This document shows positions 1 through 64,000 of a stretch of 64,000 nt of DNA, one piece after another. The notes beneath the pieces were generated by a model. That model had not been told where the DNA came from. It did not search any database and saw nothing but the letters and a program-made list of their open reading frames with translations. Source of the DNA: Thermoplasmata archaeon (GTDB lineage: Archaea; Thermoplasmatota; Thermoplasmata; RBG-16-68-12; JAGMCJ01); NCBI GenBank assembly GCA_046761045.1, contig JBHIFJ010000005.1:2361-66360 (forward strand), in the 5' to 3' direction. The number at the start of each line of letters is the position of its first letter. Position 1 is the stretch's first letter. Position numbers and translations under genes: made by a program.

Positions 1-2958
1 GAGCTCGTTGACTCGAAGCCAAACTTCGGCTCCGCTGATGTCGACAACCCCCTCGAAGGCGTTCTGGAGCTGACGCCGGAGGTGGGTTTCTGGACAGTCG
101 AGGTCAAGGGAACGAACGTTCCCGCAGGTCCTCAGCCCTTCGCGCTGACGATTCTAGGTGCGACCGACCCGGATTACGGACAGCTCTTCCTGGACAAGGC
201 GACATATGGAGACTCGGACACAATCAACATCAGAGTGGAGGACTTGGATGCCATCTCCCCGGTGGTGGTAAAGGTCACAAGCGACACCGAGACAGCCGCT
301 GAGAACGTCACCCTGCTCCAAATCGGTACCGGGGTGTTCGAGGGGACCATAGACACCGCATACGGCATCCCTACCCCGGATGGCGTCCTGCAAGTGAGTG
401 AGCGCGACGCCGTCACAGTCGAGTACGTGGACGTCACACCTCCAGAGAAGTCGGTCCTGAAGACGGCAGTCATAGACGGCGCGCCTCCCATGATAACGAA
501 CGTGAAGGCGACCACGATAACCAACGCAGCCGCGACGATAGTGTGGAACACAGATGAATCTGCCACGTCGACGGTCTACTACGGCACCAGTCCGGCGTTC
601 CTGAACGGCACGGCGGTCAAGCTCCCAGCGGGATACTTCGTCTCGCACTCAGTCGATCTCGTCGGCCTTTCGACCGGCGTGAAGTACTACTTCGACGTCG
701 AATCTACTGATAGGTTCGGACACACGACCCTGGACAATAACGCTGGGCAGCACTACAGCTTCGTCACGACGGAGAAAGCAGAGCTACTGCTCGTCATCGG
801 CGACGCTACGTTCCCGCCAGAAAGGGTCGAGAGATACAGGAACGCATTCGACATGTTCGGCTGGTCCTTCAATGAGTGGTACGTCGAGAGAAGCGGAATT
901 CCGAGCCTCTCGCTATTGCAGGGGTACAAGGTGGTCCTCTGGCAAACCGGCTTGGAGGAGTACCCGCCCTTCGAGCCCCAAGAGATGACACTCATAACGA
1001 ACTATCTCGATGAGGGAGGAAGACTGTTCATCTCTTCCCACGATGTTGCCTGGGCCTTCGCGGCGGATTCGGGCTCCGAATACGCGACTGTTCAAACGGG
1101 TCAGTGGGTGAACTCGACCCTGAAGGCGGACTGGGATGAGGATCCAAGAAGCTGGACGGATATGGAGGGTGAGATCGGAGATCCGATCAGTAACGAGTAC
1201 GTAGGCGTGAATCGGATACCCTACATCCCGCACAGAAACGGTGGCGCGGGAGATGAGGTGACAGGCCAGCAGTACGGGGGGGCGTCTTCGAGCGTGTGGA
1301 AGGACTACGGCGGTCCCTATGCAAACGGTGTCACAGTTGGTATCAAGTGGGTTTCCTCCGGCCCGAACGGAACGGCTGGGCCAGGCAACGTCTGGGGAGG
1401 CCAGCCTTCGAAGATCGTGGACTGCTTCTTCGAGATTACGGGCCTGAACTTCATCTCGGCCAATGACTGGGACAGAGGTTCAGTCATCAACAAGACAATC
1501 GTGTGGTTGATAGGCCACGACCATCCAGACGTGCAGGTCATCTCGCCCAACGGAGGCGAGGTCTTCAGCGGGAACACAATCCAGATCGATTGGAGTCGGA
1601 ATGTATACTCCACAGGAATAAACCAGCAAACACTCTACTACAGCCCCGATGACGGACAGTCGTGGACAAAGATATCTCCCGATCCAGCGCCTGGCGATAC
1701 CACATACACGTGGGACGTCACAACGCTCGAGAATGGAATCAACTACCGCGTCAAGGTCATGGTCCAGGACGACGGCAACCCGTATCCGATGCTCAACGGT
1801 TCCGACGTCTCGGATGGCACATTCACGATCCTGAAGCCTTCAGGGGACAATCAGGGGCCGGTGACGATTCCAGGAAGCATCGTCCCGGATCCGAATCCCG
1901 TTGACAGGTACACGAGCATGACCTTCACGGCAATGGTGGATGACACGAACTTCGGGAACTCGACAATCCAGGCTGCAGAGTTCTATATCGATGCTCCTGG
2001 AGCCCCCGGAGGCGGTACACCGATGAATCCCGTGGACGCGTTCGACAGCGCCACAGAGGGGGTCACCTGGACCGGATCCGCGGACTGGCCGCCTGGAACG
2101 CACTGCATCTACGTGCACGGACAGGATGCTGCGAACAACTGGGGACAATGGGAGTCTAGGTGCTTCCTGGTCCACGGCAAGGTGGTTGCAGCGCCTTCCG
2201 ACTTCATGGCGGAGCTGACCGGACTCAACCATGAGGATGTCACGCTGACATGGACCCTTTCGCCGGATGACCCGACGGATGTGTCCCATTACTCCATATA
2301 CTACGGAGCCGCCTATGATCCGACAGCGGCAAGCTACGCATTCCTCACGACCGTGCCGAATCAAACGAGCATGTACGTGCATGCCGGAGCTGGCCTTGGT
2401 GGCTCGCTCTACTACGCCATCTACAGCAACGGAACGGGCGGAGACACGACGATGGCCTCCCAGCAGGCAGGCAAGTTCGTGAGAACGCTCTCGGCGGGCA
2501 TACATCTCGTCTCGATACCGATTACACCGTCGAACGCCTCCGTCAACAAGATCTTCCAGACGCTGGAGTATGACAAGGTGTGGACCTACGATTCATCGGC
2601 GAATCAGTGGCAGACCCACATGGCGTTCAAGCCCTACGGCGGGGACCTCACGACCATCACGCTGGACAAGGGCTACTGGGTCGAGGTGACTCAGGCGAGC
2701 GACTTCATCGTCGCCGGCTGGGCGCAGACAGTCGTGCCCATCCAGCTGATGCAGCCCTGGACATTGGCGGGCTATCCTTCGCTGACAGGTTCCATGACCG
2801 TCGGAGAGCTCAAGATGCTCACGGGAGCGAGCAAGGTCGAAGGCTACACCGCCGCGGGACCCTACTTCCTGCAGGAACTTGCGGACTCGTACGTCCTGGC
2901 AGCCGGGGAGGCATACTGGATTGGGAACGCCAACCTCACCTGGCAGGTCTACATCTAA
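1..2958 (+). CDS. C-terminal ~985 aa of a large secreted subtilase-paralogue surface protein (5' end lies outside the window). It carries FN3-like domains, a putative class-I glutamine-amidotransferase-like/ThuA-like domain, a BNR-like segment, and the C-terminal module shared with the proteins at 3000..6665 and 20324..22492.
   Basis: The reading frame is open from nt 1. The N-terminal part (ELVDSKPNFGSADVDNPLEGV...WTVEVKGTNVPAGPQPFALTILG) aligns with residues ~720-760 of the subtilase at 3000..6665 (NVLEGVHIKNPAVGAWTVEVIAHDVPNGPQPYALVALG). The C-terminal ~250 aa (TLTWTLSPDDP...YSIYYG...AKFVRTLSAG...WTYDSSANQW...GYWVEV...AYWIGNANLTWQVYI) is collinear with the C-termini of the two other secreted proteins. 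Confidence 0.7.
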   Translation, partial: ELVDSKPNFGSADVDNPLEGVLELTPEVGFWTVEVKGTNVPAGPQPFALTILGATDPDYGQLFLDKATYGDSDTINIRVEDLDAISPVVVKVTSDTETAAENVTLLQIGTGVFEGTIDTAYGIPTPDGVLQVSERDAVTVEYVDVTPPEKSVLKTAVIDGAPPMITNVKATTITNAAATIVWNTDESATSTVYYGTSPAFLNGTAVKLPAGYFVSHSVDLVGLSTGVKYYFDVESTDRFGHTTLDNNAGQHYSFVTTEKAELLLVIGDATFPPERVERYRNAFDMFGWSFNEWYVERSGIPSLSLLQGYKVVLWQTGLEEYPPFEPQEMTLITNYLDEGGRLFISSHDVAWAFAADSGSEYATVQTGQWVNSTLKADWDEDPRSWTDMEGEIGDPISNEYVGVNRIPYIPHRNGGAGDEVTGQQYGGASSSVWKDYGGPYANGVTVGIKWVSSGPNGTAGPGNVWGGQPSKIVDCFFEITGLNFISANDWDRGSVINKTIVWLIGHDHPDVQVISPNGGEVFSGNTIQIDWSRNVYSTGINQQTLYYSPDDGQSWTKISPDPAPGDTTYTWDVTTLENGINYRVKVMVQDDGNPYPMLNGSDVSDGTFTILKPSGDNQGPVTIPGSIVPDPNPVDRYTSMTFTAMVDDTNFGNSTIQAAEFYIDAPGAPGGGTPMNPVDAFDSATEGVTWTGSADWPPGTHCIYVHGQDAANNWGQWESRCFLVHGKVVAAPSDFMAELTGLNHEDVTLTWTLSPDDPTDVSHYSIYYGAAYDPTAASYAFLTTVPNQTSMYVHAGAGLGGSLYYAIYSNGTGGDTTMASQQAGKFVRTLSAGIHLVSIPITPSNASVNKIFQTLEYDKVWTYDSSANQWQTHMAFKPYGGDLTTITLDKGYWVEVTQASDFIVAGWAQTVVPIQLMQPWTLAGYPSLTGSMTVGELKMLTGASKVEGYTAAGPYFLQELADSYVLAAGEAYWIGNANLTWQVYI

Positions 2959-2963
2959 GCAAT

Positions 2964-2972
2964 CTATTATAG
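2964..2972 (+). promoter_or_regulatory. Candidate archaeal TATA box for the subtilase gene.
   Basis: The sequence ctattatag lies ~30 nt upstream of the ATG at 3000, consistent with a leaderless or short-leader archaeal promoter. Confidence 0.35.
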
Positions 2973-2999
2973 GGGGCTTGGCCTAGAGAAAGTGAGATC

Positions 3000-5900
3000 A
3001 TGACGAAAGGCAGACTCGCGATACTGCTATCCCTGATTCTCCTCCTTACACTGATTCCCATGAACACCAGCTCGACCCAGGGGGATATAATCGACGTCAG
3101 AATATCCATCTCCCCGGAGCAGCTGGACGCTCTCGCATCGTACCACATAATAGAGGAGTACGAGAGCTTCGTCGTGGTCAGTATAACGAGCGACGAGGTC
3201 GAGGAACTTACCGCCCGGGGCTTCGACGTTGAGGTGGAGGACCTCCACAGGATAGGCATCAGGGGATTCTCCTTCGATTCGAGGGACGGAGAGCCGCCCA
3301 TCCCGGAGGAACTCAGGACATCGGGCTATCCTTCTGGGGATGGCTACTACATCGTGCAGTTCCACGGACCCGTGAAGGAGGAATGGAAGACCTCCCTGCA
3401 ACGGGCTGGCGCCGAGATTCTCTCCTACGTGCCTTCGAACGCCTTCCTGGTCAGAACGAGGACGGGGATCTCCTCCCTCAGTGAGGTTCAGGCGGTGCAA
3501 TGGGTGGGACTCTTCCAACCCGCCTACAAGATCGCCCCGGAGCTCGCTTCCTCGAGCGGGACGTTCGAGGCAGAGATAATCACCTTCCGTCCGGAGGGTG
3601 TCAACTCGGTGGTCAATGCCCTTCCGCAGGCGTCCGTGCTCTACTCCTACAGGGGCAAGGACTTCGGCAGAGTGGATGCCAGACTGAATCGGGACCAGCT
3701 CGTGAAGGTGGCGAACCTGGTCGATGTCCACTTCATACAGGAGCGTCAGGTTCCTCAGGTCCTCAACAGCAGGATGCAATGGATAATGCAGACGAACGTC
3801 AATGGCAACAGGCGCGTGTGGGACATGGGAATCCGCGGTGAGGGACAGCTCGTCGGGTTCTCCGACACCGGCTTGGATTACGACCATCAGTTCTTCCGCG
3901 AGGACGCTGGGACGATACAGAGCGGGGATATCTACAACGTGACCGACATGACCCGCAGGAAGCTGGTGCGCTACTGGGTGCACGGCGACCCGACCGATGA
4001 GTGGTCCTGGAAGGATAGCCCGAACAGATACGACCCGGGCGCCGGATGGGCGACCCTTGGCCACGGGACAATGGTGGCGGGCACCTTTGGAGGCAATGAC
4101 GATCCTATGGGGTCCAGCGACAACGACGGAGGGGCGAAAGCCGCCAAGATATTCTTCCAGGATATAGGCAGCGTGGACATGCGGGGCGGCGTAAGGAGGG
4201 ACAGCCTAAAGTACATTCCATCTGACTACGACAACCTCTTCGGCCCCGCCTACGACGCCGGCGCGAGGGTCCATTCCAATTCCTGGGGCTCCTCGACGAG
4301 CGTATACACGTTCGAGGCGCAGATGGTCGACGAGTTTATGTGGAACCACCCTGACATGCTCATCGTATTCTCAAACGGGAACGGAGGCCCAACCTCGTGG
4401 TTCCAGTACGACGTCGCGAGCCCCGCCACGGCGAAGAACGCCCTGTCGTCGGGTTCGGGACAGACCTCTCCGAATCAGGACAGCGTTGCTGGATACAGCA
4501 GCAGAGGGCCCACCTCCGACGGAAGGCGGAAGCCCACCGTGACGGCCGTCGGTGAGGGCGTGTCGTCCATGTCCACTGGCGATCCGAAGGATAACACAAA
4601 CACCGCCTGGGAGAGCAGTTGGGCGGGCACGAGCTACTCGGCACCGGACCATGCTTCGCTGGCTGCCATGGCCCGCCAGTACTTCACAGAGGGGTGGTGG
4701 CCCACGGGGACGAAGATTCCCGGCGATGCGTTCAATCCCTCAGCGGCGCTCCTGAAGGCGGTCCTGGCCGCGAGCGGACAACAGATGACCGGCTCATTCT
4801 CGGACAGCAAGAGCGAGGACACCTGGCCGAACAACTCGCAGGGCTGGGGTAGAGTGCTCCTGGACGACGCATTGCACTTCACCGGCGACACGAGGCGCAT
4901 GGAGCTCGTGGACGAGACGCTTGGGCTGAGCACGGGCGAATCGAACATCGAATCCTACTTCGTTCTCGACTCCGGCGAGCCGCTGAGAGTGATGCTCGCC
5001 TGGACCGACCATCCCGGCGTGGCCTGGACGACCCCGAACCTGGTCAACGACCTGGACCTGCTTGTCACCGACCCGACTGGGAACACCTACAAGGGCAACG
5101 TCTTCGGGACGATGGCTCAGGGCGAGTCTCAGCCGAACACGGGCAGCTACGACAGGCTCAATGTGCTCGAGGGTGTTCACATAAAGAACCCTGCTGTCGG
5201 TGCGTGGACCGTTGAGGTCATCGCTCACGACGTGCCCAACGGACCGCAGCCGTACGCGCTCGTGGCACTCGGGGACCTCGGAACGGGCTACGGGCAGGTC
5301 TTCCTCGACCAGACGGTCTACGGGGACGGCGACACAATCGGGATAACGGTTAGGGACACTGGTCCTACGTCTATCAACGTCACCATATGGAGCACGACGG
5401 AGCCTGGTCCCGAGGTCGTTAGCCTGACCGAGACGTCACCTGGCTCGGGAAGATGGGTTGGCAACATCAACACCACTCTCGGTTTCCCGAGTCCTGATGG
5501 CCAGCTTCAGGTGTCCGATGGCGATCTCGTCACCGTTCAGTACGACGACATGAATCCCATCCACACATCCACAGACACGGCCACGATTGACGGCTCCTAT
5601 CCGATCATCTTCAACATCTTCGTGATCAATGTCACCTCCACCACGGCGGACGTGATTTGGAGCACGAACGAGCCCACTGATTCGAGGGTGTACTACAACA
5701 AGAGCGACCCGCTCATCCTGCAGGAGTTCGTGGGCGCGTATCGCACACAGCACGATGTCCTGCTTACGGGCCTCGAGCCGCAGACGACATACAGGTTCGA
5801 CGTGGAGTCCTCGGACCCGTACGGCCATACCGTCGTGGAAAACAATGGCGGGATGCATTACGAGTTCACCACGCTGAAGCCGATGCCCGAGCCTCCGACG

Positions 5901-6665
5901 AATCTGAGGGCCTGGCTCTTCGGGAACAACTATGAGCACGTCCACATAGAATGGGACCTGTCCACCGATGATGCGACAATGGTGGACCACTACGCGGTGT
6001 ATTACAGCACGACCGGCTACGACCCGGACGGGACGGGGTACAAGTTCCTGGCGGCCTCGCCGAAGGGAATCAACTTCTTCGACCACTATCTGGCGGGGCA
6101 TCTGAATCCGTGGAACATCTTCTACTACGTGCAGGCGAACTACAGCGGCGGTCTGCCCGGAAGGGCGGAGGACCAGGTCGCCAAGTTCACCAGGTGGATG
6201 CCGACCGGCAATGTCCTCCTGTCCTTCCCGCTCAAGATGGTCAACCAGACGATAGAGTACGCGCTCAAGACGGTGAGCTGGGACAGGGCGTGGACCTATG
6301 ATGCGTGGACGGGGCGCTGGATGGAGTACCACATCTGGAAGAATTGGAACGACCTCCTGACGGTGGATCAATCAATGGCGATCTGGGTGAACGTGACATC
6401 GCCCGAACCCGTGACTCACGCGGGTGTGGTGCCGAAGAACTTCACAATCTATCTCAAGGAGGGATGGAACCTCGTCGGGTTCCCCTACGTGCGGTGGGAC
6501 TACACGGTCGACGACCTCGCGACGGAGACGGGTGCCGAGCGGGTGGAGAGCTTCAATGTCGTTGCGCAGCCCTACTACCTGTGGGACCTTCCCGGGCCGA
6601 CATTCATGGCTCCTTGCGAAGGGTACTGGATAAAGGTTCCCGCTGATACTGTTTGGGTGCTCTGA
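3000..6665 (+). CDS. Secreted subtilisin-like serine protease (peptidase S8) with C-terminal FN3-like domains and the shared C-terminal module.
   Basis: N-terminal signal peptide MTKGRLAILLSLILLLTLIPMNTSS. S8 catalytic triad motifs are present: Asp (GFSDTGLDYDHQ), His (HGTMVAGT) and Ser (GTSYSAPDHA). A ctattatag TATA-like box lies 28-36 nt upstream of the ATG. Confidence 0.85.
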   Translation: MTKGRLAILLSLILLLTLIPMNTSSTQGDIIDVRISISPEQLDALASYHIIEEYESFVVVSITSDEVEELTARGFDVEVEDLHRIGIRGFSFDSRDGEPPIPEELRTSGYPSGDGYYIVQFHGPVKEEWKTSLQRAGAEILSYVPSNAFLVRTRTGISSLSEVQAVQWVGLFQPAYKIAPELASSSGTFEAEIITFRPEGVNSVVNALPQASVLYSYRGKDFGRVDARLNRDQLVKVANLVDVHFIQERQVPQVLNSRMQWIMQTNVNGNRRVWDMGIRGEGQLVGFSDTGLDYDHQFFREDAGTIQSGDIYNVTDMTRRKLVRYWVHGDPTDEWSWKDSPNRYDPGAGWATLGHGTMVAGTFGGNDDPMGSSDNDGGAKAAKIFFQDIGSVDMRGGVRRDSLKYIPSDYDNLFGPAYDAGARVHSNSWGSSTSVYTFEAQMVDEFMWNHPDMLIVFSNGNGGPTSWFQYDVASPATAKNALSSGSGQTSPNQDSVAGYSSRGPTSDGRRKPTVTAVGEGVSSMSTGDPKDNTNTAWESSWAGTSYSAPDHASLAAMARQYFTEGWWPTGTKIPGDAFNPSAALLKAVLAASGQQMTGSFSDSKSEDTWPNNSQGWGRVLLDDALHFTGDTRRMELVDETLGLSTGESNIESYFVLDSGEPLRVMLAWTDHPGVAWTTPNLVNDLDLLVTDPTGNTYKGNVFGTMAQGESQPNTGSYDRLNVLEGVHIKNPAVGAWTVEVIAHDVPNGPQPYALVALGDLGTGYGQVFLDQTVYGDGDTIGITVRDTGPTSINVTIWSTTEPGPEVVSLTETSPGSGRWVGNINTTLGFPSPDGQLQVSDGDLVTVQYDDMNPIHTSTDTATIDGSYPIIFNIFVINVTSTTADVIWSTNEPTDSRVYYNKSDPLILQEFVGAYRTQHDVLLTGLEPQTTYRFDVESSDPYGHTVVENNGGMHYEFTTLKPMPEPPTNLRAWLFGNNYEHVHIEWDLSTDDATMVDHYAVYYSTTGYDPDGTGYKFLAASPKGINFFDHYLAGHLNPWNIFYYVQANYSGGLPGRAEDQVAKFTRWMPTGNVLLSFPLKMVNQTIEYALKTVSWDRAWTYDAWTGRWMEYHIWKNWNDLLTVDQSMAIWVNVTSPEPVTHAGVVPKNFTIYLKEGWNLVGFPYVRWDYTVDDLATETGAERVESFNVVAQPYYLWDLPGPTFMAPCEGYWIKVPADTVWVL

Positions 6666-6708
6666 GTTCTCATCGTGTGCCTTCCCTGCAACATGATTCT
6701 CCTCATGA

Positions 6709-8529
6709 TTACAGAACGCCAAACAGGAACGAGGAGGCCAGGAAGGACAGGGAAAAGATGAGGGTTGCCATAGGAATGGCCCTCCCGATTGCTCTCATGA
6801 GTTCCGGACGGTCACCGCCCTGTAGCCCTTCAACGAGATAACTGGCCACCGCCGAATTGCAGAAGAGGAGGCCTCCAAGTATGAGGATGAACGAACTGAG
6901 ATTGGAGGACTGAGAGAACCTTTCCATCAGCAGCGACATCGAAGCAGTCACTCCGAGAACAAGTGGAGAGAAGAAGGTCGTGGTGTTGCGCAATGTCTGA
7001 ATGGTCGGCCTGATTTCGTCTCGTGCATTCTCCTCAATCCTCGACACCTCCTTCAGATTGGAGGAGATGTGCTTCGCTATCCTCCCTGCAAGAGCAGGGT
7101 CCTTCTCGGCAATACTGAATATCATCCTCAGATTCGAGGTGACACCCGTCCCTGTGGGCGCTAGACTGTCAACCAGTGCTGTCCCCACATCGGACTTGCC
7201 CCTTGACAAGTGATATAGAGCCTGAGCGAACTTACCCGACAGCTCCGTTCCCTCCATCTTTCTCCCGGTCTTCAAGAGAGCGGTCTCAGGAGGCTCGCCT
7301 GCCAAGAGGAATCTGCCCAGGTGCTCAGCCGCTTCGGGGAATTCCCTCGCGAGTTTGGACGAGTCACCGCCGTGTCTAGACCTTCCCGCCCAAAGCATGG
7401 AGAATGATATCAGGAGCGAGGAGAAGGCGAGAATCGCGAGGAATGCATATGGGGTTTCGATGTGCCATATCACGACGACGGCCACGAGAAGGGAAATGGT
7501 AGCGAGAAGGGCCAGAACTGGCGGGAGTACATCTGAGAGCTCCAACGGCCGGGCGGTCCTCGAGGGAATGGGCCTTCCGGACAGCACCTCCCTGCAATAG
7601 AGGAGCATGAATAGCGGGAAGGCGACGTCTAGGATGACTGCTACCAGGCCGGGATGGAGACCGTTGGCTTGGCGCCCTTCGATGTTCTCGTCAGCAAGCC
7701 CAATCGGACTCGCGAGAGCCAAGGATGACATCGGCAGAAAGGAGGCGATCATCACTGGGAGCACTATCCCAAGCGCGAAGACGACACTGATGGGTGCCTT
7801 GAGGGAGAAAAGGAATCGCCGAAGCTTTCTCCTTGTGTGAGCGTGAATGGCCGAAAGCAAGAAGCCCAGATCATCCCCGGAACTCTCCTCCACGGCTCCA
7901 GACAGGCTCAACATTGCCTCCCCAAATCCCCTGTTCCTGTCTTTCCATTTCCTGGCATAGCTCACGAATTCCTCTGGCAGGCTCCTGCCTTTCAGATAGA
8001 CAAGCCACAGTAGCCGCTCAAACCCAACCTTGACTTCACCACGAGAGTTCCTGGAGACGGCCAAGACCGCATTCTCGTGTGAAAGCGCTTCTCCAGCGCC
8101 TCCTATCATGTGGCTCATGACCTCGGGGGCCTCTCTGAAGGATGATTTCTGCATCGCTACGGCAAGTCCTCTTGGAAAGGAGACGACCGTCCTACTGAGA
8201 ATGAAGGCGAGCGTGACCACGAGAACGAGGACAATTGGATGAGCTTGAGCCAGGACGAGAGCAGGAAGGAGGACCAGAGAGAGCATGAATGCCAAACGTC
8301 CGCCCGATAGGACCTCCTCGGACCGCAGCCCGAGTCCAGCAAAGAGGATGTCATCTTCGAGTTCCATTCTGTCAGCCTCCATCATCCGCCGTAGCCTGCT
8401 TCTCGGGTCCTCAGTGGGTCTCTCGGATCGTGGCCAAATCGGTCCTATGCACCTCCTACAACGCAGGGGTCCCAGCATGGAATGAGCGAATCTGCAGTAC
8501 CTCGTGAACATCTCACCTCGACTAGGCAT
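6709..8529 (-). CDS. FlaJ/TadC-like polytopic membrane platform protein of a type IV pilus / archaellum-type assembly system.
   Basis: 606 aa with many hydrophobic segments and T2SS-F-like architecture. It lies immediately downstream of the FlaI-like ATPase, with an 8-nt overlap typical of flaI-flaJ operons. Confidence 0.7.
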   Translation of the reverse strand: MPSRGEMFTRYCRFAHSMLGPLRCRRCIGPIWPRSERPTEDPRSRLRRMMEADRMELEDDILFAGLGLRSEEVLSGGRLAFMLSLVLLPALVLAQAHPIVLVLVVTLAFILSRTVVSFPRGLAVAMQKSSFREAPEVMSHMIGGAGEALSHENAVLAVSRNSRGEVKVGFERLLWLVYLKGRSLPEEFVSYARKWKDRNRGFGEAMLSLSGAVEESSGDDLGFLLSAIHAHTRRKLRRFLFSLKAPISVVFALGIVLPVMIASFLPMSSLALASPIGLADENIEGRQANGLHPGLVAVILDVAFPLFMLLYCREVLSGRPIPSRTARPLELSDVLPPVLALLATISLLVAVVVIWHIETPYAFLAILAFSSLLISFSMLWAGRSRHGGDSSKLAREFPEAAEHLGRFLLAGEPPETALLKTGRKMEGTELSGKFAQALYHLSRGKSDVGTALVDSLAPTGTGVTSNLRMIFSIAEKDPALAGRIAKHISSNLKEVSRIEENARDEIRPTIQTLRNTTTFFSPLVLGVTASMSLLMERFSQSSNLSSFILILGGLLFCNSAVASYLVEGLQGGDRPELMRAIGRAIPMATLIFSLSFLASSFLFGVL

Positions 8530-10153
8530 ATCCTGCCCTCACGTCAATCTGTCTTTTCCATCGTTCCAGCAGGTCCTCGCCAGAGTAGCCCTTCTCTGTG
8601 AGTGACAAGAAAACGGAGTTGGCTAGCGATTGGAACTTCGCTGAGAGGACGCGACTCCCCAGTTTCCTTGCGAGACTGGCCACGTACCTCTTGCATTCCG
8701 CCCTCAAGTGGATACTCTCAAGGGCCTCCGCGTAACTCATTCCCCAGGAGTTCGCAATCTCCCGTATCCTTTGTGAGTCAGAGAGGAGGCTCTCGGTTTC
8801 GATGAGCGAGTCTCTCGAGATGCTGTAGTGCATGAGCTGCAGGAAGCTACCATCGCAGGACTCCTTGTTGAGCTCAGAGATCTCGATTACTCTTCGTCTA
8901 GGATTCAGGGTCCCTCGAGGCCTCAGAAGTCCGGCCACGATGACGATGTCAGTCGCTGAGAAGGACTGAGGAGGGATGCCGAGATCGTGGACCACCCGCT
9001 CATAAACACTTCTGGAGGAGCTCCCGTGTATCGTCCCGAGAACCGCCGAGCCAGCCGTCCCGACACGCATCGCCTCGTAAAGAGTCCGAGCCTCTCTGCC
9101 TCTCACCTCTCCGAGGACTATTGCAGACTCTCCGAGGCGCAACGAGACCCTGAGCGCTTCATCTGCCGTCGTTTCGCTCCCGGAGATTCCTGAGCATACG
9201 TAGAGGCTCTGGACCTTGTATCCGAGTTTCCTGAGCTCCGCGCAGGGCAACTCCAGCGTGTCCTCAATCGTCAGAATTCTCTGGCTTGTCGGGAATTCGA
9301 ACATCATAGCCCCGAGGAGCGATGACTTCCCCGCCCCGCGACTGCCCGTCACCAGGATTGTTGAGTTACCATCCATCAGGAAAGAGATGAGGCCGGCCGC
9401 AAGAGGTGTCATACTTCTGTGATAGACCAATCTCGTCAGGGTCCACGGGTCAGACGAGTGTCTGCGCAAGGCAAGAGCGATGCCATCCGGACTGAGTGGG
9501 GGACGCACGGCTGTCAGTCTTGCGTTCATGTCTCCCAAGTCCATCTCAAGAACGGGATTCCTCTCCGAAAACGGCCTCTTGCTCATGAGGAGGAGTTTCG
9601 AGACTATGTTCTTGAGACCTCCCTCATCCATGCGAATGTTGGAAACGCACTTCTGGTGAAATCTGTGCTCTCCGGCGTGTGCAACCGTGAGGTGTATGGG
9701 GACCATCTCGCATGGTGCATCTAAGAAGATGTCCTGGACGTTTGGGTCCGAGAGAAGAATCTCGAGGACTCCGAATCCCACGGAATTCCTCTCAATCATC
9801 TCAGCAAGATGGCGTGCCCTCATCATACGCTCGGCCTTTGCCATGGTTCTGGGCAGACGAAGGGCTATGAGGTCACTCGCCCGATTCTTCACGTAGCGCC
9901 TGACCTGCGAAAGATTCCCCAGATCGAGGATATCAGGCGGGATAGACCATATCTCCTCCACGACCTCCCAGAGAAGCGAGAGCTCGTCTTCCTTCACCTC
10001 GGATGAGGGTGGTGAAAGCCAGTACAGGAAGTCGGTCGAGTTGTCCATCTGATAGATGCTTATGCGTGATTCACCGACGGAGTAGCTCATGACGGCTTCA
10101 AGGTCAGGAGGGTCGCCTAGTATCCAAAAGGAGCTGAAGAAGGGTCTCCACAT
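8522..10153 (-). CDS. FlaI/TadA/VirB11-family secretion ATPase (type IV pilus or archaellum assembly ATPase).
   Basis: Walker A box ILVTGSRGAGKSSLLGAMM followed by an Asp box (RILTIEDTLEL). The size of 543 aa is typical of archaeal FlaI. Confidence 0.85.
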   Translation of the reverse strand: MWRPFFSSFWILGDPPDLEAVMSYSVGESRISIYQMDNSTDFLYWLSPPSSEVKEDELSLLWEVVEEIWSIPPDILDLGNLSQVRRYVKNRASDLIALRLPRTMAKAERMMRARHLAEMIERNSVGFGVLEILLSDPNVQDIFLDAPCEMVPIHLTVAHAGEHRFHQKCVSNIRMDEGGLKNIVSKLLLMSKRPFSERNPVLEMDLGDMNARLTAVRPPLSPDGIALALRRHSSDPWTLTRLVYHRSMTPLAAGLISFLMDGNSTILVTGSRGAGKSSLLGAMMFEFPTSQRILTIEDTLELPCAELRKLGYKVQSLYVCSGISGSETTADEALRVSLRLGESAIVLGEVRGREARTLYEAMRVGTAGSAVLGTIHGSSSRSVYERVVHDLGIPPQSFSATDIVIVAGLLRPRGTLNPRRRVIEISELNKESCDGSFLQLMHYSISRDSLIETESLLSDSQRIREIANSWGMSYAEALESIHLRAECKRYVASLARKLGSRVLSAKFQSLANSVFLSLTEKGYSGEDLLERWKRQIDVRAGYA

Positions 10154-10284
10154 CTGGTCGTTGGAGAGTAGCTTTCCGATGGAGCGCTGAATGACACTCG
10201 TATCTATCCTTCGGAGCTTGAGAGCTGCACGAACATAGGGGTCCTGAGCTCGGGCCTGTCTCTTCGATGTCCTTGCAGGCGATC

Positions 10285-11031
10285 CTATTCCTCCACTATT
10301 CTGAGGCCGTCTCTGAGCGAAGATCTTCTAAGAGCCAACGCTTCGTCGAAAAGGACCAAAACGTCCCTCTTTGTCTGGAAAAGGCAGATCTCGCACTTCT
10401 GGCTCAGATTATCAGGTGCGGATTCCAGAATGCATCTCAGGGATGAGAAGAACTCCGTGAGGTCTCTCAGGAACGCAGTCTGAATCTCGACGAAGAGCTT
10501 CCCTGGTTCATACTGACATCGACGACACCTCTTCCTTTCCTTTCTCGACTTCTCCTGGCGAATCCGCTGGAGCGATTCGGCCTTCACTGCCGAGATAGTG
10601 TCCAGAGTCCTCCTCATCTGGGAAAGTAGGCTCACGCTCACGACTGAGTATCTCTTGACGATTGTGCCTGAGAGTGTCATTTGCTCCACCCTGAGTTTGC
10701 CATCGAGAGAAAGAAGCGCACCCGTGAGGCATTTCTGCCTCCTCAGATCCGGCTGAGCATCGCAACCGATACAGTCGACTTCGATCAGGTTCCTTTCCTT
10801 CACATATCTGGATTCGCAGGAGCCCACACCCGCATCCCTCCGCATCGAATATGCAACTTCAGTGAGAGTTAAAAACCTTCTTGGCAAGATATTTAGCCAG
10901 TCGTCCGTTATTATTGGTATGTGGAGGGACGATAGAGCAATTTCGGGCATTCTGGAGGAGCTGATAGCGCTCGCGGTCGTTTCGATCGCCATCTGCCTCC
11001 TGCTAGTGAGCATATCGAGCACGGTCGCCAC
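10285..11031 (-). CDS. Hypothetical Cys-rich protein upstream of the FlaI-like gene. The start codon is uncertain.
   Basis: 248 aa ORF with CIGCD...C and CRRCQYEPGKLF...CEIC motifs suggesting zinc binding. It has no Walker A box, so it is not a FlaH homologue. Its 5' end overlaps the divergent pilin-like ORF at 10862..11368, so one of the two starts must be internal. Confidence 0.4.
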   Translation of the reverse strand: MATVLDMLTSRRQMAIETTASAISSSRMPEIALSSLHIPIITDDWLNILPRRFLTLTEVAYSMRRDAGVGSCESRYVKERNLIEVDCIGCDAQPDLRRQKCLTGALLSLDGKLRVEQMTLSGTIVKRYSVVSVSLLSQMRRTLDTISAVKAESLQRIRQEKSRKERKRCRRCQYEPGKLFVEIQTAFLRDLTEFFSSLRCILESAPDNLSQKCEICLFQTKRDVLVLFDEALALRRSSLRDGLRIVEE

Positions 11032-11368
11032 GCAAATCGAGCATCAGAGGACCATTGAGATGAGAGCAGAGGTCACAAAGCTTCTGAGACGAGTTGTGTC
11101 TCATCCTCGCCTCACCAGGGAGGGAGAGCATCTTCTGCTGGATTGGATCGTCCTCAGAAACGCCTCGGCGGATTTGCTTGGGGGAATCCTGAGGACCCGT
11201 CACGGCTTCAGAGTGCTCATCCAGGACGTGACCAATTCCTCAAACCATGTCATAGGAACCTCTGTTCCGGTTGGGGACCTCATGAGCGCGACCACTAGCT
11301 GCAACATATGGGTCGGTCCGGGGGACATTCACGCTGCCCGCTTGACACTCGTCATCTGGGAGGGATGA
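10862..11368 (+). CDS. Pilin-like protein with a candidate class III (prepilin-type) signal peptide. The true start is probably the internal Met.
   Basis: N-terminus ...MWRDDRAISG/ILEELIALAVVSIAICLLLV has a short charged leader, G at -1, acidic residues shortly after the site, and then a ~20 aa hydrophobic helix. It is paralogous to the next ORF (shared ...VTNSS... region and C-terminal LVIWEG/LVLWRT). Confidence 0.4.
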   Translation: MRVKNLLGKIFSQSSVIIGMWRDDRAISGILEELIALAVVSIAICLLLVSISSTVATQIEHQRTIEMRAEVTKLLRRVVSHPRLTREGEHLLLDWIVLRNASADLLGGILRTRHGFRVLIQDVTNSSNHVIGTSVPVGDLMSATTSCNIWVGPGDIHAARLTLVIWEG

Positions 11369-11369
11369 G

Positions 11370-11891
11370 ATGAATCGCAGGGCCCAACTGGCAATCACAG
11401 ATGCAATCATCTTCCTCCTTCTCATCAGTCTCAGTCTTGGGATTTCCCTGGTGAGCTCCTCTGACGGCCCAGGGTCAGCTGAGCTGTTCTCCATGGCAGA
11501 CGAGAAGGACTATGCCGAGGAAACATTCATCGTTCTCCTGAGGAGCACGCTGGACCTCCAAGACTGTGGAATGAACCACTCCAGACTGTCCGTTGACAAA
11601 TACATACTCCTGAGAACCGCCCTGGAGGACAGCAATGAGGACGTCGAGCCACTGGCTGCATGCGATGATGTCATAATTCGATTCGCGAGGGATCTGATAC
11701 TCGATAGATACGAGTTCCGTCTGACCTCGAACTACGTGAACTCGAGTACTGGATTCGTCACGGAGATTCTGCTATCCGAGCCTGAAAGGGTTGTACCAAC
11801 AGAGTACATTCAGATATCCTGGAACTTCACGATGATCTGCTTCGGCAAGCCGGGTGATGCCATCATGTCGCTTGTCCTTTGGAGGACGTAA
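11370..11891 (+). CDS. Pilin-like protein with a candidate class III signal peptide.
   Basis: MNRRAQ/LAITDAIIFLLLISLSLGISLV has a short basic leader, an acidic residue at about +5/+6, and a hydrophobic helix followed by a ~130 aa globular part. It sits adjacent (1 nt gap) to its paralogue. Confidence 0.45.
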   Translation: MNRRAQLAITDAIIFLLLISLSLGISLVSSSDGPGSAELFSMADEKDYAEETFIVLLRSTLDLQDCGMNHSRLSVDKYILLRTALEDSNEDVEPLAACDDVIIRFARDLILDRYEFRLTSNYVNSSTGFVTEILLSEPERVVPTEYIQISWNFTMICFGKPGDAIMSLVLWRT

Positions 11892-11944
11892 GGCAGAATG
11901 GGCTTCGGCGAGGAGGCAAGCCGGCAGAATCCTCCGCAAGGGTT

Positions 11945-12427
11945 CTAGGTCTGCCATTCCACCATTCCAACGACGTTTCCGGTGTCCCTCCAGATCATGC
12001 TGATGGAGTAGAATCTCGAAGGGCTGCACTCGACCTGGAAGTAGTCACCAGTGCTCACCCTGCGATCTCCATCCAGATCCACGAATGCAAAAGGCGCTGA
12101 AGGGTCTTCGGTGATCGGGTCCATCGCCTCAAGTACAGAACCGTTCTCGAAAAGCATCGCCTTGAAGTCGTGCAGGCGCTCCGCTCTGGAGGCCCCCGCC
12201 ACGGTCATCTTCCATTTGGTGCTGCTCACTTGCTCTGGACTTGAGAACTGTACGTCAAGGTAACCGTCGATTATCACGTCGTCCCGATGACTCGAGAAGA
12301 GCGCGACCACGATGAGAACCACGACCGCCATGGTTACGGCGATTGCCATCACACCGAGGATGAGATACCTGTCCTCGCGGAGCCTTGGCCGCCCAGGCAC
12401 CTGCCCCAGACACAGGATGGTTCGCAT
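11945..12427 (-). CDS. Single-pass membrane protein, paralogue A, possibly a FlaF/FlaG-like pilus or archaellum accessory protein.
   Basis: Likely start MRTILCLGQVP. One TM helix (LILGVMAIAVTMAVVVLIVVALF) precedes a ~110 aa domain that ends in VEWQT. It is 35-40% identical to the next ORF. Confidence 0.5.
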   Translation of the reverse strand: MRTILCLGQVPGRPRLREDRYLILGVMAIAVTMAVVVLIVVALFSSHRDDVIIDGYLDVQFSSPEQVSSTKWKMTVAGASRAERLHDFKAMLFENGSVLEAMDPITEDPSAPFAFVDLDGDRRVSTGDYFQVECSPSRFYSISMIWRDTGNVVGMVEWQT

Positions 12428-12446
12428 CAGACCTCCGTCCATCATA

Positions 12447-12935
12447 CTAAGTCTCCCACTCGACTCGTCCCCTTTCGCTCGCCGAATCCCTCCAAACGAT
12501 GCTCAGCCTGTAACCGCTCGAGTGAGGACACGTGATCGTGAAGAAGTCTCCCGTGGTGAGACTGCCGGCTCCATCCAAGTCTGTGAATGTCAGATAGGTG
12601 GAATGCTGTTCGGAAAGGGGGTTGATGTCGTCCACAACGGTACCGTTCTCCAGCAGCAGGACCATGAAGTTGTCGAGTCTCTTGACCTCGGATACGCCTG
12701 CAACCTTGACCTCCCATTGATTCCCGCCCAAGTCCTGAGGACCCGTCAGCTGCACGGTCGGCTCAGATTTGTGGTCGACAATCATGCCCCTGGGCAGAAT
12801 GAGGACAGCGAGCACAAGCAGGGAGACGAACGCCATCACGATCGCTATGGCCAACACGGCAATGAACAGCTGCCAGTCCTCCCGAGGTCTTGGCGGTTCC
12901 GGTGGCACCTGCCCCAGACACAGAATCGTTCGCAA
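12447..12935 (-). CDS. Single-pass membrane protein, paralogue B.
   Basis: It has the same N-terminus MRTILCLGQVP, a TM helix, a conserved core (VAG.S...RL..F..LL.ENG.V......P.......F.DLDG......GD.F.I.C.....Y..SI.WRD), and the C-terminus VEWET. Confidence 0.5.
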   Translation of the reverse strand: MRTILCLGQVPPEPPRPREDWQLFIAVLAIAIVMAFVSLLVLAVLILPRGMIVDHKSEPTVQLTGPQDLGGNQWEVKVAGVSEVKRLDNFMVLLLENGTVVDDINPLSEQHSTYLTFTDLDGAGSLTTGDFFTITCPHSSGYRLSIVWRDSASERGRVEWET

Positions 12936-13213
12936 CAGAGTATCCCTCCTCGTGACTTCAGCGATTCACCATGGAGGTGGCGCAATATAACGATTTTCAT
13001 CAGAGTGGCACTTTCACCCACCTCCCGCTCGCAGCCTTATAGCCTCCGGCCGCGTAGTAGGAGAAGGTGATAGCATGGAGGTTCTCGACGAGAAGAGCAC
13101 GACATCCAACCCCTCGTGCCAGTGCAGAGAAGTTTGTCCCGACTGCTCCTCCCCGCTCATGTTCTCGGGGAACTGCGGGTACTGCCCAAGCTGCGGCTTT
13201 TCCAAATGTGGCT

Positions 13214-13225
13214 AACAATAAATAG
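13214..13225 (+). promoter_or_regulatory. Candidate TATA box upstream of the mcm gene.
   Basis: The sequence aacaataaatag lies ~40 nt upstream of the GTG start at 13262. Confidence 0.3.
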
Positions 13226-13261
13226 GGAGGTGGCGATACCCTTCCGAAGGGGGAGGCCGTC

Positions 13262-15361
13262 GTGATACGATACACCGATGAGGAGCTTCTATCGAAGTGG
13301 GAAGAGTTCTTCGAGCAGTACGGTTACGAGTCCAAGATAACCGCCGTCGCTGATGTCTTTCCCGAGAAGAGGAGCCTGGAGGTCAGGTTCGAGGATATAG
13401 ACAGATACGATACGGACTTCGCCATGCACTTTCTCAGGAAGCCCGCCAGGACCATTTCGGCGGGCGAGGAGGCGATCTCAAAGGCGGTTCCGCCAACAGC
13501 CGAGGATGTCTCGATCCACATGAGGGTCAAGGGCCTTCCGCGGGATCATAGAATCACCATACGGGACCTGAGGAGCAAGCACGTCGGGCGGTTCGTCGCC
13601 GTCGAGGGTCTCGTGCGAAAGGCAACGGAAGTCCGGCCCATGATAATCGAGGCGACCTTCGAGTGCAGGAGGTGCGGGCACAGGTTCACCGCATTGCAGG
13701 AAGGTATGGCCTTTCGCGAGCCGCTGGAGTGTCCGAAGGACTCAGGCGGTTGTGGCAAGAGCGCCAGTTCAACGCGGTTCGAACTTCTCCTCGATGAGTC
13801 AAAGTTCATGGACACGCAGAAGATAGAAGTTCAGGAGAAGCCGGAGATAATCAGGGGCGGCGCGCAGCCCGAGAGGCTGACCGCCTACTGCGTGGATGAC
13901 ATAGCCGGCATCATCTCACCCGGGGACAGGATAGTCCTCAACGGCGAGCTCAAGAGCGTCCAGAGGACGAGGTATCGCGCCAAGTCCACCGTCTTCGACA
14001 TCTTCATCGACGCCAACAGCGTCGAGTCGGAGCAGATGGAGTTCGAAGAAATCGAGGTCACCGCCGAGGACATAGATGCGATCAGGGCGGCCGCGGCGGA
14101 CGAGAGGATTCTCGAGAACATCGTCTCCTCGATTTCCCCCGTCTTGTACGGCCTGCGGACGGAGAAGGAAGCGCTCGTGCTCCAGCTCTTTGGCGGCGTC
14201 CCGAAGGAGATGCCTGACGGCACGAGGATAAGGGGAGACATTCACATCCTTCTCGTCGGCGATCCCGGAACCGGGAAAAGCCAGCTGCTCACCTACATGA
14301 GCCAGCTCTCTCCGCGGTCCGTCTACACGGCTGGAAAGGCATCGTCCGCGGCTGGATTGACCGCGGCGGCAGTCCGTGACGAGTTCGGCGAGGGTCGCTG
14401 GACCCTTGAGGCTGGCGCGATGGTCCTGGGAGACGGCGGACTCGTGTGCATCGACGAGATAGAGAAGATGAACCCGCAGGACAGGGACGCCATCCACCTT
14501 GGGATGGAGCAGCAGTTCATCTCCATCTCGAAGGCAGGGATAACCGCCACGCTTCCGTCGCGATGCGCCGTCCTAGCAGCCGCCAATCCGCGGTTCGGCA
14601 GGTTCGACGAGCACAAGTTCATTTCGGAGCAGATCGAGCTCTCCCCGACGCTGCTCTCAAGGTTCGACGTCATCTTCTCGATACTCGACATCCCGGAGTC
14701 AAGAAGGGACATGGACATGGCCGACCACATGCTCAAGGGTCACCTCGTGGGCGAGCTCAAGAAGAAGAGGATGGATGACCGCATTGCTGCCGAAATACCC
14801 GATGTGGAGGTCTTCGAGCCGCACTTCGAGCCCGAGTTCCTTAGGAAATACGTATCCTACGCGAGGCAGGTGAATCCCGTCCTCACGCCAGAGGCGATGG
14901 AGGTCATAAAGGCGAAGTACCTCGAGATACGAAAGCAGGGCGAGGTGGAGGGTGCGGCGGTTCCCATCACACCGAGGCAGCTGGAGGCCTTCGTAAGGCT
15001 GTCGGAGGCGAGCGCGAGAGCGCGATTGAGCGATTCCGTCTCCGAGGACGACGCTCAGCGGGCGGTGCGGATCGTCGAGTACTGGCTACGCAAGGTCGCT
15101 GGTGAGGCGGGAAGGTTCGACATAGACATAATCGTGACGGGGACGAGCACATCGCAGAGGGAGCAGATGATAGCGCTCCGGGACATAATCCAGGAGCTCG
15201 CGGGAGAAGAGGGCAGCGCCGACATATCGGACATCAAGTCCGTCGCAGAGGAAAGGGGCATTCACTCCAGTCGTGTCGAGTCCCTGCTCAAGCGATGGAG
15301 TCAAGAGGGGGAAGTCTATTCTCCGTCCAAGAACAAGTACAAGCTCGTCGGACGGCGATAG
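13262..15361 (+). CDS. mcm: MCM replicative helicase.
   Basis: C4 zinc finger (CRRCGH...CPKDSGGCG). AAA+ Walker A ILLVGDPGTGKSQLL, Walker B DEIEKM and arginine-finger SRFD are present. The length is 699 aa. Confidence 0.9.
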   Translation: MIRYTDEELLSKWEEFFEQYGYESKITAVADVFPEKRSLEVRFEDIDRYDTDFAMHFLRKPARTISAGEEAISKAVPPTAEDVSIHMRVKGLPRDHRITIRDLRSKHVGRFVAVEGLVRKATEVRPMIIEATFECRRCGHRFTALQEGMAFREPLECPKDSGGCGKSASSTRFELLLDESKFMDTQKIEVQEKPEIIRGGAQPERLTAYCVDDIAGIISPGDRIVLNGELKSVQRTRYRAKSTVFDIFIDANSVESEQMEFEEIEVTAEDIDAIRAAAADERILENIVSSISPVLYGLRTEKEALVLQLFGGVPKEMPDGTRIRGDIHILLVGDPGTGKSQLLTYMSQLSPRSVYTAGKASSAAGLTAAAVRDEFGEGRWTLEAGAMVLGDGGLVCIDEIEKMNPQDRDAIHLGMEQQFISISKAGITATLPSRCAVLAAANPRFGRFDEHKFISEQIELSPTLLSRFDVIFSILDIPESRRDMDMADHMLKGHLVGELKKKRMDDRIAAEIPDVEVFEPHFEPEFLRKYVSYARQVNPVLTPEAMEVIKAKYLEIRKQGEVEGAAVPITPRQLEAFVRLSEASARARLSDSVSEDDAQRAVRIVEYWLRKVAGEAGRFDIDIIVTGTSTSQREQMIALRDIIQELAGEEGSADISDIKSVAEERGIHSSRVESLLKRWSQEGEVYSPSKNKYKLVGRR

Positions 15362-15371
15362 ACTGATAAGC

Positions 15372-15653
15372 ATGCGCATATACAGAAGGGGGGTCGAGGT
15401 TCTCCTCGCGGCCTGCGACAGCGACATTCTTGGGAAGACCTTCAGGGAAGAGGATCTGAGGATAGAGTGCAGTGGCTTCTACGATGGCGAGGAGGTCCCA
15501 GTCGAGGAGTTCGTGCAGAGGATGAACGAGTGCACGATAGCCAACCTCGTGGGCAAGATGACCGTACAGGCGGCCGTCGATGCCGGATTCATCAACGAGG
15601 ACTGCGTCATCTGGATCGGTGAGGTTCCGCACGCCCAGATGGTGGTGATGTAA
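15372..15653 (+). CDS. Small conserved archaeal protein (DUF424-like).
   Basis: Starts at MRIYRRGVEVLLAACDSDILGK, which avoids overlap with mcm. It resembles the ~90 aa DUF424 family. Confidence 0.45.
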   Translation: MRIYRRGVEVLLAACDSDILGKTFREEDLRIECSGFYDGEEVPVEEFVQRMNECTIANLVGKMTVQAAVDAGFINEDCVIWIGEVPHAQMVVM

Positions 15654-15661
15654 CGTACTGC

Positions 15662-16672
15662 GTGGAGTGCGGAAAGGAGGGCAAGACATACGAGAATCTG
15701 TGCGCGGAGTGCTTTGACAAGAGGCACAAGCTTGTTCACGTTCCCGGGACCGTGGACATCACGGTCTGCGCGCACTGCGGGGCACATCAACGCGGTGCCA
15801 ACTGGGCCCGCGTGGACAAGCTGGAAGCGGTGCGACATGCAATCGAGGGGGTGGTCGAGGTTGATACCGCTGCGCAGCTGGATGTGTTGGACGTAGAGCT
15901 GCACGAGGAGGACGAGAGGAATATAGCCGCTGAGCTCCTGTTCATTTTCAAAATTGATAATACCGAGTTCCGGCGAGAGGGGAGGACGCGCGTGAGGCTA
16001 AAGCGGGGCGTCTGCAACATATGCTCCAGGCAGAGGGGGCTGTACTTCGAGGCCATACTGCAGGTGCGGCCGTCTGAGGGGGAGGCGAATGAGGATCTCA
16101 TCGAGAGGGCGAGGGAGACCGTCCTCCAGGAGATTGAGCGGGCAGCTGACGAGGTCTTCATAAGCAAGGAGGAGAGGGTCCACGGCGGCCTCGACTTCTA
16201 TCTCAGCAACAGGGCGGCGGCCAAGGCGATATCCAAGCTCCTTCAGTCCAAGTTTGGCGGGGAGGTGACCACCTCCTCCACGCTCGCGGGGCGCAAGAAC
16301 GGCAAGGACGTCTACAGGATGACATATCTCTTCAGGTTCCCCGCCTACGAAGAAGGGTCCGTCCTCAAGATCGGGGAGGCGCTGTTCCAGGTCGTCAGCG
16401 TGGGCCCGCCAATCGTCCTCGCGGACCTCGCGACGCTGCGGGAGAGGGCGGTTCCCGCCTCGACGCTCAAATCGGCGCGAAGGGCGGACGCGGAGGTGCT
16501 CACGGCCATCATCGTCTCCCGCGACGAGAGGGAGGTCCTGGTGATGGACCCCGAGTCGATGAGGACCGTCACACTGCTTCGGCCACCAGGAGTCGACGAG
16601 GATGCCGAGGAGATGACGATAGTCAAGACCCCGGATGGTGTCTTCCCGTCGTACCTGCAAAGAATTAATTAG
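15662..16672 (+). CDS. NMD3-family 60S ribosomal subunit export/biogenesis factor homologue.
   Basis: N-terminal Cys clusters (CAECFDKRH...CAHCG, CNICSRQRGLYFEAILQVR) match NMD3 architecture. It is ~336 aa with a GTG start. Confidence 0.6.
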   Translation: MECGKEGKTYENLCAECFDKRHKLVHVPGTVDITVCAHCGAHQRGANWARVDKLEAVRHAIEGVVEVDTAAQLDVLDVELHEEDERNIAAELLFIFKIDNTEFRREGRTRVRLKRGVCNICSRQRGLYFEAILQVRPSEGEANEDLIERARETVLQEIERAADEVFISKEERVHGGLDFYLSNRAAAKAISKLLQSKFGGEVTTSSTLAGRKNGKDVYRMTYLFRFPAYEEGSVLKIGEALFQVVSVGPPIVLADLATLRERAVPASTLKSARRADAEVLTAIIVSRDEREVLVMDPESMRTVTLLRPPGVDEDAEEMTIVKTPDGVFPSYLQRIN

Positions 16673-16703
16673 TCTTGAGCCATCACCCGAGCGGGGGAGG
16701 ATA

Positions 16704-17579
16704 ATGATTCCTGAGGACGAGATCAAGGAGGCTTGTGTGGAGATTCTGAAGCGCGCCGTCACCCAGCTCCCCATGGATGCCGTAACCGCGCTGAGGAAGG
16801 GATACGAGAACGAGACGGACGATGTCCCGAGGATGCAGCTGAAGGCGATACTGGACAACATCGAGCTCGCGGTGAAGACGAGTGCACCTATGTGCCAGGA
16901 CACCGGCGTGCCCATCTTCTTCGTCAATATCGGCAACTTAGACATCGATGGATTGGACAGCTTGATCAGGGAGGCAGTCGCGGAGGCGACTGAGACCGTG
17001 CCGCTGAGACCGAACTCCGTGCACCCGCTCACGCGCAAGAACCCTGGCACGAACGTGGGCGAGAGGATGCCCTACATCAACTACCGCTTCTCCGACAACG
17101 ACTACCTGGAGATCGGCGTCATGCCCAAGGGCGCCGGGTCGGAGAACATGAGCCGCCTGGCGATGCTGACACCCGCCAAGGGACCTAGGGGCATCAAGGA
17201 GTTCGCGCTGGAAACGGTGCTGAGGGCTGGCGGAAAACCGTGCCCGCCAGTGATCCTCGGACTCGGAATTGGCGGGTCCGCGGATATCGCGATGAAGCTG
17301 GGCAAGGAGGCCCTGCTCCGACCGCTCGACGAGCGTCATCCAGAGAAGGAAATCGCGAATCTTGAGCTGAAGATATTCGAGGGCATCAACGACCTTGGAA
17401 TCGGTCCGATGGGCATGGGCGGGAAGACTACTCTGCTCGGCGTCAACGCGGAATATGCGTACTGCCACACAGCGAGCCTGCCCGTCGCCATAAACGTCCA
17501 ATGCTGGGCGGCCCGCCGGTCGCTCGTGAGGCTCTATCCGGACGGCCGCGTGGAATACCCGCTGGAGGTGATTCAGTGA
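16704..17579 (+). CDS. fumA: Class I (Fe-S) fumarate hydratase / tartrate dehydratase, alpha (N-terminal) subunit.
   Basis: MIPEDEIKEACVEILKRAVTQLPMDAV...MCQDTGVPIFFVNIGN. A GGAGG Shine-Dalgarno lies 6 nt upstream of the ATG at 16704. Confidence 0.8.
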   Translation: MIPEDEIKEACVEILKRAVTQLPMDAVTALRKGYENETDDVPRMQLKAILDNIELAVKTSAPMCQDTGVPIFFVNIGNLDIDGLDSLIREAVAEATETVPLRPNSVHPLTRKNPGTNVGERMPYINYRFSDNDYLEIGVMPKGAGSENMSRLAMLTPAKGPRGIKEFALETVLRAGGKPCPPVILGLGIGGSADIAMKLGKEALLRPLDERHPEKEIANLELKIFEGINDLGIGPMGMGGKTTLLGVNAEYAYCHTASLPVAINVQCWAARRSLVRLYPDGRVEYPLEVIQ

Positions 17580-18175
17580 CGGAGAAGAGATTGACTGTCC
17601 CGCTGAGCGAGGAGGACGTGCGCGCTCTGGATGTCGGCGACATCGTCTACCTCGACGGCATCGTACACACGGGCAGGGACGAGGTGCACATGCGCGCACT
17701 GGAGCACGCAAGGGAGGGCAAGGAGATTCCCGTCGACTTCAAGGACGGTGTCATCTTCCACTGTGGACCGATAATGAAGAAGCATGGAGACAAGTGGATA
17801 ACCGTCGCGGCTGGTCCGACAACGAGTTCGAGGATGAATTCCCTCGAACCTGAGTTCATTGAGAAGTTCGGCGTGCGCGGCGTGATCGGCAAGGGCGGAA
17901 TGTCGGCTCCGACGATTGAGGCGATGCAGAAGTTCGGTGCCGTTTATTTCGCAATCACGGGCGGGGCGGCCGTGTCGATCGCAAAGGGGGTCGAGGAGGT
18001 CCTCGGAGTCAAGTGGCTCGAGCTGGGGATGCCCGAAGCGATCTGGATTCTCAAGGTCAAGAACTTCGGCCCACTCACCGTCGGGATCGACACGAAGGGC
18101 AACAGCCTTTTTGCGGACGTGGACTCGAAGGTGAAGGGGAACATCCCGAAGGTCAGGAAGAAGCTCGGGATTTAG
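17576..18175 (+). CDS. fumB: Class I fumarate hydratase, beta (C-terminal) subunit.
   Basis: GTG start overlaps the alpha stop by 4 nt. It carries the motif GKGGMSAPTIEAMQKFGAVYFAITGGAAV. Confidence 0.8.
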   Translation: MTEKRLTVPLSEEDVRALDVGDIVYLDGIVHTGRDEVHMRALEHAREGKEIPVDFKDGVIFHCGPIMKKHGDKWITVAAGPTTSSRMNSLEPEFIEKFGVRGVIGKGGMSAPTIEAMQKFGAVYFAITGGAAVSIAKGVEEVLGVKWLELGMPEAIWILKVKNFGPLTVGIDTKGNSLFADVDSKVKGNIPKVRKKLGI

Positions 18176-18273
18176 CCGCTCTCTCGGCTTCTGATTCCTA
18201 TCTGTCCTGGTGATAGGACTAGATATGTTGGCAGGATTGAGCTTGTGCAATCGGATTCCGATGTGGAAACAAG

Positions 18274-18384
18274 ATGAGGCAAATTGCAGAGGTGACTCGC
18301 CGAGGTCAGACAACGATTCCCGAGGAGTTCCGGCGGAAGCTCAGCATTCGCGAAGGAGACAATCTCCAGACGGATTTCGCGTGA
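18274..18384 (+). pseudogene. Fragment of an AbrB/MazE/VapB-type antitoxin (36 aa; truncated, with no toxin partner).
   Basis: MRQIAEVTRRGQTTIPEEFRRKLSIREGDNLQTDFA* matches the SpoVT-AbrB looped-hinge DNA-binding domain but stops after ~36 aa. It lies in a degraded region. Confidence 0.3.
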
Positions 18385-18555
18385 GTGTGTTCCCGAAGAC
18401 GCGACCGAACATGGGGAGAGTTACCACTAGTCTAGCTGGAATCTGACTTAGAACTGGGACGGCGAAAAAAGGATCACCAAAACCGCTCTAGGAGACTCCC
18501 CTATTCACAACTCGTGTGTGAAACTCTATTGTTATGTGGTTTCCAAAACGAGAAC

Positions 18556-18834
18556 TCACCAAGAGCGCCCTGATCGACCTCGATTCCTATCGGGTCGGGG
18601 GCGAGCCTTGTTGACATTAAGGGTTCGACCCTTCATGTCCTTTCCGTTAAGGCCCGTGATCGCTTCCTCGGCTTCACCATCGGTCGGCATCTCAACGAAT
18701 GCGAATCCTCTTGATTCACCGCTGAGTCTGTCCGTGATGATCTTGCACGATGCGACCTCTCCGAAGGCTTGGAAAGCCTCCATGAGCTCGGTCTCGGTGA
18801 CCTCACGTGGTAGATTACCTACGTAGATGTTCAT
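18556..18834 (-). CDS. RRM-domain (RNP-type) RNA-binding protein with an Arg/Gly-rich tail.
   Basis: RNP-2 IYVGNL and RNP-1 RGFAFVEM motifs are present. The start is at MNIYVGNLPREVTETEL. Confidence 0.75.
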   Translation of the reverse strand: MNIYVGNLPREVTETELMEAFQAFGEVASCKIITDRLSGESRGFAFVEMPTDGEAEEAITGLNGKDMKGRTLNVNKARPRPDRNRGRSGRSW

Positions 18835-18920
18835 TCTATTCCTCTTACGTCTCCCGTTCATTATAGTTCAGAAAACGTTTCGGGGGTATTAGTGCATCCA
18901 TAGCACTTAAGGTTTTGGTA

Positions 18921-19078
18921 GCGCTGGTTGGGTGATGTAGAATGAATGGTTGATGGTGTCCTTTCGTCCCTTCTCTTGGAAACTTCAACGTGATGCTGGC
19001 TTTCTTGACTCACAATTCCAGAAAGGACTCTTTTTGGTCATTTAGACCAACGATTCTACATCACCCGCTGGTTGGTGC
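18921..19078. repeat. Inverted repeat (gggtgatgtagaat / attctacatcaccc) flanked by the direct repeat gctggttgg, ~110 bp apart.
   Basis: Read directly from the sequence at 18925-18944 and 19053-19075. It could be a MITE-like remnant, an IS terminus or a structured RNA. Confidence 0.4.
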
Positions 19079-19299
19079 TGATTCTCACCCAAGTTCCCAT
19101 GCTGGCACCACGGAACAGTGTCCTTGAGAGGGGTTTCGGCCGCCCTTGGTCTGCCGCTGCTGACTGCTAATCCCCAGCCCAGATGAAATCCGTTCAGGGG
19201 AAATGGAAGTCTCCAATATGATTGTCGACATTTCTCAGTTCTTGCGTGTTTGGATAGCTCACGAGTCTCTTGAAGTAGTAATAAGCTGCTATAAGATTG

Positions 19300-19830
19300 A
19301 GAGGGCTGTGAATAATAGCTTCTGACCACTGTTTTGTGAAGGGATTTTGACCCATCCTTTCCGTACCAGTTGACCAGCGATTATCAGAAGGGAGGGGAGA
19401 GGTTCCTCAGAGCGGACAAGGAGTTCTTGGCTAAGATTCCTACAAGAGGACGTACGTCTACGGATACAATATCCATGTTGTCATAGATGTGGAGACCTGT
19501 CCTCCGGCATGCGTATCCGTCACGAAGGCAGGATATGGAGAATCGAGAACACTGAGACCCTTCGTGGATCTCATCGATTCGAGATATCCAATCAAAGTGG
19601 AGAAGTGAGTTGCGGATAACAGATATGATGGAAATCCCAATCGGCTACACATGATAGGCCAGCTTGGAGCGATTCCATACATAGAGCTCAATCCATGGAG
19701 CTGCAAAGGAAATGGTGAGAGGGAAAGAATGGCAAGAAGAAAGAAGCTCTGCGGGAGATTCTACAAGAAGGATGGATTCACGAGTACTGGGTGGATCCCG
19801 ATGGTGATTCCTTCCACAATGTCTTGAATT
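19300..19830 (+). pseudogene. Degraded IS5/IS4-family DDE transposase (pseudogene with an in-frame stop and an upstream frameshift).
   Basis: Frame translation of 19435-19827 reads SYKRTYVYGYNIHVVIDVETCPPACVSVTKAGYGESRTLRPFVDLIDSRYPIKVEK*VADNRYDGNPNRLHMIGQLGAIPYIELNPW.... The G(Y)xIHxxVD and ADxxYD motifs with an IPY tail are typical of IS5/IS4 transposases. Upstream, another frame reads ...KIPTRGRTSTD. The surrounding ~1.3 kb is visibly lower in G+C. Confidence 0.55.
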
Positions 19831-20323
19831 CAAGCACATGCAATGAGCAGACATTTCCCGTAACGAGAGAATCCCTGGACCCAGCTAGATTCAGACATCG
19901 TGGTATTGTATGGGCAACCGCTCATGCAATCCTCATGTGCATGAGTATGCTCGTCGCTGTAAATGCGGCTATCGCGGTTGGAAAGCCAGACATGATGAGA
20001 TGCATCAAGTGCTTCGGGCTGTGATCCATTCCATCATAGGATTAGCTCTCTCTCAGCGGAAGCTATACATGGCTTTCATCAATTCATATGGATAGAAGAC
20101 TTCCCCACATCATCCTGCTCACAAGAGATGCGGCAGATTATGATTTGCTGACATACGGCAACGGAGAGGAGAACGGCAAAGAGCCCTCCTGTGAATTACT
20201 CACAGACGTCTCCAAAGAGTAAACTATATAAGGAAACCTTCAATTGAGATTCCGGAGGAGAGATTCGAGAGCTCCACTTCCAACCTTGGATGAAAGCTCG
20301 AGAGAACGAGTTGGAGGTTTGAC

Positions 20324-22492
20324 ATGAGAAGACGCAGCCTCGCGGCAGTGATTCTCATATTCCTGGGCACATTTTCGCTTGCTTTCTCGCTCCTGCCTGA
20401 TAGCGCTCAGGCCATCACACACTATGTAGGTGGAGGTGGCCCCGGCAACTACACAACGATACAAGCCGCCGTTAATGCTGCCAACGCCGGTGACATCATC
20501 TATGTCTTCGGCGGAACGTACAGCGAAAACGTCATTGTATCCAAGTCACTATCTCTAATCGGAGAGGACAAGCAAGCAACCATAATCGACGCGGGTTCCA
20601 CCGGTAGCGCGGTTACCATAACGTCCGATTCAGTCAACATTTCTGGATTCACTCTGACGAACAGCGGGTCACTTGCCGGAGATGCTGGAGTGATTCTAGA
20701 TTCAGTGCATTACTGCACCATCACCGATGTCATCACGACTGGCAACACCGATGGTATCTTCCTATTCTCCTCGGGAACAAACACAATATCCCTCGTTGAG
20801 ACATACTCGAATTTCTGGAGTGGAATAGTGACGATGTTTTCAAGCAGCAACGTCATAGATAGGAACAATGTCCATTCCAACTTCTTCGGAATCACTCTGG
20901 ACCGCTCAAGTAGCAATAAGGTGCGCTGGAACAACGTGACAGACAACTTCAATCAGATTACCCTTTCTGGTGACTTCGCTAATGTCATAGCATATAATAA
21001 CATCTCAGACGGTTCACGCGGCATATGGCTCGATGATTCAGAAAACGCCATAATCAAGGAAAACAACATCTCCTCCCACACTCTCGTGGGCATACGATTT
21101 CAAGCCTCCCTTACGGCAACGCTGACAGGCAATGCGATGGTCGAGAACGGAATCCATATAGAGGGGGACTCAGTGCAGTACTGGAACACTCACGATATCG
21201 ATGATTCCAACACCGTGAATGGTAAGCCCGTCTACTATTGGAAGGATGCAACGGGTGGCATGGTCCCGTCAGACGCGGGTCAAGTGATATTGGCAAACTC
21301 CGCGAATGTGATAGTCCAAAATCAGAATATCACGAATACCACGACAGGAATTCAGCTGGGGTTCTCGTCAGGTAACACGATCGCGAACAACACGATTTGG
21401 TACAGCAACAATGGCATCCATATGGCATCGTCAGCGGGGAACTGGGTATACCACAATGACTTCTTCTTCAACTCGGCACAGGCCTACGACGGTGCCCAGA
21501 ACAACATTTGGGATAATGGCTATCCATCAGGCGGAAACTACTGGTCCGATTACGCAGGTCTTGACCAGTTTTCAGGACCCAACCAGGATCAACCTGGAAG
21601 TGACGGCATAGGCGATACCCCTCGCACCATAGACGCTGCCGACGAGGACAGATACCCCTTGATGTCTCCGTACTCGACTTCCGTACCCCCTGAGCCGCCG
21701 ACACTGCTATTTGTCAATCTGAGCGGCAAGGACTGGGAGAATGTCACGCTTACATGGTCACTATCCCCTGATGACGGATCTGGACTGGAATCCGTAGTCG
21801 GCTACAGGATCTATAGGAATGTGAGCTATAATCCTCAAGGACTGGGTTACTCACTCATCGCCACTCTTCCGAATCAGACTTCTGTCTTTGTCGACAACCT
21901 GTCTGGTGAAGGAGATCCAAGCGATTACTTCTACAGGGTTTGTGCTTTTGACGGATACGGAAAGGCGGGCTGCTCTGACGATCAAGCCGCTAAGTTCACC
22001 CGCCCACTTGCACAGGGGCCGAACCTGGTCTCCGTTCCTCTCATCCAATCCAACGAGTCCATAGAGGCCGTTCTCCGAACAGTCGATTATGACGAAACGT
22101 GGTACTACGACTCCTCCTCCCAAGAATGGAAATGGTACATGGCCTCCAAGGGCTACAGGAGAGGACTGTGGAACATGGATCACACAATGGGACTATGGGT
22201 GAACGTTACGGGCGACTGCAACCTCACCGTGGCAGGAATCGTTCCCAGCCAGACCACGATGTCCCTACGCGAGGGATGGAATCTCGTGGGGTTCCCTTCT
22301 TTCAATGCATCCTATGCTGTTTCGGACTTGAAGGCCGAAGTGGGAGCAGTGAGGGTGGAGGGATACATCTCCATGCCTCCATTCACGCCGTACATGTTGG
22401 AAGTTCTCGGCGATGGGGTGGCACTTGGGGCGGGATTCGGGTACTGGGTGAAGGTGGTGTCGGATATTGTTTGGGTACTCGATGCGATCTAG
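20324..22492 (+). CDS. Secreted right-handed parallel beta-helix (NosD/pectin-lyase-fold) surface protein with a C-terminal FN3-like domain and the shared C-terminal module.
   Basis: Signal peptide MRRRSLAAVILIFLGTFSLAFSLLPDSAQA. Repeated ...N.I..N... beta-helix rungs follow ITHYVGGGGPGNYTTIQAAVNAANAGDIIYVFGGTYSE. The C-terminus TLTWSLSPDDG...YRIYR...AKFTRPLAQG...GYWVKVVSDIVWVLDAI completes the match. Confidence 0.8.
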   Translation: MRRRSLAAVILIFLGTFSLAFSLLPDSAQAITHYVGGGGPGNYTTIQAAVNAANAGDIIYVFGGTYSENVIVSKSLSLIGEDKQATIIDAGSTGSAVTITSDSVNISGFTLTNSGSLAGDAGVILDSVHYCTITDVITTGNTDGIFLFSSGTNTISLVETYSNFWSGIVTMFSSSNVIDRNNVHSNFFGITLDRSSSNKVRWNNVTDNFNQITLSGDFANVIAYNNISDGSRGIWLDDSENAIIKENNISSHTLVGIRFQASLTATLTGNAMVENGIHIEGDSVQYWNTHDIDDSNTVNGKPVYYWKDATGGMVPSDAGQVILANSANVIVQNQNITNTTTGIQLGFSSGNTIANNTIWYSNNGIHMASSAGNWVYHNDFFFNSAQAYDGAQNNIWDNGYPSGGNYWSDYAGLDQFSGPNQDQPGSDGIGDTPRTIDAADEDRYPLMSPYSTSVPPEPPTLLFVNLSGKDWENVTLTWSLSPDDGSGLESVVGYRIYRNVSYNPQGLGYSLIATLPNQTSVFVDNLSGEGDPSDYFYRVCAFDGYGKAGCSDDQAAKFTRPLAQGPNLVSVPLIQSNESIEAVLRTVDYDETWYYDSSSQEWKWYMASKGYRRGLWNMDHTMGLWVNVTGDCNLTVAGIVPSQTTMSLREGWNLVGFPSFNASYAVSDLKAEVGAVRVEGYISMPPFTPYMLEVLGDGVALGAGFGYWVKVVSDIVWVLDAI

Positions 22493-22847
22493 GACAACCC
22501 AAGATATACTACCCGTCCTCTCCCCCTGTTTGGCAGAGCTTCGCGGAGCTACCCCGGGTCGTCAGGGTGGATGTGAACAAGGCCGAGGTTGAATCATCCT
22601 GCTCACCTCGCCGAGGCCCAGGCTGCTGCTGAGGCCAATCTGGCTGCGCGCATCCCGAACGACATGACGCTCCTGAATCCGCCGGAGTTCGGCGGACCAC
22701 AGGACGAGAAGAACGCCGGATGAGTGTGCTAGGGCTGCAAATCTTCGAAGGGCTCGAAGCCAAAGAACGACAACGACTGCCTGGGACTCGAATCCAATCC
22801 ATATCGGACTGGATGGAAGAGGGTCTTCCATGGCACCCAGATAATGA

Positions 22848-24044
22848 TCAACGACGTTTTACGAGAGTCCTCATCATCCATGCCATGATGACTACTCCGA
22901 GCATAGTGAGCAGCGCCGAGGCAAGATACAGTGGTCGCACTCCCATGGAGGCGTAGATGCCTGCGAAGAGCACGGGAGAGATGGCGTAGCCAGCGAACCT
23001 CGAGCTGTTGAAGAGAGAGGAAACTGCTCCCCGCCGCTCAGGTATTACCTCAACGGTAAGCGTGAGCAGCGACGCCCAGACAACCGCGGCAGCACAACCG
23101 ACGACGACCATGGCGAGAATGAAGCCCCAGAAGTCCGAGGCAAAGTAGAAGATGACCATCCCCACGGATGTGGAGACGAATCCTATGGCTCCAGTCCTGA
23201 ATCGCCCGATCTTGTCGACAAGCATGCCTGCAAAGGGAGAGATGAACACCCCGCCAATACCGCCCGCGAAGAGGACCATGCCTATCGTCGCGGAATCGTA
23301 GCCGTACGGTGCGAGGGAGAGCGCGTCCGACGTGTAGGAGATGACCCCGATGAACACGAAGAAGGTGAGGAATCCCGCAATGCAGAGAGCTATGACGCAC
23401 GGGTCAGTCACCACACTGCGAATCGACAACCTGGATTTCTCGCCGGAACGTTTTTTCTCGACGCCTCTGAATGCAACCTGGATTGCGACGAACACCAGCA
23501 CAGCGAGCAGAGCGATCAGGTAGAACGTCCACCGCCAATCGATCGTGTCCATGAATCCTGCGATAAGCGGGCCGGAGGACACGGCCCCGGCGGTGACCGC
23601 ACCGAAGATTCCCATGGAAACGCCCCGCCTGTCCTCCCGCGTGAAGTCACCGACGATGGCATGGAGGACAGGTGTCACGAATGCGAACCCTAGACCCTGA
23701 ACGAACCTCCCGCCGAGGAAGGTGTTGATGTCGGGCGCCCAGCCGCACAGCAATGAACCGAGGGCGTATATGAGGAATCCTGATGCCGCGATTGTCTTCC
23801 TCCCCATGGCATCAGATATGGTCCCAGAGAAGAGCTGGAAGAAGACGAATGGAATCATATAGACGGGGATGGAGAGGAAGACCTCCTCGACGCCGACACC
23901 GTATGCGGCCTTGAGCGATCCGACGAGCGCGAGAATGGTGTTCCCCGCCAAGGGTCCAATGAACCCGCCCGCGTAGGCGACGAGCAGTCTTCTGTCCACC
24001 ACACCGAGCAGAATGAACGTACGCCATATAGACTTGCGGTTCAA
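22848..24044 (-). CDS. Major facilitator superfamily transporter.
   Basis: 398 aa with 12 predicted hydrophobic helices and MFS-like loop motifs (GTISDAMGRK). Confidence 0.7.
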   Translation of the reverse strand: MNRKSIWRTFILLGVVDRRLLVAYAGGFIGPLAGNTILALVGSLKAAYGVGVEEVFLSIPVYMIPFVFFQLFSGTISDAMGRKTIAASGFLIYALGSLLCGWAPDINTFLGGRFVQGLGFAFVTPVLHAIVGDFTREDRRGVSMGIFGAVTAGAVSSGPLIAGFMDTIDWRWTFYLIALLAVLVFVAIQVAFRGVEKKRSGEKSRLSIRSVVTDPCVIALCIAGFLTFFVFIGVISYTSDALSLAPYGYDSATIGMVLFAGGIGGVFISPFAGMLVDKIGRFRTGAIGFVSTSVGMVIFYFASDFWGFILAMVVVGCAAAVVWASLLTLTVEVIPERRGAVSSLFNSSRFAGYAISPVLFAGIYASMGVRPLYLASALLTMLGVVIMAWMMRTLVKRR

Positions 24045-24067
24045 TTATATAGGCTCCTCTCCATCCC

Positions 24068-24736
24068 TTGCATGTGAAGGCACCCTTGGAATGCGGGACC
24101 ATCGACGAGATGCTGGCCGGAGGGATTGAGGGCGGCTGCCTGACCCTGATATACGGCGAGGGTGGCAGCGGAAAAACAAACTTCGTCCTGCAGCTCGCGA
24201 GGAACATCGCCAGGGAGAAGAAGGTCCTCTTCATCGACACCGAGGGCGTTTCGATCGAGCGGTTGAAGCAGATGAGCGGGGAGGAGTACGAGCAGATCCT
24301 GAACAACATCCTCTTCTCGGAGCCCTACACGTTCAGGGAGCAGCAGAAGATAATCGAGAAAGCAGCCAATCTGGCCATCAAGAACAAAGACGTCGGTGCG
24401 ATCATCGTTGATTCTGCAACGACCTATTACAGGCTGACGAGGCTTGAGGACGAGTTCCGGGAGAGGAAGAACCTGGCCGATCAGGTGACGAAGCTGCTGA
24501 TGGTCGCGCGAACCAGGGATATCCCGGTCGTACTAACGAGTCAGGTGTACACGGACATAAAGACGGGGTCCTACGAACCGCTCGGAGGGCACCTGCTCTC
24601 GCACAACGCCAAGACCATAATCAGCCTGGAGAGGACAGGGCCTCACAGACGTCAGGCGGTGCTCATAAAGCACAGGCATTTGGCCGAGGGCCGCGTGGCC
24701 CCTTTTCTCCTCACAGACAAGGGCCTTGAGTGCTAG
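24068..24736 (+). CDS. radB: RadB (archaeal RecA/RadA paralogue, KaiC-like ATPase).
   Basis: 222 aa with the motif LAGGIEGGCLTLIYGEGGSGKTNFVLQLA (Walker A). Confidence 0.8.
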   Translation: MHVKAPLECGTIDEMLAGGIEGGCLTLIYGEGGSGKTNFVLQLARNIAREKKVLFIDTEGVSIERLKQMSGEEYEQILNNILFSEPYTFREQQKIIEKAANLAIKNKDVGAIIVDSATTYYRLTRLEDEFRERKNLADQVTKLLMVARTRDIPVVLTSQVYTDIKTGSYEPLGGHLLSHNAKTIISLERTGPHRRQAVLIKHRHLAEGRVAPFLLTDKGLEC

Positions 24737-25542
24737 GCCAGCGCCTTTTCGAGAATCTCCCTTCCCGGCTGCGTTGAAAGGATGTCGAGCGCCACCTCGC
24801 GGAAGACCTCCTCGACATTGTCACCTGTCCTGGCACTGGCGAAGGTGATGTTCGCCCTGATTGGAGCGACCACCTCTATGTCATCCCTGCTGAACTCGAA
24901 GTCATCGTGCTTGTCGGCCTTGTTGACGAGTATGTGGACGGGAACGCTCCCCGCTATCTTCAGCCCAGAGCCAATCCAGTCCTCCAGGCCCTCAAGGGTG
25001 GCCTTCCTCGTCACATCGCAGACGGCGATGATGCCCTGCGCACCGTGAAGATAGGAGTCCAGGAGAAGGTTCGCCAGTCCCTTGTTTCCCATGATGTCCC
25101 AGATGGTCATGTCCACGGTGACGTCCCTGCCATCCCTGGGATGCTCCACGGTTATCGTCTTCTTCGAAACCTTCGAGCCCATCGTCCTGAGATAGTCGTC
25201 ATCGAACTGGTCGAGCACGTACCTCCTGATGAGGCTGCTCTTGCCCACCGCCTTGTCGCCAACGAGGCAGACCTTCATCTTTGTCCTGTTCTCGTTTCCG
25301 ACCTCCATCGTGGAGAACCTGTGCTCCAAGCCGACCCTCTCCAATGCCAGCCTAATCTTCGTCAGCTTCTCCGCGATGTCTTCCAGGGCCACGGGGTCGT
25401 TCGATATCGCCTTCGGCCACTTCAGGATGAATGCCGACCTCCCCTTCAGTGGCATCCACTCGTCGTCCTTCATCAAGTCTATGAGCTCCTCCGGGAGGCT
25501 GCCGTTTTCCTCCAGCAGCAGACATGTGACCATTTCGGGCAT
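24733..25542 (-). CDS. Rab/Ras-like small GTPase carrying a ~95 aa N-terminal extension of unknown fold.
   Basis: G1 GDKAVGKS, switch-I RTMG, G3 WDIMG, G4 NKAD and G5 FASARTGDNVEEVF motifs are present. A TATATA box on the minus strand lies ~30 nt upstream of the start at 25542. Confidence 0.75.
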   Translation of the reverse strand: MPEMVTCLLLEENGSLPEELIDLMKDDEWMPLKGRSAFILKWPKAISNDPVALEDIAEKLTKIRLALERVGLEHRFSTMEVGNENRTKMKVCLVGDKAVGKSSLIRRYVLDQFDDDYLRTMGSKVSKKTITVEHPRDGRDVTVDMTIWDIMGNKGLANLLLDSYLHGAQGIIAVCDVTRKATLEGLEDWIGSGLKIAGSVPVHILVNKADKHDDFEFSRDDIEVVAPIRANITFASARTGDNVEEVFREVALDILSTQPGREILEKALA

Positions 25543-25570
25543 GCGGACCCACCACTCCGGTATGGTTGGC

Positions 25571-25580
25571 TATGGTCCGA
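25571..25580 (-). promoter_or_regulatory. Candidate TATA box for the small-GTPase gene.
   Basis: The plus-strand gagttatatactc is the reverse complement of gagtatataactc, ~30 nt upstream of the start codon at 25542. Confidence 0.35.
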
Positions 25581-25628
25581 GTTATATACTCATTTCCGCC
25601 TCATTATCAGGCCTGATAATGATATGAG

Positions 25629-26615
25629 TCACCTCTTCCTTGAGAGCATGAAGTCGGAGGCCGCTAGCATGTTCTCCCTCAGTGGAGACGGAAGCTTCTC
25701 CAGCGTCCGATTGCACCTCTCCAAGAAGCCCTTGGCGATCTCCTCGGCCCCCTCGGCAGCACGATACTTCCTGAATATATCGAAAACCCTCTGCACATCC
25801 TCGTCCGTTGTCTCGGTGCGCGGCTTGTCCAGAATGTGGAAGAGCTCCTCCCTCTCCTCCTTCGTGCAGTTCTCAGACGCTATAACGACGAGAAGACTCC
25901 TCTTCCCCTCCTTGACATCGGAGCCCTTCTCGCCCCTTCCCTTTCCCATGGTCATGTCTATGATGTCATCCCTGATCTGGAACACGGGACCGATATGCTT
26001 TCCGTAGCTCTCTAGGGCGAGGAGGATCTCATCGGATGCCCCGCCAATGACGGCACCGCCCTGGACCGGGCATGCCAGATAGTATCCCGTCTTCTCGATG
26101 ACCGTCTCCAGGTACTCTTCCACGGTGAGGTCCCTTCGCTGGCGGGCAGAGATGTCCATCGCCTGGCCCTCACCTGTGTGGTTGACCGTATGCGTCAGCA
26201 GCTCGACAAGGCGCAGAACGCGGCCCTTCTCCACACCGAGCTCGAGGCTGCCCAATGTGGATTCGTACATCTTCGCGAATAGATAGTCACCGACGTTGAT
26301 TCCGTGCTCGAGGCCGTATTTCTTCCAGACAGAGGCTCTGTCGTGCCTCATCTCGTCTCCATCTTGTATGTCATCGTGAGTAAGAAGAAAGTTGTGCAGG
26401 AGCTCAGAGGCCACAGCGAACGGCATGGCCTGCTCCACGGTCCCGCCCAGGCTCTCGGACGCCAGGAGAGCGAGGACCGGCCTTATCCGCTTTCCGCGGT
26501 ACTTCCTGTCGTCTACATCGAGACCCAGCGCGTAGCGCAGCACGTCGTGCAGGTTGGGCACCTCCCTCTCGGTCCTGATGAACGCCTCGAGTTCCCTCTC
26601 GACATGGGGCACCAT
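25629..26615 (-). CDS. idsA: Geranylgeranyl / polyprenyl diphosphate synthase (trans-isoprenyl diphosphate synthase).
   Basis: First aspartate-rich motif LTHDDIQDGD and second FQIRDDIIDMT. The start was moved to MVPHVERELEAF (ATG 26615), because the Arg/Gly-rich upstream extension overlaps the idi gene in another frame. Confidence 0.8.
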   Translation of the reverse strand: MVPHVERELEAFIRTEREVPNLHDVLRYALGLDVDDRKYRGKRIRPVLALLASESLGGTVEQAMPFAVASELLHNFLLTHDDIQDGDEMRHDRASVWKKYGLEHGINVGDYLFAKMYESTLGSLELGVEKGRVLRLVELLTHTVNHTGEGQAMDISARQRRDLTVEEYLETVIEKTGYYLACPVQGGAVIGGASDEILLALESYGKHIGPVFQIRDDIIDMTMGKGRGEKGSDVKEGKRSLLVVIASENCTKEEREELFHILDKPRTETTDEDVQRVFDIFRKYRAAEGAEEIAKGFLERCNRTLEKLPSPLRENMLAASDFMLSRKR

Positions 26616-26662
26616 TTCGGTCAGATATAACTCGAAATCGTCGATGACCCTTCCCTGCGGGC

Positions 26663-27724
26663 TCAACCCACGACCTCCATCTCCTTGAGCCAGTTGGCGG
26701 TGGGTTCCCTGACGACGTACTCCTTCGCCGCCAGTTCCTCGACATCCGCTGAGCCTGTGAGGAACATCGCCGCCAGCAGTTCGTGTATTATTGCCTTGAG
26801 TTCGAATTCGACGGCCTCTGACGACTCCTTCGCGGCGGGCAGGAGGCGGGAGGCCATCCCCGCGCACGAGGCGCCAAGCACGATTGCCCTGGCGATATCG
26901 AGGCCGTTCTGAACGCCGCCGGTGGCGATGACGGGCAGTCCGACGTTCGCCCAGATAACAGAGACCGGTGTCGGTATGCCCCAGTTCCAGAACAGCTTCC
27001 CGAGCTCCTGCTTCCTCAGGTCATTCCTCTTCTTCGCCCGAAAGAACTCGACCGCGGACCAGCTTGTTCCCCCGAGTCCGCCGACATCGATGCCCACGAC
27101 CCCCGCCTTCTTCAGTGCGACGGCGACCTCTCGCGAGATACCAGCACCAGTCTCCTTGCCTATGACCGGGAAGACCCCCGCAACGGCGGATATGGCCTTC
27201 AGGCAGCCTCTCGCCTTCAGGTCGCCCTCGGGCTGCACGATCTCCTGAAGGAAGTTTAGGTGGACAGCCAGAACATCAGCGTCAATCATGGCAACCGCCC
27301 TCTCCGCGTCCTCGATGTTCAGGGGCTCCTCGCCTGGTTGTGGGATGAGCTGCGGCGCACCAACATTACCGATTCTGAGCGGGATATCGTGCTCCCTCAG
27401 GACAGAGTATGTGTCCTCCAGGGACGGGTCCTCGAGTGCCTGCCTCTGGCTCCCGACGCCCATGCCCACACCCACGGAGGCGGCTGCCTCGGCGAGGTTC
27501 TCGTTTATCTTGCGCGCCTCCTCAAACCCGCCGGTCATCGCGGATATGATGAGCGGGGCGTTGAGCTTCTTGCCGAAGATCTCGATGCCCGTGTCTATCT
27601 CGTCGACGTCTATCTCGGGCAGGGCCTTATGGATGAGGACAATGTCGTCCCAGTAGCGGTAGCTTGCGTCAACGTCCTCTTCCGACACTATCTCCACGTG
27701 CTCCTTCTTCCTCTCCTGAGTCAT
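26663..27724 (-). CDS. fni: Type 2 (FMN-dependent) isopentenyl-diphosphate delta-isomerase.
   Basis: 353 aa with IDI-2 hallmarks: ...LIISAMTGG... and a glycine-rich FMN-binding segment. Confidence 0.8.
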   Translation of the reverse strand: MTQERKKEHVEIVSEEDVDASYRYWDDIVLIHKALPEIDVDEIDTGIEIFGKKLNAPLIISAMTGGFEEARKINENLAEAAASVGVGMGVGSQRQALEDPSLEDTYSVLREHDIPLRIGNVGAPQLIPQPGEEPLNIEDAERAVAMIDADVLAVHLNFLQEIVQPEGDLKARGCLKAISAVAGVFPVIGKETGAGISREVAVALKKAGVVGIDVGGLGGTSWSAVEFFRAKKRNDLRKQELGKLFWNWGIPTPVSVIWANVGLPVIATGGVQNGLDIARAIVLGASCAGMASRLLPAAKESSEAVEFELKAIIHELLAAMFLTGSADVEELAAKEYVVREPTANWLKEMEVVG

Positions 27725-27725
27725 G

Positions 27726-28496
27726 CTATCTCCTCGATATCCTCGTCCCAGGGGAGCCGTGCCCCATAAGGAACTTCATGAGCCTACCATCCACGCTGCC
27801 GTTCATCACCCATGTCTCCACCCCCAGGTCAGCGATGTCGAACATGAGCCTGAGCTTCCTGAATATCCCGCCCGTCACGTCCGCCCGAGCGGTCTGGCCC
27901 TCGATGGTCCTGAGCGTGTCCCAGTCGAGCCTCTCGATTATCCCCGCGCCCTGAGCGGGAGGATAGCTCGGGTACACGCCATCCGTATCGGTGGCGAAGA
28001 TGGCCTTCTTGGGCTTGAACTCCTTCGAGAGCCACAGCATCAGATCATCGCCTGAGCAAATCGCGAACTTCCTCCTGGAATCGAGGACGACATCGCCGAA
28101 CGTGACCGGCATCAGCCCCAAGCCGATGTATTCCTTGAAGGGGCGCAGGTCCATCTCCTCCAGGGCACCATCGTTCAGCCGAACGATTGAGCTCGGCGGC
28201 AGAGACACCGGCTTGAGACCCTCGGCAATGAGAGCATCCAGGACCATGAGGTTCAATGTCTTCACGTCTCGCTGGACATGGGAAATGCCCGGAATCTGCG
28301 TCTCGTTGAGGTATCCCTCCTCGAGCCTGTGCTCCTTCGCCAGGATATGGCCGAACGAGCCTGCACCGTGGACGAGAATCATCTCCGCGCCCGCCATCCC
28401 GAGTTCCTGTGCGAGAATCTTCATCCTGTCGGTTCTGAAGGTCCTCAGCTGCGATTTGTCCGTTATCAGACTGCCGCCAAGCTTCACCAGCATCAT
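27726..28496 (-). CDS. ipk: Isopentenyl phosphate kinase (amino-acid-kinase fold).
   Basis: MMLVKLGGSLITDK...ILVHGAGSFGH matches the IPK N-terminal motif. It is 256 aa. Confidence 0.8.
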   Translation of the reverse strand: MMLVKLGGSLITDKSQLRTFRTDRMKILAQELGMAGAEMILVHGAGSFGHILAKEHRLEEGYLNETQIPGISHVQRDVKTLNLMVLDALIAEGLKPVSLPPSSIVRLNDGALEEMDLRPFKEYIGLGLMPVTFGDVVLDSRRKFAICSGDDLMLWLSKEFKPKKAIFATDTDGVYPSYPPAQGAGIIERLDWDTLRTIEGQTARADVTGGIFRKLRLMFDIADLGVETWVMNGSVDGRLMKFLMGHGSPGTRISRR

Positions 28497-28676
28497 TGGC
28501 TACGGTCCCCTGCGTGCCGTGAAAACATCTCCATCATAAATAACCCTTTGGAGATTCAGAGTGCACCAAGACGCGGACGCTTCGCAGGAGGTGCGGAGTC
28601 CTAGGCTCACGACCAAACCAGGGCGAGACGTTCCGGTTGGTGACCAGAAGGTGAAGAGGACTGTGATTTCCTGCGT

Positions 28677-29168
28677 TCAGGGTAGGGAATCTCGGGCCTG
28701 TGGACCAGTGGGATCGTCGGAAACACCAATCCCTCCCCCAGGCGTAGAATGATACCACTCAACAGCGATGTTCCCAAGATAGTCTTCGTCCAGGGCTGCT
28801 TTCTCTCCTGCAGGCTCCGTGGGTGGCCCCAATGGCATCGTGCCTGCATCGTTCGACTTCGGTCCTTCGCCGACGGCATTGACCGCGGTGACAGAGTAGT
28901 CGTACCACTGACCTGGCATTAGGCCTGCATCCGTATACGTTAACACATTGCCCACTGCGATTACCGTCTCATTGCCGAGCGTTCTCCTGTGGATTCTGTA
29001 GTTGGAGACCGGAAACCCGCCTTCGAAAAGCGGCGGTTCCCACGTAAGCGTAATCTGATAGTAGCCCTCCGCCGCACTCAGATTCCGAGGAGCCGAGGGC
29101 GGTAATGGAGATGGGATGAACGGATTCATGAGCGGGTATCTGTCCTTCGAATCTATCCCGCCGGGCAC
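28677..29168 (-). pseudogene. C-terminal continuation (FN3-like domain) of the beta-helix surface protein, separated from it by an in-frame TAG.
   Basis: Reading the minus strand across 29172-29174 gives GIGDVP-TAG-VVPGGIDSKDRYPLMNPF. This is collinear with GSDGIGDTPRTIDAADEDRYPLMSPY in the intact paralogue at 20324..22492. Confidence 0.5.
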
Positions 29169-29171
29169 GAC

Positions 29172-30806
29172 CTATGGAACGTCACCGATTCCATCGCTGC
29201 CCGGCTGGTCCTGGTTCGGCCCGCTCTTGTTGTCGGTACCGTTGTAGTCGCTCCAGTAGTTGCCGCCCGAAGGATAGCCGTTGTCCCATTCATTGCTTCC
29301 ACTGTCATCGAAGGCCTGAAGCGTGTTGTCAATGAGGATATTGTGATAGATGCGATTTTGAGAACTATCTTCGTGAGCATGAATGCCACGCTCATTGTCC
29401 GAGATGTTGTTGCTAGCGATGATATTGTCGTTGCTGAACTCGTCGAGGTAGATTCCTGCAAAGTAGTTGTCCGAGACCGTATTATTGATGACAGTGTTGT
29501 CATCCGATTCGACAATAAGGATTCCCCTCCAGATGTTCGAAGAAGCGTTGTTGTATGTGACGGCATTGTTATGGCTGGATTGACGGAGACTTATCCCGTA
29601 ATAGCCGGATGAAGCGGCGCTGCTATTCGTCACAGTATTGTTGTCGGAGTTATAGAAGACGATGCCACCGTAATCGTTCCACGAGGCGGTGTTATTAGCA
29701 ATCACGCTTCTCGATGAAAAGCCAAGCTCGATTCCCAGGGAGCCGGTGCTCACATTCAGATTCTCGACCACTACATCCGAGCAATTGGCGAGTATCACTT
29801 GACCGGCGTCAGCGGGAATGTATCCGCCCACTGTGTTCTTCCAATAATACACCGGTTTCCCGTTCACAGTGTTAGAGGTCTCAATGCTATGGCTATTCCA
29901 ATGCTCAAGAAAGCCAGACATGAACATTCCATCCTCAACGAGGGCATTGTCGGAGATCGTGCTATTGAAGGAGTGCGAGATAGTGATGCCAAACCTTCGA
30001 TTCCTGGAGATGAAGTTGCTGATCGCGGTTGTGTTTTCCGAGGCGAATATGTCCAATCCAAGATCGTTGTAGGAGATGTTGTTCTCGGCAACCACATTTC
30101 CCACGGAGAAGTCAACCATAATGCCGGCGCTATTGTTCGAGGCGGTGTTGTTGCGTACTGCATTGTTGTGGGAGCCAACGAGGTAGATGCCTAAGACGTT
30201 GTCGCTCGCGGAATTATTGACAATGGTGTTGTTACTTGAGTACGTGAGTTGGAGACCCTTCTCGCCGTTGGAAGGGAGTTTGCTGTTTACCACGCGGCAG
30301 TTTTCGACATAGTACAGTTCCACTGCGGAATCCCCTGGAGATGATCCGCTGTCCTTTACGGTAAACCCTGTGATGTTCACCCAATCGGCAGTCACGTAGA
30401 TTACGTCTCCAGTTCCGGTGCCATTGACTGACGTAGTGTCTCTGTCCACATCGGCCAGGGAAAGGGGCACATCTATCGTGATGTGTTCGTAATACGTGCC
30501 GTTGTATACGTAGACGGTATCGCCAGGATTCGCGTCGTCGATTGCGCCCTGAATCGTCGTGTAGTTTCCAAAGCCAATCCCGCCTACATACAGTGTGGTT
30601 GCCCCGACATTTTCAGGGAGGAATGTCAGAGTGAGGAAATAGGCACTCATGAATACAAGAAGTGCGACGATGTAGGCCACGTTCTTCATATTCTCCTCCG
30701 CATGGTCACCGCTGCAGCTGTGTTTGCGCCTATAATTCTTCTTGCGGAAGCTTCTCTTTCCCCCTAAAGAAATGTCGTCCATCCCTATGAGGAACGACAT
30801 TTCCAC
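29172..30806 (-). CDS. Parallel beta-helix (NosD-like) surface protein, N-terminal 544 aa, terminated by an in-frame amber codon.
   Basis: TTLYVGGIGFGNYTTIQGAIDDANPGDTVYVYNGTYYEHITI and many beta-helix rungs. It is paralogous to 20324..22492. Confidence 0.7.
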   Translation of the reverse strand: MEMSFLIGMDDISLGGKRSFRKKNYRRKHSCSGDHAEENMKNVAYIVALLVFMSAYFLTLTFLPENVGATTLYVGGIGFGNYTTIQGAIDDANPGDTVYVYNGTYYEHITIDVPLSLADVDRDTTSVNGTGTGDVIYVTADWVNITGFTVKDSGSSPGDSAVELYYVENCRVVNSKLPSNGEKGLQLTYSSNNTIVNNSASDNVLGIYLVGSHNNAVRNNTASNNSAGIMVDFSVGNVVAENNISYNDLGLDIFASENTTAISNFISRNRRFGITISHSFNSTISDNALVEDGMFMSGFLEHWNSHSIETSNTVNGKPVYYWKNTVGGYIPADAGQVILANCSDVVVENLNVSTGSLGIELGFSSRSVIANNTASWNDYGGIVFYNSDNNTVTNSSAASSGYYGISLRQSSHNNAVTYNNASSNIWRGILIVESDDNTVINNTVSDNYFAGIYLDEFSNDNIIASNNISDNERGIHAHEDSSQNRIYHNILIDNTLQAFDDSGSNEWDNGYPSGGNYWSDYNGTDNKSGPNQDQPGSDGIGDVP

Positions 30807-30901
30807 CTAGTGACAAAGACCTCTCCGAAGAACTCCACCAAAGATTCATATCCCAAATGACCTATGGAAGATTGCTTAGCTAAGCATCCCTCCACAACAA
30901 T

Positions 30902-30931
30902 GGCCGCCTAGAAAGGCGGCCCTTTTTTCTC
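30902..30931 (+). other. Perfect hairpin (GGCCGCC-tagaaa-GGCGGCC) followed by a T6 run, in a divergent intergenic region.
   Basis: Seen directly in the sequence. Its function is unclear; it could be a terminator-like or regulatory element. Confidence 0.3.
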
Positions 30932-31386
30932 AAATCTTTGTGGTAAAACCCAGCATGAAGAGAAATGTCCGCAGGGCTGAGATGAAACTGTCGTGGGTAA
31001 GGTCCTCATTCATAGAGAATCTACGTTGCCTGCTGTGGGAGAATCCTCTCAAAGGAGTTGATGTACTCCTGCGCCTCCAAGCGCCCTGCCACCTTCTTGC
31101 ACTGAAGAGACATCCTTTGATCACCCATCAAAGCATACACCGTTGCTTTCAGCCTCCACACGGATGGGTATTTGATTTCCCTTCTTGTGTTGTGATCCAT
31201 TCAATGGATACCCTCCTCGACACATTGACTGCCTCTATCGAGCCCATTCTTGGGTCGTTCTTGTGGCACTCCGCTCTAGCGCGTCCTGGCACATCTTCTA
31301 GACGGATGGAGAACATCGGTTCGTACGGGTTGCTCACCCACATCATGAGCTGCGCTTGTATCACAATACTAGTTGAGACTGAGCAG

Positions 31387-31878
31387 ATGAATAGGGATTA
31401 CTGTCCGGTTATCACGAAAGGAAACAAGACAACAAGAATATTATACAGATGTCGGCGATACTACAAAGGTGAGCTGAGCTCGGTCTCGAGAGGTGTGGCA
31501 TTGCGCAAAGCATCTTCCGAAAGCATCCTAGAATCCCAGTTGCTTGAGGATGTCTATCGTCTTCACGGAATCGATAGGCACGATGCGAGGATCATCGGAA
31601 TGACATACGAGAGCCCAAGGGATATGCTGACAATCAGCACGAATCTTGGAATTCCTATCTCGGAATGTTACGTTAGAGCAAAGAAGCTTTCCTCCTTGGG
31701 CCTTCTAAAGAAGCTCAAGATGTCATCGCCTTTCGTTCTAGGATCCAGAAAGAAAACGCTCTTCTACGCAAACAGGAACATGGTGGAAGTTGTGGTCATC
31801 GATGGAACGCCCAGGGTCAAAGTCAGGAGGACCCGAACACCGAACGGGTCCGTCTATCAATTCTCGATCATCTTTTGA
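31387..31878 (+). CDS. Hypothetical winged-helix (HTH) protein. The ORF is open from 30940 but the start is probably internal.
   Basis: A C-terminal HTH-like segment (DARIIGMTYESPRDMLTISTNLGIPISECYVRAKKLSSLGLLKK) lies in a low-G+C stretch. The N-terminal 150 aa of the long ORF look non-protein-like. Confidence 0.35.
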   Translation: MNRDYCPVITKGNKTTRILYRCRRYYKGELSSVSRGVALRKASSESILESQLLEDVYRLHGIDRHDARIIGMTYESPRDMLTISTNLGIPISECYVRAKKLSSLGLLKKLKMSSPFVLGSRKKTLFYANRNMVEVVVIDGTPRVKVRRTRTPNGSVYQFSIIF

Positions 31879-32084
31879 ACGAATTCGCCGGCTGATGTCA
31901 ACCGACGGTGAGCACGCGTCGCTGCTGATGTCGCCTCTGTTCGAACCAGCGGTATTCTCTGACTCAGAGCCTTCAGTCATCATCCTCTTTCCTGTAAAGA
32001 GTCAGTATCAGACTTGATAATGACGTCGAAGGGACTTAAGACCCAATCTGCAGTTTCCTCACGAAAAAGCATGGAGGTAGACAT

Positions 32085-32579
32085 ATGACGAACTTGAAAG
32101 GAAATATCTTGCTGTTTCTCAAAATCAGAAGCGGCTCCGTAGACGAGGCCGCCTCGGATTTGAGAGACAGGCCTGAGGTGACGGAGGTGAATCGACTGTT
32201 GGGGCAGTGGGACCTCGTTGTTTCGGGGAACTTCCCCGACTACGACACCTATAGAGCCTTTGCAGAGAACATAGAAACGAAGCCCTATTGCGACAGGGTC
32301 TCTGCCTATCCCTGCTTCCGGGAGTGGAGAAGGGAGAAGCCTTCCAAGACTCCGATAACGGGATGGGCGATGATAGGGACTAACAAGACGGAGGAGACCT
32401 TCGAGAAACTGAAGGACTACCAGCAGGTCTATTGGATGACATACACGACAGGAGACTACAACATAATCGCCCTCATGGGAGCAAGGGAACTCGACGAGCT
32501 GAGCAACTTCATGACCTCAGAGGTCCAAAGAATCCCAGGGGTAAAGAGAACGGAGACGCTTCCATCTCCGCAGGCGTGA
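32085..32579 (+). CDS. Stand-alone tandem RAM/ACT-like (Lrp/AsnC ligand-binding) domain protein.
   Basis: Two repeats of the RAM pattern (VTEVNRLLGQWDLVV...; VYWMTYTTGDYNIIALMGARELDELSNFMTSEVQRIPGVKRTET) with no N-terminal HTH. Confidence 0.5.
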   Translation: MTNLKGNILLFLKIRSGSVDEAASDLRDRPEVTEVNRLLGQWDLVVSGNFPDYDTYRAFAENIETKPYCDRVSAYPCFREWRREKPSKTPITGWAMIGTNKTEETFEKLKDYQQVYWMTYTTGDYNIIALMGARELDELSNFMTSEVQRIPGVKRTETLPSPQA

Positions 32580-32606
32580 GACATTCGTACTCAGTGACAC
32601 CTTGCC

Positions 32607-32638
32607 GCCGACCCTCCAAAGGGTCGGCTGCATTTTCT
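32607..32638 (+). terminator. Hairpin plus T-rich tract downstream of the RAM-domain gene.
   Basis: GCCGACCC-tccaaa-GGGTCGGC is followed by tgcattttct, 28 nt after the stop at 32579. Confidence 0.4.
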
Positions 32639-32754
32639 AGTCGCAAGAGGACTGAAACTTCATCCCCGCACTGGACTTTGACACCATTTGGCAAAGTGAC
32701 AAAGCCATGGATTTATCAAGCTTGATTTTCTAGACGAAAGGTATTTGGGCGTCA

Positions 32755-33378
32755 GTGTCACAATCATTCTTGATAATGATGGCTGGCAGTGCCAAGAAGG
32801 ATGCCATATCGGCCTTGCTTGACCGATGTGAGAAGGAGCTTGAGAAGAATCCGAGAGATGTAGATACCCTCTTCACAAAAGGAGTGGTTTTCGCAAAAAT
32901 ACACAGATACGAGGAGTCCTTGCGCTGTCTAGAAGAGGTCATATCTATCAACCCGGACTATCCTGGCATTCATCGCTTGAAAGCCACGGTCGTCAGACTG
33001 ATGTCAAAGGAGACAGATACACCGACTACCGAGCCTGCTTTACTTGGAGACATAGAGGATATGGAGAGTGAGAGAAAGGGCATGGAAGATGGGTCTCTGG
33101 AGAATGGCGATCGGATTCCAGAGATAGTGGAGAGGATCCTCTCCCTTAAGACAAGAACCTTCACTGCGGAGAATCTCCATTTCGCCCTTGTGGCCGTAAT
33201 GGGATTCGATTACGAGCGCGAGGAGGTGGAGAAGTCTCTGGAAATTCTATCGACACCTCCACTCCGCATTCTGGAGAAGGATGGCGAGAGATACACCTTC
33301 ACAACGGATGCGAAGACCATCTTGTCAAGAATGGAACTTCTTGAGAGAGTTGCCAGAAAGAGCAGGGCAATGGCATGA
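32755..33378 (+). CDS. TPR-repeat protein.
   Basis: TPR-like helices (DTLFTKGVVFAKIHRYEESLRCLEEVISINPDYPG...). Confidence 0.5.
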   Translation: MSQSFLIMMAGSAKKDAISALLDRCEKELEKNPRDVDTLFTKGVVFAKIHRYEESLRCLEEVISINPDYPGIHRLKATVVRLMSKETDTPTTEPALLGDIEDMESERKGMEDGSLENGDRIPEIVERILSLKTRTFTAENLHFALVAVMGFDYEREEVEKSLEILSTPPLRILEKDGERYTFTTDAKTILSRMELLERVARKSRAMA

Positions 33379-33877
33379 CACCATCGAGAAGGAGAGGCGA
33401 TTGCATCCTTGGAAGCAAGCAAATCGGAAGGGATTCCTATACGCTACACCTGGGTACGGAAGAGAGCTCAAATGAATCTCGCAAGTTTCCTGTAAGCTGC
33501 TCAGGACATCCGCTCTTGCTTCTGCTTGCCTGTGGAGGATGGCTCGGATTCGGAAAGAGAGGCAAGAAGAAAAGGAAAACAGAAAGAGAAGACGAGAATG
33601 CTTCAAGGCTGGAAGAGGGTAGAGAGAACGGAATTGAATCTGGAGAACCAGCCTACGAGATGAGATGGAAGAGAGTGACAGAAACGCAGACCAGGTTCAT
33701 ATCCATGATGATCGATGAAGCCCATGAGAGGTATCTTCAGAGTGTCAGACCGCCGGAGAACGTCAAGAGGCTCCTCGACCGCCACGTCAAGGCGCTTAAG
33801 GAGGAAATCGTTAATCGCCTGAGGCAAGGAGAGTAGTTGGAATCCGCACAGGACGGTGATCATTTCGGTAATGACCC

Positions 33878-34564
33878 GTGTCTCTTCTTTCGAGTTGTCA
33901 GCAGAATCAAGCGTCGATTTACAGAGGACACCTATGTCGACGTCGGAAGGGAGAACTGCTGAGCGTGCGAGAATTCCTTCCATATATGAGGGGTGCAGAA
34001 GAGCCACTTCCCCTCCTCGGCGAGATAGAGAAAGGACAGCCTGATGAGTTCCCGTCGTTGCTTCTTGATCTCTCGATCATCGACCTCGTTACCCACGGAT
34101 ATCAGGGTCTGTGCATTACAAGACTGCCCCCAAAGATGGTAAGGGAGCAATTGGGTCTTGAGAAAACGCCCGTGCTGTGGCTGAGCAGATTGTCGAGTGA
34201 AAAGAACAGCATAAGTCCTTGGCCCTTGGAAGGCATATCCGTAGCCGTTGAGCATTTCATATCGAGCGGCGAAAAGACCATCATCCTTCTTGATGGTGTC
34301 GAATACATCACATCTCACAACGACTTCAAGTCCATGTTGACCCTTCTTCACGACATCAAGGAAAGGATGGCAATGATGAATTCGATTCTTGTACTGCCTT
34401 TGGATTCGGAGGTCTTCGAAGAGAGGGAGTTTGCCCTTATCAGAAGGGATCTCGTTCAATTGCCCCCTTCCACGGAACAAGCCGCTCGTAAGAGAGCGGA
34501 TGGAATGGGCGAAGAGGAGTTCGAGAGAGCTATGACGAGGAAGCCGGCCGAGGCGGGAGCGTGA
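33878..34564 (+). CDS. Hypothetical protein (DUF835-like C-terminal domain). The start may be internal.
   Basis: The segment ...[42 protein letters not shown]... resembles the archaeal DUF835 domain. Confidence 0.35.
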
Positions 34565-34616
34565 GAACGTTAGAAGGCGGTGTATGGTCTCGAAGGATAC
34601 CACAGACCGGATTCGA

Positions 34617-34628
34617 AGGGATTAAATA
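34617..34628 (+). promoter_or_regulatory. Candidate TATA box for the rpl10e gene.
   Basis: The sequence gattaaatacc lies 26-37 nt upstream of the ATG at 34654. Confidence 0.4.
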
Positions 34629-34653
34629 CCTTTCGCACGTATTGAGTGAGGCC

Positions 34654-35169
34654 ATGGCCAGGAAACCGGCGCGCATGTACAGGGACATCCGAGGTCAACC
34701 CTACACGCGGAAGAAGTATATGGGCGGCGTCCCCGCCGTTAGGATCGTTCAGTTTGACGTGGGCAGCAAGGACAAGGACTACCCCATATCGGTAACGTTG
34801 CTGGCCAAGGAGGCCTGCCAGATTAGGCACACAGCCTTGGAGGCGGCCCGCGTGACGGCAAACCGATACATACAGAAGCACGCCGGGAGGGACTATCACC
34901 TGAAGATCAGGATTTACCCGCACAACGTCCTCAGGGAGAACAAGATCGCCACAGGCGCAGGAGCGGACAGGATCTCGGAGGGAATGCGAGCAGCCTTCGG
35001 AAAGGCCATAGGCACGGCGGCCAGGGTCAGGAGGATGCAACCCCTGATAACGCTCAGGGTCAATCCCGAGGATGTTGCCGCCGCGAAGGAGGCGCTCAGA
35101 AAGGCGGGCGCAAAGCTGCCGACTCCCGTGAGCATTCAGACAAGGAAGAAGGGGAAGAGTTGGGTCTGA
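34654..35169 (+). CDS. rpl10e: Ribosomal protein L10e (uL16).
   Basis: [27 protein letters not shown]...; the start was set at the conserved MARKPA. Confidence 0.85.
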
Positions 35170-35209
35170 TTCCAACAAGCTTTTCTACGGAAAACACCTA
35201 CCTTGGCAC

Positions 35210-36697
35210 ATGCCGTCTCGAAAGGTCATCCCCTTTGATGACTTATCGGAGGAGGAGTTGGGGCGATCCGGGATTACGATATCCACCCTCACACGGGTCG
35301 GGCGTATGGCGACAGTTCCCAAAGGCTTCGTCATTTCCTCTACCGTCTTCAACGAGTTCCGCTCGCAGAATGTCAATCTCTCCGATAGGCTCCTCCCCTG
35401 GTCAGTAGAGCTGGAGATCGCGAAGGCCTACGATGACCTCGGCTCGAATGTTGTGAACGTTCTGCCTAGCCCCTCATATCCGTCTGAGATCTCAGGGTCG
35501 TACGTATCCGATAAGACCTCGCTGGTGACGGAGATCAGAAAGACGATGACGGATTTCCTTTCAGAGGAAGAGGAGGACTGCAGAAAAGGACAGGAGGTGG
35601 AGGTCTTTCAACTCGCATTCCTCGTCCAAGAGATCCCGCCGCACAGTGCGTCAGGCTCGATCGAGACTGGACCGGTGGATGGTCAATATGAAGTCAGGGC
35701 TGTTCTCGGACTTCCCGTCGACCTGACGGAATCCGATAGGATGACAATCGGCGATGATGGGTCCGTTGCCGAGAAGACGATCCTCTCGCAGGAGAGGATG
35801 TGGATTGCCGAAGATGGGCTCAAGAAGGTCGACGTCGAGAGGGACCAGAGAAGGGAGATGAAGGTTCCGAGCGACCTGTTGAGGAAGCTCTCGGCGCTCG
35901 GGAAGCGGATGACCACGAAGGTGGGCACGGGAACCTTCCACTGGTATCTGAAGGACCGCATATTCATCGTGTGGAGCGTTGCACTCCGCGAGAGGACGCG
36001 ACGGCCAGCACCGGAGCCGATGGCGGAGGTCGTGACTGTCAAGAGGGAGATCCCATCGAGGGAGACGAGCATATTCCTCGTCTCGGAGTCGCTTCCTGAG
36101 GACGTCAAGAGGGCGGAGATCCAGGGCCTGTTTCTCGTTCCATCAGAGGGGTCCCGGCCCGTGGCAGATGAGCTCATCAGGCTCTCTGAGCGGCTGGCCC
36201 CGAGACCAATCGTGGTCCTGGCGGGTGAGAAGGGCATGGGGTCCCTGGCGGGAGCGCGCCGGGACGGCAGGAAGAACCTGTGGCCCATGTTTACCACGAC
36301 GACCTCTGAGTTCCGGGAGATCACCAGGCCGGCGGTGGAAAAGGGTCTCGAGAGGTCAAAGGACCTCCCGTTCTGGGCGACCGCGAATTCGCCGACGACC
36401 CTGCTCTTCCTGAAGGATGTGGCGGAAGAATTCGACGGGATCTTCATCCCGCTCGACGAGGTCATGAGAACGATGGAGGGACCCGGGGACAAGAGATTCG
36501 ATCTGACTGTCTCGGCTCTCGGTCGAATCGTGGAGGAGGCGCGCGAACGAGGTCTCGTCACCGCGATCGGAATCTCCACCAAGGACCGTCTGGGCGATAT
36601 CTGGAGCTACTGCGCTGACATGGGAGTCGACATACTAGCGGTCGACGACAAGCTGATGGATGATGCCCTGTCTCTTTGGCGAGCGAAGGAGGAATGA
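35210..36697 (+). CDS. PEP-synthase / pyruvate-phosphate-dikinase-like protein with an N-terminal ATP-grasp (PPDK_N) domain and a C-terminal PEP-utilizing TIM-barrel-like domain, apparently lacking the central phosphohistidine domain.
   Basis: VGRMATVPKGFVISSTVFNEF and AFLVQEIPPHSASGSIETGPVDGQYEVRAVLGLP correspond to PPDK_N. EIQGLFLVPSEG...FWATANSPTTLLFLKDVAEEFDGIFIPLDEVMRT corresponds to the PEP-utilizers C domain. No ...GGRTSHAAI...-type His segment is seen. Confidence 0.5.
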   Translation: MPSRKVIPFDDLSEEELGRSGITISTLTRVGRMATVPKGFVISSTVFNEFRSQNVNLSDRLLPWSVELEIAKAYDDLGSNVVNVLPSPSYPSEISGSYVSDKTSLVTEIRKTMTDFLSEEEEDCRKGQEVEVFQLAFLVQEIPPHSASGSIETGPVDGQYEVRAVLGLPVDLTESDRMTIGDDGSVAEKTILSQERMWIAEDGLKKVDVERDQRREMKVPSDLLRKLSALGKRMTTKVGTGTFHWYLKDRIFIVWSVALRERTRRPAPEPMAEVVTVKREIPSRETSIFLVSESLPEDVKRAEIQGLFLVPSEGSRPVADELIRLSERLAPRPIVVLAGEKGMGSLAGARRDGRKNLWPMFTTTTSEFREITRPAVEKGLERSKDLPFWATANSPTTLLFLKDVAEEFDGIFIPLDEVMRTMEGPGDKRFDLTVSALGRIVEEARERGLVTAIGISTKDRLGDIWSYCADMGVDILAVDDKLMDDALSLWRAKEE

Positions 36698-37836
36698 CGA
36701 TGCTACAAGAAGGTATGGAATACGACGATGTGATATCACAGGTGGAGAAGGCTCTATCCGAGGACTCTCATTTCGAGGACGGGAAGATCCTGGGGTCCAT
36801 GTGCACGCAACCATTGGACGTGGCAATCGATACGCACGGCATGTTCATAGAGAGCAACTTGGGGAACCCCGGTCTCTATCCGGGGACAAGGAGGCTGGAG
36901 TCAAGGGTCATCGAGATGATGGCGGACCTTCTGAACGGCATGGACGTGACCGGCCGAATTCTGGAGGGCGGAACCGAGGCGAATCTTACCGCTCTGTGGA
37001 TCGCGAGGAACCTGACGGGAAGGAAGGAGGTCATATTGGGAAAGAACGCCCACTTCTCAACGAAGAAGGCGTGCGACATCCTGAGGATGGTCCCCAGAGA
37101 GGTCCCTGTGAACGAGAACCACGTGATGGATGTCGGAGAGGTTGAGAGGCACATCGGCGAGGACACGGCCGCGGTCGTGGCAACGGCAGGGACGACGGAA
37201 TTCGGTCTCGTGGACCCGATAGAGGAACTCTCCCGGATGTGCGAGGGCAGGACCTGGTTCCACGTGGATGCTGCCTGGGGCGGCTTCATCCTCCCGTTTC
37301 TGGAGGATCCGCCTGTCTTCGACTTCCGAAACGACGGCCTCAGTTCCATGAACGCCGACGGGCACAAGATGGGGATGTCCACCATCCCGTCAAGCGTGTT
37401 CCTCTTGAGGAAGGAGGAGGACCTGCAGAACATCGCGTTCGAGTCCCCCTACCTTACGAGCGTGTTCCAGACCACCGTTCTGGGCACAAGGTCCAGCGCG
37501 GGCGTTGCCTCCCTCTACGCGACGATCATGTCCCTGGGGAGGGAGGGATACGCAAGGAACGTGGAGGAATGCATGAGCAGGATGAGAAGGCTCGCGCAGG
37601 CGGTCAAGGACATGGGGCTGAGCCTCATAACGGAGCCCGTGACGAACATCCTGGCGATAAGGCTTCGGGACCCTGTCGGCGTCAAGGAGCATCTCGAGAG
37701 GAGAGGGTGGCACCTCTCGCTGTCAAGGCATCCGGAGGCCCTGAGGATAGTGGTCATGCCGCACGTGACGGACGAAGCGCTGGACGTCTTCATCGAGGAC
37801 CTCATCAGCGAATCCAGAGAACTGGGTGAGATATGA
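36694..37836 (+). CDS. mfnA: Group II PLP-dependent amino-acid decarboxylase (MfnA-type L-tyrosine/L-aspartate decarboxylase).
   Basis: GSMCTQP...GGTEANLTALW...WFHVDAAWGGF...MNADGHKMG (PLP lysine). The ATG start overlaps the upstream stop (ATGA). Confidence 0.75.
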   Translation: MTMLQEGMEYDDVISQVEKALSEDSHFEDGKILGSMCTQPLDVAIDTHGMFIESNLGNPGLYPGTRRLESRVIEMMADLLNGMDVTGRILEGGTEANLTALWIARNLTGRKEVILGKNAHFSTKKACDILRMVPREVPVNENHVMDVGEVERHIGEDTAAVVATAGTTEFGLVDPIEELSRMCEGRTWFHVDAAWGGFILPFLEDPPVFDFRNDGLSSMNADGHKMGMSTIPSSVFLLRKEEDLQNIAFESPYLTSVFQTTVLGTRSSAGVASLYATIMSLGREGYARNVEECMSRMRRLAQAVKDMGLSLITEPVTNILAIRLRDPVGVKEHLERRGWHLSLSRHPEALRIVVMPHVTDEALDVFIEDLISESRELGEI

Positions 37837-38831
37837 TTAGCGACTGGGAAATCCAGAAGATGGCTGACGAGATCTCGCGCGTGGGTGCGAGGAGCATCGC
37901 CATCCAGTTCCCGGATGGACTGAGAAAAAAGATCGTCGATGTCGTGCTGGAGTTGAAGAATAAGGCGGATGTTGACGTATACCTCTGGGCCGATCCCTGC
38001 TACGGGGCCTGCGATGTGGCTGACGCGCCCGTGGATTTGATCTTCCATCTGGGTCACGCCCCACTTCCGTACGTCGAGTCCAAGAACGTCGTTTACATGG
38101 AGCTCCAGTCAGAGCTCTCCGATATGGCGCTCCTTGAGGAGGCGATTCCGTCCTTGGGGGGGAGGATAGGCCTCATTTCCAGCGTGCAGTACGTTCCTGA
38201 TCTTCTGAGAGTGAAGCAGTATCTGGCATCGAAGGGCCTAACCACCATCATTGGGGAGGGAGACTCGAGGATATCCTATCCGGGCCAAGTTCTCGGGTGC
38301 AACTTCTCAACCGCGAGGGCAGTGCAGGACGACGTGGATGTATTCCTCTACATTGGTGGCGGGAACTTCCATCCGATTGGAGTTGCCCTCGCAACGCGGA
38401 AGAGGGTCGTTGTCCTCGACCCGGAGAGGAGCGAAGTCCGGGACATCGAGGACGCGGTGGACGAGCTAAGGCGAGTTCGATTCGCAACGATGGAGAAGGC
38501 AAGGTCCGCTGAAGTCTTCGGCATAATCGTGTCAAGAAAGATCGGCCAGAGGAGGATGGAATTGGCGAGGACCATTGAGAAGCTGCTCGACGGGCGACAC
38601 AGGAAGTCACTCATTCTGCTGTTCGACTATGTTACACCCGAGAACCTAGTGGGACTCCAGGTCGATGCCTTCGTGTCCACCGCCTGCCCGCGGATAGCAA
38701 TAGACGACCAGGCGATTTACGACAAGCCCATGCTCACGCCCGTGGAGCTGAAGATCCTGCTTGGCGAGGCGGAATGGGAGGACTACATCTTTGACGAGAT
38801 CGTTGAGAGTGATAGCTTTAATAGAATCTGA
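37833..38831 (+). CDS. dph2: Diphthamide biosynthesis protein Dph2 (2-(3-amino-3-carboxypropyl)histidine synthase).
   Basis: IQFPDGL...GACD motifs. The 332 aa length is typical of archaeal Dph2. Confidence 0.7.
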   Translation: MISDWEIQKMADEISRVGARSIAIQFPDGLRKKIVDVVLELKNKADVDVYLWADPCYGACDVADAPVDLIFHLGHAPLPYVESKNVVYMELQSELSDMALLEEAIPSLGGRIGLISSVQYVPDLLRVKQYLASKGLTTIIGEGDSRISYPGQVLGCNFSTARAVQDDVDVFLYIGGGNFHPIGVALATRKRVVVLDPERSEVRDIEDAVDELRRVRFATMEKARSAEVFGIIVSRKIGQRRMELARTIEKLLDGRHRKSLILLFDYVTPENLVGLQVDAFVSTACPRIAIDDQAIYDKPMLTPVELKILLGEAEWEDYIFDEIVESDSFNRI

Positions 38832-38845
38832 GGTATGTTGAAACC

Positions 38846-39316
38846 ATGATGCTTACAATCGATGGGTGGAAGTCAAAGATAAGATTCTCCGCATCACACA
38901 TCGTCCCGACCTCCGAGAAGTGCGAGAGGCTTCACGGGCACGATTACGCTGTCCACATGAATGTCGAGGGGGAGCCAGATTCCACCGGCATGATCATGGA
39001 TTTCACGATCCTCAAGAGAACGCTCAGGAAGATCGTCGAGGAGCTGGATCACAGGATTCTCCTTCCCGCCAGGAGTTCTGTGCTGAAGATCGAGGAGGGC
39101 AGCACTGTGCGCGTCACGGTTCGTGACAAGGGATACAGCTTTCCGCCCGAGGACGTCAGAATCCTCGACATCGGGGCAGCCAGCGCTGAATATCTGGCGC
39201 AATACATACTGAAGAGAGTGGCGGATGAAATCAACATACCAGAGAATGTTGGCAGGATCAGCATCGGGGTTGATGAGGGGCCCGGACAAGGCGCATGGGC
39301 ATCGATGAGCCTGTAG
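38846..39316 (+). CDS. queD: 6-carboxy-5,6,7,8-tetrahydropterin synthase (QueD / PTPS family).
   Basis: Motifs ...FSASH...CERLHGHDY... Confidence 0.75.
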   Translation: MMLTIDGWKSKIRFSASHIVPTSEKCERLHGHDYAVHMNVEGEPDSTGMIMDFTILKRTLRKIVEELDHRILLPARSSVLKIEEGSTVRVTVRDKGYSFPPEDVRILDIGAASAEYLAQYILKRVADEINIPENVGRISIGVDEGPGQGAWASMSL

Positions 39317-39378
39317 ATGCCCTCAGATCGCCTCCAGAGAAGAAAGCTTTATGCCAACACACTCGATTCACACCTGTG

Positions 39379-40059
39379 ATGAACAAGTCCATAGTTCTGC
39401 TTTCGGGGGGATTGGACTCGGCGACGACCCTGGCAATCGCCAGGGAGGAGAACGACGAGGTCTATGCCCTAACGTTCGATTATGGCCAGAGACACCGCAA
39501 GGAGGTGGAGCTGGCAAAGGCGATCGCTGATCAGCTAGGTGTGAAGGAGCACAAGGTCATGGAGATCAGGCTCGATGAAATCGGCGGCTCATCGCTGACC
39601 GATCAGAATGAGCCCATACCCGACTTCAGGGATTACGACTCGATGAAGGAGGAGATTCCCTCCACATACGTGCCCGCGAGAAACCTCATCTTGCTGGGAT
39701 ACGCCCTCGCCTGGTCCGAGGTCATCGGAGCACAGGCCATCTACATAGGCGCGAACTCACGGGATTACAGCGGCTACCCGGATTGCAGACCCAACTTCTA
39801 CAAAGCCTTTCAGAGAGCCGCTGAGCTGGGCACGAAGTCAGGGATTGAGAAGCGGGGCGTCCAGATTCGGCACCCGCTCATCAACATGAGGAAAGCGGAC
39901 ATAATCAGGAAGGGAAGGGATCTCGGGGTTCCGTTCGAGCTCACTTGGAGCTGCTACAGGGGCGGTGAGAGACCCTGCGGAAAGTGCGACTCCTGCAGAA
40001 TAAGGCTGAAGGGATTCGCCGAAGCAGGATTGGACGATCCTCTGGAGTACGAGGGATAG
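39379..40059 (+). CDS. queC: 7-cyano-7-deazaguanine synthase QueC.
   Basis: SGGLDS PP-loop. C-terminal zinc ligands CGKCDSCRIRLKGF. The start is at MNKSIVLLSGG. Confidence 0.85.
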   Translation: MNKSIVLLSGGLDSATTLAIAREENDEVYALTFDYGQRHRKEVELAKAIADQLGVKEHKVMEIRLDEIGGSSLTDQNEPIPDFRDYDSMKEEIPSTYVPARNLILLGYALAWSEVIGAQAIYIGANSRDYSGYPDCRPNFYKAFQRAAELGTKSGIEKRGVQIRHPLINMRKADIIRKGRDLGVPFELTWSCYRGGERPCGKCDSCRIRLKGFAEAGLDDPLEYEG

Positions 40060-40082
40060 GCCAAAGCTCTGGATGTCGAGAG

Positions 40083-40712
40083 ATGATAATCAACGAGATC
40101 TTCAAATCCCTCCAGGGCGAGGGCATCGAGATCGGCGTGCCAACTGTGTTCGTGAGGATAACGGGCTGCCCTCTGAGATGCAGCTGGTGCGACCAGCAGG
40201 ACGCTTGGGTGGAGGGCAAGTCCATGAGTGTGGACGAGGTCCTGAACGAGGTCGCAAGGCACAGCTGCCCCTATGTCTGCGTCACGGGCGGGGAACCCCT
40301 CGCTCAGGACGATTCCATCACCCTCATCTCGCATCTGCTAGATGCGGGCTACATGGTCTCCGTCGAGACCGGCGGGTCTGAGTCCCTGCAGGAGCTGCCG
40401 TGCTCGGAGAGCCTCATGGTGAGCCTTGACATAAAATGCCCGTCCTCGGGGATGCATGGGAGGATGGATCTCTCGAACATCGAGCTCCTCGCCCCTTCGG
40501 ACCAGCTCAAGTTCGTCATCGCAGATGAGGAGGACTATGCCTACGCGAAGTCGGTAATCGAGAAATACGCACCGCAGTGCAGCATAGTGATGCAACCCGT
40601 GGGCGGGAAGGACCTGAGGTGGCTCGCTGAGCAGGTTCTCAGGGACAATCTCAGGGTGCGAGTGCTTCCCCAGCTCCACAAAGTGATATGGGGCGAAAGG
40701 AGGGGTGTCTAG
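40083..40712 (+). CDS. queE: 7-carboxy-7-deazaguanine synthase QueE (radical SAM).
   Basis: CPLRCSWCD cluster motif...GGEPL. The start is at MIINEIFKSLQGEG. Confidence 0.85.
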   Translation: MIINEIFKSLQGEGIEIGVPTVFVRITGCPLRCSWCDQQDAWVEGKSMSVDEVLNEVARHSCPYVCVTGGEPLAQDDSITLISHLLDAGYMVSVETGGSESLQELPCSESLMVSLDIKCPSSGMHGRMDLSNIELLAPSDQLKFVIADEEDYAYAKSVIEKYAPQCSIVMQPVGGKDLRWLAEQVLRDNLRVRVLPQLHKVIWGERRGV

Positions 40713-41515
40713 GCCCCTACCCACACGTTCCCCTTTGCCTTCTTGACCGCCGATATCGCTGAAAGCGCCGCGAGCAGACTCGACTTCGGATTCATGGGTG
40801 ACGGAAGGTTCCTGCAACTGACCTCAATCTCTCCTATCTCCCCCTTCACGAGAAGCCTGTGCGTGTTTCTTCTGGCGGATGGGTCGGCAACCAACCTGAC
40901 CTTCGTCTTCTCGAACCCGATGCCAGCGAGGCTCACCGTTGCGGCGACGTTTATGTTTCTGGGGAAGTATCTCACGGCGTCTCGCGCGTGGCCCTCGAAG
41001 ATTATGGTCGCCCGCTGAATCGAATCGAGATCGATTTGCCTCTCCTCTAGGTACCTGACTCCCTTGAAGGCCATCGGGGGCTTATAGGTGATGAGAAGCA
41101 CCTCCTCGATGTTTCCGCAGGATGCCGCGGCGAGGCCGTCTATTCCAGCGAGAGCCCCGGAGGGGATGTAGACCTTGCACTTGTTCTTCTTCGCGATGAG
41201 CCGGCACTTCGCCCTGAACTCATCATCGACCAGCGCTCCCACGCTCATGACAAGGACGTCCTTCCCCCTATCGAGGGCCATCGGGACGTACTTGCGAGCC
41301 GCGTCCTGGGAGGCCGCTTCAATGACCATATCCACCTTTTCCATGATGTCCTTCGGCTCCCTCTGATATCGTATTCGGGTCGAGGATTGGATGAGTTTCC
41401 TGGCCTTCTCCTTCTTCTTGTCGGAGATGTAGATGACATCGATGTCTTCCATCTGTTCCAGTGCCCTGGCGAGCTCCGACCCGATGGTCCCGCAGCCGAT
41501 TATGTTGACTTTCAT
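40709..41515 (-). CDS. nadX: L-aspartate dehydrogenase (NadX-like).
   Basis: MKVNIIGCGTIGSELA Rossmann start. The ~268 aa size fits the family. Confidence 0.65.
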   Translation of the reverse strand: MKVNIIGCGTIGSELARALEQMEDIDVIYISDKKKEKARKLIQSSTRIRYQREPKDIMEKVDMVIEAASQDAARKYVPMALDRGKDVLVMSVGALVDDEFRAKCRLIAKKNKCKVYIPSGALAGIDGLAAASCGNIEEVLLITYKPPMAFKGVRYLEERQIDLDSIQRATIIFEGHARDAVRYFPRNINVAATVSLAGIGFEKTKVRLVADPSARRNTHRLLVKGEIGEIEVSCRNLPSPMNPKSSLLAALSAISAVKKAKGNVWVGA

Positions 41516-41634
41516 CGATATCCCGCCCAAACGATAAGTGCCCCGATAATAAAGCTAACGGATTGGCTATCAGGCACCAAAGGAAAGCCTCAATAGGCAA
41601 ATAGGGGATACTCTGCCTCAGAGAGTGGAAGCGA

Positions 41635-42042
41635 ATGAAGGAATTCGAGTTTATCGATCACACGGCCGATGTGGCGGTGAAGGCCTACGGCAAGGACCTG
41701 AACGAGATATTCGAGAACGCCGCCCTGGGCATGTTCAACGTGATGACCGACACCTCAACGGTTAGGAGCGTCGGTGAATACAAGGTTGAGGTGGAATCTA
41801 ATAACCTGGAGGGCCTGATGGTCGATTGGCTCTCTGAGTTGCTGTTCCTCTTCGATACCCAGGAGGTCTTCCTCAGCGAGTTCGACGTGGAGATCGAGGG
41901 GAACAAGCTGACCGCGTCGGTGAGGGGAGAGAAGATGGACAAGGAAAGGCATCCGCTGAAATCCGATGTCAAGGCGGCGACGTACCATATGCTCGAGATT
42001 GACATGGAGAAGGGATATGCAATCGTGCTCCTGGACATATGA
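41635..42042 (+). CDS. Archease (RtcB tRNA-ligase activator).
   Basis: MKEFEFIDHTADVAVKAYGKDLNEIFENAALGMFNVMTD...HMLEIDMEKG. Confidence 0.8.
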   Translation: MKEFEFIDHTADVAVKAYGKDLNEIFENAALGMFNVMTDTSTVRSVGEYKVEVESNNLEGLMVDWLSELLFLFDTQEVFLSEFDVEIEGNKLTASVRGEKMDKERHPLKSDVKAATYHMLEIDMEKGYAIVLLDI

Positions 42043-42797
42043 GTGAGAGAATGATGAGAGGGGTGACCTTCGACCTGTGGCACACGGTCCTCGAGGAACC
42101 CATGGAGAATTTTGGCGAGTTCCTCAGGGAGAAAAGGGCAAACGCGATGAGGGATGTCTTCGCCGAATACGGCCTTGTCCTGCCCTTGAAGGAGATCGAG
42201 CGGGCCTACGATGTCCAGGGCCAGAGACTCTGGGAGATCTGGAACAGAGGATTGGACATCGATCAGAATGCCCAGATCGGAATAATCCTCTCGGAGCTCG
42301 GAATCACTGCCGACCAGGTGGACGAGGCTCTCCTCGAGAGTCTCCTGAGGCCGTACAATGATGCACTTTCCATTGTCCCGCCCACTCCATTTGAGGGGGC
42401 CAAGGAGCTCCTCGGGAAGCTGAGGGAGAGAGGAATCGCACTGGCAATCATATCCAACACGGGACGCACGGGGGGCGATTTCTTCCGGGAGCTGATGAAA
42501 TCATACGGCTTGGCGGGCTATTTTGATGGGATGACCTTTTCGAACGAGGTTGGAATCAGGAAGCCCAACAAGGAAATCTTCCTGCGGACACTGGAGCAGA
42601 TAGACGTGAAACCCGACGAAGCCATGCATATCGGTGATAGCCCCGACACGGACATCGCCGGTGCCAAGAACGTGGGGATGGTGGGCGTTCTCCTGCTGGT
42701 GCCAGGACGGAATCCCGACAGAGGCGATGCTGACTTCATCGTCTCCGAGCTCCCGGATGTTCTGGGCATCGTAGAGGAGCTGGAGGGTGCGTATTGA
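42039..42797 (+). CDS. HAD-superfamily hydrolase (subfamily IA-like).
   Basis: Motif I VTFDLWHTVL, motif II SNTGRT, motif IV GDSPDTDIAGA. Confidence 0.65.
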   Translation: MSERMMRGVTFDLWHTVLEEPMENFGEFLREKRANAMRDVFAEYGLVLPLKEIERAYDVQGQRLWEIWNRGLDIDQNAQIGIILSELGITADQVDEALLESLLRPYNDALSIVPPTPFEGAKELLGKLRERGIALAIISNTGRTGGDFFRELMKSYGLAGYFDGMTFSNEVGIRKPNKEIFLRTLEQIDVKPDEAMHIGDSPDTDIAGAKNVGMVGVLLLVPGRNPDRGDADFIVSELPDVLGIVEELEGAY

Positions 42798-43753
42798 AGG
42801 CCTCCGCGATCGCCCATCCCATCCAGGGGCTGATAAAGTATCACGGTCTGCAGGATGAAAGACTCCGGCTTCCGTTCCATGATTCCATCAGCGTATGCAC
42901 GGCGCCCCTTGCCACGCACACGACGATCGAGTTCGGTGACTTCGAGTCCAGCAGTGCAGAGATAGGAGATGAGCGCGTCTCGGGCAGGGAACTCGAGAGG
43001 ATCTCGGACGTCGTAAGTGCCGCCCTCCAACACGCTGGAGCGGACCTGAAATTCAGGATGAAATCCGTGAACAACTTCTCTACCAACATCGGCCTGGGAG
43101 CCTCCTCATCAGGCTTCGCGGCGCTCGCCCTTGCCAGCTGCAGAGCGCTCGGACTCGAGCTGAGCGACAGGGATATCTCACGGATCGCGAGAAGAGGGGC
43201 CGCATCCGCCGCGCGGTCCGTGACAGGTGCGTTCTCCAGGCTCAGGAGTGGCGTCGGGGACGAGGACACCTATTCCTACCAGATCAGATCAGAGGACCTT
43301 CGGATGGGCATCATAGTCGCACTTGTTCCCGCATTCAAGAAGACGGAAGACGCTCACCGAGAGGCTCCATCCTCTCCCTTCTTCGATTCAAGGGTGGCCG
43401 AGATGCCAAGGATGATCGATGAGATGGAGCTCGCGATCAGAAATGGGGAGGTCGGAAGGATATGCGAACTCGCAGAGAGGGACACGCTCATGCTCCATGG
43501 AATAACGATGACAGGCGCTACGGAGATGCTGCTCTGGAGACCGGAAACGCTGAGCGTGATCCTGAAGGTCAGGGACATGCGGGAGAGGGAAATACCCGCC
43601 TTCTTCTCGATAGACACAGGTGCGACCGTCTATGTCAATACATTCCCGGACAGAGTGGGTGAAGTCAGGGCGGAGATCGAGGATCTGAGCATCGAGACGA
43701 TGGAGTGCCACGTGGGGGGACCAGCAAGAGAGGTCGCAGACCATCTGTTCTGA
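42794..43753 (+). CDS. Mevalonate (di/mono/bis-)phosphate decarboxylase-family GHMP enzyme.
   Basis: N-terminus ASAIAHPIQGLIKYHGLQDERLRLPFHDSISVCT matches the MVD-family signature (..NIALIKYWGKRD..LP.N.S.S). A glycine-rich ATP loop NIGLGASSSGFAALALA is also present. Confidence 0.65.
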   Translation: MKASAIAHPIQGLIKYHGLQDERLRLPFHDSISVCTAPLATHTTIEFGDFESSSAEIGDERVSGRELERISDVVSAALQHAGADLKFRMKSVNNFSTNIGLGASSSGFAALALASCRALGLELSDRDISRIARRGAASAARSVTGAFSRLRSGVGDEDTYSYQIRSEDLRMGIIVALVPAFKKTEDAHREAPSSPFFDSRVAEMPRMIDEMELAIRNGEVGRICELAERDTLMLHGITMTGATEMLLWRPETLSVILKVRDMREREIPAFFSIDTGATVYVNTFPDRVGEVRAEIEDLSIETMECHVGGPAREVADHLF

Positions 43754-43940
43754 GAATAAGCGGGAGGCCGAGCCAACGTCGGCCTCTTTCCACCACCCCA
43801 GTTTTAGGTGATGGGGAGCACCGTGACCTTTGCTGAGGAGGAAACCGATCTGGACAGATATTAATCTTTCGGCCGCCAGTCAGGGTCAGCGCAAGGCACA
43901 AAGCGGTAAGAATATAGTGTCGAGACCGTTTCCCTGAGAC

Positions 43941-44579
43941 GTGAGAATAGTCGTCCTCGGCCCGCCAAGTTCGGGAAAGGGAACACAGGCCTCGACCCTT
44001 GCAGAGGAGTATGGTCTGCCTCACATCTCGACGGGAGACATCCTCAGGAGCGAGGTCGACAGGAACACGGAGCTGGGACAGGCAGTCGCATCGTACATGG
44101 CGAACGGAAAGCTCGTTCCAGATGATCTCGTTATCAAGATGATGATGGAAAGGCTCTCTCGGGGGGATTGCGCTCGGGGTTTCATTCTCGATGGCTTTCC
44201 GCGAACGCCTGCGCAGGCCGAGGCCCTCGACGACGGGTTTCCGGTCGATGTGGTTCTATACATAGACGTCGCCGAGGACGAGATCATCAGGCGGGCCACA
44301 GGTAGGCGGGTCTGCAAGAGCTGCGGGGCGATATACCACATCGAGTTCAACCCACCGAAGATTGCGGGGACCTGCGATGTCTGCGGCTCCAAGCTCAGCA
44401 TACGAAGGGATGATGTGGAGTCAACGGTCAGGGGCAGACTGGACATATACCGAGAGATGACTGCACCCCTGAAGAAAAGGTATGCCGATATCCTCGTGTG
44501 CATCGACGGAAACGGCACTCCAAAGGAGACTCTCGCAAGGGCGAAGATGGCACTGGCAGGGATTGGCAATAACGTATAA
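43941..44579 (+). CDS. adk: Adenylate kinase (long, bacterial-type with a Zn-ribbon lid).
   Basis: P-loop GPPSSGKGTQ. Lid cysteines CKSCGAIYH...CDVCGSKL. Confidence 0.85.
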   Translation: MRIVVLGPPSSGKGTQASTLAEEYGLPHISTGDILRSEVDRNTELGQAVASYMANGKLVPDDLVIKMMMERLSRGDCARGFILDGFPRTPAQAEALDDGFPVDVVLYIDVAEDEIIRRATGRRVCKSCGAIYHIEFNPPKIAGTCDVCGSKLSIRRDDVESTVRGRLDIYREMTAPLKKRYADILVCIDGNGTPKETLARAKMALAGIGNNV

Positions 44580-44615
44580 ATATCGTCTAACCGTTGGTGA
44601 GTACAGTGGTTTGCC

Positions 44616-44996
44616 GTGGACGATTTTGCCTGGCGGGTTCTGAACACGGCGGCTAAGAGAGGGTACTTCGGGGCCTCCAGGGAGGATTTCTTTGCCGAGA
44701 TAAGGGGTGTCAGATACAAGGAGCTTGAGGAAACCGTAAAGTCTCTCGAGCAGGACGGCCTCGTGGAGGTCGAATGGACTGGACCCAACAAGTTCGTCGT
44801 CAACATCACCGAAAAGGGCAACGATATGGTCAAGAGCGAGTACAAGAAGCGGCTCGCGGAATATGAGAGGAAGATCGAGGAGCAAAGGGCAGCTGCTGGG
44901 GATTCTGAAGCCCTGTTCCAGTGCGGAAACTGCAATACTTTGGTGAGTCAGGACGCGAAGGTATGCCCCAAATGCGGCTCGAAGTTCGCCGAATAG
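44616..44996 (+). CDS. Small winged-helix protein with a C-terminal Zn ribbon (CxxC...CxxC).
   Basis: 126 aa with a GTG start. Its C-terminus reads FQCGNCNTLVSQDAKVCPKCGSKF. Confidence 0.45.
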   Translation: MDDFAWRVLNTAAKRGYFGASREDFFAEIRGVRYKELEETVKSLEQDGLVEVEWTGPNKFVVNITEKGNDMVKSEYKKRLAEYERKIEEQRAAAGDSEALFQCGNCNTLVSQDAKVCPKCGSKFAE

Positions 44997-45890
44997 CTAG
45001 CTGAATGCCTCCGCAAGAGCCTGGTCCTTTCTCCACTTCTCCTCTGCGAACTTCTGAAGGATCTCTATCTGCTCCTTCGTCATGTGTCTGAACCTGCCCT
45101 GAAGCCTCAGATACTCCTCGACCGGAGTCATCTTCGGCTTCTTGTTGATGGTCATCTTCCCGTCCTCGAACTCGTACAGAGTCCAGAGACCCGTCTCAAC
45201 CACCAGCTTGGAGACCTTGGGGCCGAGGCTCGAGTCCATCCGCCAGCCCGGCGGGCACGGGGAGTATATCTGCAGGTATCTGAACACGCCCTTCTTGTTC
45301 TTCGCCTTTTCGAGCTTCTTCAGGAGATCGGGTATGTATCCCAGCGTCGCTGTGGCAACGTAGGGGGCGTCATGGGCGATCATGATTCTCGGGATGTCCT
45401 TCTTGTACTCGTCCTTTCCGGCCTCCACCCGCCCGATGGGCGTCGTCGTCGTCCACGCGCCAAAGGGCGTCGCTCCGCTTCTCTGGATCCCAGTGTTCAT
45501 GTACGCCTCGTTGTCGTAGCAGACGTATATGATGTCCTCGTTCCTCTCCGCGGCTCCGGAGAGTGCCTGGATCCCGATATCGGCTGTCCCGCCATCCCCG
45601 GCAAAGGCGACGACGTTGGTATCCGTCTTGCCGAGCCTCTTCAGCGCCCTGCTGATTCCTGCAGCGCAGATCGCGGAGTTCTCGAACAGGACATGGAGAT
45701 AGGGCACCCTGAAGGAATTGAGCGGGTAGGTCCCTCCGAAGACGAGCAGACAGTTCGCCGGGAAGTATGTTATCGTGTCAGGACCGAACACCTTCATGGC
45801 GATCCTGGCAATCGTTGCAGCACCGCAACCCGGACAGGCCGTGTGCCCGCTCACAAACCAATCCTCTTCGGGAAGATCCTTCATTTTCAT
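44997..45890 (-). CDS. porB: Pyruvate:ferredoxin oxidoreductase beta subunit (TPP-binding).
   Basis: GHTACPGCG...GDGGTADIG TPP motif. The start is at MKMKDLPEEDWF. Confidence 0.85.
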   Translation of the reverse strand: MKMKDLPEEDWFVSGHTACPGCGAATIARIAMKVFGPDTITYFPANCLLVFGGTYPLNSFRVPYLHVLFENSAICAAGISRALKRLGKTDTNVVAFAGDGGTADIGIQALSGAAERNEDIIYVCYDNEAYMNTGIQRSGATPFGAWTTTTPIGRVEAGKDEYKKDIPRIMIAHDAPYVATATLGYIPDLLKKLEKAKNKKGVFRYLQIYSPCPPGWRMDSSLGPKVSKLVVETGLWTLYEFEDGKMTINKKPKMTPVEEYLRLQGRFRHMTKEQIEILQKFAEEKWRKDQALAEAFS

Positions 45891-47074
45891 GGCTCCACCC
45901 CCCTCGTACCGATCCACGCAACCTCCTTGTCTGCACGCCCTTTCTTGGCTGCTTCGAGGGTCCTGTCAAGCATGAGCTTGATATCCTTCACCATGACGTC
46001 CCTGCCGCCTAGGCCAGCGAGGAATCCAAGAACGGGAATCGTGGAGTGCCCGTAGAGCGCGCTCTTCGTATCCACATAGTTCGGCCCGCCCAGGCCGAAG
46101 GACATTGCCCTGTCATAGACGCCCAGGGCCTTGACCCTGGACGCGATGTCCCTGATGATCTCCTTCGGATATGGCCGGAACCACCTCATCTTCACAAGCC
46201 CGATGGCCTTGCCCTGTTCTCTGTACTCGTCGACGACATCCCTCGCCGTCGAGGAGACCGTCCCCAGAGTTATCAGGGCGGCCTCGGCATCGTCCATGCG
46301 ATATTCCTCCACCGCTCCTCCATAGTCGCGACCGAATTTCCTCGCAAACTCGTCGTTGACCTCCTCAATCACTCCCTTTGCGTTCTGGAAGCTCTCCTCG
46401 GTCTGGTATCTGAACTCCTGGATGTATTCGGGGGATGAGAATGACCCAACGACCATCGGGTCCTCCGACCTCAGGTAGGTATGCCTCGGGTCATATCGAG
46501 GAAGGAACTCGTCGACGTCCTTCTGGTCGGGGAACTCCACTGGTTCCACGGTGTGGGAGAGAATGAATGCGTCCAGATTCACCATTGCCGGTAGCAAGAC
46601 CTTGCCGTTCTCGGCGAGCCTGTACGCCTGGATGACCATGTCGAGGACCTCTTGGTTGTTCTCCACATAGCACTGCATCCAACCGCTGTCCCTCTCCGCC
46701 ATGGTGTCGTTGTGCTCGCACCATATGCCGATTGGAGATGCGATTGTCCTGTTGACTACTGGCATCACTATCGAAAGATGAAGACCGCCCGCCACGTACA
46801 GCACCTCGTGCATCAGTGCGAGACCCTGCGAGGATGTGGCCGTGAAGGTCCTGACGCCGGTCGCAGACGCCGCAACGCAGGCGCTCATGGCACTGTGCTC
46901 GCTCTCGACGGCCATGTACTCGGCATCCAGCATACCGTCGTTGATGAACTCGGAGATGTGCTCCACGATGAATGTCTGTGGCGTTATGGGATACGCGGCT
47001 ATCACCTCTGCCCGCGAAAGCAGCGCTCCGTATGCCGCCGCGTAGTTCCCCGTGACAACCCTTCTGTCGACCAT
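45887..47074 (-). CDS. porA: Pyruvate:ferredoxin oxidoreductase alpha subunit.
   Basis: VVTGNYAAAYGALLSRAEVIAAYPITPQT... The start is at MVDRRVVTGN. Confidence 0.85.
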   Translation of the reverse strand: MVDRRVVTGNYAAAYGALLSRAEVIAAYPITPQTFIVEHISEFINDGMLDAEYMAVESEHSAMSACVAASATGVRTFTATSSQGLALMHEVLYVAGGLHLSIVMPVVNRTIASPIGIWCEHNDTMAERDSGWMQCYVENNQEVLDMVIQAYRLAENGKVLLPAMVNLDAFILSHTVEPVEFPDQKDVDEFLPRYDPRHTYLRSEDPMVVGSFSSPEYIQEFRYQTEESFQNAKGVIEEVNDEFARKFGRDYGGAVEEYRMDDAEAALITLGTVSSTARDVVDEYREQGKAIGLVKMRWFRPYPKEIIRDIASRVKALGVYDRAMSFGLGGPNYVDTKSALYGHSTIPVLGFLAGLGGRDVMVKDIKLMLDRTLEAAKKGRADKEVAWIGTRGVEP

Positions 47075-47973
47075 TATCTCACCATCTCTATCGCATCGAC
47101 TGGGCAGACCTCCGCGCATATCCCGCAGCCCTTGCAGTAGTCCGTATCGAACTTCACCTTCTCCGGAGGCTCCAACCGCCTAATCGCCGAATCAGGACAG
47201 TAGAACCAGCACATCAGGCAGTTCGTGCAGGCCTCCTCGTCGTACTTCGGAGTGAATGTCCTCCAGCTGCCCGTCTTGTTCTCAATCGAACTGCCCGGTC
47301 CGACGAGACCCGCCTCCGTCTTCATTGGCTTTGTGGCAAGGCTCAGCGGCATCTCCTGATATGTCGGAAGCCACTTCTTCGCCTCGGGGTACTTCCTCTC
47401 GCCCTTGCACCTCCCGATCTTCACCCGGTCGTGAGCCACAGCGGCGGCCTTGGCGTTCTTCTTAGCTACATTCTCCCCTATCCTCGGTCCGAAAACATCC
47501 ATGATTCCCTGTTTCACTGAATCCAAGGATATCTGGCGGGTCGCCAACGCAAACGCGCCCAGTATGGCACTGTTCGTGATAGGCATGCCGAGGACCTCGA
47601 GCGCAACTGACGTGGCATCCACCGTCGCTGTCTTGACCGAAATCCCGATGTCCACTTCCTCCGGCTCAAGCGAGGAATTGAGTATTGCCATTCCGTCCGG
47701 AGACAGCCCCTCGGCGATATTGACGAAATCTACCAGCTTGTCGTCGAGCACGACAACGTAATCGGGGCTGTAGACCCTCGTCTTGATGTTTATCTTCTTC
47801 TCATCCACGCGTGTAAATGCGAGCACGGGGGCGCCTCTCCTCTCGGCCCCGAACCACGGGAAGGCGACAGCGTAGTTGCCCTCAACGAAGGCGGCATCGG
47901 CAAGCGCTTGGGCGGCCATCACGGCCCCCTGTCCTCCCCTTCCGTGAAATCTGACTTCGTACACAATCCCCAC
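47074..47973 (-). CDS. porGD: Fused pyruvate:ferredoxin oxidoreductase gamma plus delta (2x[4Fe-4S] ferredoxin) subunit.
   Basis: The N-terminal ~185 aa form the gamma domain (FHGRGGQGAVMAAQ...). The C-terminal part carries CTNCLMCWFYCP and CKGCGICAEVCP clusters. Confidence 0.75.
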   Translation of the reverse strand: MGIVYEVRFHGRGGQGAVMAAQALADAAFVEGNYAVAFPWFGAERRGAPVLAFTRVDEKKINIKTRVYSPDYVVVLDDKLVDFVNIAEGLSPDGMAILNSSLEPEEVDIGISVKTATVDATSVALEVLGMPITNSAILGAFALATRQISLDSVKQGIMDVFGPRIGENVAKKNAKAAAVAHDRVKIGRCKGERKYPEAKKWLPTYQEMPLSLATKPMKTEAGLVGPGSSIENKTGSWRTFTPKYDEEACTNCLMCWFYCPDSAIRRLEPPEKVKFDTDYCKGCGICAEVCPVDAIEMVR

Positions 47974-48122
47974 CTCCGGGGAACAAGCTCTATGCAGGTT
48001 CTGAACATAAAGCTTGCGTGTCAGGTCATGGAGCTGACGGTTCCTCTATAAGAGGTGAAGGATTTCGTCAGAGACGCCGCACATCACTCAAACGGCTTCC
48101 GATGATTTCGGCGGGCGAAACA

Positions 48123-48131
48123 AATTAAAGG
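48123..48131 (+). promoter_or_regulatory. Candidate TATA box for the tRNA gene.
   Basis: The sequence aaattaaag lies ~25 nt upstream of the tRNA 5' end. Confidence 0.35.
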
Positions 48132-48153
48132 TTGCGAAACATGACGAGGGCAG

Positions 48154-48227
48154 GCCCGAGTGGGGTAGCTTGGATATCCTAGAAGCCTGCGGAGCTTCGG
48201 ACCCGGATTCAAATTCCGGCTCGGGCA
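48154..48227 (+). tRNA. tRNA-Arg (anticodon GCG). CCA is not encoded.
   Basis: Hand-folded as follows. Acceptor GCCCGAG/CTCGGGC. D-stem GGGT/ATCC with a GG-containing D-loop. Anticodon stem GAAGC/GCTTC with loop CTGCGGA. Variable loop GGAC. T-stem CCGGA/TCCGG with T-loop TTCAAAT. Discriminator A. There are 2 nt between the D and anticodon stems, so the exact boundaries need tRNAscan. Confidence 0.7.
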
Positions 48228-48617
48228 CTGCTATCCCTTGGGCTTGTGGAAGCGACACGCAGAGGGACTGAATGAGTGGCTCGAGAAGCTGGAAGGACCT
48301 TGGCAGGCTGCTTGCCGTGACCTTGGCAGTGGGGACACTCCTGGTCGACGTCGCGTATTGGGCGGCGGCGGTCGATATCTCTCCGAGCGGTTCCTGCGAT
48401 AATTGGCCCTGTTCGCCTGCCGGTCGATATCTCCCTTGGCCATGGAAGCCCGAGGTGTGCGCACCCGTAGTCACGCCGATGGATGCGGTCGACAGTGCCA
48501 TCTGCCAGCTCGCCAAGACAGGTTTGATTGTTCCTCTGATAGCTGGCGATGTCGCACTTCTCGCATGGATTGGGCATAGGCTGGGGAGGATTGTTGAACC
48601 CAAACGAAAGCGGGATC

Positions 48618-49268
48618 ATGATTGAGAACACAGACCTGATTGATTCTAGTGTGGGAGGAGTCGATCCCGTGAGAATAGGCGGCCTGAGCGGGATTCTCGC
48701 GGGGATTTGCTTCATCGTTGGATACAGCATTGCGTGGGCAATGAGCCCGTGGTACGTGTTCGGCGGGCACTACCTGAGCGATCTCGGCGTGGGCGAGGGA
48801 GCGCTTGCCTTCAACATGGGTGCGATTTCTGCCGGACTAATCTTGATTCCATTCGCGTGGGGGCTCTGGAGCGTTCTGCGGACCCACGTCCTGGGAGAGC
48901 TAGGCAGCCTGGCATGCGCGGTGGCGGGCATATTCCTCTTCCTCGTGGGCGTCTTCCCGGAGCATGCGGAACCCGAGGGTATACACTATGCGGTCAGCGT
49001 CTCCTTCTTCTCCTTCATCATGGCAGCGCTGATGCTTCTGATCTGGCCGCTGAGCAGATCTCCTCCCTTCAGTCGTTTGGCAGCACCGCTCACTCTCATC
49101 GTTGTCATTCTCTCAGCCGCGGTGGCGGTCACGTTCAAGGAGGGTCCTCTGATAGAAACCATCGCCGTTCTTCAGATCATCGTCTGGGGATTCGTTGTCT
49201 CCCTTCAGATGGTAATCTCCACCCGTTCGGAGAGGGCCGCAGAGCAGTCACTCGAAGAGCTTGGCTGA
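48618..49268 (+). CDS. Hypothetical multi-pass membrane protein.
   Basis: Several long hydrophobic helices. The ORF is open from 48549 and the start may be MIENTDL (48618). Confidence 0.45.
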   Translation: MIENTDLIDSSVGGVDPVRIGGLSGILAGICFIVGYSIAWAMSPWYVFGGHYLSDLGVGEGALAFNMGAISAGLILIPFAWGLWSVLRTHVLGELGSLACAVAGIFLFLVGVFPEHAEPEGIHYAVSVSFFSFIMAALMLLIWPLSRSPPFSRLAAPLTLIVVILSAAVAVTFKEGPLIETIAVLQIIVWGFVVSLQMVISTRSERAAEQSLEELG

Positions 49269-50117
49269 GCTCCTGTCGAGCGGCACGCCCATGCTCTCCG
49301 CCACGGGCCTGCACTTCGCATGGACCAGATAGGCAATTGGCCTGTAGTCTTGGTCGGAGAAGGACTCCCAGTTCGCCATTCCCTTGCAGATCGTCAAGCC
49401 CGCCTGGTCCAACTTCCGCCTGAGTGCGTCATCCAGCCGGTTGAAGTCCACGCCCACCGCAAACGCATTCGTCGTCAGGACCTCATCGGCCAGCTCGTCC
49501 ATGCCGAACTCCAGGGCGTCTTCCAGGGTCGCATCCGTCAGTATGGGCCTCCCTCGAACCACATATGTCACGTTCCCGCCGAACTTCTTCAATTCCCTGA
49601 CGAGCAGCCGGTCAAAGACTATCTCGCCAGCGTTGTCTCCAAATATCAGGACCTCATCGGCTTCGGCCAGGATCTCCTTGATTCGCGGAGTATCGTCATG
49701 TCCCAATCCATCCGTGTAGATTTTCTCAAAAATGGGTTCGAGGCCTTCGGGCCCGCTTATCCGCGTCCTAATCCCGAAGTCCAGGACGTTCCCGGCAATG
49801 GAGCACGTCACGGCCGCCCTGAAGGGGTCATCGGATCCGCGGACAAGCTCCTCCGCACGAGGATAGAGCCTCTGCGCGACCTCGTTGCTCTTCTTCTTCA
49901 CCTCCTTGTACGGGTCGTCGGTGCCAAGCAGGTCGTATACCACCCGATGGACCTTGGTTGCCACCTCCGCCGAGTTGGCGTTCTCGCCGAACTCGAGTAG
50001 GAGAGCATCCGCCGCGGCCTTCATCGCGTCGTAGCCCAGCTCAGGGTTGACGAGATTGGTCTCATACAGCGAACGACGAAGAAGACAAGGAAAGCACTCT
50101 GGCCGAATCTTCATCAT
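49248..50117 (-). CDS. DUF89 / ARMT1-like metal-dependent phosphatase family protein.
   Basis: ECFPC, FGDNAGEIVFD and KGMANWE motifs are characteristic of DUF89. Confidence 0.65.
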   Translation of the reverse strand: MMKIRPECFPCLLRRSLYETNLVNPELGYDAMKAAADALLLEFGENANSAEVATKVHRVVYDLLGTDDPYKEVKKKSNEVAQRLYPRAEELVRGSDDPFRAAVTCSIAGNVLDFGIRTRISGPEGLEPIFEKIYTDGLGHDDTPRIKEILAEADEVLIFGDNAGEIVFDRLLVRELKKFGGNVTYVVRGRPILTDATLEDALEFGMDELADEVLTTNAFAVGVDFNRLDDALRRKLDQAGLTICKGMANWESFSDQDYRPIAYLVHAKCRPVAESMGVPLDRSSAKLFE

Positions 50118-50156
50118 CTGCGATAAGACAGAAAACTCATATAAGGCTGTGCCCGG

Positions 50157-51251
50157 CTACTTCATCAGACCCAGCTGGCTCAGCTTTTCCGGCAAGTACG
50201 TGTCCGTCGCGAAATCCAGTCCGTACTTGGCCAGCGCCTGCTGTTCGGCCTTCTTCTTGATCTTCAGCATCAGCTCGATCTCGTCCTTCCAGAACCTGTC
50301 CTTGAACCTCGGATCGGTGAGCTCCGACTCAAGGGCCTTGATGTCCTGCCCGCTCAGCTTGTCGGTGGGAAGCTCATAGTTAAGAATGTCCGAGGCGGTT
50401 ATCCCCAAGTAGACTGCGGTTGGCGTTGCCAGGTACTCAGAGATGTGCGCCGTCTTGATCGCACCGTAGGCAACGGACGCGAATATCCTGAAGGACCACG
50501 GATCGCCGTCGGTGAAGACGATGATCGGCACGTTCATCTCCTCGTTCAGCCGCTTCATGAACCTGCGCGTCGAGCGGGCCGGCTGTCCCTTGAGATGTAT
50601 CAGAAGACATCTTGAGGACTCATCGAACCCGTTCTCGACGAGCCTGTCGAACATACCGCCCGTCTCGATGGCAATGGCGAAGTCCACATCGGAATCGATG
50701 AAGCGTATCTTGTCCTCCTCGACATTGTAGGGGATCCCATAACCGGAGTCACCCACGTCATCGCGGCAGTTGATTCTCTTCCTCTCCCCCCTCCTGTTCG
50801 TCTCCTCGATGGTGAGGTTCCCCATGACTCTGGCACCGTCCTCCTCGGGCCTCAGCTTGAAGTCCTCGCGCATGCATCCCGTGATTATCTCCATATCTTC
50901 CGCCAAGAGATTGGACTCGTTCTGCGATCCGAACTTCGCGAGTCCCCAGCCCTCCGATATGTAGTACATCTCCCTGAGCGTCGAGGACTTGTTCTGCTCT
51001 ATCATCTCTCGAATGAAGTCCAGCATGTACATCGTTCGGAGGAGCATATAGGCCCCGCGCAGCTTCTTTGCGGTTCTCGCCCCCTTCGCACTGCCGTACT
51101 TCCACACGCCCTTCCTGGGCATGAAGCTGATGTTGGTCTTCGTCCTGAGCGGGATGCTCATCTTGGGTATGTCACCAGACTCGAGCTGGCTGTATATGCT
51201 CTCGGCGATGCTGTAGAGCTCCTCAATAGGCTTCTGATTCCTGTTTTCCAT
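50157..51251 (-). CDS. top6A: DNA topoisomerase VI subunit A (Spo11 homologue).
   Basis: Toprim segment [15 protein letters not shown] and the winged-helix/5Y-CAP region. The start was set at MENRNQ (ATG 51251), overlapping the top6B stop by ~29 nt. Confidence 0.85.
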
Positions 51252-53244
51252 ACGAGTCCTCCTCGAGTTCTTCAACGACCTCCTCGATCTCATCGTAGTC
51301 AACCTCATCCTCGGCCGCCACTTCCTCAACGTCAAGTCTCTTGAACTCCCTCACCTCGATGTCCCAGTCACCGGGGAGCGCTTCGGCCCCTATGACGTAC
51401 TGCGGGTTGATTCCGCTCACGTAGAGCTCGGTCTCGTCGTAGTCGTCTTGATCGAGGCCCGAGAGTGTGAAGGAAACCTCCTGCTTCTTGGATGAGGGGA
51501 TCCTCTTCAGCGTCCAGGTCACCTTCCCGTTGTCCTTCACCTCATTGGGTTTGGGAGTCATGGAGCTGGTATCAAGGTTCCCGTTTGGAATGACCGCGTG
51601 AAGTGTGAGCTTCTTTGCCGTGGGCGTATAGTTGTACACGTCGATCGTCACCCTGTGTCCCCGCTTCGAGTACTCGACGTGCTCATCTATCCATATCACG
51701 TCCATTATCTTCGTGATGGTCCTATCTAGACTCGGAACCTTCTTGTGTATTATGCCCGCGCTCTTCACCGCGATCTCGGGGAGAATCTTCTGCACGATCT
51801 CGAACTTCTCCTGCGTCTTCGCCCTCTTCTTTTTCTTGTTCAGGTGCGTTCTCAGCCTCCTTCCGCATGCCATCAGCCCCCGCTTGATCTCCTCCGTTAT
51901 CGCGGGGATGTTGGCGACCGCATCCTTGGCCTCCGATGTGAAGGGCACTTTCGTCGAGGCGAGATGAACGAGTATGATCGCGGGACCGAATGGCAGGCCA
52001 CGTCCGCCGCGTTGCTCCAGGCCGTATCTCCTCCAGTCCACCTGCTCCAATCCGGCAGTGAGGGCACATCCGCCCTGCTGATACAGGAGCGGCACCCTGT
52101 TGGCGTATCTGAGGACCTCCACGGGTTGGTCGGCCGGAAGGTCGCCTCCATATACGATGCCGACCTCGACGACAAAGGGGTTGCCAGCAAAGACGGAAGG
52201 TTCCCTCGTGACGGGCGGGCAGTAGAATTCGGGCTTCATGTCTCCGAGCACGTTCTTCAGCCCCTTCCGGATCAGTCTCTCCCCGATCGGAGACAGGCAG
52301 TCCGTGGGCGGCGACATTATCTTGACTTTCTTTATCGCCCCGATGATGGCTCGGCCTTGCTCCAGCGAGAGTTTCTTCGGCCTGAGGTCCTCAGGGACTT
52401 CCGCCTTCCGGCATATCTCCCTTGCCACCCTGTAGCTGATCCGCTCGAACTCCGTCTTCAGGAAGGAGACCATCTTGATGCTCTTCGTGTACTTTGCCAT
52501 CTTCATCAGCATTCCGAGCTCCATTCCGTACGGATGTGGTTTGATCTCCTTGGTGAGTTCAGGCAGCTCCTCCGTGGCGCGATCGAAGACGACATCGTCA
52601 CCGTTCGGAGACCTGAACTCGATCCTCGCGTGGGGGTTCACAATCGCGGTCGCTCTGAGATACTCGTAGACGGACTGCTTTCCGGTGACGTATCTACCGC
52701 GAACCACTGCCTCGAACCTGGTCCCGTGCGGCTTGTCCCAGACAACGAAATCGTCCCTGACCTTCAGCGGTCGATTCTTCTTCGTGTCAAGCATCAGCTC
52801 GACCTCGTACGCAACATCCTTCTCCTTCACCTTCGTCCTTATCTTCGCGGGCCTTCCAGTTGTGAGCTGTGCGTACATCACGACCGCGGAGATCCCGATA
52901 CCCTGAGCACCCCTTGCCTGTCTCAGACTGTGGAACCTCGACCCGTAGAGCAGCTTTCCGAATATCTTCGGAACCACGCGCTTGACAATGCCTGGTCCGT
53001 TGTCCTCGATTATCACCCTGTACTCGTTCCGCGAGATCCTCTCCAACTCGACGCAGATATCCGGAAGAATACCCGCCTCCTCGGCAGCGTCGAGGCTGTT
53101 CTCCACTCCCTCCTTGACCGACGTGATGAGGGCCCTCGTCAGCGAGTCGAAGCCGAGTATGTGCTTGTTCCTCTCGAAGAACTCGGAGACTGAGATCTCT
53201 CTCTGCTTTTGAGCCAGCCTTTCGGCTATGGATTTGACCGCCAA
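51223..53244 (-). CDS. top6B: DNA topoisomerase VI subunit B (GHKL ATPase).
   Basis: Bergerat-fold motifs ENSLDA...EDNGPGI...GxxGxG-like... Confidence 0.85.
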
Positions 53245-53541
53245 GCTATCAGCACTCCTGGATGCATCCCATCCATTTGATCGTTATCCATATCGTGACT
53301 GAAATATTTAAGCTTTGATGACTGGACAAGGGTCGCCTCCGACAGAAAAAAGGAAGTGAAGAATGTCCCCCAATCGGTGGAGAGCTTCCTTCGCTCGGAT
53401 GCCTCCGCGCTCCTCTTCACTTTGGCATTTGCCATTTGGGAAACCGCTCTGCACTCCTTGGCGGCAAAGTAGCAATGTGGGGGGATCATGACTTCAAGCA
53501 ACAGAGTAGGGCAATCTGTATTCGGTAGGATGCGATGGTGT

Positions 53542-54486
53542 TCATTCCACCGGCTCGGGTTCCGTCTCCTCCTCCTCGAAGATCGCACCGCAGTGCGGGC
53601 ACCGGAGCGCATCCTCGTGTACCGGCCGTCCACAATTCGTGCACTCGAACTCCGGGATTTCGGCTTCGACGGGCTCAAGCTCTCCCGCCTGACGCAGCCT
53701 ATCATCCCACTTTGCGCGCTCGATCCGTGACTTGCCGATCCACCAGTACGCCATCACGAATATCATGAAGAGGATGCTCGTGAAGAACATGTACATGAGC
53801 GCGGCCTGAAAGTACATCCAAAAGACCGTCGGGAAGTCGGCATTGATCGGTCCCAAGGCCTTGAGATAGGCGCTGGAAAGCTCGTCATAGAAGAGCGTAG
53901 TGTACCACGTTCCGTCTATGTCCGCCGCGAAGTGGAAGAAATGAACGCCCTTGGGGAGTTGAATCGTGACGTGGTACTCCTTCCCATCACTCAGATTCGT
54001 GTCTAGACTGTCGCTCGCATTCATCGGATGGTACTCATCGCTGTGGGGCTTGTACTCCTGGAGCTCGGAGATGTTGACCCAGACTTGGACGAGGTTCACG
54101 TCGGTGACATTGGATGTAATCCAGACGGTGAAATTGAATTGCGTGTCCGCACCGCCGACGGTCGGCGTTATGGTTCCCTGCGTGATCGTATGCTCGTCGG
54201 CGCTCATCTGCTCAGGCGTCTGATAGCCTCTGATATAATCCGCGTTCAGGAGCCCCAACGCGACCGAGTTGACGAGCACGACGATGATGCCAAGGAGGAT
54301 GAAATACCTGAATCTCTTCTCCCCCATGTAGAAGGGGATGGCGAACATGGCGACCGGTATGAGTATCGTCGCCAGGCAGGTGTTCAGGTACACGAGCCCC
54401 ATGCATATGAGGATGACGAGAACGATGTAGGTGGGCACGACTAGCTTTGATTTCTTGAACTTCTCGAAGGACTCTTGGAATCCCAT
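53542..54486 (-). CDS. Membrane protein with an extracytoplasmic domain and a C-terminal Zn ribbon.
   Basis: Five or more hydrophobic helices. C-terminus ECTNCGRPVHEDALRCPHCGAIF followed by an acidic tail. Confidence 0.5.
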   Translation of the reverse strand: MGFQESFEKFKKSKLVVPTYIVLVILICMGLVYLNTCLATILIPVAMFAIPFYMGEKRFRYFILLGIIVVLVNSVALGLLNADYIRGYQTPEQMSADEHTITQGTITPTVGGADTQFNFTVWITSNVTDVNLVQVWVNISELQEYKPHSDEYHPMNASDSLDTNLSDGKEYHVTIQLPKGVHFFHFAADIDGTWYTTLFYDELSSAYLKALGPINADFPTVFWMYFQAALMYMFFTSILFMIFVMAYWWIGKSRIERAKWDDRLRQAGELEPVEAEIPEFECTNCGRPVHEDALRCPHCGAIFEEEETEPEPVE

Positions 54487-54576
54487 TCGCGGTGTTAAGA
54501 ATCTAATGCATATATAACGTTGCTGAAAGCTTTATATGATAGTGAGACAATGGTTCAAGTTCCTTGGTGAAGTCAC

Positions 54577-55521
54577 TTGCCCAGAATAGTAGTCGCAGTG
54601 GGAGGTAATGCGCTCCTGCCCGCGGGGAACAATGCGGTCGAGGAGCAGGAGGACAATGTGCAGAAGATAACTCCGCGCATAGTCACCCTCGCCAAGTTGG
54701 GATACGACGTCATAATCACGCATGGGAACGGCCCGCAAGTGGGGAACATCCTGCTCCAGAACGAGGAGGCCAGGGAGAAGGTTCCCGCCAACCCCATGGA
54801 CATCTGTGTGGCCGAGTCGCAGGGGCAGATTGGATACGTGCTGCAGCAGAGCATCACGAACGAGCTGGTGAAGGAGAACGAGATCAGACCTGTCTTTGCC
54901 CTCGTGTCCGAGGTTGTTGTCGACCCCGAGGATGAGGCCTTCAGCAATCCCACGAAGCCCATTGGACCCTACTACAGGAAGCGCAGGGCAGCGCACCTGG
55001 TGAAGAGGAAGGGATGGGTAATGGAGGAGGACAAGATGCGCGGCGGGTTCCGCCGTCTGGTGCCCTCACCACTGCCTCTCAAGGTGCTCGAGCTGGAAGG
55101 GATAAGGGAGTTCCTCAGGATGAAGCCCAGGGGGAAGGTCATAATCGCGGGCGGCGGCGGAGGGATCCCCGTCATCAAGAAAGGAAAGAGATACGTTGGC
55201 GTGGACGCCGTGATAGACAAGGATTGCACGGCAAGTCTGCTGGCCAGGGAGCTCATGGCGGAGACGCTGGTCCTCATTACGGACGTGGACAAGGTCTCCT
55301 TGAATTGGGGAACAAAGAAGCAGGTGGATATAGACTCGATGACCCTCGCTGATGCCAAGCGGTACCACGACGAGGGTCATTTCCCGCCAGGGAGCATGGG
55401 CCCCAAGATTGGCGCGGCAATCGAGTTTCTCGAAGCGGGCGGGAAGAGGGCAATCGTGTGCTCCTTGAACGGCTTCCCGGAGGCACTGGAAGGTCGCGCG
55501 GGGACGACGATAACGCCCTGA
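54577..55521 (+). CDS. arcC: Carbamate kinase.
   Basis: MPRIVVAVGGNALL...ITHGNGPQVG... Confidence 0.85.
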   Translation: MPRIVVAVGGNALLPAGNNAVEEQEDNVQKITPRIVTLAKLGYDVIITHGNGPQVGNILLQNEEAREKVPANPMDICVAESQGQIGYVLQQSITNELVKENEIRPVFALVSEVVVDPEDEAFSNPTKPIGPYYRKRRAAHLVKRKGWVMEEDKMRGGFRRLVPSPLPLKVLELEGIREFLRMKPRGKVIIAGGGGGIPVIKKGKRYVGVDAVIDKDCTASLLARELMAETLVLITDVDKVSLNWGTKKQVDIDSMTLADAKRYHDEGHFPPGSMGPKIGAAIEFLEAGGKRAIVCSLNGFPEALEGRAGTTITP

Positions 55522-55559
55522 GAGGAAACCATTTTGAGCCGTGAGGAGGTTCTCCATTC

Positions 55560-56657
55560 GTGGGAAAGATCGAGGATCAAATAAGGGAGCTCGAGGACGA
55601 GATTCACCGGACCCCCCTTAACAAGGCGACGGAACATCATATAGGCAAGTTGAAGGCCAGGCTGGCCAAGCTCAGGGAGAAGCTGGAAAGGGGACCCGGG
55701 ACAGGCGCAGCCAGAGGATACGGAATCAGGAAATCCGGGAACGCGACCGTGGGCATCGTCGGCCTTCCGAACGTGGGAAAGAGCACTCTTCTCAATCGGC
55801 TCACGGACGCCGAGAGCGAGGTCGGGGACTACGACTTCACGACGCTCAACGTCATTCCAGGAGTGATGCACTACAGGGGCGCCAAGTTTCAGTTGTTCGA
55901 TATGCCTGGCCTCATCGATGGAGCCGCCCACGGTCGAGGAAGGGGACGCGAGGTCCTCTCCGTCGCCAGGTCGTCTGATCTGATCCTCTTGACCGTGGAC
56001 GTGGGCGAATGGGACGTAGACCTGCTCGTCAACGAGCTTGAGGCGGGGGGGATAAGGCTCAATCAGACACCACCGGAGGTCTCGATCAAGTTCAAGGACA
56101 GGGGCGGCCTCACGATAAGCTCGACGAAGAAGCTCACGCACCTGGAGGAGGGCGTGATAGAGGGGATGCTCCGTGAATGGGGATACGTCAACGCGGATGT
56201 CATTGTGAAGGAGGACATAACCGAATCCAGGTTGATTGACTTCCTGGCGGGGAACAAGGCCTACATGCCCGCCTTCGTGGTCCTCAACAAGGTCGACCTC
56301 GCCTCCGGAAAGGAGATGGACCTCATCATGCGGAGATTGAAGGGTTGGAAGGTCGTCCCCATCTCCGCGCTCAATGGTGAGGGGCTGGACGAATTGAGAG
56401 AGGCGATCTTCAGCGAGCTCGAGTTCATGCGCATATACATGAAGCCGCAGGGTGGGGAGGTGGATTACTCCGAGCCGCTCGTCGTGAAGCATGGCTCCAC
56501 TGTGGGGATGGTGTGCGATGCGATCCACCGCGACTTTAGAGGGAAGTTCAGGTACGCGTGCGTGTGGGGGGATAGCGCGAAGTTCCCTGGGCAAACAGTC
56601 GGGCTAGGCCACGTGCTCAGGGACAAGGATGTATTGACTATCGTGGTCCAGAGGTGA
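55560..56657 (+). CDS. DRG/Obg-family GTPase with a C-terminal TGS domain.
   Basis: G1 GLPNVGKST, DxxG FDMPGL, and a TGS-like C-terminus (...YACVWGDSAKFPGQTVGLGHVLRDKDVLTIV). Confidence 0.8.
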   Translation: MGKIEDQIRELEDEIHRTPLNKATEHHIGKLKARLAKLREKLERGPGTGAARGYGIRKSGNATVGIVGLPNVGKSTLLNRLTDAESEVGDYDFTTLNVIPGVMHYRGAKFQLFDMPGLIDGAAHGRGRGREVLSVARSSDLILLTVDVGEWDVDLLVNELEAGGIRLNQTPPEVSIKFKDRGGLTISSTKKLTHLEEGVIEGMLREWGYVNADVIVKEDITESRLIDFLAGNKAYMPAFVVLNKVDLASGKEMDLIMRRLKGWKVVPISALNGEGLDELREAIFSELEFMRIYMKPQGGEVDYSEPLVVKHGSTVGMVCDAIHRDFRGKFRYACVWGDSAKFPGQTVGLGHVLRDKDVLTIVVQR

Positions 56658-56658
56658 G

Positions 56659-56859
56659 CTATCTCATCGATTCCTCGAGAGCGGTCACCCTGCCTTCAAG
56701 GCCTTCCATTCTCTTCCTCAGGTCCTGAATCGCCTTCTTCATGCTGTCGAGCTCGTCCTTCATGTCTGCCCACAGCGGCGAAGGGGGCTCGCCCAGCGTG
56801 GGTGGCTTCTGCGGTTCAGGTGGTTCAGGTATCTCTCCATGGGGTCTTTCCGGTATCAT
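56659..56859 (-). CDS. Small coiled-coil protein (hypothetical).
   Basis: 66 aa with a Pro-rich N-terminus followed by a heptad-like KKAIQDLRKRMEGLEGRVTALEESM. It is convergent with the GTPase gene. Support is weak. Confidence 0.25.
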   Translation of the reverse strand: MIPERPHGEIPEPPEPQKPPTLGEPPSPLWADMKDELDSMKKAIQDLRKRMEGLEGRVTALEESMR

Positions 56860-57107
56860 TTCATCAGAGATTCCGTGCTACTGGAATAATAAGGTTTGCA
56901 TGCGCATGCCGTGTTGGATGATTCCCAGATACCGCTCTCGACCGAGCGGACCGAAACCTTTTTCTGGAGCAAAGCGGATAGAAGGGAAGTCCCTTAGTGG
57001 ATTTCTCGGAACCTGGAGGGATCGTGGTCACGCGAGGGAGGTGGAGATTGATGATTGGAATCCCAGATGTGTTGAGCGGAAGGCATAGTGGAATTTTGCG
57101 CCTGCGA

Positions 57108-60100
57108 ATGTGGAAGATCGCTCCTGTGACCGTCGTTCTGGCTCTCGTCTCAGTCTCTTTTGGGACCTTTGCATGGTTCGACGACGTGGAGAGCGGCGTG
57201 AACGGCTGGACTCACTACTGGATCAGTGGGACATCGATACCAGACGACTGGAGCATCTCTTCTGTCAGATGGCACAGTGCGAGCAACAGCTGGTACAGCG
57301 GAGGAGAGGTGGCAAACTGGGTGAACGGCGGAGACACGGCTCTGCAGAGCCCCACCATAGACCTCACCAACGCGACTGCGTCCTACCTCAATTTCTGGCA
57401 CTGGTATGACTTCGACTATTCGACGGGCTTCTATCCTGATGGAGGGATAGTTGAAATCGATGCCGGATCAGGCTGGCAGCAGATATTCCCGGTAGGGGGA
57501 TATCCGTACGTGATCGATACGGGTTACGACAACCCGCTCGAAGGCCGTCAGGCCTTCGCGGGACCCCAGTCGTTCTGGGAGTACGAGACCTTCGACATCT
57601 CTGCCTACGTTGGTGGCGTCGTTTCGATTCGCTTCCATGTGGGCTGGGACTACGGCACTCTTGGCCTGAAGGAGGGATGGTATATTGATGACATCGAGAT
57701 CACAAACGCCACTCTTCCCCAGCACGACATAGGCGTCAGTGCTCCGGGTGTCCCAGGCAGGGTCGATCCAAACACGAACGTCACGGTTGGCGGCACAGTC
57801 AGAAACAATGGCATATCCGATGAGACGAACGTCACGGTGAATCTGACCGTCGACGGCGCCCTCGTGGATAATACGACAATCGGATTCCTGCAGAACGGAA
57901 CAGCGGCGGCTGTGACGATGTATTGGACGCCCGTAATAGAGAAGACCTATAATGTGTGCCTGGAGGCAACACCGGTTCCTGGAGAGACCTCACTGACCAA
58001 CAACAAGAACTGTGTCGACGTCGATGTCAGCTCCATAAAAGGTTCGGTCCTCATTGATCAGACGCACGGAACGGACAATGCCTCTGCCTACAGCATCCTG
58101 ATAGCGGATCTCATCGCAGAGGGTTACGAGTTACACTATCAATTCACGACCCCAATAACACCTGCCGACCTCTCTGGCCACGACGTCCTGATGATTCCCC
58201 AGCCCTTCCAGTCCTACTCGGCCTCGGAGCTGTCCGCGATTCAGGCGTTCGTCTCTTCGGGAAGCGGCCTCCTCGTGCTCGGTGATGATGATCCTCCCGT
58301 TTTCACGGACCTCACCTCGTTTTCCGGAATCTCCTGGATCAGCGGAGGCACGAGCGGCACAACGACCTCGATAACGCCGCACCAGATCACGACAGGCATC
58401 ACCATGATAGACCTGTCCAGTCCTCTGTGCGAGATGGTCATATCTGGATCGGCAATCAGCCTGATCAGGGATTCGGGCGGAGGACACGCCCTTGCCGTAT
58501 CCACGTCTCCCGGAAGAGTCGCGGGTTTCTCGGATGAGAGTTCCCTCATGGACTTCGGAATCACCTCGGCAGACAATGAGCAGCTGGCGCTTAACGTAAT
58601 AGAGTGGTTGCTTGGTGTGACCTATGACCACGATGTGGCCGTCACCAACTTCAATGCTCCGGGGTTCGTAAACCCGGGAGTGAGTTTCTATGTCAATGCA
58701 ACCATCAAGAATCTGGGATTGAACAACGAGACCAACCTGACCGTGGAATTCAATGTGAACTCCGTGCTGGAGGACAATATCTCCATCCCTCTCCTGGCTT
58801 CCGGCGCCTCGCAGGACGTGAGCTTCACTTACGTGACGACGATCGAGGGTTTCTATGAGGTCGAGATATTCGTTCAGCCCGTGCCCTCCGAGAATTTCAC
58901 GGGCAACAACTGGGTCAAGCAGACGGTCTTCGTTGGCTACGCGACCATCGTGGGAATCTATGACCATGGTTTGACGGGCGACATATCATACTTCTTCGGT
59001 GGCAATTCGAACCTCTACTCGACCTTCCAGGCGATCCTCGATACCGATCCTTTGAACAGGTTTCAGACCACGGTAATCACAGATCTCTCTTCGTCCACTC
59101 TGTCCTCCATTGATGTCCTTCTGCTTCCGGACAACGCTGTTCCAGACGTCTATCTCACCGATGTCGCGAGCTTCTTCAACAATCGAAAGGGAATAGTGGC
59201 TGTGGACAGCGCGGTCTGCTACCTGGCCTATTCTGGCCTCCTCTGGTCCGGAGCTGCTGGGACGAACGGATACGGGGTCTATTGGGACTACAACAGCTGG
59301 TTCAATGACCAGAAAATCCTGATGGGTCACGAGATAACGGCCGACTACATCGTGGGAAACGTGTACAGTTCGGAAAGCGGGGAGGCTAGCTTGTATCTGA
59401 GCATGCTGCCAGGAGATGCGTTGGCCTTGACCGGAAGTCAAGTCTCTTCGACCTATGCCTACACTGTTGCCCGCGAGGAATTCGGCAGCGGCAGGATAGT
59501 TGAACTCGGTCCATTCGCCGACTTCACCTTGCCCACGGACCTCTACGAGATGGTGAGGGACGCCGTACAATGGACAGCTGGTGCGATTCCGGTGGACCAC
59601 GATATTGCCGTCTCCTACTTCCAGCTCCCGCCGCACATTCAACCGAACGACAACGTGACGATTGATGTGGACATAAAGAATGCTGGATTGAACAACGAGA
59701 CCAACATCGAGGTGAATTTCACCATCGACGGAGTGCTAGCGGACCAGAAGTACATATCCTTCATGTCCCCCGGTCAAGTGGACTCGCTGACGTTCTTCTG
59801 GGTTCCCACGGTGGAGAAGACCTATGATGTCTGCGTGCAGGTGTCACCGATACCAGATGAGAACATAACCGTGAACAACCAGGTCTGCAAGTCCGTCAAT
59901 GTCAGGAAGGTCCTGGCATTTCTGTTGTTCGACCAGACCCACGGTTGCATATCAATGTCCTCCTATGCGTCTCTGAGAGGGGTCCTGACCTCGCTCGGAT
60001 ACGTTGTGGACACCCTCTTCGCTACGCCCCTCACCGCCACTGACCTCTCAGGGTACGATGTCTTCATCCTGCCAGAACCCGACTTCTCATACTCTTTCTC

Positions 60101-61898
60101 CGAGAGAGGCGTCATGCAGAGCTTCGTGAGCTCGGGACATGGCCTCCTTCTCATGGGCGACTCCGGAACATCGACGTATGATGATATCACATCATTTGCC
60201 GGCATCAATTGGATGTTCGGCGGGTCTTCTGGTACGACGTTCGACATTACGCCGCACGACGTGACGGAAGGAGTGAGTTCAGTCTACATCCCCGCCCCTG
60301 CACGGGAGCTCATTGTGACCTCACCTGCAATCAGCCTCGTCCGAGATACATCGGGCGGTCACATCCTCGCGGTGTCCGATTCGCCAGGACGTGTGGCAGC
60401 ACTCTCGGATGAGGATCCATTCGACAATTTTGCCCTCAATATGTCTGACAACCAGAAACTTGCGGTCAATCTCATCGATTGGTTGGTGGGCAGGAGATGG
60501 GAACACGACATAGAGATCAGAGAGCTCAGCGTTGTCTCTCCGATGGAGAGATGGGTCCCGCAGACCGTGAAGGCAAAGGTCCGAAACGTTGGCCTCAACG
60601 ATGAGTACAACATAACGGTGAGACTGCTCTTCGACGGTGTCGAGGTGAGCAGTCAGGTGATTTCACAGCTGCAGGTGGACTCCATCGAGTGGGTCTCCTT
60701 AGGATTGGTCCCGTCCACCATCGGCACGTTCGATCTTGCCGTCGTGGTCGCTCCCATACCGGATGAGAATGAGACAGACAACAACATCATCGAGACGCAG
60801 GTGTCCGTGCAGGACACGACGCCTCCTGATACACCGGTCAATCTCCAAGTGACCAACGCCCAGGACCCGACGGCTCTGGAGCTCTCATGGACGCCCAACA
60901 CCGAGCTGGACCTCGCGTTCTACACCGTATACGCGAGCGTTGATGGTGCGAACTACTACTTCGAGGCGCAAATCCCCGCGCCGTCCTCCAACTATACGGA
61001 CACGGGACTCCTGCCCGGTAGCAAGTACTACTACCAGATAACTGCAAGTGACGATATCCCGAATGAATCGCCAATGTCCAGTCCTGCGGTCGGGATCCCA
61101 GGCACGGACCACGACAACGACGGAATCATCGATATCTTTGACCCGGATGACGACAACGACGGTGTTCCTGATGAACGGGATGATTTCCCGTGGGACCCTG
61201 ACGAGTGGAAAGACACTGACGGCGATGGTATCGGGGACAACGCGGACGATGATGATGACGGCGATGGCGTCCCCGACGACGAGGATGCCTTCCCAAGCAA
61301 CCCGGATGAGATCAGGGACTCGGACCTCGACGGTATCGGAGACAACATGGACCAAGACGATGATGATGACGGCGTTCCGGACTCCAACGACCCCTATCCG
61401 TTCGATCCGAGCGAGTGGAGAGATACTGACGGCGATGGTATCGGGGACAACGCGGACGATGATGATGACGGCGATGGCGTCCCCGACGACGAGGACCTGT
61501 ACCCGCTCAATCCCGAGGAATGGATGGACTCTGATGGCGATGGTATCGGGGACAACATGGATCCGGACGACGACAATGATGGAGTTCCGGACTATCGTGA
61601 TGACTTCCCGCTTGACCTGAATGAATCCAGGGATCTCGATGGCGATGGTATCGGGGACAACGCGGACGATGATGATGATGGAGACGGCATACCCGACACC
61701 ACGGATCCCAATCCACTGGTTCCCAATGTTGGCGACGGAATCGCCCTCGGCGGCCTGGAGACGCTTGTCTCCTTGGCAATCGCCCTCCTCGCCGTGCTCA
61801 TTGCCACCTGTATTATCGCCATTCTGTATTTCCGCAGAAGAGGAGAGGGTCCCAGTTCCACGGAACAACGCGAGGAGGAAGAACTCAAGGAGGAATAG
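57108..61898 (+). CDS. Giant modular surface protein. Domains in order: signal peptide; N-terminal beta-sandwich domain; 4 x [CARDB domain + ~200 aa class-I-GATase/DUF4350-like domain]; an FN3-like domain; ~10 thrombospondin type 3-like Ca-binding repeats; a C-terminal TM anchor.
   Basis: Start at MWKIAPVTVVLALVSVSFGTFA. CARDB-like units begin HDIGVSAPG, HDVAVTNFNAPG, HDIAVSYFQLPP and HDIEIRELSVVSP. The recurring module is IDQTHG...DLSGHDV(L/F)(M/I)(I/L)P(Q/E)P.... The TSP3 consensus is D.DGDGIGDN.DDDDDGDGVPD. The C-terminal helix is LVSLAIALLAVLIATCIIAILYF followed by RRRGEG. Confidence 0.8.
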   Translation: MWKIAPVTVVLALVSVSFGTFAWFDDVESGVNGWTHYWISGTSIPDDWSISSVRWHSASNSWYSGGEVANWVNGGDTALQSPTIDLTNATASYLNFWHWYDFDYSTGFYPDGGIVEIDAGSGWQQIFPVGGYPYVIDTGYDNPLEGRQAFAGPQSFWEYETFDISAYVGGVVSIRFHVGWDYGTLGLKEGWYIDDIEITNATLPQHDIGVSAPGVPGRVDPNTNVTVGGTVRNNGISDETNVTVNLTVDGALVDNTTIGFLQNGTAAAVTMYWTPVIEKTYNVCLEATPVPGETSLTNNKNCVDVDVSSIKGSVLIDQTHGTDNASAYSILIADLIAEGYELHYQFTTPITPADLSGHDVLMIPQPFQSYSASELSAIQAFVSSGSGLLVLGDDDPPVFTDLTSFSGISWISGGTSGTTTSITPHQITTGITMIDLSSPLCEMVISGSAISLIRDSGGGHALAVSTSPGRVAGFSDESSLMDFGITSADNEQLALNVIEWLLGVTYDHDVAVTNFNAPGFVNPGVSFYVNATIKNLGLNNETNLTVEFNVNSVLEDNISIPLLASGASQDVSFTYVTTIEGFYEVEIFVQPVPSENFTGNNWVKQTVFVGYATIVGIYDHGLTGDISYFFGGNSNLYSTFQAILDTDPLNRFQTTVITDLSSSTLSSIDVLLLPDNAVPDVYLTDVASFFNNRKGIVAVDSAVCYLAYSGLLWSGAAGTNGYGVYWDYNSWFNDQKILMGHEITADYIVGNVYSSESGEASLYLSMLPGDALALTGSQVSSTYAYTVAREEFGSGRIVELGPFADFTLPTDLYEMVRDAVQWTAGAIPVDHDIAVSYFQLPPHIQPNDNVTIDVDIKNAGLNNETNIEVNFTIDGVLADQKYISFMSPGQVDSLTFFWVPTVEKTYDVCVQVSPIPDENITVNNQVCKSVNVRKVLAFLLFDQTHGCISMSSYASLRGVLTSLGYVVDTLFATPLTATDLSGYDVFILPEPDFSYSFSERGVMQSFVSSGHGLLLMGDSGTSTYDDITSFAGINWMFGGSSGTTFDITPHDVTEGVSSVYIPAPARELIVTSPAISLVRDTSGGHILAVSDSPGRVAALSDEDPFDNFALNMSDNQKLAVNLIDWLVGRRWEHDIEIRELSVVSPMERWVPQTVKAKVRNVGLNDEYNITVRLLFDGVEVSSQVISQLQVDSIEWVSLGLVPSTIGTFDLAVVVAPIPDENETDNNIIETQVSVQDTTPPDTPVNLQVTNAQDPTALELSWTPNTELDLAFYTVYASVDGANYYFEAQIPAPSSNYTDTGLLPGSKYYYQITASDDIPNESPMSSPAVGIPGTDHDNDGIIDIFDPDDDNDGVPDERDDFPWDPDEWKDTDGDGIGDNADDDDDGDGVPDDEDAFPSNPDEIRDSDLDGIGDNMDQDDDDDGVPDSNDPYPFDPSEWRDTDGDGIGDNADDDDDGDGVPDDEDLYPLNPEEWMDSDGDGIGDNMDPDDDNDGVPDYRDDFPLDLNESRDLDGDGIGDNADDDDDGDGIPDTTDPNPLVPNVGDGIALGGLETLVSLAIALLAVLIATCIIAILYFRRRGEGPSSTEQREEEELKEE
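61130..61720 (+). repeat. Tandem coding DNA repeats (~72 to ~216 bp units) that encode the TSP3-like Asp-rich calcium-binding repeats.
   Basis: Near-identical 75-nt copies (gatactgacggcgatggtatcggggacaacgcggacgatgatgatgacggcgatggcgtccccgacgacgagga) occur at ~61207 and ~61423. Further degenerate copies lie at ~61520 and ~61640. Confidence 0.7.
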
Positions 61899-61924
61899 GC
61901 ATCATCCGAAGCTCCAAGGAGAGG

Positions 61925-64000
61925 ATGAGAGGAACCGCTGTGATGCTGCTCTTCCTGATGTCATTGATGTCCGGGCTCCAGCTTCCGTCGGTGGAGGCCT
62001 TGGGGAATGGTGTCGTTGAGCCGCCGGTACTCGTTCCGGAGGCAGGGCCAGACCAGACGATCACGGAGGGAGATATCGTGGTCCTGGACGGAACCGCATC
62101 CTACGTGATCAATGGCACACTGGACGAATACTACTGGGACTTCGATGCGCTCGTGGACTCAGACCAAGACGGCAACTTCACAAATGACAAGGACGCCGCC
62201 GGAGCGGTGGTTCCGCATAGGTTTGGTGATGACGGGGACTACACAGTGACCCTGACGATAGGCTCGGATGTTCTCGGGACAGAGGAGGGTCTGGTCGCTC
62301 AGGACACGGTTCTCATGATAGACAGCTCCGGTAGCATGGGGAGCAATGACCCCCTGGAGAAGAGGCAGGAAGCGGCAACGGACTACCTCTACCTGATGGG
62401 GGAGAATGATAGCGCCGCGGTGGTCGTGTTCGGCAGATTTCCACCGCAGCCTGACCCCAATCCGTGCAGTCATGCGGCCTGGCTGGTCTATGACAAGCAC
62501 CTGACCACGACAGACGCGTACGGAAAGGCTCAGGTGAAGGGTGCGATTGACTATACGAGGTTCGACACGGGGATGACGAACATAGAGAAGGCCATTCAGA
62601 TCGGACACATGGAGCTCATTTCGGGCTACTCGCCGACTCCGACGGAGCTATCCGATTGCTCGCCGGGCTTCCCGGAGCCGCGTGGGAACGCGAAAGAGGA
62701 TCACGCTTGGGTGGAGATTCTGCTGACGGACGGATTGCCCACTCACTCGCTCTCTGCAACTACAGATGAGATTCAGATCGCCGCCTATGTGGGAATCAGG
62801 ATCTTCACAATAGGACTTGGATCGGGAGTGGATGAGGACTATCTGGAGGACATCGCATACGAGACAGGCGGGAGATACTACTTCGCTCCGACTGCCGGTG
62901 ATCTTCAGGAGATCTACACCAACATCTCCAAGGTCGTCAAGACTATCATTGGCGGCACGATATACGCCTCGGACAGTCTCACGGTCCATGTTGAGAATGC
63001 CGCCCCTCAGCTCGACCTGCAGACGAGCGGGACCGCGGGGGAGGGAAGTCCCGTTGAATTCTGGGTCAATGTGACCGACCCAGGGAGCGATGACATACAC
63101 CTGCTCTACGAATGGGGCACCGGGGCCGGAAACGAGACGTGCGATTACCTGAACAGCCCGCCGGATCCGGATCCCTATCCGAGTCCAGAGGTCAACCCAA
63201 GGGACATCTCGGAGAGGAGAATCCACACCTACGGGGACAATTGGAACTACAGTGTGGTCGTGACCACCTGGGACGATGATGGTGGAGTGACCGTTCGCTC
63301 TGTGGAGGCATCCATCGGGAACTCGCCTCCGGTTCTGAGTCTATCCGTCCCTGCCTCAGCGGACGAAGGCGAAGTCCTCACAGTCCAGGCGTCCGCATCG
63401 GATGAGGGAAGCGATGACCTCACATTCGAATGGTCGTTTGGAGATGGCACTTCGGAGACGATGACGTATTACAACGACGGTGTCGGGCCAGATCCCTTGC
63501 CCAGCCCGGAGGGCACCCATCCTTTCTCGGCCAACGATGTCAGGACCCATGCTTGGGGCGATGATGGTTCCTATGAGATCAGTGTCATTGTGAAGGATGA
63601 TGACGGTGGAATGGCGATTGCCACATCGAGAATCACGATCGCCAATCTTCCGCCAGAGGTCGCCCTTCCATCGGAGATCGTCTTCGACGAGGGCGAGCTC
63701 TTCACGCTCAATGCCGTGGCAATCGACCCAGGGAGCGATGACCTTGTGTTCAACTGGGTTCTGGAGCTCGGACCATCGTTCTCTGCCATCTACTTCAACG
63801 ATGGAGTCGGCCGGGATCCGTTGCTGAGCCCGTGGGGGACCTTCCCGTTCTCGGCCTCGGATGGGATCGCCCACACCTACGGTGATGATGGCCTCTACGG
63901 CATTAACCTGACCGTGATGGATGATGACCGCGCGGTCACGGAAGCTTCGTTCCAGGTGGAGATAAGGAATGTCGCTCCCACTGTCGATGGCGATGGACCA
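61925..64000 (+). CDS. Secreted von Willebrand factor A plus multi-PKD-domain protein (3' end lies outside the window).
   Basis: Signal peptide MRGTAVMLLFLMSLMSGLQLPSVEA. MIDAS motif MIDSSGSMGSND. Four or more PKD-like units follow (YTVTLTI, WNYSVVVTTWDDDGG, YEISVIVKDDDGG, YGINLTVMDDD). The frame is open to nt 64000. Confidence 0.75.
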   Translation, partial: MRGTAVMLLFLMSLMSGLQLPSVEALGNGVVEPPVLVPEAGPDQTITEGDIVVLDGTASYVINGTLDEYYWDFDALVDSDQDGNFTNDKDAAGAVVPHRFGDDGDYTVTLTIGSDVLGTEEGLVAQDTVLMIDSSGSMGSNDPLEKRQEAATDYLYLMGENDSAAVVVFGRFPPQPDPNPCSHAAWLVYDKHLTTTDAYGKAQVKGAIDYTRFDTGMTNIEKAIQIGHMELISGYSPTPTELSDCSPGFPEPRGNAKEDHAWVEILLTDGLPTHSLSATTDEIQIAAYVGIRIFTIGLGSGVDEDYLEDIAYETGGRYYFAPTAGDLQEIYTNISKVVKTIIGGTIYASDSLTVHVENAAPQLDLQTSGTAGEGSPVEFWVNVTDPGSDDIHLLYEWGTGAGNETCDYLNSPPDPDPYPSPEVNPRDISERRIHTYGDNWNYSVVVTTWDDDGGVTVRSVEASIGNSPPVLSLSVPASADEGEVLTVQASASDEGSDDLTFEWSFGDGTSETMTYYNDGVGPDPLPSPEGTHPFSANDVRTHAWGDDGSYEISVIVKDDDGGMAIATSRITIANLPPEVALPSEIVFDEGELFTLNAVAIDPGSDDLVFNWVLELGPSFSAIYFNDGVGRDPLLSPWGTFPFSASDGIAHTYGDDGLYGINLTVMDDDRAVTEASFQVEIRNVAPTVDGDGP

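Follow-up and report, generated by a model that had tools for sequence, protein, structure and literature searches.

The window analysed here is a stretch of 64,000 nt from a Thermoplasmata archaeon (contig JBHIFJ010000005.1 of assembly GCA_046761045.1, positions 2,361–66,360 of the forward strand). Near its end lie a gene for a large modular surface protein and, 26 nt downstream on the same strand, a gene for a secreted partner protein. The surface-protein gene is real and intact. Its reading frame runs uninterrupted along the + strand to a stop at 61898 in the ORF list, and a 100 % identical protein (P0001) is listed at NCBI as ‘CARDB domain-containing protein [Thermoplasmata archaeon]’. In order, the protein consists of a signal peptide, an InhA-like MAM domain, four CARDB domains alternating with three domains of ~200 aa, an FN3 domain, a TSP3-like array, a transmembrane (TM) helix and a tail. 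The features are as follows.

57051–61898, + strand: whole surface-protein gene as proposed, 1615 aa plus stop (ORF list, sequence, N-terminal length match to P0003/P0004)
57051–57179, + strand: N-terminal signal peptide, a basic n-region followed by the hydrophobic IAPVTVVLALVSVSFG (Kyte–Doolittle scan and sequence)
57174–57716, + strand: InhA-like MAM beta-sandwich, membrane-distal tip (PF20773)
57717–58040, + strand: CARDB 1, Ig-like (Pfam CARDB, 4 stretches; internal BLAST)
58041–58622, + strand: DUF4350/GIFT domain 1, modelled GATase-like fold, no catalytic Cys (Pfam, AF2, Foldseek)
58623–58940, + strand: CARDB 2 (Pfam, internal BLAST)
58941–59591, + strand: ‘MID’ domain, modelled as a divergent GIFT/GATase fold with a low-confidence insertion of ~40 aa, outside Pfam families (hhalign, AF2, Foldseek)
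59592–59909, + strand: CARDB 3 (Pfam, internal BLAST)
59910–60497, + strand: DUF4350/GIFT domain 2, 49 % identical to domain 1 (Pfam, 31.7 bits alone; internal BLAST)
60498–60815, + strand: CARDB 4, with FN3 directly after it and no GATase-fold domain between (Pfam)
60816–61103, + strand: fibronectin type III domain (Pfam fn3, E 6.7e-8)
61104–61715, + strand: TSP3-like acidic array (Pfam TSP_3, E 1.6e-16; TRF, motif count, composition)
61734–61841, + strand: single C-terminal TM helix (hydropathy peak 2.95 at residues 1543–1578)
61842–61895, + strand: short cytoplasmic tail, RRRGEG...EEEELKEE, basic then acidic (from sequences)
61925–64000, + strand: partner gene, truncated where the window stops, with signal peptide, PKD_4, VWA with a DSSGS MIDAS and PKD-like repeats (Pfam, translations, hydropathy)

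An earlier sequence-only reading gave the protein 1633 aa and a start at 57108. These two values do not belong together: the maximal ORF of 1633 aa begins at a GTG at 56997, and a start at 57108 yields 1596 aa. The NCBI entry starts at a TTG at 57096. The best start is the ATG at 57051 (1615 aa), which gives an N-terminus of the same length, residue for residue, as those of homologues P0003 and P0004; GGAGGTGGAG lies immediately upstream of this ATG. The signal peptide was judged from hydropathy only, with cleavage likely to fall near the junction of GTFA and W.

At the other end of the protein, the hydrophobic helix and the tail after it agree with the C-terminal anchor described in the sequence-only reading, and a basic-then-acidic tail is common to all homologues. 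A sorting-signal anchor (PGF-CTERM, MYXO-CTERM, GlyGly-CTERM or rhombosortase) was considered and rejected. No sorting-signal model matched the surface protein in an NCBIfam search, no PGF motif is present, and the 15 residues that follow RRR form an acidic tail where a sorting signal would have a very short, basic one. The NCBIfam matches to MtsC and to a rhombosortase-dependent M36 peptidase are domain-only and far under the cut-offs. The protein holds 255 D+E against 56 K+R. It also contains 23 N-x-S/T sequons where 13.7 ± 3.2 would be expected; 16 of the 23 lie within CARDB domains, and the protein is probably N-glycosylated.

Domain architecture and integrity of the reading frame

Domain searches support the CARDB and TSP3 assignments that had been made by eye. 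CARDB (PF07705) scores 135.9 bits over four stretches (cut-off 22.7; E 6.5e-40) and TSP_3 (PF02412) 60.1 bits (cut-off 25); on the whole protein, Pfam additionally reports DUF4350 twice (E 5.4e-12), fn3 and the InhA-like MAM domain. The last of these (PF20773) reaches 31.0 bits as an isolated domain, against a cut-off of 26.9, and 26.1 bits inside the whole protein, slightly below the cut-off. Likewise, the MAM-like beta-sandwich, ‘GATase-like’ and FN3 calls of the sequence-only reading are backed by PF20773, by DUF4350 together with Foldseek, and by fn3. Its periodicity had to be redrawn. Instead of four CARDB plus GATase-like modules there are four CARDB domains with three intervening domains, CARDB 4 running straight into FN3. 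The IDQTHG motif, which had been ascribed to every module, occurs in just two of these three, the same two that match DUF4350, the middle one being divergent. The TSP3-like repeats, put at ~10, comprise six double units of 35 aa with 12 DxDxDG motifs in all (TRF period 105 nt, super-period 210 nt).

The four CARDB copies are 29–42 % identical among themselves (internal BLAST). With 88 D+E in 204 residues, the TSP3-like array is predicted to form a Ca2+-binding stalk. Tandem DxDxDG motifs are shared with bacterial TSP3-repeat surface proteins (Myxococcus MtsC, NF047638) and with thrombospondin/COMP type 3 repeats. However, the match to MtsC is confined to the repeat region (64.8 bits against a 350-bit cut-off), the Cys pairs of eukaryotic TSP3 are missing from the array, and anchoring is by an ordinary TM helix, unlike in MYXO-CTERM proteins. 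MAM-homologous regions are found in many secreted peptidases, and the N-terminal domain is 33–59 % identical to MAM-like domains of proteins with C25, S8, C10 or M6 peptidase domains; unlike the InhA/M6-type secreted peptidases, the surface protein is without any peptidase domain in Pfam and NCBIfam. A literature search for CARDB, TSP3 and archaea returned nothing.

It is extremely improbable that the ORF is an assembly artefact, that is, a chimera or collapse of repeated modules. The window does come from a metagenome-assembled genome, and within the TSP3 array of the gene a 71-nt stretch recurs exactly, at 61215 and 61425, the one long exact repeat present. Against this, the frame is unbroken and the modules are only 48–58 % identical in DNA, which excludes repeat collapse save possibly in TSP3 copy number; the TSP3 unit number alone could be off, in 210-nt steps. 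Domain order is the same in independent assemblies at 82–84 % protein identity and is identical in the independently assembled homologues P0003, P0004, P0007 and P0008. The chimerism that the sequence-only reading held against itself is thus excluded for the modules. The known family is limited to ~10 metagenome-derived proteins; searching with the single surface protein found one GTDB representative locus and no match among metagenome contigs.

GIFT-fold domains and the active-site question

DUF4350 (PF14258) scores 46.8 bits on the whole protein against a cut-off of 30.4; scanned alone, copy 2 reaches 31.7 bits and copy 1 25.7 bits. The AF2 model of copy 1 has a pLDDT of 96, and its best Foldseek match in the PDB is the GIFT domain of IFT52 (5fmr/5fms, TM 0.80–0.84, E 1.7e-10), with further matches to OST48 (6s7t_G), site-1 protease with SPRING (8uw8/9csd), ThuA-like proteins and the GH42 middle domain. 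A PDB profile search with the DUF4350 sequence also found IFT52 (E 2.5e-5) as well as S1P. According to these models and profiles, the DUF4350 domains have a GIFT/class-I-GATase-like fold.

Known domains of this type (GIFT of IFT52, OST48/Wbp1 and GldG, ThuA-like, the site-1 protease C-terminal domain) resemble those described here in fold (Foldseek TM 0.68–0.84, E 1e-10 to 1e-7) and, like them, are without a Cys-His-Glu triad. The known domains are non-catalytic parts of bigger assemblies, and a role in sugar binding or docking has been suggested for GIFT domains (PMC7226087). Identity to them is only 10–15 %, however, and the present domains are extracellular, repeated in one chain and marked by a signature of their own (DxxH, H116, GR, D167, N181, W191).

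The arrangement of class I glutamine amidotransferases, a Cys at the strand–helix elbow together with a His-Glu pair, was sought in the DUF4350 copies and MID and was not found. The DUF4350 copies have G83-D84 at the nucleophile elbow, neither Cys nor Ser. Since no Cys occupies the elbow, the DUF4350 and MID domains are taken to be non-catalytic members of the GATase fold. Seven polar residues are nevertheless invariant in the DUF4350 copies (D8, H11, E65, H116, D146, D167 and N181); D8, H11, H116, D167 and N181 also hold in relatives outside the family, with E65 and D146 partly kept. Such residues might point to a site for a small molecule or a metal instead of a protein–protein contact, and their conservation counts against the DUF4350 domains as docking platforms.

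MID (residues 612–828) has no Pfam match, even at E ≤ 1. By hhalign it aligns with the DUF4350 copies at a probability of 86 % (E 5e-6); its AF2 model (pLDDT 67.7, pTM 0.76) matches IFT52, the GH42 middle domain and ThuA-like proteins in Foldseek, and MID and DUF4350 HMM matches overlap 26 times in distant members. By profile and modelled fold only, MID belongs to the GATase-fold superfamily of the DUF4350 copies. The MID family has no Pfam model and is rare: 1.84 billion clusters yielded 195 representatives. A six-frame scan of the window with our own HMMs revealed no paralogous domains elsewhere.

The elbow of MID is D89-S90, which raises the alternative that the GATase-fold domains are active surface enzymes (hydrolase, peptidase or glycosidase), MID acting via the elbow Asp-Ser and His130. 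S90, H130 and E188 are invariant in the core MID family, D89 (~90 %) and S90 (84 %) are well kept over ~160 domains of the wider family, and fusions of MAM and MID domains to secreted peptidases are common. Yet across the same ~160 domains H130 is conserved in just 69 % and E188 is not conserved, on which ground an S51-like Ser-His-Glu triad was dropped as a family feature. The DUF4350 elbow is Gly-Asp, and non-catalytic GIFT, ThuA-like and GH42-middle domains head the list of fold matches, with S51 peptidase missing from the top 50 Foldseek matches of the DUF4350 and MID models. Additionally, the best-conserved MID residues (Y17, N24, D64, N65, W115, Y117 and Y136) are aromatic, Asp/Asn or Gly, a pattern more like that of a binding site. 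Enzymatic activity is therefore regarded as very unlikely.

The tandem VWA–PKD partner

Pfam recovers PKD_4, VWA and PKD in the downstream gene, in agreement with the VWA plus PKD protein proposed earlier. The window cuts this gene, and the full-length partner was read from the orthologue at locus L006. Full-length orthologues are 683–1093 aa long and without a TM anchor, having an N-terminal hydrophobic segment only (hydropathy). Among close relatives, partners of this size range stand beside surface proteins with 2–4 DUF4350 copies and 8–21 DxDxDG motifs.

Co-occurrence in related genomes, suggested as a check by the sequence-only reading, is consistent: the partner is immediately downstream in 8/8 FN3/TSP3-type homologues, in three genomic contexts (the window, L001, L002, L003/L004, L006 with a 4-nt overlap, L007, L008 and L009). 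The orthologues in the seven other loci are 51–82 % identical. The window partner and five orthologues carry the MIDAS motif IDSS[GS]SM; the 135-aa fragment at L009 stops at IDSS. Downstream of a more distant homologue, P0009, a VWA gene was not found.

An anchored scaffold as the favoured reading

The closest precedent is a module described by Makarova, Galperin and Koonin in 2015, in which arCOG01314 (DUF4350, e.g. TON_1832/PAB1295), a secreted Ig-like plus vWA protein and MoxR were predicted to form an archaeal secretion/membrane-remodelling complex (PMC5898192). Membrane-anchored DUF4350 proteins occur there in operons with secreted Ig-vWA proteins, and the module normally has a MoxR AAA+ ATPase (PMC5898192). 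The locus described here is an enlarged variant. It shares the signal peptide (from hydropathy only), the extracellular DUF4350 and the single C-terminal TM helix, as well as the adjoining secreted Ig-like plus vWA protein in 8/8 FN3/TSP3-type homologues. It differs in its expanded ectodomain, with three GIFT-fold and four CARDB domains, a MAM tip, FN3 and a TSP3 stalk, and in that MoxR is absent from every neighbourhood inspected; the likeness is one of layout. No MoxR/AAA_3 (COG0714) was found among window ORFs of at least 300 aa, nor MoxR among called genes within 10 kb at L001–L003, L007 and L008. No later mention of the DUF4350–vWA association appeared within the literature searched.

The reading favoured here, at a little better than an even chance, is that the surface protein serves as an anchored scaffold or adhesin on which the VWA partner is displayed. 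A very acidic, type-I membrane-anchored protein would be held at the membrane by its one TM helix and short acidic cytoplasmic tail. The predicted Ca2+-binding TSP3-like array and FN3 would form a stalk, above which Ig-like CARDB domains alternating with the three non-catalytic GIFT/GATase-fold domains would form a rod, with the MAM-like domain at its tip. The gene would be co-transcribed with that of the secreted PKD-VWA-PKD partner, which has an intact MIDAS and is itself unanchored. The GIFT-fold domains may serve as docking sites that keep this partner, and possibly glycans as well, on the cell surface, and the MAM tip and MIDAS site may bind external ligands in an adhesion or matrix complex. 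The pair would thus represent a larger form of the archaeal DUF4350 (arCOG01314) plus secreted Ig-vWA module, one that lacks a neighbouring MoxR gene, and the adhesin or matrix-binding pair suggested from sequence is plausible. In favour of the scaffold count the domain architecture, the closest PDB folds, which are non-catalytic GIFT/GATase-like domains inside multi-protein assemblies, the topology seen in hydropathy, the conserved pairing of the two genes, the acidity and excess of sequons, and the published DUF4350 and GIFT precedents. Against the scaffold stand the lack of MoxR nearby, the lack of a downstream VWA gene at P0009 and the small number (~10) of metagenome-derived members.

Other arrangements of the same parts are each considered unlikely. 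Were the protein instead the anchored subunit of an arCOG01314-type secretion/membrane-remodelling machine, with MoxR encoded elsewhere, it would not be an adhesin. The defining layout is common to both (signal peptide, DUF4350, C-terminal TM, adjacent Ig-vWA; PMC5898192), but MoxR/COG0714 is next to the pair in none of the inspected contexts, the long stalk, MAM tip and repeated Ig spacers fit projecting fibrils rather than compact envelope machines, and that arCOG01314 acts in secretion is only a prediction; this reading is doubtful. A structural, S-layer-like envelope system, with an anchored stalk and an unanchored canopy or lattice similar in logic to SlaB/SlaA of Sulfolobales, is improbable to a like degree. 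A pair made up of an anchored protein and a secreted one without an anchor would suit it, as would Ig-like CARDB domains and dense sequons typical of archaeal envelope proteins, and predicted S-layer proteins are frequent in the neighbourhoods of arCOG01314 (PMC5898192). However, module and repeat numbers vary widely in close relatives, which is unusual for a lattice former, homologues number only ~10, and Pfam and NCBIfam show no similarity to known S-layer families. A bolder extension of docking makes one joint claim, namely that the CARDB–GIFT array is an integrin-like, MoxR-free multivalent docking rail for several MIDAS-VWA partners and that MID represents a novel type of GATase-fold domain that binds glycans or acts as a hydrolase; taken as a whole, it has a slim chance of being correct.

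Surface proteins of uncultured Thermoplasmata are nearly unstudied, and the locus is a compact, conserved two-gene instance of the DUF4350 and vWA association predicted in 2015. Because no MoxR gene is nearby, the protein–protein part of that hypothesis is directly testable here. The GIFT/GATase-like fold, known in IFT52, OST48 and GldG, appears here repeatedly as an extracellular module, and MID adds a domain family as yet uncatalogued. If docking proves false, the locus would encode an ordinary large surface protein; if true, the scaffold would represent a new archaeal way of displaying unanchored adhesive proteins.

Gene integrity and domain layout of the anchored protein

The gene is a single unbroken plus-strand ORF of 1633 codons, opening at GTG 56997 and closing with the stop at 61898. 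The sequence-only reading had the stop right, but its length of 1633 aa is inconsistent with its start at 57108, because ATG 57108 yields 1596 aa. Other candidate starts are TTG 57096 (1600 aa), used by NCBI for the identical protein P0001 ('MAG: CARDB domain-containing protein [Thermoplasmata archaeon]'), and ATG 57051 (1615 aa). From sequence comparison ATG 57051 is probably to be preferred; GGAGGTGGAG lies directly upstream, and the resulting N-terminus, MIGIPDVLSGRHSGILRLRMWKIAPV..., is equal in length to and collinear with those of the homologues P0003 and P0004 (82-84% identical; MIRVLE...).

Domain anatomy of the anchored protein (plus strand; residues numbered from ATG 57108; boundaries from Pfam, sequence comparison and hydropathy)
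3-25, hydrophobic N-terminal segment (signal peptide)
23-203, InhA-like MAM domain
204-311, CARDB 1
312-505, DUF4350 copy 1
506-611, CARDB 2
612-828, 'MID' domain (window 58941-59591, ~217 aa)
829-934, CARDB 3
935-1130, DUF4350 copy 2
1131-1236, CARDB 4
1237-1332, fn3
1333-1536, TSP3-like array
1543-1578, TM helix
1579-1596, RRRGEG...EEEELKEE tail

Pfam bears out the CARDB assignment (135.9 bits, 4 stretches) and recovers TSP_3 (60.1 bits), DUF4350 (46.8 bits, 2 stretches) and fn3 (33.1 bits). MAM reaches 26.1 bits within the whole protein, just short of the 26.9 cut-off, and 31.0 bits as an isolated domain. From these hits and the mapped boundaries, the layout is four CARDB domains split by three domains of ~200 aa, the last CARDB abutting FN3, so that of the four CARDB plus GATase-like modules first proposed only the CARDB count stands. 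Likewise, the acidic array is of TSP3 type as described, but its DxDxDG motifs number 12, arranged as six units of 35 aa (period 105 nt, super-period 210 nt), instead of about ten repeats. The C-terminal TM anchor and its tail are as originally reported; a C-terminal sorting signal (PGF-CTERM, MYXO-CTERM or GlyGly-CTERM) was rejected, the C-terminus being a plain TM anchor. NCBIfam identities as MtsC or a rhombosortase-dependent M36 peptidase were also discarded as domain-only matches far below cut-offs. The protein is strongly acidic (255 D+E versus 56 K+R) and carries 23 N-x-S/T sequons versus 13.7 +/- 3.2 in shuffles, 16 of them within CARDB domains.

There is only a very remote chance that the ORF is an assembly artefact. 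Modules share just 48-58% nucleotide identity, and the independent assemblies P0003, P0004, P0007 and P0008 show the same domain order; neither collapse nor chimerism is indicated. The longest exact repeat in the gene, 71 nt (61215-61285 and 61425-61495, 210-nt spacing), lies within the TSP3 array, whose copy number is the sole part of the gene that short-read assembly could miscount; relatives naturally differ in it, with 8 to 21 DxDxDG motifs.

GIFT-fold domains and the MID domain

The two DUF4350 copies (the IDQTHG domains) share 49% identity. A profile built from 17 aligned family copies matched, among PDB sequences, the IFT52 GIFT domain (5fms, E 2.5e-5) and site-1 protease (8uwc, E 1.5e-3). 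The AF2 model (pLDDT 96) has IFT52 GIFT as top Foldseek match (TM 0.80-0.84, E 1.7e-10), other best matches being OST48, ThuA-like proteins, S1P, STM1381 and the GH42 middle domain; true class I amidotransferases were matched at lower scores. Given these profile, model and Foldseek matches, 'GATase-like' was right for the fold; the strand-helix elbow, however, is Gly83-Asp84 and lacks the catalytic Cys. The copies belong to the non-catalytic GIFT/ThuA/DUF4350 branch. Polar residues D8, H11, E65, H116, D146 and N181 are invariant in the family and D167 is kept in at least 90% of copies; most of these, with G160-R161 and W191, are also kept in relatives outside it.

MID has no Pfam match even at E<=1, no NCBIfam model and no meaningful match among PDB sequences. 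Its kinship with the DUF4350 domains is supported by three lines: an hhalign comparison with their profile (86% probability, E 5e-6, 160 columns), structural matches of its AF2 model (pLDDT 67.7, pTM 0.76, with a low-confidence insertion of ~40 residues) to IFT52 GIFT, to the middle domain of GH42 and to ThuA-like structures, and overlap of the DUF4350-copy HMM with MID-type regions in 26 distant proteins. The family is rare: an exhaustive HMMER search through 1.84 billion clusters gave 195 representatives at E<=1e-3. Its members often also have DUF4350/GIFT, CARDB, subtilase or C25 peptidase domains. S90 (elbow), H130 and E188 are invariant in the core family; across ~160 domains of the wider family S90 is conserved in 84% and H130 in 69%, E188 is not conserved, and the best-conserved positions are Y17, G20, N24, D64, N65, D89, G99, W115, Y117 and Y136. 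Judged from the alignments, this pattern looks more like a binding site than a catalytic triad.

The VWA-PKD partner, homologues and genomic surroundings

As the sequence-only reading noted, a VWA+PKD protein is encoded in tandem. Its gene begins at 61925, 26 nt past the stop, and has AAGGAGAGG just before its ATG. The product starts with a signal peptide, followed by PKD_4, a VWA domain whose MIDAS motif reads DSSGS, and PKD-like repeats. Co-occurrence in related genomes, a check suggested with that reading, was confirmed: each FN3/TSP3-type homologue examined is immediately followed by an orthologue of the partner gene (51-82% identical).

Loci with the partner gene directly downstream
L001, L002 and L008, one shared context
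L003/L004, a second context
Window and L007, a third context
L006, the two genes overlapping by 4 nt
L009

Full-length partners (683-1093 aa) have an N-terminal hydrophobic segment only and lack a membrane anchor. In the long ones (1074-1093 aa) a non-PKD insert that contains Cys (YWKFQCEG...EVCDYL...) separates PKD repeats, at residues ~795-930 in the full-length L006 partner (4768-7992); the 683-aa L003 partner has a different insert. In L003, an additional 939-aa CARDB protein (7062-9881) lies immediately upstream of the pair and a phage-type integrase (19641-20831) ~2.4 kb downstream of the partner gene. Behind the pair in L001 (21771-23254) and L002 (20839-22469) are a 349-352-aa protein without Pfam match, a CPxCG zinc-finger protein and a rhomboid protease, together with several glycosyltransferases.

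About ten full-length homologues were found, all source-annotated ones from Thermoplasmata/Thermoplasmatota metagenome bins. They follow the architecture MAM-(CARDB-[DUF4350 or MID])n-CARDB-FN3-TSP3n-TM; MID is always single, and DUF4350 occurs in 2-4 copies. The more distant P0009 and P0010 have Ig/PKD domains in place of the FN3/TSP3 stalk, and P0009, with its PKD stalk, has no partner gene as neighbour. The TM helix and basic-then-acidic tail are kept in all homologues.

Flanking genes (topoisomerase VI A and B, DRG-type GTPase, MCM, diphthamide synthase, NMD3) mark the window as archaeal. The GC content of the anchored protein's gene (0.55-0.57) resembles that of the remainder of the window. 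Further features were observed in the window:
82-2958 (+), 958-aa fn3-containing protein, in tandem with the next
3000-6665 (+), 1221-aa subtilase (Peptidase_S8)
6709-8529 (-), 606-aa ORF without Pfam match, overlapping the next
8522-10153 (-), T2SSE-type secretion ATPase
20324-22492 (+) and 29172-30806 (-), NosD/right-handed beta-helix proteins
48154-48228 (+), tRNA-Arg (GCG), the only tRNA gene
The ATPase and 606-aa ORF (6709-10153) may work together in assembling a type IV pilus or an archaellum-like structure.

Possible function of the pair

By hydropathy, nearly the whole chain lies outside the cell, given its Sec-type N-terminus and single C-terminal TM helix. It comprises about eleven folded domains and an acidic repeat array; its GATase-fold domains lack the catalytic triad, and its gene is consistently paired with that of an unanchored MIDAS-VWA partner. 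The anchored protein would form a Ca2+-stabilised, glycosylated stalk and rod presenting a MAM-like tip, its GIFT-fold domains may hold the VWA-PKD partner and/or glycans, and the two proteins together may mediate attachment to particles, other cells or extracellular matrix. It has been suggested that GIFT domains bind sugars or act as docking platforms (Beatson and Ponting 2004, as cited in PMC7226087), and in the best-matching solved structures they serve as non-catalytic components of larger protein assemblies. A surface enzyme array is improbable.

Proteins of arCOG01314 carry a signal peptide and are anchored by one C-terminal TM, their extracellular part having a flavodoxin-fold domain of DUF4350/GldG-like type. 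Together with a secreted Ig-like vWA protein and a MoxR ATPase they were predicted to form a novel secretion or membrane-remodelling complex (Makarova, Galperin and Koonin 2015; PMC5898192); no later paper mentioning arCOG01314 was found in the literature searched. The window pair has the first two components of that system, the anchored DUF4350 protein and the secreted vWA protein. The ectodomain here is far more elaborate (MAM tip, CARDB spacers, three GIFT-fold domains, FN3 and TSP3 stalk), and no MoxR-like gene was found among scanned window ORFs of at least 300 aa or among called genes within 10 kb of the homologues in L001-L003, L007 and L008. Membership of a MoxR-dependent secretion or remodelling machine is unlikely, though less so than the enzyme array; an S-layer-like stalk-and-canopy pair is about as doubtful as the MoxR-dependent machine.

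Attachment by the anchored protein and its partner is the preferred reading, somewhat likelier than not and in line with the adhesin or matrix-binding pair suggested by the sequence-only reading. The observation itself was largely correct. The protein was already deposited with a generic annotation, and all its domain families except MID are known. What is new is the conserved pair without a MoxR gene nearby, the Pfam-less MID domain family and the specific architecture of the anchored protein.
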